From positions 1 to 35,776 of the forward strand of contig JAZRAN010000154.1 in assembly GCA_045634605.1 (NCBI GenBank): a stretch of 35,776 nucleotides of DNA. Reading direction: 5' to 3'. The stretch comes from Candidatus Stercoripulliclostridium sp. Its GTDB lineage: Bacteria > Bacillota > Clostridia > Christensenellales > DTU072. The translations under genes and the position numbers were made by a program. Shown here in pieces: positions 1 through 35,776 of the stretch. Under the pieces are notes generated by a model. The model did not search any database. It was not told where the DNA came from and worked only from the letters and a program-made list of their open reading frames with translations. How positions within the stretch are numbered: the stretch's first letter is position 1; the number at the start of each line of letters is the position of its first letter.

Positions 1-1092
1 ACCGCTTGCAGATACGCCATGTACGTTTGCGCCTTCCACAAATCCTACTATGCCACCATAGTAAACTTGAGAAGTAGGCTCTGCATATGAGCCGAACAAA
101 CTATCCCACATGTTGCCGGTATATTCTATTTCATAGTTAACGATAGTTCCAATGGAACTACAATTTCTGATTTCGCACCTTGTAGTTTGTCCGTTTTCGT
201 TAGCTTCGCCTTGGAATGCCCAACCTACTATACCGCCAACGTAGAAACGAGATGCGTCGCCATCCATCTTGATTTCGTAATCAACCAAATTCAAATTGGT
301 AACGGTGCCGGTTACTTTTCCAAACAAACCTACGGGGACGTAGTTGAAATCGGGGTCTGCATCGTGGTCGGTAACTACTATTTCCATACCCCTAATTTCG
401 TATCCGTTGCCGTCAAACGCGCCCGAGAATTCTTCACCGACTTTGCCTGCGATAGGTAACCAGCTGTGTTCGTACATAATTTTTAGTTTGTCGGCTTCTT
501 CTCGCATTTCTTCTTCGCTATCGTAGTCGTCTACTTTTAATGCGTGCTCGTCTGCGTATGCGTAGTGGTCAAAATCGCTTAGGTCGATGTTTGCCGTCAA
601 TCTATACGAACCTGCAAGGTTGTTTCCTATTGCTACGAGATCTTCCACACTATCAACGTCTTGGACGGACGTGCTAACCCATTTTGCGTATAGGGTAATG
701 ATTATGGTATTGGGATTAACTTCATCTTTTTGTCCGTATTCTTCGGCAAGAGCAAAGAAGTCTTTCGCGTTCATTCTTGCTACCGGAACGCCGGAGAAAT
801 CCGTTTTAGTAAAATACCATCCGCCGAACGCAAACCCGGGATGATATGCTTGGTTAGGAGATTTTAGCGTGGTTAGGTTAATGCTATCTTGCGTACCTTC
901 GGCTAGTTTTTCGATAACACCTTCTGCCGTTTGCGTATCGCCCTTGATGACGTAAGAGAAAAGATATTCTTCCCCTTCTCCATCATTAAGCGCGGGGTTA
1001 GCGTTAGCCCCGTTTGATAGGCATCCCACCAATGAGCAGAACACCGCTAAAACCAGAATTGTCGAAATTAGAATTAACCTTAAGTTACGCAT
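1..1092 (-). CDS. Surface lipoprotein with a Listeria-Bacteroides-type repeat and a GLUG-motif domain; the 3' end runs off the window (364 codons visible)
   Basis: It is absent from the supplied track because it has no stop in the window. My own translation of the minus strand from ATG 1092-1090 stays open to base 1: MRNLRLILISTILVLAVFCSLVGC (lipobox LVGC) ... PGFAFGGWYFTKTDFSG ... VEDLVAIGNNLAGSYRLTANIDLSDF ... FSGAFDGNGYEIRGMEI ... VGLFGKVTGTV ... VGGIVGWAF ... YGGIVGFVEG. AGGAG lies 5 nt upstream of the ATG. Confidence 0.8.
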   Translation of the reverse strand, partial: MRNLRLILISTILVLAVFCSLVGCLSNGANANPALNDGEGEEYLFSYVIKGDTQTAEGVIEKLAEGTQDSINLTTLKSPNQAYHPGFAFGGWYFTKTDFSGVPVARMNAKDFFALAEEYGQKDEVNPNTIIITLYAKWVSTSVQDVDSVEDLVAIGNNLAGSYRLTANIDLSDFDHYAYADEHALKVDDYDSEEEMREEADKLKIMYEHSWLPIAGKVGEEFSGAFDGNGYEIRGMEIVVTDHDADPDFNYVPVGLFGKVTGTVTNLNLVDYEIKMDGDASRFYVGGIVGWAFQGEANENGQTTRCEIRNCSSIGTIVNYEIEYTGNMWDSLFGSYAEPTSQVYYGGIVGFVEGANVHGVSASG

Positions 1093-1121
1093 ACGCACTC
1101 CTAAATACTATATACGCGTAT

Positions 1122-1150
1122 ATTGTAACATACACGCGCAAGTAAATCAA
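1122..1150 (-). promoter_or_regulatory. Sigma-70-type promoter for the lipoprotein gene
   Basis: The minus strand reads TTGATT (1150-1145), 17 nt, TACAAT (1127-1122), with a TGt extended -10. It sits about 30 nt upstream of the ATG at 1092. Confidence 0.5.
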
Positions 1151-1182
1151 GTACAAATTTTATTAGAACGCGACTTTTTTAT

Positions 1183-1216
1183 GAAACGAAAAAAAGAAAA
1201 GGAGTAATTACTCCTT
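1183..1216 (-). terminator. Rho-independent terminator of the ATP-grasp gene
   Basis: An 18-nt perfect palindrome AAGGAGTAATTACTCCTT (1199-1216) contains the TAA stop codon (1208-1210). On the minus strand it is followed by TTCTTTTTTTCG. Confidence 0.6.
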
Positions 1217-2044
1217 GACTATCGCTAAAATTCTTTCCGCATAGGCTCTTGCAACGTTTACTCCGCTAGCCTTTTCTATACCCTTAAAGAAAGCGTTAGA
1301 GTTGACTTCCAACACGTAATACGCGCCGTCTTCATCTTGCACAAAATCTATTCCACAGTATTCCAAATTTAACTTTTGGGATACCTTAACAGCCATTTCT
1401 TCGACACTGCGGGGAACTTCCGCAGCGTACCCTTTTCCACCTTGCTCTACGTTGGAACGGAAGTCGCTCAAGTTGACTCTTTCCATTGCGCAAACAACCT
1501 TTTTTCCAACTACTATTACCCTTAGGTCACGGCCACGCGAAAAAGAAATAAATTTTTGATAAAGATGTGGTAGCGTCCTATATTCTTCTATTTTTGCTTT
1601 TAGCTCTTCCCTACTCTTTACCAAGAAAACTCCTTCTCCGCGAGAGTGCTTGTTCAGTTTGAGCACTAGGGGATAACCAAGAGTATTTCCTATTGAGTCA
1701 AGCTCGTCGTCGCTTACGGGCGCGGTTGAGTAACAAAACGAAGAAGGTAGGGTTAACGGCTGATTAACTACTCCTTTAAGCGCAAGATACGTGAGCATTT
1801 TGTCGTCGCAAATCTCTATTGCGGTTGCAGAGTTAAATAGGCGTACGCCGTCTAATTCCAACGCCCTTGCGGAGTAAATATCCTTGTCTAAAAACACGCA
1901 AAAATCAACGCCCGCCGGTTGTTGTCCCACACGGTTGCGAACGATGGGCACGTCAAAACCAAGTAGAGAAAATTCTTCCCTTAACCTTTCCGCTTGATGC
2001 TCCCCTATTCCGCTAAATGCATTTATTAGTATTGCGCCTTTCAT
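1208..2044 (-). CDS. ATP-grasp enzyme, RimK-family alpha-L-glutamate-ligase-like (278 aa)
   Basis: The size and layout fit RimK-type ATP-grasp proteins: an N-terminal pre-ATP-grasp region, then GYPLVLKLNKHSRGEGVFLV, RDLRVIVVG, and the C-terminal metal/ATP segment CGIDFVQDEDGAYYVLEVNSN. Confidence 0.8.
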   Translation of the reverse strand: MKGAILINAFSGIGEHQAERLREEFSLLGFDVPIVRNRVGQQPAGVDFCVFLDKDIYSARALELDGVRLFNSATAIEICDDKMLTYLALKGVVNQPLTLPSSFCYSTAPVSDDELDSIGNTLGYPLVLKLNKHSRGEGVFLVKSREELKAKIEEYRTLPHLYQKFISFSRGRDLRVIVVGKKVVCAMERVNLSDFRSNVEQGGKGYAAEVPRSVEEMAVKVSQKLNLEYCGIDFVQDEDGAYYVLEVNSNAFFKGIEKASGVNVARAYAERILAIVKE

Positions 2045-2050
2045 ACTTGT

Positions 2051-2079
2051 ATTTTAGCACAAAGGAAACAAACTTTCAA
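2051..2079 (-). promoter_or_regulatory. Candidate promoter for the ATP-grasp gene, possibly giving a leaderless mRNA
   Basis: The minus strand reads TTGAAA (2079-2074), 17 nt, TGcTAAAAT (-10 at 2056-2051). Only 6 nt (ACAAGT) separate the -10 from ATG 2044-2042, and there is no Shine-Dalgarno. Confidence 0.4.
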
Positions 2080-2110
2080 TGCAAATCCATTATTCCGTCA
2101 AAATTCCGTA

Positions 2111-2139
2111 TTGACTAGTTGTTAAATATGTTTTATACT
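2111..2139 (+). promoter_or_regulatory. Promoter of the transketolase operon
   Basis: TTGACT (2111-2116), 17 nt, TATACT (2134-2139). AAGGAG at 2159-2164 precedes ATG 2172. Confidence 0.55.
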
Positions 2140-2171
2140 TTTAGTATAATGTCAAAATAAGGAGATTATGT

Positions 2172-3002
2172 ATGCCTAAAAACGTTACGGTAGACGAGCT
2201 CAAAGCAAAAGCCAAAGAGTTGCGTCTTAATATCATCAAAACCGCAAACTACGCAGGCTCAGGTCACGTAGGCGGTTCTTTGAGCGCAGCGGACGTACTT
2301 GCCGCGCTATACTTCAAGTATCTTAACGTAGACAAAGACAATCCTGATATGTTCGAAAGAGATAGGTTTATCCTTTCCAAAGGTCACTGCGCGCTTGCTT
2401 ACGTTCCTACGCTTGCCATGGCGGGATTCGTACCAATGGAATCACTTGAACACTTTAACCACTATGAATCGGCCTACGGAATGCACCCGGACAGCAGAAA
2501 AATACGTGGATGCGACGCATCGACAGGCTCGCTTGGTCACGGACTCCCGATGGGCGTTGGTATGGCGTTAGGGCTCCGCTACCAAGGAAATACGGATTCC
2601 AAAGTCGTAGTTTTGATGGGTGACGGCGAACAAAACGAAGGCTCGGTTTGGGAAGCTGCAATGGCAGGAGCGCACTATAAACTAGAAAACCTTATCGCAA
2701 TAGTAGACCGCAACAAACTAATGATAGACGGACCTACCGAAGAAGTTATGGGCATAGACCCCCTAGACAAAAAGTACGAAGCATTCGGTTGGCACGTTAT
2801 AGTATGTAATGGTAACGATATGGCGGACGTAGACAGAGCGCTCGGCGAAGCGTGGGAAAAGAAGGGTAAGCCCGTAGCAATCATTTCCAACACGGAAAAG
2901 GGTTATGGTGTAAAACGCTTCCAAGGCAAAGTTCCGTGGCACTACGGCTCCATGAACTCCGACCTATACAAAGAAGCTATCGCAGACATAGAAAGTCTAT
3001 AA
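2172..3002 (+). CDS. tkt: Transketolase, N-terminal (thiamine-diphosphate-binding) subunit
   Basis: 276 aa. It carries the TPP-binding motif GDGEQNEGSVWEAAMAGAHYKLENLIAIVDRN, plus SKGHCALAYV and GSLGHGLP, all typical of the split transketolase N-subunit. Confidence 0.95.
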   Translation: MPKNVTVDELKAKAKELRLNIIKTANYAGSGHVGGSLSAADVLAALYFKYLNVDKDNPDMFERDRFILSKGHCALAYVPTLAMAGFVPMESLEHFNHYESAYGMHPDSRKIRGCDASTGSLGHGLPMGVGMALGLRYQGNTDSKVVVLMGDGEQNEGSVWEAAMAGAHYKLENLIAIVDRNKLMIDGPTEEVMGIDPLDKKYEAFGWHVIVCNGNDMADVDRALGEAWEKKGKPVAIISNTEKGYGVKRFQGKVPWHYGSMNSDLYKEAIADIESL

Positions 3003-3014
3003 GGAGAAAAAATT

Positions 3015-4022
3015 ATGGCAGAAGGCACTACTTGGACAACTTACGACGCTAATAAGATGACGTCAAAAGAAATATATGGTAAGGTTCTTGCCGAGCTAGG
3101 CGAAACCAACAATAAAATCGTAGGAGTGACGGCAGACCTTGCTAAATCCACTAACATAGGCAACTTTGGCGATAGATTCCCGGAACGACTATTCAACGTA
3201 GGCATTGCGGAGCAAGACCTATTTGGCGTTGCTGCAGGATTGGCTAAGACGGGACTTATCCCCTTCGCATCCACTTTCGCAATTTTTGCTTGCTTGCGTG
3301 GTGGCGAACAAATCAGAACGGATATTGCATACCAAAATCTACCCGTAAAAGTTATTGCGACCCACGGCGGACTGAGTTTCGGTCCCGCAGGCTCTACCCA
3401 CCACTGCATAGAAGACTACGCAATTATGCGCGCTATACCTAATATGACGGTAGTTATCCCTGCGGACGGTTTTGAAACCGCCAAAGCAGTACGCGCTTGC
3501 GTAGATATCGATGGACCTTTCTATATGCGTGTTGGTCGTGGCTTTGAACCACCAATGCACGATAACGAAGATTTTGACTTTGAAATCGGCAAGGCAATGA
3601 TGCTAAAAGACGGTAGCGACATAACCGTTATAACTTGCGGTATCCCTACTCTCCAAGCAAGAGAAGCGGCAAAGGACCTAGAAGCGGAAGGTATTAGCGT
3701 AAGGGTACTAAATATGCACACTCTAAAGCCCATTGATAAAGAAGCGATTATGCAAGCGGTAGTAGATACAAGACGTATTCTTACCGTAGAAGAACATAAC
3801 GTTATAGGCGGTCTGGGCGATGCGGTCGCAGCGGTTATTGCGGAAAGCGGTAAGGGTTGCGCATTTACCAAACTAGGTATCCCGGACGAATATGGTGTAA
3901 TCGGTTATCCCGAAGATTTGTATGCAAGATATAAGCTAGACTCGACAGGCATTGCGGAAACCGTAAAAGAACTACTCGGCAAAGAAATAGAAGCCGACGA
4001 AGATTGGGAAGACGAAGATTAA
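3015..4022 (+). CDS. tkt: Transketolase, C-terminal (pyrimidine-binding) subunit
   Basis: 335 aa, with RLFNVGIAEQDLFGVAAGLA, THGGLSFGPAGSTHHCIEDYAIMRAIPNM and VRVLNMHTLKPIDKEAI. The RBS is AAGGAG and the gene sits 12 nt after the N-subunit stop. It ends in an acidic tail, EADEDWEDED. Confidence 0.95.
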   Translation: MAEGTTWTTYDANKMTSKEIYGKVLAELGETNNKIVGVTADLAKSTNIGNFGDRFPERLFNVGIAEQDLFGVAAGLAKTGLIPFASTFAIFACLRGGEQIRTDIAYQNLPVKVIATHGGLSFGPAGSTHHCIEDYAIMRAIPNMTVVIPADGFETAKAVRACVDIDGPFYMRVGRGFEPPMHDNEDFDFEIGKAMMLKDGSDITVITCGIPTLQAREAAKDLEAEGISVRVLNMHTLKPIDKEAIMQAVVDTRRILTVEEHNVIGGLGDAVAAVIAESGKGCAFTKLGIPDEYGVIGYPEDLYARYKLDSTGIAETVKELLGKEIEADEDWEDED

Positions 4023-4035
4023 TAAGGAGAGAAGT

Positions 4036-4992
4036 ATGAGTAATATAGCCGAAAAGAACGACGTTCTTGCTGCCAAGTTATACTTTACAGCGGCTTTTCC
4101 CGTAATGAAAATACCGCTAACCGAAGACCCAAAGCAAGTAAAGAAGTTCGAAAAAATAAACGCCGTAGTAGAGTTTAGGGCAAAGGATGATGAAAATCCC
4201 CTTGCTTGCCACGTAGTTTTCCTAACGGAAAGCAAGGTGGAAGAACTTAACGCTAAACTAAAAGCGGAAGCCGAAAATCCGGATGAAATAAAGGAATTAA
4301 AGCGCTTCAAGGTATACCAAGGAGAATATGACGGCCGATTCGAAGGAGTAGAGCATATACTACTAGAGTTCAAGTCGATAAAGAGTTTGCTAGGTGTATT
4401 CAAGGGCAATACTCCGCTAGAAATGCTTGGCATAGTAATGCCACTCATCAAGAATATTACCAAGAAAGCAATGCTTCCCTTCCTATTCTTGATGTTGACG
4501 CTAACAAAGATGATGCCCAACAACAACCCCAGTGACCAAAAGCCTTGGGAACAATACCTAAAGGTTAAGATGTCCCTTTATATGATTACTACCGCTATGA
4601 GTAGGGCCACTAAATTCGGTTGGGAACCCTTGGTTCTTTGGACGGCAAAACAAACGGACAGAATATACCAATTCAAAGTAGGAGCAACTTACGACAAAAA
4701 CGGCAAAGAAATCTATCCCCCTATCTACGCCTATCTTCGCGTAAAGGCGGGCAAGACAAAGGCAGGTCGTGGCGAATACGAAAGAAAGCGTCCATTTGTT
4801 TTGTTTGATTTCGCTAACCCCGATGGATGCCTAGCCGTTCTTTCCGGCAGATACGAATTCGTAGAAGCGGCAACACGCGGATGCGTTGCAATCGTAGGAG
4901 CAGGCGACTCATATGCAGTCCAATTCAACAATCTAATGACAAAACTACAAAATATGCTAATCCCATCCAAGTTCGTTGATGAAATAGAATAA
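4036..4992 (+). CDS. Hypothetical protein (318 aa) co-transcribed with the transketolase subunits
   Basis: AAGGAG RBS, ATG 13 nt after the tktC stop, and a terminator directly downstream. I recognise no motifs. There is a central hydrophobic stretch, AMLPFLFLMLTLTKMM. Confidence 0.7.
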   Translation: MSNIAEKNDVLAAKLYFTAAFPVMKIPLTEDPKQVKKFEKINAVVEFRAKDDENPLACHVVFLTESKVEELNAKLKAEAENPDEIKELKRFKVYQGEYDGRFEGVEHILLEFKSIKSLLGVFKGNTPLEMLGIVMPLIKNITKKAMLPFLFLMLTLTKMMPNNNPSDQKPWEQYLKVKMSLYMITTAMSRATKFGWEPLVLWTAKQTDRIYQFKVGATYDKNGKEIYPPIYAYLRVKAGKTKAGRGEYERKRPFVLFDFANPDGCLAVLSGRYEFVEAATRGCVAIVGAGDSYAVQFNNLMTKLQNMLIPSKFVDEIE

Positions 4993-4995
4993 ACT

Positions 4996-5023
4996 AAAAG
5001 AGGCTCGAAAGAGCGTCTTTTTT
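4996..5023. terminator. Bidirectional terminator between the converging tkt operon and trkAH
   Basis: AAAA-GAGGCTC-GAAA-GAGCGTC-TTTTTT. The stem is 5000-5006 / 5011-5017 (6 of 7 pairs) with a GNRA loop. An A-tract upstream and a T-tract downstream let it work on both strands. Confidence 0.6.
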
Positions 5024-5123
5024 ATAGCCATTAAGTTGAGAATTTTTAGTTTATGCCGTAGGTCGCAATTTCTACGCACTTAAACGCGTTAGTTTGTGAA
5101 GTAGGTCGCCAAAATAACGTGTT

Positions 5124-6569
5124 TTACTTGCGCCAGGTTGAAGGCGAGAACAATAACAACATCGGGAATATCTCCAAGCGTCCTGCTAACATATCAAGCG
5201 ATAATATGATTTTACTAAATATGCTATATTCACTATAATTGCCCGTTGCTCCGACAAGTTCAAAGCCGGGACCAATATTATTGAAACAAGCAATTACCGC
5301 AGAAACGTTAGTTTCAAATCCGCCGTATCCTTCTATGGATATCAAAAGTATAGAAACTACTATTATTCCTACGTAAGCTACCAAATACGCCTTCGTATTA
5401 CGTATGGTGTCTTCACTAAGTACGTCTCCGTCCAATTTGGTTTTTATTACTTGCCTAGGATGGAGCATCTTTCTCATATCCGTTACGGACGACTTGGAAA
5501 GTATAAGCATACGACTAATCTTAAATCCACCTGCCGTTGAGCCTGCGCAAGAACCTATTATCATTAGCATAAAGAGTATTATCTTAGCAAAAGTAGGCCA
5601 TGCATTAAAATCGGCAGTAGAATATCCGGTAGTAGAAATTATAGTATTAACTTGGAAGAAAGAGTACCTTAGCGCTTGTCCAAAGTTGTCATATAATTTC
5701 ATTATATCCAGCGCGATTACAAGCGTTGCTACTATAACTATAATAAAGTACGCGCGAACTTCTTCCATCTTGATAATTTCGCTAAACTTACCTATCAAGA
5801 TGAGATAATATACGTTAAAGTTTATGCCGAACAAGAACATAAACACGGCTATGACCATCTCGAAATAAGTATTGTCATAGTACCCAACAGACGCATTATA
5901 AATACCAAATCCACCGGTGCCTGCGGTGCCTACGGCGTGGCATATTGCATCAAATACGGGCATTTTACCTGCAACCAAGAAAATAAAACAAGCAATGGTA
6001 AGTACAATATAAATTGCGTATAATATTCGCGCGGTAATTCGCATTTTAGAAACGATTTTACCAACGTTTGGTCCCGTAGACTCCGCACGCAATATATGCA
6101 TACTGCCACCTTCTTGGTTAGGTAATAGCGCAAGGACAAAAACAAGTATTCCCATACCACCTATCCAGTGGCTAAACGAACGCCAAAAGAGCATAGAGTG
6201 AGAAAGAGCTTCTACGTCCGTAAGTATGCTTGCCCCGGTTGTAGTAAAGCCGGAAACCGACTCGAACACAGCGTCCACAAACGATGGGATTTGTCCGCTT
6301 ATGGCAAATGGAACTGCTCCCATTAGGGAAACCATAACCCATGCAAGAGCAGTTATAACAAACCCTTCTCTTGCATACAAAAGCATTTCTTTGGGCTTCA
6401 CAAAAACAACAATTGGGATACTAATTGCCAATAAACTTATGGTTGGGATTAGGAAATAAAGCCAATCTCCTTCTCCATAAATTAGGTCAACGATAATAGG
6501 AAAGCACATAAGTATTGCTTCCAAGAAAAATATTCTTCCTATTACGTTTACGACTGCTCTATAATTCAT
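5124..6569 (-). CDS. trkH: Trk-type K+ uptake membrane subunit TrkH
   Basis: 481 aa and polytopic. Repeated pore-loop signatures are present (SGFTTTGAS, VGTAGTGGFG, ISTTGYST, GSTAGGFK). It starts 2 nt after the trkA stop. Confidence 0.9.
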   Translation of the reverse strand: MNYRAVVNVIGRIFFLEAILMCFPIIVDLIYGEGDWLYFLIPTISLLAISIPIVVFVKPKEMLLYAREGFVITALAWVMVSLMGAVPFAISGQIPSFVDAVFESVSGFTTTGASILTDVEALSHSMLFWRSFSHWIGGMGILVFVLALLPNQEGGSMHILRAESTGPNVGKIVSKMRITARILYAIYIVLTIACFIFLVAGKMPVFDAICHAVGTAGTGGFGIYNASVGYYDNTYFEMVIAVFMFLFGINFNVYYLILIGKFSEIIKMEEVRAYFIIVIVATLVIALDIMKLYDNFGQALRYSFFQVNTIISTTGYSTADFNAWPTFAKIILFMLMIIGSCAGSTAGGFKISRMLILSKSSVTDMRKMLHPRQVIKTKLDGDVLSEDTIRNTKAYLVAYVGIIVVSILLISIEGYGGFETNVSAVIACFNNIGPGFELVGATGNYSEYSIFSKIILSLDMLAGRLEIFPMLLLFSPSTWRK

Positions 6570-6571
6570 AA

Positions 6572-7924
6572 CTATCTAATAATATCTTCTAGTTCGCTTA
6601 CGTTCTTTTCGGTTGTAACAACCAAAACTTTGTCCCCTTCCATAAATGCGGTATCGCCCGTAGGAATAATGAATTCTCCGTCCCTAACTATACCGTTAAC
6701 AAGGAAGTTCTTCTTTACGTTAAGTTCTTTTAGCGGTACTCCCTTGTAGCCAAAAGAAGAAGTAACGGGAAATTCCAAGGCTTCCACCTTATCGTGTATC
6801 TTATAAAGTTGATTTATGCGCGCCTTACCTTCGTTAGCAATTTCTCTAACAAATCTAACAACGGAAGATGCTATAACCCTTCTTGGACTCAATACGGAAT
6901 CTAGCCCCAAGTGGCTTACCATTTGTCCTATGGTCGGACGATCTACCTTAGTAATAACTTTGGCAACCTTCTTTCTTGTTGCATAAAGAGAAACTATAAC
7001 GTTTTCTTCATCCATTCCAGTAAGCGTTACTACGGCGTTACATCTGTCGATGCCTTCTTCATCCAGCACTTCGTGGTCAGTACCGTCACCATGCAAAATA
7101 GTAGCTTCGGGAAGTTCTTCGCTAAGCCACTCGCATCTTGCTTCGTCTTTCTCTATAATCTTTACGCTAACCTTTCTTTCAATTAGCTCTTTTGCGAGAT
7201 AATACGCTATCTTGCCACCACCGATTATGAATACAGAACGCGCCCTGCGACGGAAAGTTTGGGTTTTTTTGGAAAAGTCCGTTATGCCCTTTTCACTTGC
7301 AGTAATGTGTATAACGTCGCCTTCTTGTATAACGAAATCGCCCCTTGGAATATAAACCTTGTTCTCTCTTATAACTGCGCTAAACAGTATGCTTACCTTA
7401 AGGTCACGGTTTAGGTCCATGACGGTCTTACCTATCATGGGATTGTCTTTTTTGACCTTTGTTTCTATCATAACGGCAGCGCCGTCTGCAAAAGTTTCTA
7501 CGTTAATTGCGGAAGGGAAGGATAAAATTTCCGCGATTTCTTGCGCTGTACGACGTTCCGGATTAAACCACATATCTATGTCCAGTTCGCCCTTCATATA
7601 TTCCATTTCCATAAAATACTCAGGGTCACGAACACGAGCAATAGTGTGCGCCGCGCCTATCTTCTTTGCGAGCATGCAACACAAAATGTTAAGTTCATCA
7701 CGAGAAGTACAAGCTATCACAAAGTCGGCGTCCGCAACGCCGGCTTCTTCCAAAATCATCCTATCTGCGCCACCACCGCAAACGCCCATTACGTCATAAC
7801 GATTTACGACTTGCTCAACAATCTTAGCATCCTTATCTACTATAACGATATCGTGCTCTTCTTTTGATAGTTTTTCTACGAGCGTTGCGCCTATTTTACC
7901 GGCTCCTACTATAACGAGTTTCAT
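6572..7924 (-). CDS. trkA: Trk system NAD-binding regulatory subunit TrkA (tandem RCK)
   Basis: 450 aa with two Rossmann G-loops (VIVGAGKIGATL and FIIGGGKIAYYL), each followed by an RCK_C-like segment. The RBS is GGAG. Confidence 0.9.
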   Translation of the reverse strand: MKLVIVGAGKIGATLVEKLSKEEHDIVIVDKDAKIVEQVVNRYDVMGVCGGGADRMILEEAGVADADFVIACTSRDELNILCCMLAKKIGAAHTIARVRDPEYFMEMEYMKGELDIDMWFNPERRTAQEIAEILSFPSAINVETFADGAAVMIETKVKKDNPMIGKTVMDLNRDLKVSILFSAVIRENKVYIPRGDFVIQEGDVIHITASEKGITDFSKKTQTFRRRARSVFIIGGGKIAYYLAKELIERKVSVKIIEKDEARCEWLSEELPEATILHGDGTDHEVLDEEGIDRCNAVVTLTGMDEENVIVSLYATRKKVAKVITKVDRPTIGQMVSHLGLDSVLSPRRVIASSVVRFVREIANEGKARINQLYKIHDKVEALEFPVTSSFGYKGVPLKELNVKKNFLVNGIVRDGEFIIPTGDTAFMEGDKVLVVTTEKNVSELEDIIR

Positions 7925-7952
7925 ATTTCTCCTTAACTAATAAAGTATTATG

Positions 7953-7981
7953 ATGATACATCATAATAACCATAGTGTCAA
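7953..7981 (-). promoter_or_regulatory. Promoter of trkA-trkH
   Basis: The minus strand reads TTGACA (7981-7976), 17 nt, TATCAT (7958-7953). The predicted 5' UTR is about 22 nt and contains the RBS. Confidence 0.5.
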
Positions 7982-7988
7982 CACATTT

Positions 7989-8531
7989 CTAGTTCCTTTC
8001 TTTTTCTTTGAGCGCTCCGTACTTCAAGATAGCGTAGCAAGTTTTGCCGTCCTTTATCTCTCCTTTTAGCACCATATCGTACGCTTCCCTAAACGGCATA
8101 CGGATTACGTCTAGGAATTCTCCTTCGTCAAGATGCGCTCCAACCTTCTTTAAATCGGTTGCAATAAAGATATAAAGTGGCTCGTTAGTATACCCGGGCG
8201 TAGGATAAAGCAACCCAAACTCTCTAACACTACCACTAAGCCCCGTTTCTTCTTCTAGTTCCCTACTCGCAGTAACGATAGGCGCTTCGCCAATCTCCAG
8301 CTTGCCTGCAGGTATTTCTAGTAGCTCTTCACGGTACGCATACCTATACTGCCTAACAAGATAAACGTACTCATCTTCATCAACGGCAAGAATTCCCGCG
8401 CCACCACGATGCTCAACGTACTCTCGTTTTGCGCTCTTCCCATCGGGAGTTATGATATCGTCTACGCGAAGTGTCAAAATCTTACCGGAATAGACAACGT
8501 TTTTATTAACTTCTTTTTCTTCGTAGCTCAT
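7989..8531 (-). CDS. nudF: Nudix hydrolase, ADP-ribose pyrophosphatase-like
   Basis: 180 aa. The Nudix box GKLEIGEAPIVTASRELEEETGL matches GX5EX7REUXEEXGU, and the overall NudF-like layout is present. Confidence 0.8.
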   Translation of the reverse strand: MSYEEKEVNKNVVYSGKILTLRVDDIITPDGKSAKREYVEHRGGAGILAVDEDEYVYLVRQYRYAYREELLEIPAGKLEIGEAPIVTASRELEEETGLSGSVREFGLLYPTPGYTNEPLYIFIATDLKKVGAHLDEGEFLDVIRMPFREAYDMVLKGEIKDGKTCYAILKYGALKEKERN

Positions 8532-8577
8532 AACGTTAGTGTGGGTCGGTTTTATCCGACCCCGTATCTTTTTTAAC

Positions 8578-11529
8578 TTATTCTTTTATTAGGAAAGTCT
8601 TAATTTCAAAAGGCTTAAAAGTAATTCCTTCCAACTTTGTTTCCCCTATTACTTGCTCTATAAGGTTGGTTTCATATACTTTTCCTTGTAGCGCCGTCGT
8701 TATGGTTGCAGTATGTTCAACACCACTATCTTCATACGCTCTAACGATAATGCCACTGCCGTCTTCCGCTCTCTTTACGGTTTCTATTACAACGTGCTTA
8801 TCGCTTGAAGCGAACAATGATTCCATATCAAAAGCTCTGTCCGTTAGGAATAATCCGTTATTGTATCTATAAGCTACCGCTTGAACGTTCGCTTCATTGT
8901 AATCGCCTTGGTGCGGGTATAAAGCATACTTTATAGTATGCGTGCCACGGTCCGCATTGGGGTCGGGATATACGGGCGAACGGAGTAGGTTAAGGCTCAT
9001 TAATCCTTCCTTTACTCTCCAACCATATTTACTGCCCGTCAAAATTGCAAAGCCTTCTCCGCCTTCAGATACGTCAACCCACTTGTGAGCGCAAATTTCA
9101 AACTGCGCTTTTTCCACTTTGGTTTCATTTTTGGTAGAACGCTTCAAATTACCCATTTGAATATCGCAAGTTACTTGGTCGGCGAACACTCTTGGACGGA
9201 AATCCGCGCGGAGCATCTTATGCGTTTCATTCCAATCAACGATAGTTTCAAAGTCAACTAGCGGGCATCCTAATCTCAAAATAACCTTTTGTATTATCTT
9301 GGATTTACCATACTTGTATACGTTTTCACGGATAATTTGACCATCATCCACCTTGACGATTTTATCAATCAGCTTGAATTCCGCAGGTGATTGCTTGGTG
9401 TAATTAATGTCGATATCCCATGCGTTATAATGCAATCTTTTATCCTTATAAACGTTAAGTTTGTTGAGATACGTACCTACGTGTTCTTTTTCCGTCTTCT
9501 TTTCATATAGACTTCTAATATTGCCCGCTTCGTCAAACTTTACAACGTATACGTCGTTTTCAATTGTATCGTCGGTATATTTGAAGGGGGACTTCTCGGG
9601 CGCTACGTATGGAGTTAGCGTTGCTACGCTATAGGGGGCGACGTCTACTACGTACCACTTATCTTTGTAGCACTCCAAACCTTTTGCTTGGTAAGAAGTA
9701 AAGTTTACCGCGCTCGGTACTTCCGCCTTGGGAGCAAGGAAAGCAAGAATATCATCGCGGATGGTTGCAAGCTCGCGTAACATCTCGTCATATCGAGCTT
9801 GTGACTCTACGTAAACACGGTTAATAGAACTTCCGGGGATGATGTCGTGGAATTGGTAAAGTAATACTTCCTTCCAAATTTCATCAAGTTGCGCCTTGGG
9901 ATATTCGTATCCCTTAACACTAGCGATAGTTGCAAGAAACTCTACGTTATGGAGCATAAACTCTATCTTGCGGTTACCCAATTTATTCTTTGATTGGGTA
10001 GTATAGGTTCCTTGGTGTTTTTCTAGATATAGTTCGCCTTTATGCCTTACAAGCTTATCCTTTTGAGCGCCCAGTACATCAAAGTAGTCTATTGCGTTAG
10101 CAAGTTTTACGTTAGGTAGCCCCTTCATAGAGCTTGCGCGTTTGAGCATTTCTATATGTCCTTCACCGGGACCGCCACCGCCGTCACCTACGCCGTAAAG
10201 CAAACCGAATTCCTTTATTTTATCTTTTTCCGGGAAATTGTTGATTGCATTAGAGAAACTCCACGCGTGTCCTTCCGAGTTATACGTTTCATCGGGTGGC
10301 ATATGTACCACAACTTCACTGTCGTCTATACCTTCCCAAATGAATGCGCGATGCGGGAATTTATTGTGCTCGTTCCAAGAAAGCTTAATCGTTTCAAAGT
10401 AATCCATACCGCATTTCTTTAGTATTTGCGGTAGGTTTCCACTAAAACCAAATACGTCGGGTAGCCAGCACATACGCATTTCTTTGCCAAACTTTTCCAG
10501 CCAATACTTTTTGCCGTATAGATTTTGACGGATTAGCGACTCACCGGACGTAACGTTCGTATCGCACTCAACCCACATACCGCCTTGGACTTCTAGTTGT
10601 CCACGCGCAACTGCTCCTTGAAGTTCCTTGAATAGCTCCGGATATCTTCTTTCTATCCACTCAAATTGTTGCGGTTGGCTTGCGCCGAATATAAATTCGG
10701 GATAGCGTTCCATATTGCGAAGTTGGGAAGTAAACGTTCTTGACGCCTTTCTCTTAGTTTCGCGAATAGGCCATAACCAAGCAAGGTCAAGGTGGGCGTG
10801 ACCGGTTGCGTAAATAGTAAACGGATTGTCTTCGCCTACTTCGTATTCCGCTCTAAATATCTTTTGCGCTTCTTGGAAGTTTCCTTTTCCGGCAAGTCCC
10901 AAACCTTTGCGCAAAGACTTCTTTATAGACGCGCGCTTTTCTTTTTTACAAGCATCGTCGGTTGCTTGGAAAACTAGCGCCAAAGCATCGTAATACGTTT
11001 CCTTCGCTTCTTCATTGATGACAACTATATCCGCTTGTCTAAACATAGCGGGCTTGTCTATGTCGCCCAGCGGATGGTTATTACCACAATCCATCCATAA
11101 ATCTATCTTTTCGTTTCCTTCTGCGCAATCGGTAATTTCATATAGTTTCTTACCACGAGCAGGTTGAGCAAACTCTACAACGGCAGAAAGATAAGTTATG
11201 CCACGGCTTGGTTTTCCATCCGGAGTATAGATGCAACCCTCGCCACCAATTGCAATTAGTACTCCAACCTTCTTGCCCTTTGCTTTTTCCGGTATTTCTC
11301 CTTTAAGATGGAACCATGCGGACTCGTAGCATTTTTTAGACCATACTTGTCCCGTAGTTATCGTACGATAAGAAAGTTCTTCCCTATCTTCAAACTCAAT
11401 GGGCTCTGGGGTGGGTGAATACTCTGCCGACAAAGAGCCAATCTTAGTGTAGCACTTGCCTGCGAGCTTAAACAAATTAAGGTCAAAGCCGTTACCAAAA
11501 ATATATCTAACGATATTTGATGCTTTCAT
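8578..11529 (-). CDS. GH38 family alpha-mannosidase (cytoplasmic; no signal peptide)
   Basis: 983 aa. It carries the GH38 catalytic signature ATGHAHLDLAWLWP, plus WLPDVFGFSGNLPQIL and YQFHDIIPGSSI. The RBS is AGGAGG. Confidence 0.9.
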   Translation of the reverse strand: MKASNIVRYIFGNGFDLNLFKLAGKCYTKIGSLSAEYSPTPEPIEFEDREELSYRTITTGQVWSKKCYESAWFHLKGEIPEKAKGKKVGVLIAIGGEGCIYTPDGKPSRGITYLSAVVEFAQPARGKKLYEITDCAEGNEKIDLWMDCGNNHPLGDIDKPAMFRQADIVVINEEAKETYYDALALVFQATDDACKKEKRASIKKSLRKGLGLAGKGNFQEAQKIFRAEYEVGEDNPFTIYATGHAHLDLAWLWPIRETKRKASRTFTSQLRNMERYPEFIFGASQPQQFEWIERRYPELFKELQGAVARGQLEVQGGMWVECDTNVTSGESLIRQNLYGKKYWLEKFGKEMRMCWLPDVFGFSGNLPQILKKCGMDYFETIKLSWNEHNKFPHRAFIWEGIDDSEVVVHMPPDETYNSEGHAWSFSNAINNFPEKDKIKEFGLLYGVGDGGGGPGEGHIEMLKRASSMKGLPNVKLANAIDYFDVLGAQKDKLVRHKGELYLEKHQGTYTTQSKNKLGNRKIEFMLHNVEFLATIASVKGYEYPKAQLDEIWKEVLLYQFHDIIPGSSINRVYVESQARYDEMLRELATIRDDILAFLAPKAEVPSAVNFTSYQAKGLECYKDKWYVVDVAPYSVATLTPYVAPEKSPFKYTDDTIENDVYVVKFDEAGNIRSLYEKKTEKEHVGTYLNKLNVYKDKRLHYNAWDIDINYTKQSPAEFKLIDKIVKVDDGQIIRENVYKYGKSKIIQKVILRLGCPLVDFETIVDWNETHKMLRADFRPRVFADQVTCDIQMGNLKRSTKNETKVEKAQFEICAHKWVDVSEGGEGFAILTGSKYGWRVKEGLMSLNLLRSPVYPDPNADRGTHTIKYALYPHQGDYNEANVQAVAYRYNNGLFLTDRAFDMESLFASSDKHVVIETVKRAEDGSGIIVRAYEDSGVEHTATITTALQGKVYETNLIEQVIGETKLEGITFKPFEIKTFLIKE

Positions 11530-11575
11530 TTCATCCTCCTAGTTTGAATAGGCGACTCAGCGCGCTATTTATTAT

Positions 11576-11604
11576 ATTATACTACGCGCACGTGTAAAAA
11601 GCAA
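11576..11604 (-). promoter_or_regulatory. Promoter of the mannosidase-nudF unit
   Basis: The minus strand reads TTGCTT (11604-11599), 17 nt, TATAAT (11581-11576). Confidence 0.55.
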
Positions 11605-11633
11605 TATGCAATTTTTAAGGTCGATTTAAGCAT

Positions 11634-11662
11634 AAAAAAACGCCGTACCTAACGATACGGCG
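11634..11662 (-). terminator. Rho-independent terminator after potD
   Basis: The minus-strand RNA reads CGCCGUA-ucguuagg-UACGGCG followed by UUUUUUU. The stems are 11641-11647 / 11656-11662. Confidence 0.7.
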
Positions 11663-11681
11663 CCGTTATCTTAATATAAGG

Positions 11682-13061
11682 TTATTCGGCTTTTTCTTCG
11701 ACTTCCATTTCTTCCGCTTTCTTTATTAGGCGTCTATATTGTGAAGGTCTATGCGTAATACCAAAGTATACGCCTACGCAAACTATAACTGCGCCCACAA
11801 TGCCTATTAACGTCCAAAGCATCCACATATTGTCTTGTTGCGAGCCTTTTACCCTTTCCCACATTTTTATGGTGGCGGGATTTCTTTCTCCAAAATCTTT
11901 CATAACGCCAAGCACGGTAGCCGTTGCTATATCCGGATAACGTAGCTCGTCTTCGAAATATTCGTCTAGTTCGTATTCATTTTCTTCTACGATTGCTAAT
12001 GCGTCTTCATCTTGGAGTATCGCGTCTTTGTCGACTGCGGAAGTGTAACCTATTGCCATTGCGTTACGCATAGCAATATCGGGACGGCAAATGTAATCTA
12101 GGAACATATACGCGGCGTCTACGTTTTGAGCGTCGTTTAACATTACCCATCCGTCAAACCAAATATTGCCACCGATTTCCGGCACGAAATAGTCAAGATT
12201 ATAACCACCGTTGTCTTCCATTGCCCATAGCGCGTCACCCGACCAAGCAAGGTCAACGTAGGCTCTTCCAGAAGTCATTTGCGCTTTACCAAAGTCAACT
12301 TCATATCCTTTTAGTACGGAGTTTTGCTCAAGAAGTATTTGTTCAACGGCTCCTAGCATCGTATCATCAACAGTGTTAATTAATTCTTGAACGGATAGAT
12401 TTTCGTATCCCGAAGGAAGTCTTTCTGTTTCCTTAAGACGCATTACCGCTGCAACGTAACTGTCACGAATAGAGTCTTTCATCAAGATTTTACCTTGTAG
12501 CTCGGGGTTTCCCGCAGAGTTCCAAAGCAAGCCGTAGCCTTCCGCTAAATCTTCTTCCGTTACAACGTCAGCGTTGTATAAAATACCGAGCGTGCCCCAC
12601 ATGTAGGGAACGAAGTAGTCGACCATGCTTTCACTTTCGCCGACACCGGGGACGTCGATTCCGGTGAACACTTCCGCAACCTTAGCATAAATATCTTGCT
12701 CGATATTACCATAAGTGGAAATCTTTGAGTAGTCCAGTTTCTTTAGGTGTCCGCCTTCCATTAGTTTTTGTATGGCGTATTCAGACGGACAAATAAGGTC
12801 TATTTTCTCTTCGCCCTTCTCTATTGCGGTAAGCATTATTTCGTTGGTTTCAAACGTAGAATATACTACGTCCAAAGGCTTGCCAGTTACTTCTTGATAA
12901 TAGGCTTCAAAGTCTTCTTCCAAGTCTTCATCAATATAGTCACCCCAGTTGTATATAACCAAGGTATTTCCTTCATCCGCATAGGAGCAACCTGCAAGAC
13001 CGCTAAAAGCAAAAACGCTAAGGAGCAATAAAATGAACGCTAGGGTTAACTTTCTTTTCAT
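11682..13061 (-). CDS. potD: Spermidine/putrescine ABC transporter substrate-binding lipoprotein, with an extra C-terminal TM helix
   Basis: 459 aa. The signal ends in the lipobox LAGC (Cys25). PotD-like VIYNWGDYIDEDL is present. A C-terminal hydrophobic segment MWMLWTLIGIVGAVIVCVGVYFGI is followed by HRPSQYRRLIKK. Confidence 0.85.
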   Translation of the reverse strand: MKRKLTLAFILLLLSVFAFSGLAGCSYADEGNTLVIYNWGDYIDEDLEEDFEAYYQEVTGKPLDVVYSTFETNEIMLTAIEKGEEKIDLICPSEYAIQKLMEGGHLKKLDYSKISTYGNIEQDIYAKVAEVFTGIDVPGVGESESMVDYFVPYMWGTLGILYNADVVTEEDLAEGYGLLWNSAGNPELQGKILMKDSIRDSYVAAVMRLKETERLPSGYENLSVQELINTVDDTMLGAVEQILLEQNSVLKGYEVDFGKAQMTSGRAYVDLAWSGDALWAMEDNGGYNLDYFVPEIGGNIWFDGWVMLNDAQNVDAAYMFLDYICRPDIAMRNAMAIGYTSAVDKDAILQDEDALAIVEENEYELDEYFEDELRYPDIATATVLGVMKDFGERNPATIKMWERVKGSQQDNMWMLWTLIGIVGAVIVCVGVYFGITHRPSQYRRLIKKAEEMEVEEKAE

Positions 13062-13870
13062 TATTTACCCTCCTTCTTTTTAGCGTCAGATTTGTAGGAG
13101 CGGAAGTTGGAAAACAGCACTACAAAGACGACAATGACTATAATGATACTAAATACGGGCAACCAGAAAGGCTTTAATCCGCTTGCATTGCGTAGAGAGC
13201 CATAAAGGTAGGTAGATAAAGTATCTATTCCCGTAGAAGAACCCTTCGTTAATTGGGTAATAATAAAGTCGTCTAGAGAAATGGTAAACGCCATTGCAAA
13301 ACCACTTATAACACCGGGAAGAATAGTCGGTATTATTACCTTAAAAAGCGCTTTAATGGGGCTTGCGCCTAGGTCCAATGCCGCTTCATAAATATTGGGG
13401 TCCATTTGCATTAAGCGGGGCATTACGGAAAGAATAACGTAAGGCGTACAGAACGAAACGTGTCCTATAATCAACCTAACGTAACCTTGTGGGAACCCAA
13501 ACGTAGCAAAGAACAACATCAATGAAACCGCCATAACGATTTCCGAGTTGATGATTGGAAGTTGGTTAACGTTCTCTACTATCCTACGAGCTCTAGGTTT
13601 TAGGTAGTAAATACCTACTGCGCTTATGGAACCTATAAGCGTTGCTAACACGCTTGAAACAACCGCTATAATTATGGTATTGAGCATACTGTCCCAAAGC
13701 TTTCTTGGAGCGTTAGTAAAGAGTTGTACGTATGCTTCAAACGTAAAACCTTCGGGGAACGTAAAGTTATTCGTGTTAGAAAACGAATAGATTATAATCA
13801 TCAAGATGGGCGCGTAGAGTATGCCCAGCATTAAGAAAATATAACCTTTTTCTGCAATCTTTCTTACCAT
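13061..13870 (-). CDS. potC: Spermidine/putrescine ABC transporter permease
   Basis: 269 aa with about 6 TM segments. The EAA loop reads EAALDLGASPIKALFKVIIPTILPG. It overlaps potB by 7 nt and potD by 1 nt. Confidence 0.9.
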   Translation of the reverse strand: MVRKIAEKGYIFLMLGILYAPILMIIIYSFSNTNNFTFPEGFTFEAYVQLFTNAPRKLWDSMLNTIIIAVVSSVLATLIGSISAVGIYYLKPRARRIVENVNQLPIINSEIVMAVSLMLFFATFGFPQGYVRLIIGHVSFCTPYVILSVMPRLMQMDPNIYEAALDLGASPIKALFKVIIPTILPGVISGFAMAFTISLDDFIITQLTKGSSTGIDTLSTYLYGSLRNASGLKPFWLPVFSIIIVIVVFVVLFSNFRSYKSDAKKKEGK

Positions 13871-14685
13871 AGATTCTTCGCCGCCTCCCCTTTATTTATT
13901 TTGTTCATAAAGAAGTTGGAAATGAGAACGAGAGCAAGCATTATCAAACTCATAACGGAGCCTACGCCATAGAGTTGTTCGCCTGCGTGGAATTTTAGGT
14001 TGATACTATCGCCAAATAGCATAATGCTATTATTAGAGAGCATTTCGCTTATTGCAAAGGCGCTTATGGTAGGAATAAATACCATTGTAATACCACTTAT
14101 TATGCCGGGCAAGGAAAGCGGTAAAGTCGTCTTAAAGAAGGTTTGGATGGGGCTTGCGCCTAAATCTTGGGACGCTTCCTTGTAGCTCTTATCTATGTTA
14201 CTAATCGTGGTATGCAGTGGCATTATCATAAACGGTATAAAGTTATATACCATACCGAAAATTACCGTCCCTATGCCAAGCGTCGTACCCATATTTTCAA
14301 ATATGGTTTGTAGCGCATAAGTGCGGATTAGGAAGTTAACCCACATAGGTAGTAAGAATAGCATAACGACAACGCTACCACTCTTCCATCTTGCCAGAAT
14401 ATACGCTACAGGATATCCTAAAAGCAGGCAAATCAACGTAGTTATGATGCCAACCACGATAGAAATTCCCAGTATTTCCAAGCTAGAGCCGTCGGTAGCA
14501 AGGTCAACAAAGTTTTGTAGCGTAATTTTACCTTCTTGCAAAAATGCGTTAATAAGCACAATGACAAGGGGCGTCACTACGAATAAAAGTAAGAATAGAA
14601 TATAAGGATAAGCGAACACCCTACGAGTAAGGCGGAAATTCTTAACCTTATCTATTGCTTTTTTCGATAGGTCATTGAATTTCAT
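13864..14685 (-). CDS. potB: Spermidine/putrescine ABC transporter permease
   Basis: 273 aa. The EAA loop reads EASQDLGASPIQTFFKTTLPLSLPG. It shares a TAATG overlap with potA. Confidence 0.9.
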   Translation of the reverse strand: MKFNDLSKKAIDKVKNFRLTRRVFAYPYILFLLLFVVTPLVIVLINAFLQEGKITLQNFVDLATDGSSLEILGISIVVGIITTLICLLLGYPVAYILARWKSGSVVVMLFLLPMWVNFLIRTYALQTIFENMGTTLGIGTVIFGMVYNFIPFMIMPLHTTISNIDKSYKEASQDLGASPIQTFFKTTLPLSLPGIISGITMVFIPTISAFAISEMLSNNSIMLFGDSINLKFHAGEQLYGVGSVMSLIMLALVLISNFFMNKINKGEAAKNLW

Positions 14686-16175
14686 TATTCTTCATCCTTC
14701 TTTTCTATTTGTTCTATAATGATTTTATCAGGAGCAACGGAAAGTCCTACTCTATCGCCCTTTAGCCAATCGTCATCGGTATCTACGAAGAAGTTGTAGT
14801 AATTATCCGCTCTTATTATGCATTGATAATAACTTCCTTTATAAATAGAAGAAACGACTTCGCCACCTATGATGCCGTCTTCTTCGTCATCGTGAACGAT
14901 AACGTCGTCAAAATCGATAGAAACCTTGACGGGAGTGCCACTTGGTAAAGTAGAATTACAGGGGAATTTGCCACCGCAAATTTCTACTACGCCTTCATCC
15001 CACATTTCCGTTTCGATTTCGTTTATGATGCGAGCCTTATGCATAATATGTAGGTCGAAAGGTTTGACGTAAATGCCTATTTCATCCCCTACTTTAACTT
15101 CCGTATTGTCGTGTATTAGAAGTTCGTTTACGTCTTCCTTTCCTTCCACTAACGCTACTATTTGATAGTGGTCGCCCTTGAATACGCAACTATCTACTTT
15201 GCCTACCATCATAACCGCTTGGTTGTCGCTAGGTAAAACGTAAATGTCTTCGGGACGTATGATTACGTCGATAGGCTCGTCTTTCTTAAAGCCTTTATCT
15301 ACGCACTCAAACTCTTTATCAAAGAATTCTACCACGCAGTCCTTTCTCATAATGCCACTAAATATGTTAGATTCACCTATAAAGTCCGCTACGAAAGCGT
15401 TAGCAGGCTCATCGTATATCTTTTGGGGCGTTGCAATTTGTTGGATGACACCGTCGCGCATAACGACTATTGTATCGCTCATAGTAAGAGCTTCTTCTTG
15501 GTCGTGGGTAACGTAAACAAAGGTTATGCCTAGTTTCTTGTGCATACTCATAAGTTCTATTTGCATATCCTTTCTCATCTTTAGGTCAAGAGCGCCTAGG
15601 GGCTCGTCAAGGAGCAAAACTTCGGGCTCGTTAACAAGGGCTCTAGCAATGGCTACGCGTTGTTGTTGACCGCCTGAAAGGCTGTTAACGTTACGATGAC
15701 CGTAATCTTCTAGGTCAACTAGTTTGAGCGCATAGTCAACCTTATTCTTTATTTCCGCCTTGGTAAGTTTTCTTAGCTTTTCATAAAGGTTGCCTTTTCT
15801 GTCTTTGACGGTTTCTCCGGTCGGTATCTTCTTATTCTTCAAGCCAAAAGCAATGTTATTGAACACGTTCAAATGGGGAAACAACGCATACTTTTGGAAT
15901 ACCGTATTAACGGGACGCAAATGCGGGGGCGTTTCCGTAATGTCTTTACCATTGAACAAAACGGTACCGGAAGTCGGTTTTTCGAACCCTGCTATCATAC
16001 GCAAGGTAGTAGACTTACCGCAACCCGAAGGTCCTAGGAAAGTGACGAATTCTCCGCGTTTTACGGAAAAACTGACGTTCTTAACGGCAGGCTTGCCGTC
16101 ATATTCTTTTTGAACGTTCTTCAACTCAATAATTACGTCTTTTGCTTGAACTGCTTCTTTTGTTTGCTTGCTCAT
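14685..16175 (-). CDS. potA: Spermidine/putrescine ABC transporter ATPase, extended form (496 aa)
   Basis: Walker A GPSGCGKST, Q-loop VFQKYALFPH, signature LSGGQQQRVAIARAL, Walker B LLLDEPL and H-loop VYVTHDQ are all present. The C-terminal region shows two TOBE-like segments. Confidence 0.9.
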   Translation of the reverse strand: MSKQTKEAVQAKDVIIELKNVQKEYDGKPAVKNVSFSVKRGEFVTFLGPSGCGKSTTLRMIAGFEKPTSGTVLFNGKDITETPPHLRPVNTVFQKYALFPHLNVFNNIAFGLKNKKIPTGETVKDRKGNLYEKLRKLTKAEIKNKVDYALKLVDLEDYGHRNVNSLSGGQQQRVAIARALVNEPEVLLLDEPLGALDLKMRKDMQIELMSMHKKLGITFVYVTHDQEEALTMSDTIVVMRDGVIQQIATPQKIYDEPANAFVADFIGESNIFSGIMRKDCVVEFFDKEFECVDKGFKKDEPIDVIIRPEDIYVLPSDNQAVMMVGKVDSCVFKGDHYQIVALVEGKEDVNELLIHDNTEVKVGDEIGIYVKPFDLHIMHKARIINEIETEMWDEGVVEICGGKFPCNSTLPSGTPVKVSIDFDDVIVHDDEEDGIIGGEVVSSIYKGSYYQCIIRADNYYNFFVDTDDDWLKGDRVGLSVAPDKIIIEQIEKKDEE

Positions 16176-16183
16176 TTTTACTC

Positions 16184-16717
16184 CTAAAAGTTGCTAGGTG
16201 TTGTCACCCAAATAATTTTTGCTTCTTTTGCGCCTACGTTTACTATTTTATGTTCGTGCGCTCCATCGATATAGAATGCTTCTCCGCGCTTAGCGGTATG
16301 AGTTTTACCATCCGATTCTACCGAGATTTTACCTTCCAAAACGTAACCAAACTCTTCTCCTTCAAACGGATATCTTACGTCAGACTCACCATTTTCCGGC
16401 AAAACCAATAAGATAGGTTCCATATCGTTCTTTTGTGAGTTAGGTATAAGCCACGTTGCGCTACCCGTGCCGTTTTGTGAAAGGAAGAAGTCATTTTTAC
16501 CAAACACTACTTGTTCTTCCCTTTCTTCCGCAAAAAAGGCCTGTAACGTAACGCCCAGTACGTTAAGGATATCCATAAGAGTCGCAATAGACGGAGATGC
16601 CAGGTCGTTTTCTAGCTGACTTATATAGCCTTTGGTAAGCTCCGCTCTCATTGCAAGTTCTTCTTGCGTTAATCCTCTACGCAATCTAATCGATTTTATC
16701 TTTGCGCCAATTTCCAT
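16184..16717 (-). CDS. XRE-family HTH plus cupin transcriptional regulator (PuuR-like), first gene of the pot operon
   Basis: The HTH reads IKSIRLRRGLTQEELAMRAELTKGYISQLEN, and the C-terminal cupin reads GEEFGYVLEGKISVE...GEAFYIDGAHEHKIVN. I place the start at ATG 16717 (GGAG 6 nt upstream) rather than the track's GTG at 16729. Its TAG stop overlaps the potA RBS. Confidence 0.85.
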   Translation of the reverse strand: MEIGAKIKSIRLRRGLTQEELAMRAELTKGYISQLENDLASPSIATLMDILNVLGVTLQAFFAEEREEQVVFGKNDFFLSQNGTGSATWLIPNSQKNDMEPILLVLPENGESDVRYPFEGEEFGYVLEGKISVESDGKTHTAKRGEAFYIDGAHEHKIVNVGAKEAKIIWVTTPSNF

Positions 16718-16758
16718 AATTTTCTCCACGTTTGCGTATACCTACGCATTATAAAATA

Positions 16759-16787
16759 ATGATACCAACAATGCTTAATACTGTCAA
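16759..16787 (-). promoter_or_regulatory. Promoter of the regulator-potABCD operon
   Basis: The minus strand reads TTGACA (16787-16782), 17 nt, TATCAT (16764-16759). Confidence 0.5.
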
Positions 16788-16794
16788 TAATTTT

Positions 16795-16836
16795 GTTTAA
16801 TTTTATTAAACTTATTTTTGTTTAGTATTATTAAAC
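16795..16836. promoter_or_regulatory. Two copies of a 17-bp inverted repeat, GTTTAAT-N3-ATTAAAC (candidate operators)
   Basis: 16795-16811 is GTTTAATTTTATTAAAC, with perfect 7-bp arms. 16820-16836 is GTTTAGTATTATTAAAC, with 6/7 arms. The copies are 15/17 identical, their centres are 25 bp apart, and they lie just upstream of the -35. Confidence 0.35.
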
Positions 16837-16850
16837 TTTTTATTAAATAT

Positions 16851-16875
16851 AAAAAGCGGAAGGCGGTTGCCTTCC
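16851..16875 (-). terminator. Rho-independent terminator of the giant gene
   Basis: The minus-strand RNA reads GGAAGGC-aacc-GCCUUCC followed by GCUUUUU. The stems are 16858-16864 / 16869-16875, 16 nt after the TAA stop. Confidence 0.75.
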
Positions 16876-16891
16876 CCTTTCATTGTGATAA

Positions 16892-19800
16892 TTAATATTT
16901 GCCTTGAGCAACGTTTACGTAACGTAAATAGCCTTGGTAGTTCCACGCATCCTTCCACAAGGTTTGGAAGTCACCGCCCGTCTTTTGACAGTCTGCCGCA
17001 TATACCTTGCTACTACTGCTTGCGCTCTCCGTAGTACCACTTACGTTCCAGTCGGGAGCATAGCTTGATGAAGTATATCCGTCGGTGTCATAGAAGTATA
17101 CGTGAGCCGTTCCGCTTAGGTAGTTAGTTCCTTCATAACCCCAAGTAAAGCCTGCTTCTATGCTTGCGGGGTCGTATCTTGTACCACCGCCAACGTACTC
17201 TGCGCTTGCCTCGACGTAAACGTTCGTTTCGCCCTTCTTATTACCACTTGATTCGCCTATATAAACGTACATCGGCAGATTTACGTCGCTTGCTTGGTCT
17301 ACCCATAGGTAATGGAAGAACTTGATATATGCCGTACCGCTTATGGAAGTAATATTGCTATTGCTACTATATCCGCAAACTGCCGCTAGGTAAGACTCAC
17401 TGGTTAGGGTGTCGTTAGACCTTCTGTTAACCATCAACTTAGCATTTACGCTTACGGTGTCGATGGTACCGATATTATAGCCTACCGCTCCACCTGCGTA
17501 AATGGTTGACGTATCTGCGCCTGCATCTCCGTGCATTAGTCCGTTAGAGCCGGAAGTCGGGACGTATTCCCTATTATCTGCCGTTACGATTTCGTACGCC
17601 GCAGTAGTCCTGTTGTAATCGTTAGTTGCAGTACTTACACCGCTTATTCCACTGCCCACCAAGTAACCTGCGTTAAAGCCTATCATACCGCCGTACGTAC
17701 CGCCTTCATAAGCCGTTCCTTTTTGACGAGAAGTATAAAGTCTTGCTTTTACGGTTGCATTTTCTACGGTACCAAAGTTTACGCCGACCAATCCGCCGAC
17801 CATAGAGCCGGTAAGAGTGAGCGTATAGTTGCCGGTAGTAGTAACGCTTGCGCCACTAATAGTACCATTGTTATAACCTGCTATACCGCCACCGCCGTAA
17901 TTTCTTACGTTGCCGTTTTCATCCCAAGTAGGAGCGTCAAAGCCTGAAGGCGCGCTATATGAACGAACTTCGGAGTCACTGTCACTCAAAGTAAACGATA
18001 CGTTAGAAATCGTTCTGTTTGCGCCGACTGCGCCTACTATACCGCCTATTGCAATCTTATTATAAGTGCTTGCAAGGCGTGTGTCTATTGCGCTTACGTT
18101 ATCTATTGCAACAAGTCCGGTATCGCTTACGCTTGCTTGAATCGTACCTGCTATACCACCTGCGCCAATACCAAGAGCGCCCATACTGCTTCCATTTACT
18201 ACAGATACGCCCTTGACCGTATATCCGCCGTTCTTACCTTGGACGCTACCGTAGTTGCCGATTGAGCCGACGATACCGCCCGCGCCACCGGTGTAGTCGC
18301 TACCTTGACCAAGATATGAACCGCCTACGGTAGCTACGATATTGAATGATGCGATGCTACTATTGGTGATAATACCATGCTCAAGGCTTTCGCCGGAAAT
18401 GATACCAACTAAACCACCAACGAAGTTGGAGCCGTTTACGGTATTGGAAATACTTGGCGAACCTTTTTCTACGTAGTATACGTTTTCTATGCGACCGCCA
18501 AATACGCTACCTGCTATGATACCTACGTTATTTGCGCTTGCCGCAACGTACGCTCTACCTAGGGCAATATTCTTTACAACGCCACCGCGATAGATTCTGC
18601 TAAAGATACCTACGTTTTCTTTAATGCCGGATGAACGCAAATCTAGTTGTACGTTATATAGAGCAAAGTTACCGCCGTCATAAACACCGTTAAAGCCGTT
18701 TGAGTAATAAACTCCACCGGAAGTGAAAGGCATACACAAAGGTCTATCAAGCGTGTTGTTAACTTCGTTAAGATTGATGTCCGCTACTTGCTTAAAGTGG
18801 ATACGTAATGCTTGACCGCCTGAATATCCGTAGATTAGGTTTGCATTGTTGCCCTTGTAGAGATTATCTACGTTACGCAAATGGTCTACCGTTCTGATCT
18901 TGAAGGGTTTTGCTTCCGAGCCGTCGCCTGCGGTTGCAAGAGAATCGCCACCGTCGAAGGGATAATCGTATAGGCTGATTGCGTTATTTACTCTTGTGGT
19001 AAAGCGTTTTACGTCTACCAAGGGTTCCGCGCCGTCCCATACGCCGTTCGAGTTAGAGTCGGTATATGCTTCGCCGAGATCCCATACGCCGTTAGCATTA
19101 GAGTCGGTTAAAGGCTCTGCGCCGTCCCATACTCCGTTGCCGTTTAGGTCTTCATATTCTTCGCCAGCATCCCATGCGCCGTTATAAACGTATTCATACT
19201 CATTCCACGATGCTTGACCATAGTATACGACGTGTTGAACCTTCTTTGATATCTTAGAGCCGTCAAAGTTTACACCTAAACTAATGTTATCGCTGTCGAG
19301 AACGTTCATGCTTTGAACGATGCGGTTTGCATAATCGCCACTTACTTGACCATCGAAAGTTCTACCTGATAAAATCGGTATTCCGTTAATGGTAATGATG
19401 CCGTCTACAACGTCGTCTACGTCGCCCACGCCACCATCGTTTACGTAGTACGCAACGTTGCCTTGAGCGTCAACCGATTCTTCCACTGAATTAGTATCGT
19501 TTTCTTTTAGGATTTCACCAAGTTCGTTGGGAAGTTTGATTGCAGAGCCAACGTATACGTTATGCAATACTAACGAGCCGTAAGACTCAAAGTTTACGTT
19601 AACGGTCTTTTCTGCGTTTGCGGTAATGACTATTTCCATCAATTCGATTGCGGAATTATATTCATCCCACTCTTTTGCAAGGATCATATCTCTCAAATCG
19701 CCATCTTTAGGTATGGACGAATTGATAGCGTCGGTAGAATTGTTACCATCCCAAACGTTTTGGTTGTTTTCATTTACGGAAGTAATGCCTACGAATCTAT

Positions 19801-22800
19801 CGTACAAGGGGTTAAAGTACGTTGAATCGTTGATATTGCCGGTATAACTGGTAGATAGAGTAAATACGTATTGAGTTCCTACGCGAGCGTTATCTATGGT
19901 AATCATCCTATTACCGGAGACTTCGCCTACGAGTTCCCAAACGCCGTTGACCTTTTGATAGCAGTTTAGCGTGGGCATCGCATCGGTTAGTACTTGGCTA
20001 AAGCCCGATACGTTCGATACCCTTATACTTAATGTATATACGCGTACGTAGCGCGCGAATATCTTGAACGACGCATCCATTAGAACTTGCATTTGCTTGG
20101 TTACGGGGTTGTAGTTATAGGAGATATATTCGCCCGTTCCTACGCCTTGAACGTTCTTTATTTCTTCCGTCTTCAAGTAATAGGTTGTAGCATCAAGTCC
20201 GCTACCTTCAACTACTAATTTGTCATAACTGCTTTCGCTTGCCGTTGCTTCTAGGCGTTGATATCCGCCGTTGCCGTTTTCGGTTATATACCAACCTTCA
20301 AATACGTAACCGGGGATTTCGCCGTGTAGTAGCGTTTGAACGGTATTGTAGTTAAAGTAACCGTTAGAACGAGAAGTGCTGTTAATCTTGGGCTCCGCTT
20401 CGCCTTGACCATCTATGAATATGGTATCGGTGGAAAGCGCGGTAGACTTAACAAGCGTCAAGTTTTCTACCTTTTGGAACAAAGGTCTAATTCTTATCGC
20501 GCTAATATTAGATGATGAAATCCAATTACCGTTGTAATCATATTGCGATGCGTCATAGTTGAATCCACTCATTACGCTTTCATCAATGCCGATATATGCA
20601 GGATAGGTTGAACTAAACAAGCAAGATATCGGGAAGGTGAAGGTGCCCTTGGTTACAAGGTTGGTTTGAGAGTTGGGGTCAACGTAAGGAATATTTCTCC
20701 ACTCATAAGTTCCCGTTACCTTGTTGTATGCGTAGTATTGCCATGCGATAAAGCTAAAGCTGTCGGAAGATTCCGCTCCGCCTATCCAAGATAGCGTTAG
20801 CATATTGTCGTTCCAAGTGTTGTAGGAAGAGCCTGCGTGATTCTTGTTTGAATTATCGATGGTGTTAATCTTGCCCAACATTTGGAATGCGGTATCCGTT
20901 CTATACGAGTTATCTGCGCCCAATCTGGACTCAATGCTGTATGAAGAAGTAAAGTATTGAGTCAAGCTTTCGTCATATACGATAGTAGACGCAGTAATTT
21001 GTCCGGGATTCAAATAGTTACCGCTATCGACGTATTCGTTTTCTACAACAACGTTATATACGGGTATAAATTTTGCTACGATTTCTACGTTATAAGTGGT
21101 CTTTTGAACACCATCCGTAGCGGTAGTACTTTCTACGATATTTACGCCGTTAGGTAGATTGTCAAGGTTATTTAGTACGAAATCGCCTTCATAGGTTGAC
21201 GGATAGTTTTGTCCTAATTGCGTGTAGGAGTTAATTCCGTTGATGAAATATCCCACGAATTGATAGTACTTCTTATAACCTAACAGACTCGTCAAAGTCA
21301 TTCCGATATCATAGAACAATCTATCGTTGTAATCGTAGGTGATGGTTTGCGGTTTGTATCTGTTGTTTGCATCCGCCTTGTTAGCGCTTAGATTTTCGTA
21401 TCCCGAAGACCTATCGGTAAACCAAATGTCATATCCGGTAGCAAAGCTTCCGCTATCGGGTTCATCGGTAAACCACTCGACTCTGGTGGTTACGGAAATT
21501 TGCTTCCAGAACCTAATCTTGAAGATTGAGTTTTCTGCAAGGTGATTGAAGGTTACGGAAACTCTACCGATTCTACCGCCGTTTGCCAAATATGCGTCAA
21601 CGTCGTTTATTACTTCGAACTTATCGTTGTAGTAAACCATCGTTACGCTACCATCCGCCTTTGCGGTAACGGGGCTATAAGTCGAGCTAAATTGCTTGAA
21701 TCCTTGTGCATCGGGAACGGAAAGCGGTAGTAGTTCGAGCATGCTGTCGAATCTAAAGCTTTCTTTGGGGGTAATGTTGACGGTTAATGTTTGATTGGGG
21801 CTCATAGATAGCGAGTTATTAGTCAAGCTACCTACGGTTGCGCCGTCGATTGCGTAAGTTACGCTACCACCTTCGCTCTGTACCTTGGAACCTACGGTTT
21901 CCATAGCGAAACTTATCATCATAGTATTCTTGAAGTATGCGTAAACGAGTCTTTCTTCTAGAGTTTCTACGCCGGAAGTATAGCCGTCTTCACGTTGAGT
22001 GAGCTTGCCACCCACTTCGCTTATTACGCAATAACTATATCCCTTGGTTTCGTTCTTGGAAATGCTATCTCTACCGCGTAGGACTAAGCGAGCGCCACTT
22101 AATACTCTATAAGTATAGGTTGCATCAGCGTTACCATCGGTGTCTTCAAGGATTTCTTGAACGCCTGCTACGTTGGGTAGTATTACTCCGCGGTCTAAGT
22201 TTTCGGTGTAGTTTGCGGTTGCCGTCAAACCTGCGTATTGACGATACTTCATACTGCTCGGATCGTTGTTTGCAAACGAGCCTTCAAAGTACTTGTATTC
22301 AGGATGTATTTGAACGGTTATTTCATATACACGGAAGAATACTGCTCTGAACGTACGGTTAGAAGTCATAGTATAGCGCAATACTTGACCGTTAGATTGT
22401 AGCGTAATACCGGTACCATCGGGGTCGTGAGTTACGTATGACCATACTCCGTTCTTGTATTCTTGGAATCCTTGGAAGGAGTATCTTCTTGCGCCTACGG
22501 CGGGTACGTTGACGGTTATGGTTGCTTCCGTGCCGTAAACGTGAGTAGTTACGTCCTTTCTATCGCTAAACGATGCGCTTACGTTGAATGCTCTGTTACC
22601 GCTTATGGTAGGAATTTGAGCGGAAGTGATTGTGGAGCCCTTGTTTATGACTCTTTCGTTTTCCGTGGTCGCTTCTACCAAATAGGTTTGAACGATGGAT
22701 TCATGCTCGTCAATAGCCACAGTGTAGTATACACGGATGACGTTTTGAGAAGTAGAGTGATAATCCATCATGGAAAGAATTGCATCGTCTAGTTTGACGT

Positions 22801-25800
22801 CTAGTCCGCTTGCCTTCTTGGTAAATAGGTTATAGTTACGGTCAGCCGTTCCTTCCAATGCGAAATTGTACGCAACGGCCAAGGGGTTATTCTTAGGCAT
22901 ATTGTAAAGAGAGACGCCCGTTATAGAATATCCTTCCTTTAGTTCGTGCGCTATGACGTTTTCGGTGTCGAAGATGAATTGATTGTTTTCTAGCGATAAA
23001 CCTAACGTTTCATCGGTGTATAGCGCAGTGATTTGCAAGTTGTTTACAAAGAAGACTACTTCAAACTTTTGCTTTTCATAAGTGGGAAGTATGGTTATCT
23101 TGCTTTGTCCGTTTACAAACGCATCGTTGATTTCTATCTTCTTTTCTCCGCCGCCAAGAGCTGTCGTAGTGGTTGAGTACTTGTAACGCATGCCGTCCTT
23201 TTCGTATACGGTAGGTATGCTAATGCCGTTGACGTCAAGTTTAGAGAGATAATAACCCGCGTCGGAAACGAGCTTGAGTTCAAAGAGTTCGTGGTGGCTT
23301 ACTAACGTAATACCGGTAGATTCATATTGTCCACCGCTGGCTATAACGTATTCGATTGCGTATTGCTTGATAGCGTAGGTTACGTTTACTACTACGTTAC
23401 CGGTCATACTCGGTATAGTGAAAGTACGAGTACCGCTACCATCGTCCGCATCAAGACCGTTTTCGTTTTGTACTAGGCTTGATATAACTCCACCATCATT
23501 ATCCATAGTAATGGAAACGGACGTTATTCTATATCCGTTGGGAGCTGTTAAAGATATGGTTAGTTTGTCCGCAAATACCGCTTCTCCAAGCAATTGTCCT
23601 ACGTCGGAGAAGTTGCCTTCTACGTTAGTGAAGTACTCGCCGTACTCTTTGCCACTTACGTTCTTGTTGATGATTACGCCACTTACTGCGCTTACCTTTC
23701 TTACTACTTCGCCGTTTTGTACGATATCGTAGGTCTTAGCGAAGTCTCCGTTGAAGGTTACGTCATACTTCTTGTTTGCTAGCGTAATTACTATTTCCAA
23801 GTTAGAAGTTACGTGTAATTCGGTATAAGTTCCATAATCTTCTAGCGCATTTGCGATAACGGGCTTTTCATCACCGTTAATCATAACGCTTTCCATAACG
23901 TAACCGCGGTTGATATCAAGCTTAATCGTCATGCTTTGATTCCACTCAACAACGCTAGTGCTTAGTTGAGCAAGACCGCCCGTGAAACTATTTACTGTAA
24001 TGCTATAAGTATGGATGGTGAAAGCTACTTCACAATAAGTATCTTTCTTTACTTCGTAACTTTGACGCATAGTTGCATCTTCGTTTTCTATGCGCTTAGA
24101 TTCTCCGTTAACTTTGAAAGCGGAAATTCTATTGCCTTCTTCAACGTATCCGTTGAATGCGTTATGGGGCATTGCGGAGAATATTACGTTTGCGCCGTAA
24201 GTTACCTTTATGCCGTCTTCCGTTGCCCATATGGTTCCGGTGCTTAATTGACGTACCGCAAGCGTCCATAGTCCATCGGGAGCATTACCCGCTTCGGGCG
24301 CTTCGTCCAAAATAATAATTCCGGGAGCCCAAAGCAATACGTCGTCTACGTCATAGATAGCGTATTCACCGCCTAGGCTAGCTTGCATATCTACTTCAAA
24401 GGTTTGAATTTGATATTTTACGCTAATATCCAAGTCGGAATTGATAGTACCTACGTACGCATTATTTCTTAATGATTTGAGTCTATCTTCGCCGTTAACG
24501 TTAAATACACCGTGAGTATAACCTTCCCCGGGCATTGCTTTAATCGTAAAGTTCAAACCATGTTCATACTTGCCGTTTTCTAGAATTACGGTTGCGTTAG
24601 AATAAGGATTGGTAAATACGGGCTCAAGACTTCCGTTAGATAGCCACGGAGCGCCTTCGCTCTCTATGGTAAGAGTTTGCGTATAGGAATAAGTACGTCT
24701 CTTGAACTCTACGTTTACGGATTGAATATCTCTGGAAATTCCCTTTAAGATATATGAACCGCCGTTTTCGCCAATAGATTCGTTAGAGCCGGTCAAGTTA
24801 ATTCTTTCGGATTGAGTCTTGCCGTTGTCGTCAATATAGATGAGTTCAAATAGCGCGATATAGTATCCACGAGCCGTTCTTGGCGTAATAACGAACTTGA
24901 CGTTACTTCCGTGGATATAGCGCTTGGACGCATCGGGCGCAGAGCCGTTAATAGTAACTACGCCGTAAGAGTTGCTTTCTACGTCTATTGTCTTAAAGTT
25001 AGCGCTTTCATTGGTTGCGTTAACGTTAATTTGATATTCGTTGACGGCATATTCTACTCTAATGGTAATATTACCGCTTACTTCGTCTTTGAGCGTATAG
25101 AATCTTTGACTTAGGTCGTTAGCGGAAACGTTATCTTCCTTCCAATCATCAACTTCTACTCCGTTAACTTTTAGGGATGCAATATGATATCCTACGTCCG
25201 CTTTCATCATTAGAGAAATGATATCTCCAAGGCTTAGTTTTACTTCGCTTGCGGGACGATATGCGTCTTCCCCTTTCTTAACTAGCGTTTCTCCACCCAA
25301 AACCTTGTCAATAGTTATAGAGTATACCATCGGTGAGAATTCTACCGCTAGGTCAACGTTACCGGAAACGTAAAGTTGTAGTCTACCGGAAACGTATTCG
25401 CCACTTGCAATGGGCGTGCCTATTAGATTCGTAGTGGAAACCTTTTCTCCGTTAAGGATTATAGCGCTAATGTAGAAACCGTCGTTAGCGGTAATTTCTA
25501 CGGTCTTGGTTTCGCCGTAATTTACGTTAACGGTACCGGTCGTACCTACGCCACTCAAAGAGCCGTTTGCGCCATGAGTATACGTAAGTTCATATTGAAT
25601 AGGAGCAAATGATGCGGTAATCGTCAATTCGCCGGTTACGTATTCGCCCTTGAATTCATAATTGAGAACGCCGGAAACGTAGTTCTCATATTCGGTGCTC
25701 GTGAGTGGTTGATGTATTACGCTAGAACCTTCTACGGTAATAGCGAATGCGGAAACGTAATAACCTACGTTAGGAGTTAATCTTACGTTGAAAGATTCGT

Positions 25801-28800
25801 TCTTGCGTACTAAACTCTTATCCGTTGCTATTACGCCGTGTTGCGCGCCGGATTGAATGTTTACTGCGTAAACGATTTCTTCGAATACTGCGCTAACGAT
25901 TGCATCTTCTTTTATTGTTAAAGTATATTCGCCGTCAATTAAAGGAACTTCTTTACCGTTTATTACAAGAGTTTTTGCAGAACTTCCCGTGTTTGCGCTC
26001 AATGCAAATTTTACTTGACTGTTAACTTCAAGCGCGCTACCGGAAACAACTGCATTACCATTTCCGTCCGTAACGCTCAATACACCGTTACCTTCCACTC
26101 CGTAAGTAAGAACGTGTTCGCTTGCATTGGCGTCTTCGCCTTCAAAATAGACGTATACGTCTATTGCGGTAGTTACGTCGTAAACGAACAAGGTGGTTAC
26201 TTCATTGCCCAGCATATCGGTAGAAGACAATAGAGAATAATATCCGTTTAATTTGTTTTCTACGTATTCGCCTTCCAGCGGTAGATATTGGTAGGTTTCT
26301 CTTGCATCTTGATTCTTTACGATAATGTTGGCAAGAGAGAGTTCATATCCTTCGGATATGGTAACTGATACGTTGACGTCTCCGCCGTAAGAAACGGTAG
26401 CAACGTAAGTGTTGCCTATAACGCTTTCGTTGTTGATGCTTACTTCGTTATCGGCCTTATTGATTAGGTATACCTTGTAATCCACGCTAATCGGCAAGCA
26501 GTCGATTACTACGGAGTAACTGGCGTTTACGTTACTCAAAGTAATAACGTGCGACTTGGCAAAGAAGTTGGTCGTTTCGTCACGGTCAATGCCCGTATTT
26601 GACTTAACGTTAATCTTGTTGATGTAATAGCCTTCTTTCGCCTTTACTTCAAAGTCAACGGTAGATGCGTGTTCAATATTGTTAAAGGTATAGCCTTCGC
26701 CGTTGACTAGATTGATAGTGCTACCATTATAAGTTATGGAAGTATTGCCTTCTTTTTCTTCAAAACGTACGAAATAAGTAGTTCTTCTGAAAATAAACTT
26801 TACGTCGTAGTCTTTCTTTGCGGCGCTTACTTGGAATTCTCTGGCTAATTGTACGTCGTCAAAAGTTTGTTCTTCTCCGCCGTCGATAACTACTGCGTTT
26901 ACGTAATATCCGCTCGTAGTAGATGCTCTAACGCTAAACGCCTTGTTGTAACCGATAGTAAAGGGCGCGTCAACCGAACCTATGCCTTCGTATGAAGTCG
27001 TTACGTTATAGTATAATTCCGCATATTCAACCGCAAAGGTAACGTCACTTTCTATGCCGTCGATAGAAAGAGTCATCTTCGTTACTCTGTAATCGTTTAC
27101 GCCATCCTTGGGAGCTTGTCCGTTAACAAGGAATTCTCCGTTTTCTGCGTTCTTATATACGGTATATCCGTTTACCGCAACGTATGGGTCTACTATGGTG
27201 CCGTTAGCGGTAACTCTGCGGATATAGTAGCCGTCTTTTGCCGTAACGGAGAATCTGGGCTCGTTGCCCCTTAGGAAAGTTAAACCTTCGCTTTCCGCCA
27301 CCATTTCGCCATATTCGCTTTCCGCAGGAAGAGTTACTCTATACGAGAACTCGCGGTAAGTGATTACTACGTTTTGATTTTCGGTTACGTTTTCTATAAT
27401 GAGATTATAATACGTTGCTTCCGCGGGTACTTGTTGGTTTACGCCGTTGAGAGAAACGGATGCTATGTAATATTGTTTACTACTGGGTTTGTTTTCATTT
27501 TCGGGAACTATTTCAATAGAAATACCGGAGCCGTAGTTTACTTGGGTGAGTACGTTTTCACCAAGTTGACTTTGGGTTTCGTTGGTACCTACTATGCCAT
27601 AGGTGATAGTACCGTTATTGGTAGCGCCACTGCCGTTTGTTATAGATACGCTATATTCACTCAAAGTAAATACCGCTTCTATGCTGTAATCGGAACTTAT
27701 GATTGCATTAATCGTTACGTCATAATATCCGTCTTCACCCGCAAGGTTTTGACCGGAAGTGGTTGCGCCGTTAATGGTTACGGAAGAAAGCGCGTATCCT
27801 TCGGTAGGACGAATTCTAATAGCGTAATCTTTGGTAACGGGCATATCTACTCTGTTGGAAATGCTCTTTTCTATGGCTTCTTCGCCGGGGTTAGCCGTTA
27901 GAGAATAGATGGAACCGGAGCCGATTATGGAAACGGTTAGCGCCTTGGTGTTTTCTTCGAATACCGGCACGACGTATACAACGGGACTTTCTACCTTGAA
28001 GGTCTTATCTACTACCTTAGAAGTGGGAAGTCTGTCTGCGTCCGCAAGATACCAACCTTTAAAACTATAATTGGTCTTAACGGGAATTTCTTCCGGGAAA
28101 GAGCCGGTTACAGCGCCTGCAAGATTGTCTTGATAGTATGCGGTAACTACCCTACCGCTTGCGCCTAGTACGCCGTCTACGTTTTCTTGATATCCATTAG
28201 CGGGGTCGATAAAGGATGGGTCTTCGTTGTCACCTTTTAGGAATACTACCTTATAGATTTCCTTTTCCCAATACGCAACCAGCGTGGTGGGTTGAGTAAA
28301 CGTGGTGCTATTCTTTACTAATACGGGAGAGCCGTTTGCGTTAACTTCGCCGTTTTCGGCATACCAACCCTTAAAGGAATAACCCAACATAGTTAGGTAG
28401 GACGTATCTTCTACGTCGAATACTTGACCTATGGGCGTTTCGTAACTAACGTCGAATAGGTCGAATATCTTGTTGCCCATAGAAGTAAAACTTATATCGT
28501 TTTGGAGTTTTACAAAGTGCGCCTTTACGGAAATAGAATCAACGTATTCGTCGGGAGTAAAACTCAAAACGTATTCTCTTTGCGTGCCGGTGCGCGTAGA
28601 AATAAACTCAATAGCGTAATCTGCGCCCACGTGTACGAGTTTACCACCGCTCATTTCCGGGTCTAGACTTACCCAAGAATTGAGTTCTACGTTATAGACC
28701 GACCAGCCTACAAACTTATAGTCTTGTGAAATGGGAGAAACGCGTACCGTTGCGATTTCGTCCTTTTCATAGAAACTAAGAGCGTCCGTCGTGCCTATTA

Positions 28801-29635
28801 TTTCTCCATCGGGGGAAGTAGTGCATTCTATGCTGAAATCGGTTGCATACTTTTCGTACAAGGGGTAAATGTTGGTGTCTTTGGTTATATGAGTATAATC
28901 AACGTCCCATCCGATAAAACGATATCCGTACATTTGCATATTATGCTCGTCGGCGCGCGGAATCTTGATGGGAGACTCGTTGTAAGCAACTTGTTCTTCT
29001 CTTGCGGTAGTGCCGTCGGGATAATAGAATACTACGGAGTAAACCAATTTCTTGAACGTTGCGACAAGGCGCATACTCTTGGAAACCTGTTTGTCGAGCC
29101 TGTTAGCATTGGGGTTGCCGTCCGACCATCCGGCAAAATAATAACCTTCGTCGGGGATAGCTTCTACGCGAGTCGCATCCGCGCCTGCGCTTACGTTTTG
29201 AACGTTAACGCCGTCTATTCTACCGCCGGTAGATGCAATATATTCGACTTGTAATTCCGTGGGTACTACGTTAAAAGAGACCGTTTGCTTAAATCCACCA
29301 AAGTCCAAAACAACGCCGTCAACGACGCCTTCGGCGCTCGTGTCGAGACCGGTGACCACGAGTTCAGAAAGCGCAACTTGAGCAGACGAGCCGTCACTAT
29401 ACTTGACGGTTACGAAAACTTGCGATGGGTCTGCCCCAACGGAAATAAGCCCGTTATCGGGCGTAACGATAGCAACGACGTCGGGCGTTGTATGTTCCGT
29501 GACGTCCGCATATTGCGGTAATATAACCGCAGCCGCCACAACCGATGCAACTGCTACGACTAAAACGGCTATCATTGTGATGCCTAACATCCCGTTAAGG
29601 GAGAAACGTTTTCCTGTTACTCTTAATTTTGCCAT
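16892..29635 (-). CDS. Giant (4,247 aa) N-terminally membrane-anchored surface protein: InlB B-repeat / Listeria-Bacteroides repeat stalk, EF-hand-like Ca loops and a GLUG-motif C-terminal domain
   Basis: One uninterrupted ORF. I place the start at ATG 29635 (GGAG 8 nt upstream) rather than 29707. The TM helix is LGITMIAVLVVAVASVVAAAVIL. About 9 motifs resemble YYFAGWSDG, YRFIGWDVD, YSFKGWY or YVFEGWY. About 17 resemble GYHIASLKVNGVEV, GFYISAIILNGEKV or GYVMESVMINGDE. There are three DxNxNGVWDxxE loops and about ten GG[ILMA][VIA]G GLUG-like motifs. I see no LPXTG or SLH motif. Confidence 0.9.
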   Translation of the reverse strand: MAKLRVTGKRFSLNGMLGITMIAVLVVAVASVVAAAVILPQYADVTEHTTPDVVAIVTPDNGLISVGADPSQVFVTVKYSDGSSAQVALSELVVTGLDTSAEGVVDGVVLDFGGFKQTVSFNVVPTELQVEYIASTGGRIDGVNVQNVSAGADATRVEAIPDEGYYFAGWSDGNPNANRLDKQVSKSMRLVATFKKLVYSVVFYYPDGTTAREEQVAYNESPIKIPRADEHNMQMYGYRFIGWDVDYTHITKDTNIYPLYEKYATDFSIECTTSPDGEIIGTTDALSFYEKDEIATVRVSPISQDYKFVGWSVYNVELNSWVSLDPEMSGGKLVHVGADYAIEFISTRTGTQREYVLSFTPDEYVDSISVKAHFVKLQNDISFTSMGNKIFDLFDVSYETPIGQVFDVEDTSYLTMLGYSFKGWYAENGEVNANGSPVLVKNSTTFTQPTTLVAYWEKEIYKVVFLKGDNEDPSFIDPANGYQENVDGVLGASGRVVTAYYQDNLAGAVTGSFPEEIPVKTNYSFKGWYLADADRLPTSKVVDKTFKVESPVVYVVPVFEENTKALTVSIIGSGSIYSLTANPGEEAIEKSISNRVDMPVTKDYAIRIRPTEGYALSSVTINGATTSGQNLAGEDGYYDVTINAIISSDYSIEAVFTLSEYSVSITNGSGATNNGTITYGIVGTNETQSQLGENVLTQVNYGSGISIEIVPENENKPSSKQYYIASVSLNGVNQQVPAEATYYNLIIENVTENQNVVITYREFSYRVTLPAESEYGEMVAESEGLTFLRGNEPRFSVTAKDGYYIRRVTANGTIVDPYVAVNGYTVYKNAENGEFLVNGQAPKDGVNDYRVTKMTLSIDGIESDVTFAVEYAELYYNVTTSYEGIGSVDAPFTIGYNKAFSVRASTTSGYYVNAVVIDGGEEQTFDDVQLAREFQVSAAKKDYDVKFIFRRTTYFVRFEEKEGNTSITYNGSTINLVNGEGYTFNNIEHASTVDFEVKAKEGYYINKINVKSNTGIDRDETTNFFAKSHVITLSNVNASYSVVIDCLPISVDYKVYLINKADNEVSINNESVIGNTYVATVSYGGDVNVSVTISEGYELSLANIIVKNQDARETYQYLPLEGEYVENKLNGYYSLLSSTDMLGNEVTTLFVYDVTTAIDVYVYFEGEDANASEHVLTYGVEGNGVLSVTDGNGNAVVSGSALEVNSQVKFALSANTGSSAKTLVINGKEVPLIDGEYTLTIKEDAIVSAVFEEIVYAVNIQSGAQHGVIATDKSLVRKNESFNVRLTPNVGYYVSAFAITVEGSSVIHQPLTSTEYENYVSGVLNYEFKGEYVTGELTITASFAPIQYELTYTHGANGSLSGVGTTGTVNVNYGETKTVEITANDGFYISAIILNGEKVSTTNLIGTPIASGEYVSGRLQLYVSGNVDLAVEFSPMVYSITIDKVLGGETLVKKGEDAYRPASEVKLSLGDIISLMMKADVGYHIASLKVNGVEVDDWKEDNVSANDLSQRFYTLKDEVSGNITIRVEYAVNEYQINVNATNESANFKTIDVESNSYGVVTINGSAPDASKRYIHGSNVKFVITPRTARGYYIALFELIYIDDNGKTQSERINLTGSNESIGENGGSYILKGISRDIQSVNVEFKRRTYSYTQTLTIESEGAPWLSNGSLEPVFTNPYSNATVILENGKYEHGLNFTIKAMPGEGYTHGVFNVNGEDRLKSLRNNAYVGTINSDLDISVKYQIQTFEVDMQASLGGEYAIYDVDDVLLWAPGIIILDEAPEAGNAPDGLWTLAVRQLSTGTIWATEDGIKVTYGANVIFSAMPHNAFNGYVEEGNRISAFKVNGESKRIENEDATMRQSYEVKKDTYCEVAFTIHTYSITVNSFTGGLAQLSTSVVEWNQSMTIKLDINRGYVMESVMINGDEKPVIANALEDYGTYTELHVTSNLEIVITLANKKYDVTFNGDFAKTYDIVQNGEVVRKVSAVSGVIINKNVSGKEYGEYFTNVEGNFSDVGQLLGEAVFADKLTISLTAPNGYRITSVSITMDNDGGVISSLVQNENGLDADDGSGTRTFTIPSMTGNVVVNVTYAIKQYAIEYVIASGGQYESTGITLVSHHELFELKLVSDAGYYLSKLDVNGISIPTVYEKDGMRYKYSTTTTALGGGEKKIEINDAFVNGQSKITILPTYEKQKFEVVFFVNNLQITALYTDETLGLSLENNQFIFDTENVIAHELKEGYSITGVSLYNMPKNNPLAVAYNFALEGTADRNYNLFTKKASGLDVKLDDAILSMMDYHSTSQNVIRVYYTVAIDEHESIVQTYLVEATTENERVINKGSTITSAQIPTISGNRAFNVSASFSDRKDVTTHVYGTEATITVNVPAVGARRYSFQGFQEYKNGVWSYVTHDPDGTGITLQSNGQVLRYTMTSNRTFRAVFFRVYEITVQIHPEYKYFEGSFANNDPSSMKYRQYAGLTATANYTENLDRGVILPNVAGVQEILEDTDGNADATYTYRVLSGARLVLRGRDSISKNETKGYSYCVISEVGGKLTQREDGYTSGVETLEERLVYAYFKNTMMISFAMETVGSKVQSEGGSVTYAIDGATVGSLTNNSLSMSPNQTLTVNITPKESFRFDSMLELLPLSVPDAQGFKQFSSTYSPVTAKADGSVTMVYYNDKFEVINDVDAYLANGGRIGRVSVTFNHLAENSIFKIRFWKQISVTTRVEWFTDEPDSGSFATGYDIWFTDRSSGYENLSANKADANNRYKPQTITYDYNDRLFYDIGMTLTSLLGYKKYYQFVGYFINGINSYTQLGQNYPSTYEGDFVLNNLDNLPNGVNIVESTTATDGVQKTTYNVEIVAKFIPVYNVVVENEYVDSGNYLNPGQITASTIVYDESLTQYFTSSYSIESRLGADNSYRTDTAFQMLGKINTIDNSNKNHAGSSYNTWNDNMLTLSWIGGAESSDSFSFIAWQYYAYNKVTGTYEWRNIPYVDPNSQTNLVTKGTFTFPISCLFSSTYPAYIGIDESVMSGFNYDASQYDYNGNWISSSNISAIRIRPLFQKVENLTLVKSTALSTDTIFIDGQGEAEPKINSTSRSNGYFNYNTVQTLLHGEIPGYVFEGWYITENGNGGYQRLEATASESSYDKLVVEGSGLDATTYYLKTEEIKNVQGVGTGEYISYNYNPVTKQMQVLMDASFKIFARYVRVYTLSIRVSNVSGFSQVLTDAMPTLNCYQKVNGVWELVGEVSGNRMITIDNARVGTQYVFTLSTSYTGNINDSTYFNPLYDRFVGITSVNENNQNVWDGNNSTDAINSSIPKDGDLRDMILAKEWDEYNSAIELMEIVITANAEKTVNVNFESYGSLVLHNVYVGSAIKLPNELGEILKENDTNSVEESVDAQGNVAYYVNDGGVGDVDDVVDGIITINGIPILSGRTFDGQVSGDYANRIVQSMNVLDSDNISLGVNFDGSKISKKVQHVVYYGQASWNEYEYVYNGAWDAGEEYEDLNGNGVWDGAEPLTDSNANGVWDLGEAYTDSNSNGVWDGAEPLVDVKRFTTRVNNAISLYDYPFDGGDSLATAGDGSEAKPFKIRTVDHLRNVDNLYKGNNANLIYGYSGGQALRIHFKQVADINLNEVNNTLDRPLCMPFTSGGVYYSNGFNGVYDGGNFALYNVQLDLRSSGIKENVGIFSRIYRGGVVKNIALGRAYVAASANNVGIIAGSVFGGRIENVYYVEKGSPSISNTVNGSNFVGGLVGIISGESLEHGIITNSSIASFNIVATVGGSYLGQGSDYTGGAGGIVGSIGNYGSVQGKNGGYTVKGVSVVNGSSMGALGIGAGGIAGTIQASVSDTGLVAIDNVSAIDTRLASTYNKIAIGGIVGAVGANRTISNVSFTLSDSDSEVRSYSAPSGFDAPTWDENGNVRNYGGGGIAGYNNGTISGASVTTTGNYTLTLTGSMVGGLVGVNFGTVENATVKARLYTSRQKGTAYEGGTYGGMIGFNAGYLVGSGISGVSTATNDYNRTTAAYEIVTADNREYVPTSGSNGLMHGDAGADTSTIYAGGAVGYNIGTIDTVSVNAKLMVNRRSNDTLTSESYLAAVCGYSSNSNITSISGTAYIKFFHYLWVDQASDVNLPMYVYIGESSGNKKGETNVYVEASAEYVGGGTRYDPASIEAGFTWGYEGTNYLSGTAHVYFYDTDGYTSSSYAPDWNVSGTTESASSSSKVYAADCQKTGGDFQTLWKDAWNYQGYLRYVNVAQGKY
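19025..19195 (-). repeat. 45-nt (15-aa) tandem repeat x4 encoding EF-hand-like calcium-binding loops inside the giant gene
   Basis: The loops are DLNGNGVWDGAE (19150-19115), DSNANGVWDLGE (19105-19070) and DSNSNGVWDGAE (19060-19025), separated by 3-aa linkers. A degenerate upstream unit EYVYNGAWDAGE lies at 19195-19160. The DNA copies share ccgtcccatacgccgtt-type cores. Confidence 0.75.
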
Positions 29636-29674
29636 AATCCGGTCTCCAATGGATTTACGTCGATATATGGCACT

Positions 29675-29703
29675 ATTATATATAATAAAAAGCGCGCACG
29701 CAA
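29675..29703 (-). promoter_or_regulatory. Candidate promoter of the giant gene
   Basis: The minus strand reads TTGCGT (29703-29698), 17 nt, TATAAT (29680-29675). The predicted 5' UTR is about 33 nt and contains GGAG. Confidence 0.4.
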
Positions 29704-29716
29704 GCAACGTACGCGT
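29685..29716 (-). terminator. Rho-independent terminator after the GlmM-fusion gene
   Basis: The minus-strand RNA reads CGCGUACG-uugcuug-CGUGCGCG (8 bp including one G-U) followed by CUUUUUAUU. The stems are 29708-29715 / 29693-29700. Confidence 0.65.
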
Positions 29717-29761
29717 TATTTTACTAAAATTTTATCTTACGGGAGCGCGTATGCGATAGTT

Positions 29762-31708
29762 TTAGTCCCCGGAGCGCCTATCGACTGCCACTTGACAGGG
29801 CCTTGATATGACGAATTTGTTATCTTCCACGTCACTCGCTACGGTAGTACCGCCGGCAATAAAGCACCTATCCCCTACTTTCAGTGGGGCTATCAAGTTG
29901 ACGTTGCAACCGATAAACACGTCCTTACCTACTTCCGTTTTGCGTTTGACCTTGCCGTTATAATTTGCAAATACCGCGCCACAACCAACGTTCGTTCTTT
30001 CCCCTACCTTAGCATCGCCAACGTAAGCCAAGTGAGCGCATTTTACGCCGTCGCCAAGAGTAAAGTTTTTTATTTCCACAAAGTCACCTACTCTGCACCC
30101 GTTGCCGATTTCCGCCCCTTTCCTAAGAGTTGCAAAAGGTCCTATCGTAGAGTTTTTCCCCACCTTTGCTTGCTCGCAATTGCTAGAACGAATTTCCGTA
30201 TTATCTCCTATTTCCACGTCTAGCAAGTCGCAGTAAGAATAGATTTTTACGTTTTTACCTATTACACTGCTTCCGCGTATAACGTTAAAAGGATATATTA
30301 CGCTACCTTCCCCAATCTTTACCCCTTTTTCTATAAACGTGTTCTCGGGAGAAATTACAGTAACCCCCGTATATTCTTCTATGTTTACTCTTTGGGTATC
30401 CGTTTTAACGCTTTTAGTATTCTCTTTTGGCAAATTATTATTTATGGCGCCAATTACGTAATCCTTTATTTCTTCCACCTTGGCTCTTACCAAATCTTCA
30501 TTTTCCCCTTCCACCAATATTCTTATTTTAGGTTCCGTCCCACTCGCTCTAACGACTACTCTCACCCCACAGCCTTCTATTTTTTGCAAAAAGTTGCTAC
30601 TTCCGTTGACTTCTTCAAAAGATTTCTTTTCTTTCTCCGTAGCCACCACAAAGGTTTCTACGCAAGGATAATCTAGGTAATCTACCCTTTCTTCCAAACC
30701 CTTTTCCGCATCGGCAAGCGTTACCAACAAGGAAATTAATATGCCGTCCCCTGTTTCCGCCCATTTTCTTGCTATTACGTGTCCGCTATTTTCCCCGCCT
30801 AGCAATAGACCGCTTTTTACCATTTCTTCGTACACGAATTTATCCCCTACGTTTGCCCTTACAAACGTCACTCCACGCCCGGCAAACGCTTTTTCCAATC
30901 CTACGTTAGAATTAATCGTACCCACTACGCCACTTGCGCCCAAATATTCGCTTAGAGCGTAAAGAATAGCGTCCCCGCTATACACTCGACCGTCTTTTAC
31001 GCAAATTACCCTATCTCCATCTCCGTCATAAGCAAACGCTAGGTCGTAATCCCCTTTTCTTTCTTCTTCTAGCAAAGGGTCCAAACACGTCGCTCCACAG
31101 TTTACGTTAATTTTTTCTCCGTCATACTCATCGCGCAAAGCCGTTACCACGCAACCTAAATCTTCAAAAATTCTTTTTGCCGTTATTGCGGTTGCGCCAT
31201 AACACACGTCAAGCAATATTTTCTTACCCCTTATTTTATCGCCTACGATATTTTTTAGGTAATCTTCGTATTTGTCCGTCCCAACCAAACACTTAACGCC
31301 CCTTTCTCGCGCCCCCACAGGCTCGATAGCGCGCGTAATTAACGTTTCTATCTCTTTCTCCGCAAAAGCGGAAACCTTCGCTCCTTGCCCCGAAAAAAGC
31401 TTTATCCCATTGTATTCGGGCGGATTATGGCTTGCGGAAATCATTATCCCCAAATTGCACTCGTTGTACTTTGTAAGATACGCAACCGCAGGCGTTGGCG
31501 CTATACCCACGTCTAACACACGCATCCCATAACTTGATAAACGCAACGCAAGCGTTTCCGCTATCTTTTTACCGCTAGTACGGCTATCTCTCCCTATTAA
31601 AACTTTAATTTTCCCGTACTTTTGATATATTGCCGACGCAAATTTAAAAATAAATTCATCGTCAAAGCACTCCGCCTTCGCTCTTATTCCATCGGTGCCA
31701 AAACGCAT
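29762..31708 (-). CDS. glmM: Fusion protein: phosphoglucosamine-mutase-like domain plus GlmU-type left-handed beta-helix acetyltransferase domain (no uridyltransferase domain)
   Basis: 648 aa. The N-terminal ~425 aa carry FGTDGIRA, ISASHNP (phosphoserine loop), AYDGDGDRV (Mg site), GGENSGH and RASGTEPKIRI. The C-terminal ~200 aa read GPFATLRKGAEIGNGCRVGDFVEIKNFTLGDGVKCAHLAYVGDAKVGERTNVGCGAVFANYNGKVKRKTEVGKDVFIGCNVNLIAPLKVGDRCFIAGGTTV, which closely parallels the E. coli GlmU C-terminal domain as I recall it. Confidence 0.85.
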   Translation of the reverse strand: MRFGTDGIRAKAECFDDEFIFKFASAIYQKYGKIKVLIGRDSRTSGKKIAETLALRLSSYGMRVLDVGIAPTPAVAYLTKYNECNLGIMISASHNPPEYNGIKLFSGQGAKVSAFAEKEIETLITRAIEPVGARERGVKCLVGTDKYEDYLKNIVGDKIRGKKILLDVCYGATAITAKRIFEDLGCVVTALRDEYDGEKINVNCGATCLDPLLEEERKGDYDLAFAYDGDGDRVICVKDGRVYSGDAILYALSEYLGASGVVGTINSNVGLEKAFAGRGVTFVRANVGDKFVYEEMVKSGLLLGGENSGHVIARKWAETGDGILISLLVTLADAEKGLEERVDYLDYPCVETFVVATEKEKKSFEEVNGSSNFLQKIEGCGVRVVVRASGTEPKIRILVEGENEDLVRAKVEEIKDYVIGAINNNLPKENTKSVKTDTQRVNIEEYTGVTVISPENTFIEKGVKIGEGSVIYPFNVIRGSSVIGKNVKIYSYCDLLDVEIGDNTEIRSSNCEQAKVGKNSTIGPFATLRKGAEIGNGCRVGDFVEIKNFTLGDGVKCAHLAYVGDAKVGERTNVGCGAVFANYNGKVKRKTEVGKDVFIGCNVNLIAPLKVGDRCFIAGGTTVASDVEDNKFVISRPCQVAVDRRSGD

Positions 31709-31756
31709 ATAGCTCCTTTATAGCTACAATATATGCGAATATAAAATTTTGTTGTT

Positions 31757-31785
31757 AAAAAAAACGCGCCGTCCAAGACAGCGCG
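31757..31785 (-). terminator. Rho-independent terminator after mtnN
   Basis: The minus-strand RNA reads CGCGCUGUC-uug-GACGGCGCG (9 bp, one G-U) followed by UUUUUUUU. Confidence 0.75.
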
Positions 31786-31808
31786 TAAGTGTTTTTATTC
31801 AAGTAAGT

Positions 31809-32486
31809 TTATAAGAGCGTAACTGCTTTTAGTAGCGTGTTTGCGTTGATTTCGCAAGCCCTGAGCGCAAATTCTTCATACGTCATATTAGAGCCGTCAC
31901 CGGCAGAGTCGCTTATTACTTTGAGAGCGCCGAATTTTACGCCCGCGATATAGCAAACTTGAGCGCAAGCTCCGCATTCCATATCACAAGCGACAGCGTT
32001 AAAGGTTTCTGCTATGCGCTTTGACTCTACGTCACTCGCAACGAACTTATCTCCGGTTGCGACACGCCCTAAAACAGCGCCATCCGCCGACTTTAATATC
32101 GAGTTCGATACTTCTTCATCCGCATCAAAATAAACCTTATTCAGCCCGCTAATGAGCCCTATGGGGTCGCCGAGAGCAGTAGTGTCGCTATCGTATTGAC
32201 AAACGCTACTTACGGAAAGTACGCTTAGCGGTTTTAATTTACCTATACCGCCTGCAATACCGGTGTTTATGACGCACTCTACCCCGTAACGCTCTATCAT
32301 TATAGCGGTAGTGAAAGCAGCGTTTACTTTGCCTATGCCGGCAAGAGAAAGAACTATTTCCTTATCTCCTACTTTACCTATGGTAAAGAGTTTACCTTTA
32401 TATTCTTCGGTATAAGTGTCCGAAAGCCCACGGATGATTCCATGGGCTTCTTTTTGCATTGCTACTAATAAACCTATCTTTTTCAT
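31809..32486 (-). CDS. mtnN: 5'-methylthioadenosine/S-adenosylhomocysteine nucleosidase
   Basis: 225 aa with MKKIGLLVAMQKEA, LAGIGKVNAAFTTA, INTGIAGGIG and ACDMECGACAQVC, typical of Pfs/MtnN (PNP_UDP_1 fold). Its ATG overlaps the upstream stop (TAATG). Confidence 0.85.
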   Translation of the reverse strand: MKKIGLLVAMQKEAHGIIRGLSDTYTEEYKGKLFTIGKVGDKEIVLSLAGIGKVNAAFTTAIMIERYGVECVINTGIAGGIGKLKPLSVLSVSSVCQYDSDTTALGDPIGLISGLNKVYFDADEEVSNSILKSADGAVLGRVATGDKFVASDVESKRIAETFNAVACDMECGACAQVCYIAGVKFGALKVISDSAGDGSNMTYEEFALRACEINANTLLKAVTLL

Positions 32487-33415
32487 TATTCGGTATAAGT
32501 TTCTACTACGATTGCGCCTGCTTTTACTTCTACGGGCTTACCTAGGTTGGATACTACTGCAACGAAAGCTTCGCCGATTTTGCCGTTAACAACTGCTTCG
32601 GAAGTATCAACTTGTTGACCTTCTTCCGTGGCTACTTCGTCAGCCTTCTTTGCTAACACCTTCATAATTGCGGTGGAAATGGGGCTGTCGCTGTCGTTAA
32701 TCTTTAGCGACTTGGAAGTAGTAACGAGATTTCCTTCCGCATCAAGAGATAAACCGCTATAACTTACTAGGTATACTCTTTCCGGAATCTTTACAAACGA
32801 ACCTACGCCCGCTTTGTTGAGTTCTTCCTTTAAGTCATTGGTTAGGCTAGCAAGTTCTATGTAAGTAACTATTCTTAGCGTGCCGTCTTCCTTAATGCTT
32901 ACTTCGCTAATAGATGCGTTGAGTTCTTGCAAGAATTCTACTGCTTCGTCACTGCTTTCAGCGCCGTCCGCTACCATTTGATTAAAGATATATGCAAGAG
33001 TGGTATCCTTGTACTCAATGTTTTGCTTGGTAGGATAGATAATCTTATCGGTTACGATAGAAGAATAGTCGATATCGCCGTTTTCTTTCTTTGCAACACT
33101 ACTATCCGCTATGTTTGATTCTGCCTTACCTTGTTCTTCGGTTGCGTCAAATTGATTTTCCAAAATCTTGGTTTCATCGGGATTCATAAGTTCGTTTAGG
33201 AACTTAGGTATCTCTTTGAGTTTGATATCTGCAAGACCTAAAGATGCTAGCGTTTCGCCTTCAAACAACTCTAAATCAGCAAGACCTAAGTCTGCCGGAG
33301 TCATGTTTAGAACGATAAGACCGCCTGCTACTACGACGATTACGAGTACTAAAATAGTTACCAAAGGAACGATAACGCATCCTTTAATAAATCCGGGGGT
33401 TGATGGTTGTGCCAT
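32486..33415 (-). CDS. Membrane-anchored hypothetical protein (310 aa; one N-terminal TM helix, acidic extracytoplasmic domain)
   Basis: I place the start at ATG 33415 (AAAGGAGAAAAATT-ATG) rather than the track's 33484. The TM helix is CVIVPLVTILVLVIVVVAGGLIVL. An LGLADL/LGLADI duplicate sits just after the TM helix. I recognise no catalytic motifs. Confidence 0.7.
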   Translation of the reverse strand: MAQPSTPGFIKGCVIVPLVTILVLVIVVVAGGLIVLNMTPADLGLADLELFEGETLASLGLADIKLKEIPKFLNELMNPDETKILENQFDATEEQGKAESNIADSSVAKKENGDIDYSSIVTDKIIYPTKQNIEYKDTTLAYIFNQMVADGAESSDEAVEFLQELNASISEVSIKEDGTLRIVTYIELASLTNDLKEELNKAGVGSFVKIPERVYLVSYSGLSLDAEGNLVTTSKSLKINDSDSPISTAIMKVLAKKADEVATEEGQQVDTSEAVVNGKIGEAFVAVVSNLGKPVEVKAGAIVVETYTE

Positions 33416-33480
33416 AATTTTTCTCCTTTTAGTTGTCCTTCTTTGTTTTATTATTGCACGAAGTTGATTCGTTGTCAATA

Positions 33481-35776
33481 TCAATTCTCAATTGCGCCTA
33501 CGAGTTTTGCGTAGAGTTCTTTACTGTTTGGAACGGGGTCTCCGGGCTTAATTTCCGGCTCGTAGTTAACGAAGTCCGTACACGTTAATACGCAAGGATT
33601 GGTAACGTGCAACGGCTTTGACGGCTTAACTACCAGATTCATCAAGTCTACTATTGATGCGAGTTGTCCCTTAGGAACGCCGTTTTCATCTTCTAGGGGT
33701 ATTCCAAAGTTACTCATAGGAGAATTTGTATTAAAGTAAATTCTATCGGTATCAACTTCCGCAATTAGACCCAGCGCAACAAAAGCAAAGCTTGCGTATT
33801 CTTTACCGCCATACTTATAGAATAAACCATCGTATTCCGGCTGTTTGATAAACGAATCTACAACCTTTGCAACCGTTTCCGCAAAAATATCTCTCAAACT
33901 GCCGGATATAATGTCCGTACCAACCAAACTTAATAGCGCTTGAGCAAATACTCCCTTGAATTCTTCACGTTGTTTCCAGTTGTACACGTCCATAAATCCT
34001 TCAAAATTAAAATCTACTTTAAAAGGTTTATCCATAGCGTTTTCATGGAACCAACTAGTAACCATTTGTATTGCCGCGCCACCTTGTTGCTTAAAGATAT
34101 TATTCCTAAACGTAAACGATGCGTCTTCCGCCCTACCCGGCTCGTGTTGTATGCTTACGCCGTTGTTATCGTTTTCGCCAAAAATACAGCCTTCTACCAA
34201 CACGTGAAGGGCGTTCCTAAAAGACAATCCTTCGTTAAAGCCGGAAAGTTGACAATACTTTACTTCTATGGGGCAGTAACACCAATAAAAGTTGATAAAT
34301 CCCAACACACTAGTAGACTCTTCATATAAAGTTGAGCCTATTGCAACAACGTCTTCTATGACGATTTTACCTTTACCGGTTTCTATAAACTCCCAATGCC
34401 CATCGCCATATTTATCTGCATCAATAATCCAGTTGCGGAAACGTCCTTCATCTACAACGGGGAAGTTTGTGCCGTCAATTTTAAATCCGTTACCATACAA
34501 GTCGCTACGAAGACCTGACGTATCCGTAGGATAAAGGTCGGCTTGCATAACTATATCGTTGTGATTAATATCAACTACTCTCTTGAATTCTTCCCAATCA
34601 TAAACGTTAACGGCGTCTCTTTCTCTAAGATTGAAAGTGAAACTGCGTTTTACTCTTTGTTGGAGAAGGTTGTTTACTTTGAGTACCGCCGTAAGCGTTA
34701 CGGATTTACCTTTGCTTTCTTCCAGGAATTCAATATTTACGTCTTGAGAATTTTCCACTCTCGTAATATTTACTAACCCTTCTTCGTTAACCAACCACTC
34801 TACGTCAAAAGCATTGGACTTATCGTCCAAACCGAACCTATACACGTTAGTCCTATTGCCGTTTTCATCCAGCCAATATCTACCCCAAGTACGAGTTAAT
34901 TGTATGCCTAATTTTTGGTCGGCGGTGCCTAATTCCAACTCAAATGCAATGGGGTTTTCTTTTACGATAACTTCTTTTTCTATGATTACGCCGTTGTAGG
35001 TTGCTCTTATCATTGAGCTACCTGCCTTCAAAGGAATAATCATACCCGTTTTAGGCTCAAGTTCTAATACTTCTGCGTTAGAAACACTATACTCTGCGCC
35101 TTCTACGATTTCTCCACTTGCTAAAATGCCCACAATGGGGAAATATCCGCCGTTACGAGTATACATTACGGACGAAAGTCCTATAAACCCTACTTCATTT
35201 TCTCCTACCGAGAAGACTTCTACGTTTACTACGTTCGCGCCTAACGTAAAGGAATATACGTTACCTTCTACCGCGCTTACAACTACTTCGTCACTAAGCG
35301 CGTAAGTAGCCTTCAAATAGTCGGTAGTAATTTCATTTGCGCTACAATACAACGTGCTAGAAGATACTATAGCGTTCTCAGTGTTAAGGTCAAAATAGTC
35401 TTTGACGGTGTTGCCGTCTTTGTCTACTGCGCTGGCGGTTATTCTAGTAACGCCCTTTCCTACGATTTTAATTTCTCCGTTTGCGCTAATTTCCGCAACA
35501 GCCGTATTTGTAGAAGACCATTGTACGTCGTTGTTACGCAAAGCATCTACGGGATTGATATCAACAAAATATCTACCGCCGACAACCGCATCAACGTGCT
35601 CTCCTACAAATTCTCCGTTTGCATCATAGATTTCTATCGTCTCGATGGAGTCGCTAGTAACGTAAATGGTGATTTCTCTAAACACGTTTACGTTTGCTTT
35701 CGCTCTGATTTCCAACTTACATACGCCGATTTTTATAGGAATTATGGAGTAGCGATTGCTTTCCCCTATTCTTTCC
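33481..35776 (-). CDS. Large Big_2-domain / putative beta-helix surface protein; the 5' end runs off the window
   Basis: The frame stays open upstream of the track's TTG (35715) to the window edge: my translation gives ...ERIGESNRYSIIPIKIGVCK-LEIRAK.... Big_2-like segments are VQWSSTNTAVAEISANGEIKIVGKGVTRITASAVD and YSVSNAEVLELEPKTGMIIPLKAGSSMIRATY. The C-terminal half has LYGNGFKIDGTNF and repeated beta-helix-like turns. It ends with a TGA stop. Confidence 0.8.
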   Translation of the reverse strand, partial: ERIGESNRYSIIPIKIGVCKLEIRAKANVNVFREITIYVTSDSIETIEIYDANGEFVGEHVDAVVGGRYFVDINPVDALRNNDVQWSSTNTAVAEISANGEIKIVGKGVTRITASAVDKDGNTVKDYFDLNTENAIVSSSTLYCSANEITTDYLKATYALSDEVVVSAVEGNVYSFTLGANVVNVEVFSVGENEVGFIGLSSVMYTRNGGYFPIVGILASGEIVEGAEYSVSNAEVLELEPKTGMIIPLKAGSSMIRATYNGVIIEKEVIVKENPIAFELELGTADQKLGIQLTRTWGRYWLDENGNRTNVYRFGLDDKSNAFDVEWLVNEEGLVNITRVENSQDVNIEFLEESKGKSVTLTAVLKVNNLLQQRVKRSFTFNLRERDAVNVYDWEEFKRVVDINHNDIVMQADLYPTDTSGLRSDLYGNGFKIDGTNFPVVDEGRFRNWIIDADKYGDGHWEFIETGKGKIVIEDVVAIGSTLYEESTSVLGFINFYWCYCPIEVKYCQLSGFNEGLSFRNALHVLVEGCIFGENDNNGVSIQHEPGRAEDASFTFRNNIFKQQGGAAIQMVTSWFHENAMDKPFKVDFNFEGFMDVYNWKQREEFKGVFAQALLSLVGTDIISGSLRDIFAETVAKVVDSFIKQPEYDGLFYKYGGKEYASFAFVALGLIAEVDTDRIYFNTNSPMSNFGIPLEDENGVPKGQLASIVDLMNLVVKPSKPLHVTNPCVLTCTDFVNYEPEIKPGDPVPNSKELYAKLVGAIEN

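Follow-up and report, generated by a model that had tools for sequence, protein, structure and literature searches.

One gene in a 35,776-nucleotide window of Candidatus Stercoripulliclostridium sp. (the whole stretch of DNA analysed, contig JAZRAN010000154.1) is so long that 12.7 kb of a probably small genome is spent on it. The locus raises the question of what such a gene encodes and how its product could be held at the cell and put to use. The host Clostridia are uncultured and recur in ruminant, chicken and digester communities.

A giant gene and its family

The reading frame is intact and uninterrupted, as the initial annotation had claimed. It occupies positions 16892-29635 of the minus strand and codes for 4,247 amino acids and a stop codon (16892-16894). 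In the ORF listing it appears as one ORF, 16892..29707 (-), of 4,271 aa, counted from an upstream TTG. The true start is the ATG at 29635. A GGAG sequence (29647-29644) lies 8 nt 5' of this ATG, and 15 orthologues share the N-terminal residues MAK(L/Y)R..., which match the same start. The TTG at 29707 is rejected as a start, since it falls within a terminator-like hairpin (29715-29693); it also has no support among the orthologues. The gene and its flanking signals are listed here.

29693..29715, minus strand: terminator-like hairpin and T-run ending the upstream glmM-glmU-like gene (hairpin scan)
29675..29703, minus strand: candidate promoter, TTGCGT, 17-nt spacer, TATAAT (read from the sequence)
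29644..29647, minus strand: ribosome-binding site GGAG (read from the sequence)
16892..29635, minus strand: complete coding sequence of the giant protein, 4,247 aa and stop (ORF listing, ribosome-binding site, orthologue N-termini)
16858..16875, minus strand: intrinsic terminator of the giant gene (GC-rich stem of 7 bp, 16875-16858, then a T-run)

The gene had been proposed to possess its own promoter and its own terminator. The terminator is indeed present. The promoter has a perfect -10 element (TATAAT, 29680-29675), but TTGCGT is a poor -35 and a consensus promoter scan did not report it. PADLOC gave no defence-system match.

Such a frame could also be an assembly artefact, or a decaying pseudogene that is open by chance. 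Metagenome assembly tends to collapse very long ORFs that contain repeats, no record in the public collection matches the window protein exactly, and one orthologue is split into ORFs of 2,443 and 1,778 aa. However, scans of the gene's DNA detect no extended repeat apart from one array with a 45-nt period. The sole other repeat family consists of three scattered 27-nt copies with 67-74% identity, and the modules are just 20-35% identical at the protein level. At least 12 independent assemblies from different species contain an intact, colinear ORF of similar length (4,094-4,264 aa) among the same neighbouring genes, and identical proteins of 4,131-4,133 aa recur on many independent contigs. 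An artefact or pseudogene is hardly credible.

The orthologues measure 4,094-4,813 aa and are colinear end to end, at 37-90% identity. The synteny is conserved in about 20 species-level MAGs, labelled Ca. Stercoripulliclostridium, Clostridia or Christensenellaceae. Because the orthologues are colinear and syntenic in all these MAGs, the gene is not an assembly chimera. Since it is also intact in some 20 species, it is under purifying selection. This selection must be strong, because the gene stays intact, colinear and in the same position across species sharing only 37% identity.

The family is small. An exhaustive search of 1.84 billion representatives, from which the orthologues come, finds only six proteins below E 1e-30. 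A 5.8-billion-protein index largely misses the family: the C-terminal 707 aa return five matches, aa 2200-3440 return one, and aa 1-130 return none. Judged by these sequence searches, B-repeats combined with an apolar N-terminus, a 1,300-aa region without a known counterpart and a terminal GLUG helix occur only in a small clade.

Modules, loops and the C-terminal head

The sequence supports the prediction of an exported, beta-rich, modular protein. Beyond its N-terminal segment, the following parts can be distinguished.

29258..29479, minus strand: membrane-proximal Ig-like domain, aa 53-126 (weak Big_3/Rib matches; 76% identity)
27836..29257, minus strand: five canonical Flg_new/Flg_new_2 (InlB B-repeat) modules, aa 127-600 (Pfam, signatures)
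23036..27835, minus strand: 16 divergent Flg_new_2-like modules of about 95-115 aa each, aa 601-2200 (self-built HMM)
19181..23035, minus strand: family-specific beta-rich region, aa 2201-3485 (four decorated B-repeat signatures, long conserved inserts)
19016..19180, minus strand: three EF-hand-like loops DxNxNGVWDxxE with a 15-aa period, aa 3486-3540 (motif, tandem-repeat scan)
17456..18970, minus strand: GLUG-type right-handed beta-helix, aa 3556-4060 (eight GG[LIM][VA]G rungs, fold match)
16895..17455, minus strand: C-terminal beta-sheet domain (beta-sandwich), aa 4061-4247, ending in the conserved aromatic motif LWKxAWNYxGYLRY

The Ig-like domain is the best-conserved part of the protein. 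It is followed by five modules, whose GYxFxGW signatures lie at aa 165, 238, 306, 419 and 523. The initial annotation had suggested a Pfam search for repeats, and this search places both families above their gathering cut-offs: Flg_new reaches 46-48 bits against a cut-off of 27, while for Flg_new_2, with a cut-off of 23.6, tile 1 gives 52.2 bits and tile 4 gives 32.5 bits. A self-built HMM finds the 16 further modules at aa 604-2193. These stalk modules are 20-35% identical to one another and form the least conserved part of the protein. Their relationship to the N-terminal Flg_new_2 module is weak by hhalign, with a probability of 47% in direct comparison and 86% for the window aa 121-220.

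More than 25 modules had been counted. The number is about right if four large, decorated units at aa 2380-3200 are included, and is otherwise too high. The stalk is not uniform, as about 1,300 aa (2200-3485) are not standard modules. This middle region shows degenerate B-repeat signatures at aa 2385, 2791, 2960 and 3110, and neither Pfam nor PDB holds a counterpart for it. An AlphaFold model of aa 2250-3449 built with seven sequences is of low confidence (pLDDT 59.6, pTM 0.37). No fold is assigned to this part, since its Foldseek matches (E at least 1.5e-3, probability at most 0.35) are weak and generic, namely Ig/FnIII strings and pilins. A choice_anchor_U match (19.7 bits against a cut-off of 32) is attributed to chance, as are matches to PLA1, NADase_transloc and InhA-MAM, all far under their cut-offs. 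The middle 1,300 aa could harbour an activity invisible to sequence and structure tools. As about one third of the protein is without a recognisable domain, the family may be a source of new folds.

The claim of a calcium-loop array is borne out as far as the loop units go. Three DxNxNGVWDxxE units at aa 3496-3540 form the gene's only DNA-level tandem repeat (45-nt period, 19020-19184). What falls is the idea of an EF-loop hinge as part of a conserved design. The array has no copies in 14 of 18 orthologues, three copies here and about 40-43 in one lineage (a 43-copy array in P0007), and an orthologue with 90% identity has extra loops at a different site. The array is a lineage-specific, copy-number-variable insertion.

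By eye, the pattern D-x-N-x-N-G-x-W-D-x-x-E resembles EF-hand, dockerin and TSP3 loops, as it puts acidic or amide residues at positions 1, 3, 5, 9 and 12. Unlike EF-hand loops, the array has no flanking helices, and the tryptophan at position 8 presumably fails the PROSITE EF-hand pattern. The Pfam families EF-hand, dockerin and TSP3 match neither the 3-copy nor the 43-copy array. The best PDB sequence match of the loops is the EF-hand protein EhCaBP1, at a marginal E of 0.22.

The C-terminal part had been described as a GLUG-rich domain. Pfam Glug (PF07581) stays just under its cut-off here (18.8-19.2 bits against 20.5), and a relative carries a precomputed PF07581 match that is marked as faint. 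Eight GG[LIM][VA]G motifs occur at aa 3740-4060. The AlphaFold model of the head (pLDDT 74, pTM 0.80) matches PDB entry 3n6z in Foldseek with E 4.9e-5, probability 1.0 and a target TM of 0.55; the next match is the beta-helix of the pneumococcal IgA1 protease. Beta-helices of phage "putative IgA1 proteases" also match. A family profile reaches the 3n6z sequence with E 5e-5 (hmmsearch), whereas phmmer of the head against PDB sequences returns nothing. On the profile match and the modelled fold, the head is a GLUG-type beta-helix. In the C-terminal domain, the last 100 aa or so are poorly modelled, and a conserved Arg/Asp cluster, KLMVNRRSND, lies at aa 4066-4075.

Another model for the distal part is that the beta-helix or the middle region is an enzyme, either a polysaccharide depolymerase or lyase or a protease, and that the fibre positions a catalytic head on its substrate. 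Right-handed beta-helices scaffold tailspike depolymerases and pectate and alginate lyases, and such enzymes are among the weaker fold matches (E 0.05-2). In addition, Big_2/Beta_helix proteins and a GH38 mannosidase are among the products of the neighbouring genes. Nevertheless, all significant matches are GLUG-type helices (3n6z and the N-terminal domain of IgA1 protease), and in IgA1 protease this helix lies outside the catalytic domains. The enzyme matches have probabilities of about 0.5 or less (most at or below 0.2) and TM values of at most 0.3. There is no HExxH motif anywhere in the protein, and no Pfam match to a peptidase, glycoside hydrolase or polysaccharide lyase. The invariant residues of the head are mostly glycines and asparagines at rung positions. 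A catalytic head is improbable, and a binding head is preferred.

The N-terminal segment and anchoring

How such a chain is held at the cell depends on its first 40 residues.

29588..29635, minus strand: basic tail MAKLRVTGKRFSLNGM, aa 1-16, predicted cytoplasmic (70% mean identity, 15 orthologues)
29516..29587, minus strand: unbroken apolar segment ending in LP, aa 17-40, putative uncleaved signal-anchor (hydropathy, orthologue alignment)

A transmembrane helix had been read at codons 29519-29587, which correspond to the apolar core at aa 17-39. This is confirmed by a Kyte-Doolittle scan, in which a single segment of the protein exceeds the 19-residue threshold; it lies within aa 10-45. Nearly all orthologues likewise have no second hydrophobic segment. 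Five positive charges (K3, R5, K9, R10 and the N-terminus) precede an apolar run of 23-24 aa that ends in LP, and acidic residues follow. The same succession of basic tail, apolar run and acidic residues is found in all orthologues with a complete N-terminus. Both the charges and the apolar length (at least 20 residues, with the bulk of the protein outside) are those of a type II signal-anchor.

The other known ways of attachment have left no trace in the searches made, in agreement with the initial annotation. LPXTG (LPxT[GAS]) does not occur in the window protein, and neither does a C-terminal hydrophobic segment; two orthologues contain LPxTG-like strings, and their C-termini end without a hydrophobic-basic tail. 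SLH, LysM, CW_binding/choline-binding, GW and SH3b domains have no match in Pfam (whole protein and tiles, E <= 1-10) or NCBIfam. Within aa 1-80, NCBIfam (E <= 1) finds neither YSIRK (TIGR01168) nor KxYKxGKxW (TIGR03715) and yields a chance EssB match only.

Alternately, the N-terminal segment may be a long Sec signal peptide that is cleaved, releasing a mature protein of about 4,200 aa. This protein could keep a loose hold on the wall by a domain that escapes recognition, such as the strongly conserved first 300 aa or the aromatic motif at the C-terminus; it could also act freely, as a matrix or agglutinating protein. Long signal peptides do occur in Gram-positive bacteria. Alignment columns 33 and 35, inside the apolar stretch, are V/A/I and A/G in all orthologues; they fit the -3/-1 rule and could form an internal signal-peptidase site. 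Conservation in the mature protein peaks in the N-terminal stretch of 300 aa, a candidate wall-binding module, although no known wall-binding domain is detected. Against cleavage, neither a polar c-region nor a helix breaker interrupts the run of 23-24 apolar residues ahead of the candidate site. After the run, the orthologue alignment shows no conserved AXA or small-x-small site; K, R, Q or N stands at -3, and several orthologues have P at +1.

Conservation also bears on this choice. The n-region is 70% identical and the apolar segment 68%, whereas the whole protein averages about 50%. Such conservation would be surprising in a signal peptide that is discarded, and retention is therefore favoured. 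With the N-terminus ranking among the best-conserved parts, and with no conserved cleavage site after the apolar segment, anchoring by a retained segment is plausible, and release after cleavage is the less likely course. The view of the N-terminal helix as the sole anchor thus stands insofar as it is the only hydrophobic segment and no wall-binding signal is found, while its anchoring role itself is still an inference.

A proposed anchored fibre and its relation to known systems

The preferred reading, with a probability of roughly 55%, is an anchored type II fibre. The protein would be exported by Sec with its N-terminus in and its C-terminus out, and the conserved basic tail and the apolar segment of 23-24 residues would stay in the membrane. 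The other 4,200 residues or so would form a long, extended, mostly beta-stranded chain. Outward from the cell, a well-conserved base with the Ig-like domain and the canonical InlB B-repeat modules would be followed by a poorly conserved spacer of 16 divergent modules, then by the conserved distal region (aa 2201-3485), which has no fold match, and finally by the GLUG beta-helix and the C-terminal beta-sandwich. The loop array between stalk and head would be an optional, expandable insert, which may stiffen or lengthen the junction through putative Ca2+ binding. A rough estimate from the module count suggests that the terminal helix is presented about 100 nm from the cell. The head may bind a glycan or a protein, whether on other cells, on feed particles or on host mucus, so that the function would be adhesion or reach. 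Conservation falls from the base to the distal region and head, and is lowest in the stalk. Such a gradient agrees with a chain that is anchored at its base and functional at its tip, with a spacer between the two. The envelope type, that of monoderm Clostridia, is assumed from the MAG labels.

A fibre this large would be a likely determinant of attachment to particles, mucus and partner cells, and the copy-variable, putatively Ca2+-binding array would amount to a small natural experiment in the tuning of a surface fibre. A more far-reaching version of the anchored fibre is doubtful. In it, monoderm gut Clostridia would have a sortase-independent fibre of about 100 nm that is held only by its signal-anchor, the tail MAKLRVTGKRF would have a role of its own, and the region of about 1,300 aa would be a fold new to PDB. 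The helix-less EF-like loops, whose copy number differs between close lineages (0 to about 43), would act as a Ca2+-tunable extension or hinge that sets the reach and stiffness of the GLUG head.

No characterised protein shares this architecture, just as the initial annotation had supposed. Its exotic status is reduced by the fact that NCBI already names one orthologue (MBQ8178424.1) an "InlB B-repeat-containing protein", and that the class is known. Like other InlB B-repeat proteins (Flg_new PF09479, Flg_new_2 PF18998, TIGR02543 Listeria-Bacteroides repeat), the window protein has N-terminal modules that pass Pfam cut-offs, and its 16 further modules are profile-related. Only about half of the window protein consists of such repeats, however, and the name denotes a repeat, not a function.

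The giant staphylococcal and streptococcal fibres project a binding region from the Gram-positive cell. Ebh, Embp, SasG/Aap and the serine-rich-repeat adhesins are megadalton-scale or very long rods of many small beta or helical modules. They use YSIRK or KxYKxGKxW signal peptides and an LPXTG or C-terminal transmembrane anchor. The window protein differs by having none of these signals or anchors, by its other module types and by its GLUG head, which these fibres are not known to have.

The head finds its closest likeness in BACOVA_03286 (PDB 3n6z, "putative IgA1 protease") and in the N-terminal helix of the S. pneumoniae IgA1 protease (6xjb, 7jgj). All are GLUG-type right-handed beta-helices, and they have the start motif G-x-G-[ST]-x-x-x-P-[FY]-x-I in common. 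In contrast, the window helix is longer (about 500 aa) and continues into a beta-sandwich, and a 3,500-aa stalk carries it at its C-terminal tip; the identity is 13-19%. Unlike IgA1 protease (M26), the window protein has no Peptidase_M26 domain or HExxH zinc site. In that protease the helix is non-catalytic and serves as a gate, which changes its position when substrate binds (PMC7695701).

Metagenomes have also yielded giant proteins that are rich in repeats, mostly extracellular and proposed to serve attachment (West-Roberts et al., bioRxiv 10.1101/2023.11.21.568195). That preprint mentions Listeria-Bacteroides repeats once, and many domains of its proteins are visible by structure prediction only. 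Those proteins, as described there, exceed 10,000 aa and have a predicted C-terminal transmembrane segment and dockerin or discoidin domains, whereas the window protein has 4,247 aa, an N-terminal apolar segment and no dockerin match. Giant repeat-built surface proteins are a known class, and the window protein represents an uncharacterised family within it rather than a new principle.

The giant gene and its neighbourhood

The longest reading frame of the window by far is a single ORF at 16892..29707 (-). A TTG at 29707 was rejected as its start, since it lies inside a terminator-like hairpin (29715-29693, -). The ATG at 29635, chosen by the initial annotation, is the true start: a GGAG at 29647-29644 (-) stands 8 nt 5' of it, and the N-terminus MAK(L/Y)R... 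is common to all orthologues whose 5' end is complete. The product from this ATG is 4,247 aa long. The terminator ascribed to the gene is present, as a 7-bp GC-rich hairpin followed by a T-run (16875-16858, -). The promoter ascribed to it is plausible only. A perfect TATAAT at 29680-29675 (-) follows the terminator of the preceding gene, but the -35 element is poor (TTGCGT, 17-nt spacer) and a consensus scan reported no promoter upstream of the gene. Base composition along the gene is unremarkable relative to the window.

So long a frame might be an artefact, such as a chimeric assembly, repeats that collapsed, or a pseudogene. The sole DNA-level tandem repeat in the gene is a 45-nt unit in about three copies (19020-19184), and identity between the protein modules is just 20-35%. 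When 1.84 billion cluster representatives were searched exhaustively by HMMER with the C-terminal 707 aa, only six proteins fell below E 1e-30. Full-length relatives in this search (P0007, 4,813 aa; P0008, 4,207; P0010, 4,134; P0011, 4,100; P0012, 4,131) are colinear with the window protein end to end, at 37-61% identity. Scanning GTDB at one genome per species gave 20 loci with relatives; their MAGs carry the labels Candidatus Stercoripulliclostridium, Clostridia or Christensenellaceae, and the sources sampled are goat, sheep, roe deer, chicken and anaerobic digesters. At the 12 loci with long enough contigs the gene is a single intact ORF of 4,094-4,264 aa; apart from one split locus, the ORF leaves the contig end at the others. 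Many independent contigs carry orthologue sequences identical to one another, and the nearest orthologue (locus L028) shows 90% identity across the query segment. Given the colinear relatives, the intact syntenic ORFs and the one short repeat, an artefact is extremely improbable. The gene is inherited vertically and is under purifying selection.

Gene order is held even at the most distant orthologue: Big_2/Beta_helix proteins, a ~330-aa TM protein, PNP_UDP_1, (the GlmM-GlmU fusion), the giant gene, the HTH-cupin regulator, a pot-like ABC transporter and GH38.

Genes of the window beside the giant gene and elsewhere
4036-4992 (+): 318-aa ORF after the split transketolase genes; no Pfam match at E ≤ 0.001
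16184-16787 (-): HTH_3-cupin regulator, downstream of the giant gene, heading the pot-like ABC transporter operon
29762-31708 (-): 648-aa GlmM-like/GlmU fusion, directly upstream of the giant gene
32486-33415 (-): ~309-aa protein of no Pfam or NCBIfam family, with a basic N-tail and a single TM segment at the N-terminus (MAQPSTPGFIKGCVIVPLVTILVLVIVVVAGGLIVL...)
33481-35715 (-): ORF towards the window end with weak Big_2 and right-handed beta-helix matches

The regulator adjoins the giant gene in every orthologous locus, a link that is positional only; its promoter is near-consensus (TTGACA, 17-nt spacer, TG-TATCAT; 11/12 matches, 16787-16759, -). In the fusion, aa 3-418 form a GlmM-like phosphoglucosamine mutase (TIGR01455, 340 bits, under the equivalog cut-off) and aa ~412-643 the left-handed beta-helix acetyltransferase half of GlmU, without the uridyltransferase half. 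The fusion adjoins the giant gene in the P0007 and P0008 loci and not in the P0012 locus. A counterpart of the ~309-aa protein (311-340 aa) lies between the Big_2/Beta_helix proteins and PNP_UDP_1 in all syntenic loci, and may be another surface or envelope component. Orthologues of the last ORF, 854-906 aa long, come after a ~900-aa Big_2 protein, so the giant gene has other large predicted surface proteins beside it.

Three irregular cases were seen. In a sheep rectum MAG (L014, JAFXIB010000089.1) a stop or frameshift near aa ~2400 leaves two adjacent ORFs of 2,443 and 1,778 aa; the break is either a sequencing error or, in that species, a true pseudogene. Fragments of a P0012-type protein on 1.4-1.6-kb contigs (locus L023 and cluster members P0045 and P0050) belong to MAGs labelled Spirochaetia and Crenarchaeota/Thermoproteota, most likely through binning contamination and not true spread beyond Clostridia. 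Finally, a spore-former with a GerA operon nearby (L002, ENA ERZ28613984 scaffold_4039) carries a GLUG-head homologue (P0003, 591 aa, 33% identity) as a separate gene directly after a >1,569-aa ORF, which means either that a similar fibre is split between two genes here or that the frame has shifted.

N-terminal helix and stalk

Features of the 4,247-aa protein, numbered from Met1 (gene at 16892-29635, -)
aa 1-16: basic tail MAKLRVTGKRFSLNGM
aa 17-40: unbroken apolar run ending LP, in all orthologues
aa 53-126: Ig-like domain, weak Big_3/Rib matches
aa 127-600: five canonical Flg_new/Flg_new_2 modules
aa 600-2200: 16 divergent modules, from a self-trained HMM (the stalk)
aa 2200-3485: distal region, unlike the rest of the stalk; no Pfam match above threshold
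aa 3486-3540: three 15-aa units D-x-N-x-N-G-V-W-D-x-x-E
aa 3556-4060: head, with start motif GDGSEAKPFKIRTVDHL and eight GG[LIM][VA]G motifs
aa 4061-4247: beta-sheet domain, with the conserved aromatic motif LWKxAWNYxGYLRY at its end

Residues 17-40 are the sole segment of the protein above a TM-type hydrophobicity threshold. Searches found no LPXTG, SLH, LysM or choline-binding motif, as had been read from the sequence, and no GW, YSIRK or KxYKxGKxW signal. Across 15 orthologues, identity is 70% in aa 1-16 and 68% in aa 17-40, compared with 48% in the stalk and 54% in the head; such conservation would be unusual for a discarded leader. The apolar run has 23-24 residues and lacks a polar c-region. 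It is followed by K, R, Q or N at -3 and, in several orthologues, by Pro at +1; the orthologue alignment has no conserved small-x-small site after it. If the helix were instead a cleaved signal, the protein would be released or only loosely wall-associated. Alignment columns 33 and 35, always V/A/I and A/G, could be an internal cleavage site and count against an uncleaved anchor. Cleavage is nevertheless rather unlikely, and anchoring by the N-terminus is given a probability of about 55-65%.

The repeat modules expected of this protein are borne out at aa 127-600, where Flg_new/Flg_new_2 pass the Pfam cut-offs, with GYxFxGW signatures at aa 165, 238, 306, 419 and 523. A sliding profile-profile scan follows the divergent modules without a break between about aa 570 and aa 2230. 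Their kinship to the N-terminal Flg_new_2 module is seen with hhalign (probability up to 86%), and one of them alone passes Pfam Flg_new_2, at 32.5 bits. Conservation falls from 76% in the Ig-like base and 73% in the first two modules to 48% in the stalk; the distal region (56-58%) is more conserved than the stalk, and the head stands at 54%. This gradient is consistent with a base that is anchored and spans the wall, a spacer, and distal parts that carry a function.

Distal region, loop array and head

The distal region has a single partial relative in a 5.8-billion-protein index, and the stalk-module profile finds no match in it apart from a weak one at aa 2550-2710. AlphaFold, given seven sequences, predicts an all-beta structure at low confidence (pLDDT 59.6, pTM 0.37), and Foldseek with this model gives insignificant matches only, to Ig/FnIII domain chains and pilins. 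Four degenerate B-repeat signatures occur (YSFQGFQ 2385, YQFVGYF 2791, FSFIAWQ 2960, YVFEGWY 3110); three of them (2385, 2791 and 3110) are followed after 40-80 aa by an 'xxAxF/Y' closing strand. The signatures and later strands suggest large decorated B-repeat units.

The loop unit places D/N/D/E at EF-loop positions 1, 3, 5, 9 and 12. No Pfam Ca2+-loop family matches any of the arrays, the longest included, and among PDB sequences the top match is to an EF-hand protein (E 0.22). An EF-loop hinge had been proposed as part of the design, and this does not hold, since copy number varies by orthologue. The window protein has three loops, and 14 of 18 orthologues have none at this site. The L028 protein has one here and two at another site, about aa 2755. 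These extra loops, DANNNGKYDLGESYVDSNNNGRWDD, lie at aa ~2743-2770 of that protein, which corresponds to aa ~2755 in the window protein. It seems that the unit can seed in more than one place along the giant protein. In the lineage of P0007 and loci L012 and L008, ~37-43 tandem copies form a highly acidic insert of ~640 aa, in proteins of 4,808-4,813 aa from three independent assemblies. The array is a lineage-specific insert that can expand, and it does not define the architecture.

For the GLUG C-terminal domain, the fold is supported, but Pfam Glug stays just under threshold (18.8-19.2 bits vs 20.5). The AlphaFold head model (9-sequence alignment; pLDDT 74, pTM 0.80) has short, evenly spaced strands. 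Its top PDB match is 3n6z (BACOVA_03286, 'putative IgA1 protease'; E 4.9e-5, probability 1.0, target TM 0.55), and its second is the pneumococcal IgA1 protease (7jgj, 6xjb). The family profile also matches the 3n6z sequence (E 5e-5), and a viral structure library again returns phage 'putative IgA1 protease' helices. A rival reading is a catalytic head or middle region. However, neither an M26 domain nor HExxH was found in the window protein, and tailspikes and lyases match the head model only at E > 0.04 and low probability. In IgA1 protease the homologous beta-helix is a non-catalytic N-terminal domain, of which a ~10 A shift gates substrate access (PMC7695701), whereas in the window protein it is C-terminal, with no M26 domain. 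Catalysis is thus improbable, and the head is a right-handed beta-helix of GLUG type in which no catalytic module is detected.

Proposed mechanism and comparison with known surface proteins

The protein would be exported by Sec and then retained by its N-terminal helix. About 25 beta modules would form an extended chain, as the module type and the lack of globular or TM signal suggest, with a length roughly on the order of 100 nm. The working end would be the conserved distal region together with the GLUG helix. It is most probably a binding surface for glycan or protein, because the homologous helix is non-catalytic and no catalytic motifs were found.

Giant surface proteins made of repeats form a well-known class that includes Ebh, SasG and the SRR adhesins. 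Metagenomic giant proteins are further members (bioRxiv 10.1101/2023.11.21.568195). The repeat type of the window protein is already known as well: NCBI names one orthologue 'InlB B-repeat-containing protein' and the others 'hypothetical'. The architecture had been called the most unusual thing in the window. Its general type is familiar and the hinge drops out of the design; its special features stand. One third of the protein is without any known domain. The architecture is fixed and colinear, at roughly 4,100-4,800 aa, and limited to a small clade, as the six proteins below E 1e-30 among the representatives show. An N-terminal helix is the apparent anchor in place of sortase or SLH, the EF-like loop insert is variable, and the GLUG helix forms the C-terminal tip.

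Follow-up and report, generated by a model that had tools for sequence, protein, structure and literature searches.

Calcium loops that do without an EF-hand helix pair are known from the thrombospondin type-3 repeats, which use ligands at loop positions 1, 3, 5, 7(O), 9 and 12 and form a 'wire' that depends on calcium (1ux6, a structure cited in PMC3123361). In the search for the related Dx[DN]xDG class, Asp was demanded at the first D, Asp, Asn, Ser or Thr at the second, and only Asp or Asn at the third; an extra acidic ligand always follows later in the sequence (PMC3123361). In RTX adhesins, according to one study (PMC7493085), Ca2+ coordinated within the linkers that join one repeat to the next stiffens and extends the protein. 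The 12-residue EF loops of lanmodulin, taken without their helices, bind lanthanides at micromolar affinity and Ca2+ not detectably (PMC9362731); helix-free loops therefore need some other form of pre-organisation. Below, an array of EF-hand-like loops in a giant gene of Candidatus Stercoripulliclostridium is compared with these systems. The window, i.e. the whole stretch of DNA that was analysed, comprises 35,776 nucleotides; all features described in the following lie on its minus strand.

The host protein and its loop array

The host gene is a TTG-started open reading frame of 12.8 kb (16892-29707, stop codon at 16892-16894) for a giant surface protein of 4,271 residues, counted from the TTG at 29707, with matches to the Pfam models Flg_new and Flg_new_2 (InlB B-repeat). 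The true start is probably the ATG at 29635, because the homologues (12/12) all begin with MAKLRV there; the protein would then have 4,247 residues, with the array at residues 3481-3537. A hydrophobic helix read from the translation (MLGITMIAVLVVAVASVVAAAVIL, 29519-29590), which follows a basic stretch, is a probable signal-anchor, and by the positive-inside rule the remainder of the protein would lie outside the cell. The host is best explained as a fibrillar surface protein which this gut bacterium of the Clostridia anchors by its N-terminus.

For the C-terminal head of about 690 residues (16895-18961), AlphaFold2 gave a confident model (pLDDT 75-96), a right-handed beta-helix whose GG[IV][AV]G turns are GLUG-like. 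A Foldseek search with this model gave an IgA1 protease as the best match (7jgj, probability 1.0, E=0.015), followed by beta-helices of the tailspike and pectate-lyase type. The head had been taken for a GLUG domain; the GLUG-like turns are present, but Pfam Glug (PF07581) matches five stretches only weakly and below its cutoff (18.1 bits, cutoff 20.5, E=0.0035), and the fold resembles the IgA1 protease beta-helix. The last stalk module (residues ~3362-3504, 19196-19624), which was modelled with low confidence, closes with ...SW-x-EYEYV, an end conserved in 13/13 homologues. After the array, a linker (PLVDVKRFTTRVNNAISLYDY, 18962-19024) leads to the conserved YDYPF which opens the head, as judged from the homologue comparison and the AlphaFold2 model.

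The array itself occupies 19025-19195, i.e. residues 3505-3561 of the TTG-started frame; the coordinates and unit sequences first given for it are exact. It reads EYVYNGAWDAGE-eye-DLNGNGVWDGAE-plt-DSNANGVWDLGE-ayt-DSNSNGVWDGAE, which corresponds to 15-residue units with a strict period of 45 nt. In agreement with the claim of short linkers without flanking helices, the linkers consist of three residues, two of them containing Pro. Among the 57 residues of the segment are 14 acidic ones, no basic one and no Cys. The oxygen ligands of an EF-hand loop (positions 1, 3, 5, 9 and 12, with Gly at 6) are complete in unit 2 (19115-19150), unit 3 (19070-19105) and unit 4 (19025-19060), whereas unit 1 (19160-19195) lacks those at positions 1 and 3. 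The array had been described as three canonical loops plus a degenerate one. The three loops with full ligand spacing stand; the degenerate first unit is a chimera, in which the C-terminal half of a repeat unit follows the host's own EYEYV. As mentioned above, the last stalk module closes with this conserved EYEYV, and the repeat-free homologues have it as well.

At the DNA level, Tandem Repeats Finder reported 19029-19138 (period 45, 2.5 copies, 77% matches); its sole other match within the gene is a trivial one of 19 nt. The top family in a repeat-family search of the gene has three copies with spacings of 45 and 45, and the remaining families are short, scattered and of 63-89% matches. The array was said to be the only DNA-level repetition of the gene, and it is indeed its only substantial tandem repeat. 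Compared pairwise, the units share merely 21-33 of 45 nt. A relaxed EF-loop pattern matches at the three full units only, among 4,271 residues; 20,000 shuffles of the protein yielded on average 0.02 matches, and none contained three matches or two matches 15 residues apart, which rules out chance or low complexity as the origin of the array.

Copy number and age of the array

A comparison of copy number among related genomes, which had been suggested as a check, gave a difference: 13 full-length orthologues from Candidatus Stercoripulliclostridium carry, at one junction throughout, no unit (nine proteins), four units (three proteins) or 44 units (one protein). In the nine repeat-free homologues, about 12 residues connect the stalk with the head. 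The locus with 44 units is syntenic with the window, and the 4-unit and the 44-unit proteins can be aligned with each other at units one and two and at the last unit. The length of the long array is identical in three assemblies; about one quarter of its units are shortened to 13-14 residues and miss one ligand (orthologue P0005). In orthologue P0004, two units carry Ala or Ser at the position of Gly6. An assembly artefact is ruled out, as independent assemblies share the 4-unit array (P0003, P0004, G008) and the 44-unit array is identical in P0005, P0170, P0171 and G011.

The original prediction also considered the repetition a sign of recent unit duplication, and this idea has to be given up. 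The four units match one-for-one in two orthologues, with a near-saturated synonymous divergence of 0.55-1.2 in the flanks, and they are orthologous across three lineages. Moreover, the array is under purifying selection (dN/dS of 0.027-0.15 versus 0.05-0.09 in the flanks). Unit-for-unit orthology across three lineages together with purifying selection implies that the duplication is not recent.

Other giant proteins of the same genus likewise contain the 15-residue unit, inserted two at a time into their loops. The segment ANKADANNRYKPQT (21344-21385) of the window marks the position at which orthologue P0004 has a separate two-unit insert, ESFTDANNNGKYDLGESYVDSNNNGRWDD; the window segment may be the remnant or the seed of a similar insert.

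A 15-residue repeat and its relation to calcium-loop classes

The array is a member of a widespread family of 15-residue repeats with the pattern x-[FY]-x-D-x-N-x-N-G-x-[WYF]-D-x-x-E. A family profile built from 3-unit windows detected 3,994 protein cluster representatives at E<=1e-3, of which 1,003 reach E<=1e-10 and 161 reach E<=1e-30. Those hosts that could be typed are extracytoplasmic and comprise cadherin/RTX, Big_1 and dockerin proteins, a TonB-dependent receptor and an AI-2E transporter. Conservation of the ligand columns extends to 53 arrays, taken from some 20 proteins that are unrelated to one another. Likewise, in the units of three orthologues, D4, N8, G9, E15, D19, N21, N23, G24, D27 and E30, among others, are invariant or nearly so; loop positions 1, 3 and 5 had played no part in picking the units for this comparison.

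The repeat is absent from Pfam, NCBIfam, the PDB and the searchable literature. Pfam and NCBIfam left it unmatched in the whole protein, in a 117-residue piece, in the 64-residue array, in the 640-residue array of the orthologue and in 20 family proteins. PDB searches with the sequence of the array and with the profile produced only non-significant matches, namely complement C2 sushi domains (by chance), FrpC, calmodulin loops and a double lanthanide-binding tag. Searching the literature for the motif in several notations and for sequence strings brought up nothing relevant.

Two of the profile checks proposed originally, those against the PROSITE EF-hand loop and against thrombospondin type-3 repeats, turned out negative. 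The pattern of PROSITE PS00018 does not match anywhere in the protein, because position 8 is a Trp and E12 is followed by Pro or Ala and not by a hydrophobic residue. Pfam EF-hand models gave no match at E<=10 on the 64-residue array or on the 640-residue array of the orthologue, and neither did TSP_3 (PF02412) and TSP3_bac (PF18884), even on the 640-residue array at E<=10. The array contains none of the cysteines which form the disulfides of thrombospondin type-3 repeats. Dockerin type I (PF00404), a duplicate of a ~22-residue loop plus helix, is not matched by the array, whose period is 15 residues and which has no helices; the RTX nonapeptide model (PF00353, GGxGxDxUx) is not matched either, the period being 15 residues and not 9. 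Still, the motifs DLNGNG, DSNANG and DSNSNG satisfy the residue rules of the Dx[DN]xDG class (Rigden et al. 2011, PMC3123361), and each full unit has, in D9 and E12, the later acidic ligand of that class. The array falls outside the EF-hand, TSP3, TSP3_bac, dockerin and RTX profiles, and three of its units keep the ligand spacing of the EF-hand and Dx[DN]xDG loops.

Structure prediction yielded no confident fold for the array. When it was modelled in context (12 sequences), AlphaFold2 reached a pLDDT of about 40 for the array and low confidence for the last stalk module, while the head was modelled well. The array alone, for which natural arrays were aligned in 53 rows, came out with a mean pLDDT of 45 and devoid of secondary structure, an unusable model. 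EF-hand flanking helices appear in neither of the two models, which are both of low confidence in this region and contain no ions, and the loops are three residues apart.

Proposed role, alternatives and closest counterparts

We propose, with a probability of about 0.6, that the array is an optional, length-variable, calcium-stabilised spacer, a lineage-specific insert of the widespread 15-residue repeat in the stalk/head linker. The data establish the repeat and its family, the variation in copy number, the age of the array and the purifying selection on it; calcium binding, stiffening and the role as a spacer are inferred. Each full unit carries oxygen ligands at loop positions 1, 3, 5, 9 and 12 plus Gly 6, with neither flanking helices nor disulfides. 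At the millimolar Ca2+ concentration outside the cell, each unit or pair of units would wrap one Ca2+ ion, and the aromatics of linker position 2 and of loop position 8 would pack on one another. A floppy acidic segment would in this way become a compact, stiffer spacer, which sets the reach and the freedom of the head relative to the stalk. The original prediction had proposed a calcium-dependent hinge or rigidifier. Its placement in the linker that leads from the last stalk module to the beta-helix head is correct; a general role as a hinge is not supported, given that 9/13 full-length homologues manage with a direct join of ~12 residues and one orthologue carries 44 units. The range of 0, 4 or 44 copies argues for an optional spacer and not for a conserved hinge, and as most orthologues lack the array, its function is dispensable.

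The strongest competitor, which we nevertheless regard as unlikely, is a metal-free, intrinsically disordered acidic linker, in effect a flexible tether or entropic spacer, whose pattern is kept for solubility or protease resistance. The low AlphaFold2 confidence and the missing secondary structure are what one would expect of such a linker, and the helix-free lanmodulin loops, which bind no detectable Ca2+ (PMC9362731), point in the same direction, as do the Gly6 exchanges in P0004, the shortened units in P0005 and the dispensability of the array in nine homologues. On the other hand, columns 1, 3, 5, 6, 9 and 12 stay invariant over thousands of unrelated proteins, as they do not in disordered linkers, the aromatics are found at fixed positions, and a dN/dS of 0.03-0.15 is as strict as that of the folded flanks.

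The strict 15-residue period, two aromatic positions per unit that could stack as a core, and arrays of up to 44 units would also suit a beta-solenoid or beta-roll in which each coil takes 15 residues and Ca2+ is bound between successive coils in place of one ion per loop, in the manner of the RTX beta-roll or the Ca2+-dependent antifreeze beta-helix. We consider this highly improbable: the unit is often found as an isolated two-unit loop insert, which is too short for a solenoid, RTX models are unmatched, and AlphaFold2, usually good on solenoids, gave no strands. There is equally little to be said for a binding element in place of a spacer, for example one that adheres via Ca2+ bridges to acidic glycans, mucin or mineral surfaces of the gut. 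The dense Asp, Asn and Glu residues and the adjoining putative adhesive head would fit this reading, as would the fact that an outer-membrane receptor and other giant surface proteins also have the unit in exposed loops. Against it, no lectin or carbohydrate-binding family matches, and a copy range of 0-44 looks more like that of a spacer.

Beyond the calcium-stabilised spacer at this junction, a wider idea is offered tentatively, at somewhat less than even odds. The repeat may constitute a new, widespread family of helix-free and disulfide-free calcium-binding units, a modular and length-tunable 'calcium spring or spacer' which, throughout the bacteria, enters the loops and linkers of extracytoplasmic proteins in the form of doublets and is able to grow from 0 to >40 copies per site. 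The aromatic residue (Trp or Tyr) at loop position 8 suggests that the units might even behave as natural lanthanide-sensitising tags. For the gene in the window, the result is modest, the array being an accessory spacer and no key mechanical element. More generally, a short repeat of thousands of otherwise unannotated bacterial surface proteins receives a name and a testable function, and it could found a new domain-family entry, since none exists in Pfam or NCBIfam. The series of 0, 4 and 44 copies at one orthologous junction is a natural experiment on how spacer length and calcium influence the distance that a fibrillar adhesin can reach. Should the units indeed bind metal with neither helices nor disulfides, a compact natural scaffold would be available for calcium- or lanthanide-binding designs.

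How does the array relate to known systems? With the EF-hand loop of calmodulin it shares the 12-residue loop (D1, N3, N5, G6, a hydrophobic residue at 8, D9, E12); unlike EF-hands, it is extracellular, tandem and present in up to 44 copies, and has neither a helix-loop-helix nor a paired four-helix domain. The PDB entry nearest to the profile is a double lanthanide-binding tag on ubiquitin (3vdz, E=0.39, a resemblance only); this tag, engineered from an EF-hand, demonstrates that two loops in tandem are able to fold around metal ions without helices. The self-processing module of FrpC (6sjw, DLNGNGIIDNGAE) has a nearly identical local motif (DLNGNG..D..E; E=0.19, not significant), but there the loops belong to a folded autocatalytic domain, in contrast to a tandem 15-residue repeat. 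The conceptual likeness to thrombospondin type-3 repeats, which had been pointed out originally, is apt: both are extracellular, contiguous, helix-free loops of the DxDxDG type with the same ligand spacing. The array differs in that positions 3 and 5 are Asn in place of Asp and position 12 is Glu, in its conserved aromatics and its fixed period of 15 residues, and in lacking cysteines and disulfides. The proposed role, calcium between modules that stiffens a giant adhesin, is that ascribed to the linkers of RTX adhesins (MpIBP or LapA-type BIg repeats) in PMC7493085. There, the ions are held by residues of the beta-sandwiches at each linker; here, a dedicated and optional repeat would do the same at a single junction.

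A periodic loop array between stalk and head

The largest ORF of the window (16892-29707, reverse strand; 4,271 codons counted from TTG) encodes a giant surface protein, in which four 15-residue units (EYVYNGAWDAGE-EYE-DLNGNGVWDGAE-PLT-DSNANGVWDLGE-AYT-DSNSNGVWDGAE) occupy positions 19025-19195 on the same strand, i.e. residues 3505-3561 of the TTG-started frame. The original prediction of a loop array with a 45-nt period was confirmed by three approaches. Tandem Repeats Finder reported 19029-19138 (period 45, 2.5 copies, 77% matches) and just one other, trivial match of 19 nt within the giant gene; a repeat-family search gave as top family three copies spaced 45 and 45, the remaining families being short, imperfect and scattered along the gene. 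A relaxed EF-loop pattern matched the giant protein at three sites, all in the array; in 20,000 protein shuffles the mean number of matches was 0.02, and neither three matches nor a pair 15 residues apart ever occurred.

The protein comprises a basic N-terminus, one hydrophobic helix, InlB-B / Flg_new-type repeats and a C-terminal region of ~690 residues, the head. As all 12 full-length homologues begin with MAKLRV, translation probably starts at the ATG at 29635 and not at the TTG at 29707, which gives 4,247 aa. For the head, AlphaFold2 produced a confident beta-helix model (pLDDT 75-96); the best Foldseek match was IgA1 protease 7jgj (probability 1.0, E=0.015), with beta-helices of the tailspike and pectate-lyase type ranking next, and Pfam Glug scored slightly under its cutoff. 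The array thus lies, as had been proposed, in the linker that joins the last stalk module to the head. Unit 1, initially regarded as a degenerate copy, is not decayed: its first half, EYEYV, represents the conserved terminus of the last stalk module, and homologues without any repeats have it as well.

The host genome is a MAG of 1.6 Mb in 260 contigs. The genes around the giant ORF are ordinary cellular ones: a PotABCD-type ABC transporter, an HTH-cupin regulator, a GH38 mannosidase and a PGM/hexapeptide fusion. The latter (29762-31708, reverse strand; 648 aa) joins a complete phosphoglucomutase/phosphomannomutase (four PGM_PMM domains) to a C-terminal hexapeptide-repeat (LbH) acyltransferase domain and adjoins the giant gene in orthologous loci too. 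Upstream of the giant gene and in the same orientation, a 744-aa ORF (33481-35715, reverse strand) with weak Big_2 and right-handed beta-helix matches may encode another surface protein.

Copy number, age and spread

The 12 homologues show 47-90% identity over the C-terminal 830 residues. At the junction, P0003 (90%) and P0004 (83%) carry four units, P0005 (61%) carries 44 units spanning ~660 residues, and P0006-P0014 (47-65%) carry none; in these, …W-x-EYEYVDG-x-L is followed by ~10 residues and YDYPF. In P0005, whose locus is syntenic with the window, the spacing is 15 in 27 of the 42 measured cases and otherwise 13-16, apart from one of 30, which marks a missed unit; the array length is equal in three independent assemblies carrying point substitutions relative to one another. 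In a maximum-likelihood protein tree, computed after removal of the array, the 44-unit lineage, the 4-unit clade and one 0-unit clade share one well-supported clade, with no order among the three supported, and all outgroups have 0 units. As the first two units (…EYEY-x-Y-[DN]-G…E-x-YEDLNGNG…) and the last one (…YTDSN-x-NGVWD-x-AEPL) can be aligned between 4-unit and 44-unit proteins, the simplest history is a single origin at the junction, after which the copy number changed 11-fold.

The four units match one-to-one across the window, P0003 and P0004. dS is 1.3-2.2 in the array and 0.55-1.5 in the flanking 300 codons; dN/dS of the array is 0.027 (window versus P0003), 0.13 (window versus P0004) and 0.15 (P0003 versus P0004), and 0.05-0.09 in the flanks. 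These values indicate that the duplication is old relative to the three lineages and that purifying selection acts on the array; the recent unit duplication suggested at first is thus unsupported. Within the window, the units agree at 21-33 of 45 nucleotides. Units 3 and 4 have 33 of 45 in common, as many as each shares with its P0003 orthologue, which would be compatible with some local gene conversion. The DNA-level repetition stems in large part from amino-acid constraint.

Of 61 related genomes, 22 belong to the genus, and six of these contain the repeat; the other 39, which represent other genera of the same family or order, lack it. The usual form in these six, and at a second site of the window genome, is a two-unit insert (E-x-F-x-D-A-N-x-N-G-x-[WY]-D-E-G-E-E-F-x-D-x-N-x-N-G-x-[WY]-D), the second loop often missing E12, in beta-sandwich module loops of other ORFs of 3,000-9,000 aa. 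In the window genome, the doublet EKFTDANGNGVWDEGEELVDVNKNGVWDAG (C27:6135-6224, repeat locus L005) lies in such a loop of a giant ORF (at least 3,066 aa) that contains MBG-like YG/NYN repeats. P0004, and also the related genome G008, has an extra doublet, ESFTDANNNGKYDLGESYVDSNNNGRWDD, at a second stalk site (residues ~2739-2780); its window counterpart ANKADANNRYKPQT (21344-21385, reverse strand) may be a remnant or seed of a doublet insert. The 44-unit array fits a 90-nt period (73-79% matches) better than a 45-nt one (65-67%), and the window linkers alternate (EYE, PLT, AYT, PLV). Together with the second-site doublet of P0004, these periodicities tentatively suggest that the doublet is a unit of insertion and duplication. 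Open frames of ~9,000 aa in two genomes of the same genus (G008:C149 and G012:C28) also carry a doublet insert; this genus, with its small genomes (1.4-2.0 Mb), seems to be characterised by giant surface proteins.

A widespread repeat family

A profile built from 3-unit windows of three orthologues (A1) was searched against 1.84 billion cluster representatives and matched 3,994 proteins at E<=1e-3, 1,003 at E<=1e-10 and 161 at E<=1e-30; most of the best 150 of the 3,994 contain 4-25 matched stretches. The family consensus is x-[FY]-x-D-x-N-x-N-G-x-[WYF]-D-x-x-E. The few hosts with a source name are all annotated as 'hypothetical protein', one being from a Gammaproteobacteria MAG, and typed domains in the hosts are extracytoplasmic (cadherin-like with RTX repeats, Big_1, dockerin, TonB-dependent receptor, AI-2E transporter). 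A SusC-like TonB-dependent receptor and an AI-2E family transporter (P0023 / P0029) contain the array as an insert, which shows that it can ride on membrane proteins as well as adhesins. Among the top matches, about one quarter of the units with strict periodicity, stemming from few proteins and left out of the family alignment, have cysteines at unit positions 5 and 14 and a proline at 11; this variant may be a disulfide-stapled form nearer TSP3.

Pfam and NCBIfam gave no match over the arrays, even for a 640-residue array at E<=10. A PDB sequence search found no significant relative, the best non-significant hits being 3vdz (a double lanthanide-binding tag fused to ubiquitin) and calmodulin loops, and full-text literature searches for the motif found no description.

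Loop class and proposed role

The original interpretation holds in part. Units 2-4 follow all residue rules for an EF-hand loop as well as those for the broad Dx[DN]xDG class (PMC3123361), the later acidic ligands included. In membership tests, however, the array belongs to none of EF-hand, TSP3, dockerin and RTX, and its units do not match the PROSITE pattern PS00018 due to W at position 8 and P or A after E12. It is best filed, judging from sequence, as a tandem calcium-loop repeat that is helix-free, disulfide-free, widespread and in no catalogue.

The array is missing from nine orthologues and reaches 44 units in another, so its role must be accessory, which excludes an obligatory hinge; it may tune how far the head reaches, how flexible it is or how exposed. 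The family-level finding and the series of 0, 4 and 44 copies are the parts that deserve follow-up.

Several observations speak against a calcium-stabilised spacer: AlphaFold2 gives the array no confident structure, Gly6 is replaced in two P0004 units, one quarter of the P0005 units are shortened, and isolated EF loops of lanmodulin bind lanthanides, not Ca2+ (PMC9362731). The columns kept invariant across thousands of family proteins coincide exactly with the ligand positions, Gly6 and two aromatic positions, which argues for a metal-organised fold and not a featureless linker. Because of these columns, the ligand rules, the acidic segment (14 acidic residues, 0 basic) and a ligand spacing shared with thrombospondin type-3 repeats, in which helices are lacking too, a calcium-stabilised spacer is the reading we favour. 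Such a spacer would be similar in concept to the calcium-stiffened linkers of RTX adhesins (PMC7493085).

Follow-up and report, generated by a model that had tools for sequence, protein, structure and literature searches.

A predicted bifunctional fusion of GlmM with the acetyltransferase domain of GlmU in uncultured gut-type Clostridia

Introduction

The locus described here raises the question of whether a bacterium can carry a GlmM-type mutase and the acetyltransferase part of GlmU in a single polypeptide and, if so, how its synthesis of UDP-GlcNAc is completed. GlmU, which is bifunctional, is regarded as universal and essential in bacteria and as a target for antibacterials. The archaeal bifunctional sugar-1-phosphate nucleotidylyltransferase/acetyltransferase is of the ST0452 type (TIGR03992), and in the eukaryotic GNA1/AGM1/UAP1 route acetylation takes place at the 6-phosphate stage and is performed by a GNAT enzyme. 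Both are likewise lineage-specific ways of packaging the four UDP-GlcNAc activities, but they differ from the fusion in that the mutase and the acetyltransferase are not joined.

The window, i.e., the whole stretch of DNA analysed, is the 35,776-nt contig JAZRAN010000154.1 of Candidatus Stercoripulliclostridium sp. (GCA_045634605.1). The source genome, designated G000, is 83.5% complete and comprises 260 contigs, and that of a congener, G068, is 99% complete in 20 contigs.

The fusion gene

According to the initial annotation, a 648-aa minus-strand open reading frame fuses a GlmM-type mutase to a GlmU-like left-handed beta-helix (LbH) domain. The ORF list contains the frame as described, the Pfam and NCBIfam profiles bear out the fusion, and the positions given for the linker and the beta-helix are correct, residues 445–648 corresponding to 29765-30376. 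The features of the locus are as follows.

29762..31708, minus strand: whole GlmM–acetyltransferase fusion gene, 648 codons and a stop at 29762-29764, ATG start (ORF list, Pfam and NCBIfam domains)
31713..31719, minus strand: Shine-Dalgarno sequence AAAGGAG, 4 nt before the ATG of the fusion gene (sequence read directly)
31764..31786, minus strand: terminator-like hairpin separating the fusion gene from the pfs-like gene upstream of it (10-bp stem, 7 G-C pairs, T-run)
29693..29715, minus strand: terminator-like hairpin just past the stop codon of the fusion gene (9-bp stem, 6 G-C pairs, T-run)
30449..31708, minus strand: GlmM-type phosphoglucosamine mutase, residues 1–420, four alpha-D-phosphohexomutase domains (TIGR01455, PDB, Foldseek, motifs, pLDDT)
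31430-31432, minus strand: codon of phosphoserine S93 in the mutase half
31010-31027, minus strand: metal loop D228–R233 in the mutase half
30371..30448, minus strand: inter-domain linker, residues 421–446, GAINNNLPKENTKSVKTDTQRVNIEEYT (variable across the family, low pLDDT)
29765..30370, minus strand: GlmU-type GlcN-1-P N-acetyltransferase left-handed beta-helix, residues 447–648 (TIGR01173, PDB, conserved residues)
30032-30034, minus strand: codon of the catalytic His559 in the acetyltransferase half

An uninterrupted 648-aa fusion ORF of 98% identity, with the same neighbours, is found in two independent metagenome assemblies, ERZ28633434 and ERZ27297634, and the congener G068 has the same fusion. 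The architecture is common to 34 full-length protein clusters (P0001–P0034), collinear, with 44–98% identity and 100% coverage. By comparison with these assemblies and homologs, an assembly join or a frameshift within the ORF is excluded. That the gene could be an assembly chimera or a frameshifted pseudogene is hardly conceivable in view of its recurrence in the assemblies and clusters, the invariance of both active sites, and its good ribosome-binding site and terminator. On comparative sequence grounds, the fusion is confirmed as a single, real, conserved gene of uncultured gut-type Clostridia; it is under selection, its catalytic residues being invariant and its linker variable. It is a new arrangement of known enzymes; no description of a GlmM–acetyltransferase fusion was found in the literature searched, and a contig search with the single fusion sequence returned distant relatives only.

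The mutase half

Residues 2–415 are matched by PGM_PMM_I to IV (Pfam), and residues 3–418 by the NCBIfam glmM model TIGR01455 (profile positions 1–440 of 442) with 340.2 bits, a score under the equivalog cut-off of 447.55 bits. The next-best mutase model for residues 1–420, PMM/PGM, gives 127 bits, GlmM thus being the best family by far. Stand-alone GlmM proteins (TIGR01455; B. subtilis 7OJR, B. anthracis 3PDK, S. aureus 6GYZ) align with residues 1–420 from end to end, GlmM structures in the PDB match this half at 2.8e-65, and its predicted fold (pLDDT >90) resembles theirs with a TM of 0.81–0.85 (Foldseek). The fusion differs from them in bearing a C-terminal acetyltransferase and in scoring below the equivalog cut-off. 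The four signature loops are shared, and the motifs quoted in the initial annotation (SASHNP, DGDGDR, GGENSGH, and RASGTEP) are all present in them, as the phosphoserine loop SASHNP, the Mg2+ loop DGDGDR, the sugar loop GGExSGH, and the phosphate loop RxSGTEP. Invariant in 19 homologs are S93; D228, D230, D232, and R233; E306, S308, and H310; and R387, S389, T391, and E392. As the score lies under the equivalog cut-off, specificity for GlcN phosphates rests on the best-family match, the conservation of the motifs, and the fusion partner. On these grounds residues 1–420 are assigned to the GlmM subgroup of the alpha-D-phosphohexomutase superfamily, with a predicted GlcN-6-P/GlcN-1-P mutase activity.

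The linker and the acetyltransferase half

The linker is about 25 aa long here, and 25–45 aa and variable in sequence across the fusion family. In the predicted model pLDDT is <50 at residues 426–461, and the poorly conserved linker is predicted to be disordered.

Hexapep repeats are matched at residues 446–623 (Pfam), and the GlmU model TIGR01173 (NCBIfam) only by its profile positions 213–444 of 452, over residues 412–643. The uridyltransferase N-domain (profile positions 1–212), which in GlmU carries the nucleotide-binding motif LxxGxGTRM, has no match anywhere in the 648-aa protein, which has no room for it, so the initial annotation was right in regarding this domain as missing. The C-terminal beta-helix of bacterial GlmU (TIGR01173; E. 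coli 1HV9/2OI6, Y. pestis 3FWW, M. tuberculosis 3D8V) is homologous to residues 447–648 over the full length, with PDB GlmU C-domains matching at 2e-52, and the substrate-binding and catalytic acetyltransferase residues are all conserved. R529, E545, K547, H559, Y562, N573, N582, K588, and R636 of the fusion correspond to R333, E349, K351, H363, Y366, N377, N386, K392, and R440 of E. coli GlmU, and all nine are invariant in the family alignment. The C-terminal part of the beta-helix has pLDDT 42–60 in the monomer model, as expected where a segment packs on its neighbours. In contrast to GlmU, the N-terminal uridyltransferase domain of about 230 aa is wholly absent and a full GlmM stands in its place; the fusion would therefore couple steps 2 and 3 of the pathway, and not steps 3 and 4 as GlmU does.

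The proposed bifunctional enzyme

The fusion protein is quite probably a bifunctional enzyme of two consecutive steps of UDP-GlcNAc synthesis, both activities being deduced from sequence. The conversion of GlcN-6-P through GlcN-1-P to GlcNAc-1-P in one polypeptide, put forward in the initial annotation, is supported by two active sites that are complete and do not vary among family members. The GlmM domain would convert glucosamine-6-phosphate to glucosamine-1-phosphate through the usual ping-pong mechanism with a phosphoserine (Ser93) and Mg2+, and the beta-helix, presumably trimeric as in GlmU, where the active sites lie at the subunit interfaces, would acetylate the amine with acetyl-CoA to give GlcNAc-1-phosphate, with His559 as the likely general base. 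Joining through a flexible linker would guarantee 1:1 expression of both enzymes and would place the irreversible acetylation beside the mutase, for which the 6-phosphate is favoured at equilibrium, which suggests an advantage of coupling or channelling.

An alternative reading, which appears improbable, holds that the fusion has no housekeeping role and supplies a specialised surface glycan with an N-acetylated hexosamine-1-phosphate, possibly derived from another amino sugar. It draws on the mutase score below the GlmM equivalog cut-off and on the position of the gene just upstream of a giant surface-protein gene, an order kept in G068 and in both independent assemblies, but the terminator-like hairpins part the fusion gene from both neighbours, and the residues that contact GlcN-1-P in GlmU are all invariant. 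Moreover, neither G000 nor G068 has another GlmM-like or another GlmU-acetyltransferase-like gene, so that without a housekeeping role of the fusion the only source of GlcNAc-1-P for peptidoglycan would be salvage by NahK. The giant gene, located directly downstream of the fusion, encodes a 4271-aa surface protein, the example of a glycan-decorated target in this alternative.

Origin of the fusion

Neighbouring genes gave rise to the fusion, since sister genera keep glmM together with a separate, N-terminally decayed glmU. In two genomes of the same family, G034 and G095, glmM is followed by a separate acetyltransferase gene (with a 16-nt overlap in G034). Their acetyltransferase domains fall within the clade of the window's fusion (support 97/97 in the acetyltransferase tree), and the N-terminal extensions of these short genes give a weak but consistent match to positions 85–127 of the N-domain profile. 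Within one Clostridia family, the uridyltransferase half of GlmU probably decayed first; the remaining acetyltransferase gene was then placed directly downstream of glmM, and finally the stop codon and the decayed remnant were deleted.

Fusions of the reverse order, acetyltransferase–GlmM, occur in other families of the order (G069, G096, G080, G107; P0122 and others), with the same domains and pathway logic and with the uridyltransferase likewise missing. They differ in domain order, form a clade of their own in the acetyltransferase tree (100/100), and originated independently of the window's fusion family. The reverse-order fusion of G069 passes the TIGR01455 cut-off with 473.6 bits. A protein of this type in the NCBI collection, MDY5345284.1, is named 'phosphoglucosamine mutase'. 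Across the order, fusion of glmM with the acetyltransferase gene has taken place several times, with either domain first, and the window's fusion is a late step in a broader process that includes loss of the GlmU N-domain.

The missing uridyltransferase

Among the 121 sampled genomes of the order, 54 have the acetyltransferase part only and 47 a full-length GlmU (absence of the N-domain was judged at E<=1e-5 in 13 genomes and at E<=1e-40 elsewhere); loss of the GlmU N-domain affects about half of the sample. A second glmM or another glmU-type gene, considered in the initial annotation, is found neither in G000 nor in G068, and both lack the N-domain. A search of all G000 ORFs at maximum sensitivity with an order-specific HMM of the GlmU N-domain gave only GalU (1.2e-8) and GlgC (1.4e-3), and the only sugar-1-phosphate nucleotidyltransferases found in this genome are GlgC/GlgD and GalU. 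It is most improbable that a canonical glmU or a stand-alone N-domain gene sits in the unassembled part of the genome: G000, in its 260 contigs, is incomplete, but the nearly complete G068 also lacks such a gene, as do 11 further acetyltransferase-only genomes at E<=1e-5, most of which are 95–100% complete.

With the uridyltransferase half missing from the genome, the UDP-GlcNAc pathway must finish by another route, and with no N-domain there the last step is probably performed by something other than a split-off N-domain. The initial annotation had left uridylylation to a separate enzyme; supply in trans is supported by the fusion and by a genome devoid of the N-domain, but the stand-alone GlmU N-domain that was expected is absent. 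The step from GlcNAc-1-P to UDP-GlcNAc would thus be supplied in trans by another protein.

Several candidates were rejected. Of 27 genomes, G074 alone encodes the eukaryote-type UAP (PF01704), which both G000 and G068 lack, and GlmR/YvcK (PF01933) is absent from 26 of the 27, including G000 and G068. A ~235-aa NTP-transferase (ManC, archaeal GlmU-N, or MurU-like) is absent from G000, G068, G066, G108, G110, G074, and G080; it occurs in G095, G034, G069, G096, G107, G050, and G012. The ancestral glmU-pth locus retains no remnant of GlmU, pth of G000 being preceded by unrelated genes, and GlgC/GlgD are encoded on C240, within a glycogen operon with glgB.

Candidate routes to UDP-GlcNAc

The leading guess, a tentative one, is a shunt in which GalU would make UDP-glucose and a class II GalT (GalT2) would exchange UMP from it onto GlcNAc-1-P, in the manner of BlGalT2 in the bifidobacterial GNB/LNB pathway. 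GlcNAc-1-P could then serve as a hub, fed de novo by the fusion and by salvage via NahK. G000 encodes GalU (C247/C123), class II GalT (C156), NahK (C19; 1.5e-88 to NahK of B. longum), and GalE, the latter three being close homologs of the GNB/LNB pathway enzymes (NahK, class II GalT BlGalT2/LnpC, and GalE). In that pathway, a UDP-sugar donates UMP to HexNAc-1-P by exchange, and no pyrophosphorylase performs the transfer. For BlGalT2, the Km for GalNAc-1-P is 50-fold below that for Gal-1-P, and GlcNAc-1-P is given only on the product side of the pathway reaction (preprint 10.64898/2026.09.13.751320). GalU and GalT2 co-occur in 36 of the 54 acetyltransferase-only genomes vs. 6 of the 47 with full-length GlmU (Fisher p = 2.6e-8, phylogeny ignored), and at the family level in 13/21 vs. 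4/19 (p = 0.012, phylogeny likewise ignored). One gene cluster of G095 contains glmM and the acetyltransferase gene together with nahK and galE. What counts against the shunt is that galT of G000 adjoins a galactokinase-like gene, the ordinary Leloir arrangement, and lies outside the nahK–galE cluster; a role in de novo UDP-GlcNAc synthesis would go beyond the described function of the enzyme. Seven acetyltransferase-only genomes, including 100%-complete genomes of ~1 Mb from family f33, have neither GalU nor GalT2, so at least one other solution exists, which could be used here too.

A possible, though on balance unlikely, variant keeps the fusion as described and has a diverged GalU-type pyrophosphorylase use GlcNAc-1-P and UTP directly, with GalT uninvolved. 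GalU is the only UTP–sugar-1-phosphate enzyme detected in G000, and in G068 one of the two GalU paralogs belongs to a surface-glycopolymer cluster. Of the 54 acetyltransferase-only genomes, 45 have a GalU, which is unusually diverged in them, the TIGR01099 cut-off being reached by only 12 of these 45 vs. 32 of 33 with full-length GlmU; yet low scores may reflect fast evolution in small genomes, where GlmM and GalT2 score lower as well, and nine acetyltransferase-only genomes have no GalU match at E<=1e-40.

It is rather doubtful that an unrecognised uridylyltransferase family is common to all acetyltransferase-only lineages, GalU and GalT being bystanders. This reading draws on the complete ~1-Mb f33 genomes, which have glmM and the acetyltransferase gene with no detectable GlmU N-domain and no GalT2; the ~235-aa NTP-transferase and UAP are also absent (tested in G066), and GalU is absent from G066, G032, and G094 and present in G120. 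It also draws on a conserved uncharacterised protein of ~176 aa encoded between nahK and galE, overlapping the nahK stop, which is the position of galT in the bifidobacterial operon. The neighbourhood of this protein is conserved and it matches no family, but its similarity to CBM9 is weak and its predicted all-beta structure comes from a poor model (single-sequence, pLDDT 53), and no candidate with a nucleotidyltransferase-like signature was found. Moreover, the lineages clearly differ in their solution: some use the ~235-aa NTP-transferase, and G074 uses UAP.

Returning to the shunt of GalU and class II GalT, its extension to the order is a speculative proposal, less likely to be right than wrong: across roughly half of the order, cell-wall UDP-GlcNAc would be finished not by the pyrophosphorylase of GlmU but by class II GalT exchanging UMP from UDP-glucose, regenerated by GalU, with GlcNAc-1-P coming from GlmM with a free or fused acetyltransferase and from NahK.

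Significance

The universality of GlmU is contradicted by an abundant group of uncultured Clostridia in which its halves have come apart, the uridyltransferase being lost and the acetyltransferase welded to GlmM. As a natural 'Rosetta stone', the fusion confirms that GlmM and the acetyltransferase act in concert, and it may provide a ready-made bifunctional catalyst for the conversion of GlcN-6-P to GlcNAc-1-P. Public records label these fusion proteins 'hypothetical protein' or just 'phosphoglucosamine mutase', and pathway reconstructions would wrongly call UDP-GlcNAc synthesis incomplete in such genomes. Which enzyme makes UDP-GlcNAc in these bacteria becomes a testable question, for which GalU and class II GalT are the named candidates. 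If the order-wide shunt is true, a 'galactose' enzyme would have an unrecognised essential role, and the hexosamine pathway would have a third ending, after the bacterial and the eukaryotic routes.

The fusion gene and its product

The fusion of a GlmM-type mutase with the GlmU acetyltransferase beta-helix is encoded by a single ORF, whose motifs, linker and coordinates as given in the initial annotation were all found correct.

29762..31708, minus strand: fusion ORF of 648 codons, with an ATG start
4 nt before the ATG of the fusion gene, minus strand: Shine-Dalgarno sequence AAAGGAG
31786-31764: terminator-like hairpin on the ATG side of the fusion gene
29715-29693: terminator-like hairpin beyond its stop codon

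Four phosphohexomutase domains of Pfam occupy residues 2-415 and hexapeptide repeats residues 446-623. The NCBIfam glmM profile is matched at positions 1-440 of 442 by residues 3-418 (340 bits), and the GlmU profile in its C-terminal half only, at positions 213-444 of 452, by residues 412-643; the NCBIfam search gave no match to the GlmU uridyltransferase domain anywhere in the 648-aa protein. The Pfam and NCBIfam matches thus bear out the proposed domain fusion lacking the uridyltransferase.

Two independent metagenome assemblies, ERZ28633434 and ERZ27297634, contain the unbroken 648-aa ORF with 98% identity and the same flanking genes, and the collinear architecture is common to 34 full-length protein clusters (44-98% identity). 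In an alignment of 19 homologs the linker (25-45 aa) varies in both length and sequence, and all the catalytic residues are invariant.

Invariant residues in the alignment of 19 fusion homologs
Mutase: S93; D228, D230, D232, R233; E306, S308, H310; R387, S389, T391, E392
Acetyltransferase: R529, E545, K547, H559, Y562, N573, N582, K588, R636

The acetyltransferase residues correspond, in the same order, to R333, E349, K351, H363, Y366, N377, N386, K392, and R440 in the aligned 456-aa Y. pestis GlmU structure 3FWW, whose numbering we take to be that of E. coli GlmU, and are presumably the functional residues known from the GlmU literature. Solved GlmM structures match the mutase half end to end (2.8e-65). 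In the AlphaFold2 model (mean pLDDT 80.9) the mutase is confidently predicted, residues 426-461 are disordered, and the helix is of moderate confidence; the best matches of the model in a structure search are GlmM crystal structures (TM 0.81-0.85). The protein carries two intact catalytic modules on a single chain with a flexible linker between them. Purifying selection of this kind on both halves is not what a pseudogene or an assembly chimera would display. The product is probably a functional bifunctional GlmM/GlcN-1-P acetyltransferase.

Genomic context

The host genome (1.6 Mb, 260 contigs, 83.5% complete; the window is its contig C154) has relatives labelled 'Clostridia bacterium' at NCBI. 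Neither a second GlmM-type gene, apart from a 589-aa PGM-like gene on contig C12, nor another GlmU-type match was found in it. The initial interpretation is supported as regards the fusion itself, but the stand-alone GlmU N-domain that it led one to expect was not found in the genome searches.

Directly downstream of the fusion gene lies a giant ORF of 4271 aa (16892-29707, minus strand), its product membrane-anchored at the N-terminus and made up of many repeated modules. This arrangement is kept in the congeneric genome G068 and in both independent assemblies. Upstream are a Pfs-like nucleosidase gene (31809-32486, minus strand; PNP_UDP_1, 3.3e-39) and a gene for a membrane-anchored protein of 332 aa that matched no family (32486-33484, minus strand), both syntenic in G068. 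Full-length GlmS was not found in the host genome, G068, or G034, which encode only a ca. 349-aa protein matching positions ~252-602 of the profile, its SIS (isomerase) half (host C34:12034-13038, G068 C4:8759-9769, G034 C19), so in these genomes GlcN-6-P may be made by a deaminase-type enzyme that uses ammonia, or be salvaged. Complete GlmS is present in G095 and G066.

Loss of the GlmU N-domain and recurrence of fusions

The GlmU profile was scored over 121 genomes of the order, in which GlmU architecture is very heterogeneous.

GlmU profile matches in the 121 genomes
Full-length GlmU: 47/121
Only the C-terminal half matching (profile from ~207-293 onward, ~207-262 in all but one): 54/121
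Strong N-domain-only gene: 5/121
No match at E<=1e-40: 15/121

Strong stand-alone N-domain genes (~245-260 aa, E 1e-55 to 1e-76) occur in G044, G100, G041, G035, G084, and G014 (C53). No GlmU-like N-domain was found at E<=1e-5 in 13 of the genomes retaining only the acetyltransferase part. Many of the short GlmU genes retain an N-terminal extension of 110-170 aa; singly, these extensions have no significant match to anything, and those from seven genomes all fall on positions ~85-127 of an N-domain profile built for the order. We read them as probable decayed remnants of the N-domain, and the remnant in the window's fusion as trimmed down to the 25-aa linker.

Within the 121-genome sample the full-length fusion in GlmM-first order is confined to the window's genus (G068, 99% complete, encodes it with 48% identity and the same neighbours). 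In the family's two other genera glmM is directly followed by a separate acetyltransferase gene, which in G034 codes for 333 aa, with a 16-nt overlap between its start and the glmM stop. In other parts of the order the acetyltransferase gene directly precedes glmM: the two genes abut in G066, share 4 nt in G108, and are 20 nt apart in G110. Families f36 and f11 have acetyltransferase-GlmM fusions of 665-690 aa. A maximum-likelihood tree built on the acetyltransferase domain places the window's fusions in a clade (97/97) with the unfused genes of G034, G095, and G012 and two proteins from databases; a separate clade (100/100) holds the main reverse-order fusions, and a third, distant group contains both domain orders. 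Well-supported branches force at least three origins of the GlmM-first order and at least two of the reverse one. A representative library of 1.84 billion proteins holds only ca. 4-6 clusters at 50% identity with the GlmM-first order and ca. 8 with the reverse. Other database proteins join GlmM to a complete GlmU (P0128, 886 aa, with an NTP_transferase domain before the beta-helix) or to a GNAT acetyltransferase domain (P0217, 617 aa).

Candidate uridylyltransferases

For the window's genus, UAP (PF01704), GlmR (PF01933), a relic GlmU at the pth locus, a hidden GlmU N-domain, and a ManC/MurU-like NTP-transferase of ca. 235 aa, carried by several sister lineages, were searched for and rejected. 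G074, which has a stand-alone acetyltransferase gene of ca. 200 aa (L046, C7:48227-49132), makes up for the missing N-domain in another way: alone among 27 genomes, it encodes a UDP-sugar pyrophosphorylase of the eukaryotic type (PF01704, 2.8e-36).

GlgC/GlgD of the host belong to a glycogen operon. Its single galU is split over the ends of contigs C247 (3' end) and C123, whose 47-aa overlap indicates that they are adjacent, and is followed by clpC, as in G068. The latter has two GalU paralogs, the second (L052, C4, 3024-3896) inside a surface-glycopolymer cluster with neighbours read as a putative pyruvyl-transferase-like 748-aa ORF and putative Wzm/Wzt-like ABC-transporter genes. A class II GalT gene of the host adjoins a galactokinase-like gene (C156). 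An N-acetylhexosamine 1-kinase is clearly recognisable (1.5e-88 to B. longum NahK), and the cluster of nahK, a small-protein gene, galE, and an aminotransferase gene (C19:1238-3918, minus strand) is conserved at loci L076, L077, L080, and L030 (G095), preceded in some relatives by a GH20 hexosaminidase gene; in G095 nahK, the small-protein gene, and galE directly follow glmM and the acetyltransferase gene. The small protein (~176-190 aa), with weak CBM9 similarity and a start overlapping the nahK stop, sits where the lnp operon of bifidobacteria has galT. According to a 2026 preprint, class II GalT from B. longum works by UMP exchange with UDP-sugars and favours N-acetylated hexosamine-1-phosphate, its Km for GalNAc-1-P being 50-fold below that for Gal-1-P (10.64898/2026.09.13.751320).

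Co-occurrence of GalU and class II GalT with GlmU type (acetyltransferase-only vs full-length GlmU; Fisher tests ignoring kinship)
Class II GalT present: 38/54 vs 18/47 genomes, p 0.0014
GalU and class II GalT both present: 36/54 vs 6/47 genomes, p 2.6e-8
Families in which most genomes have both: 13/21 vs 4/19, p 0.012

The leading, still tentative, hypothesis is that UDP-GlcNAc is supplied by GalU and class II GalT, with UMP moved from UDP-glucose onto GlcNAc-1-P. It is put forward as a hypothesis and not a finding because the tests ignore kinship and because both genes are absent from seven acetyltransferase-only genomes: three of family f33, G108, G074 (which has UAP), and two ambiguous ones of f22. 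Nearly as likely, though also doubtful, is a diverged GalU acting alone and directly on GlcNAc-1-P: GalU reaches the family cut-off in only 12/45 cases in acetyltransferase-only genomes vs 32/33 in those with full-length GlmU, but the low scores may merely mirror generally faster evolution of the former lineages. In the complete f33 genome G066 (~1 Mb) the GlmU N-domain, GalU, class II GalT, UAP, and the ~235-aa NTP-transferase all went undetected, and GalU and class II GalT were not found in G032 or G094 of the same family; an enzyme of an unrecognised kind is a somewhat unlikely third explanation. These three f33 genomes are complete, measure ca. 1 Mb, and carry both glmM and an acetyltransferase gene of 220 aa. 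Beside pth in G066, the ancestral glmU position, lies a gene (L040, 1025-1873, minus strand) for a protein of 282 aa, whose C-terminal part is a hexapeptide region and whose N-terminal 185 aa are unassigned.

Proposed mechanism and significance

By analogy with the respective families, the mutase domain would convert GlcN-6-P into GlcN-1-P via phospho-Ser93 and Mg2+, and the beta-helix would trimerise and use His559 as the base in acetyl transfer from acetyl-CoA. The equilibria of phosphohexomutases lie towards the 6-phosphate, so a tethered irreversible acetyltransferase should pull flux, and it should set the stoichiometry at 1:1. Solved structures show GlmM as a dimer, and the GlmU beta-helix is a trimer, so the fusion protein may assemble as a hexamer or a bigger lattice. 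GlcNAc-1-P would be released as the product and uridylylated in trans.

The literature searched held no description of GlmM naturally fused to the acetyltransferase, of Clostridia with a split GlmU, or of GalT as a way round GlmU. Public records list MBQ8178423.1 as 'hypothetical protein' and MDY5345284.1 as 'phosphoglucosamine mutase'. The component enzymes are well known; the novelty lies in how they are combined and in the rewiring that this implies for the final step.
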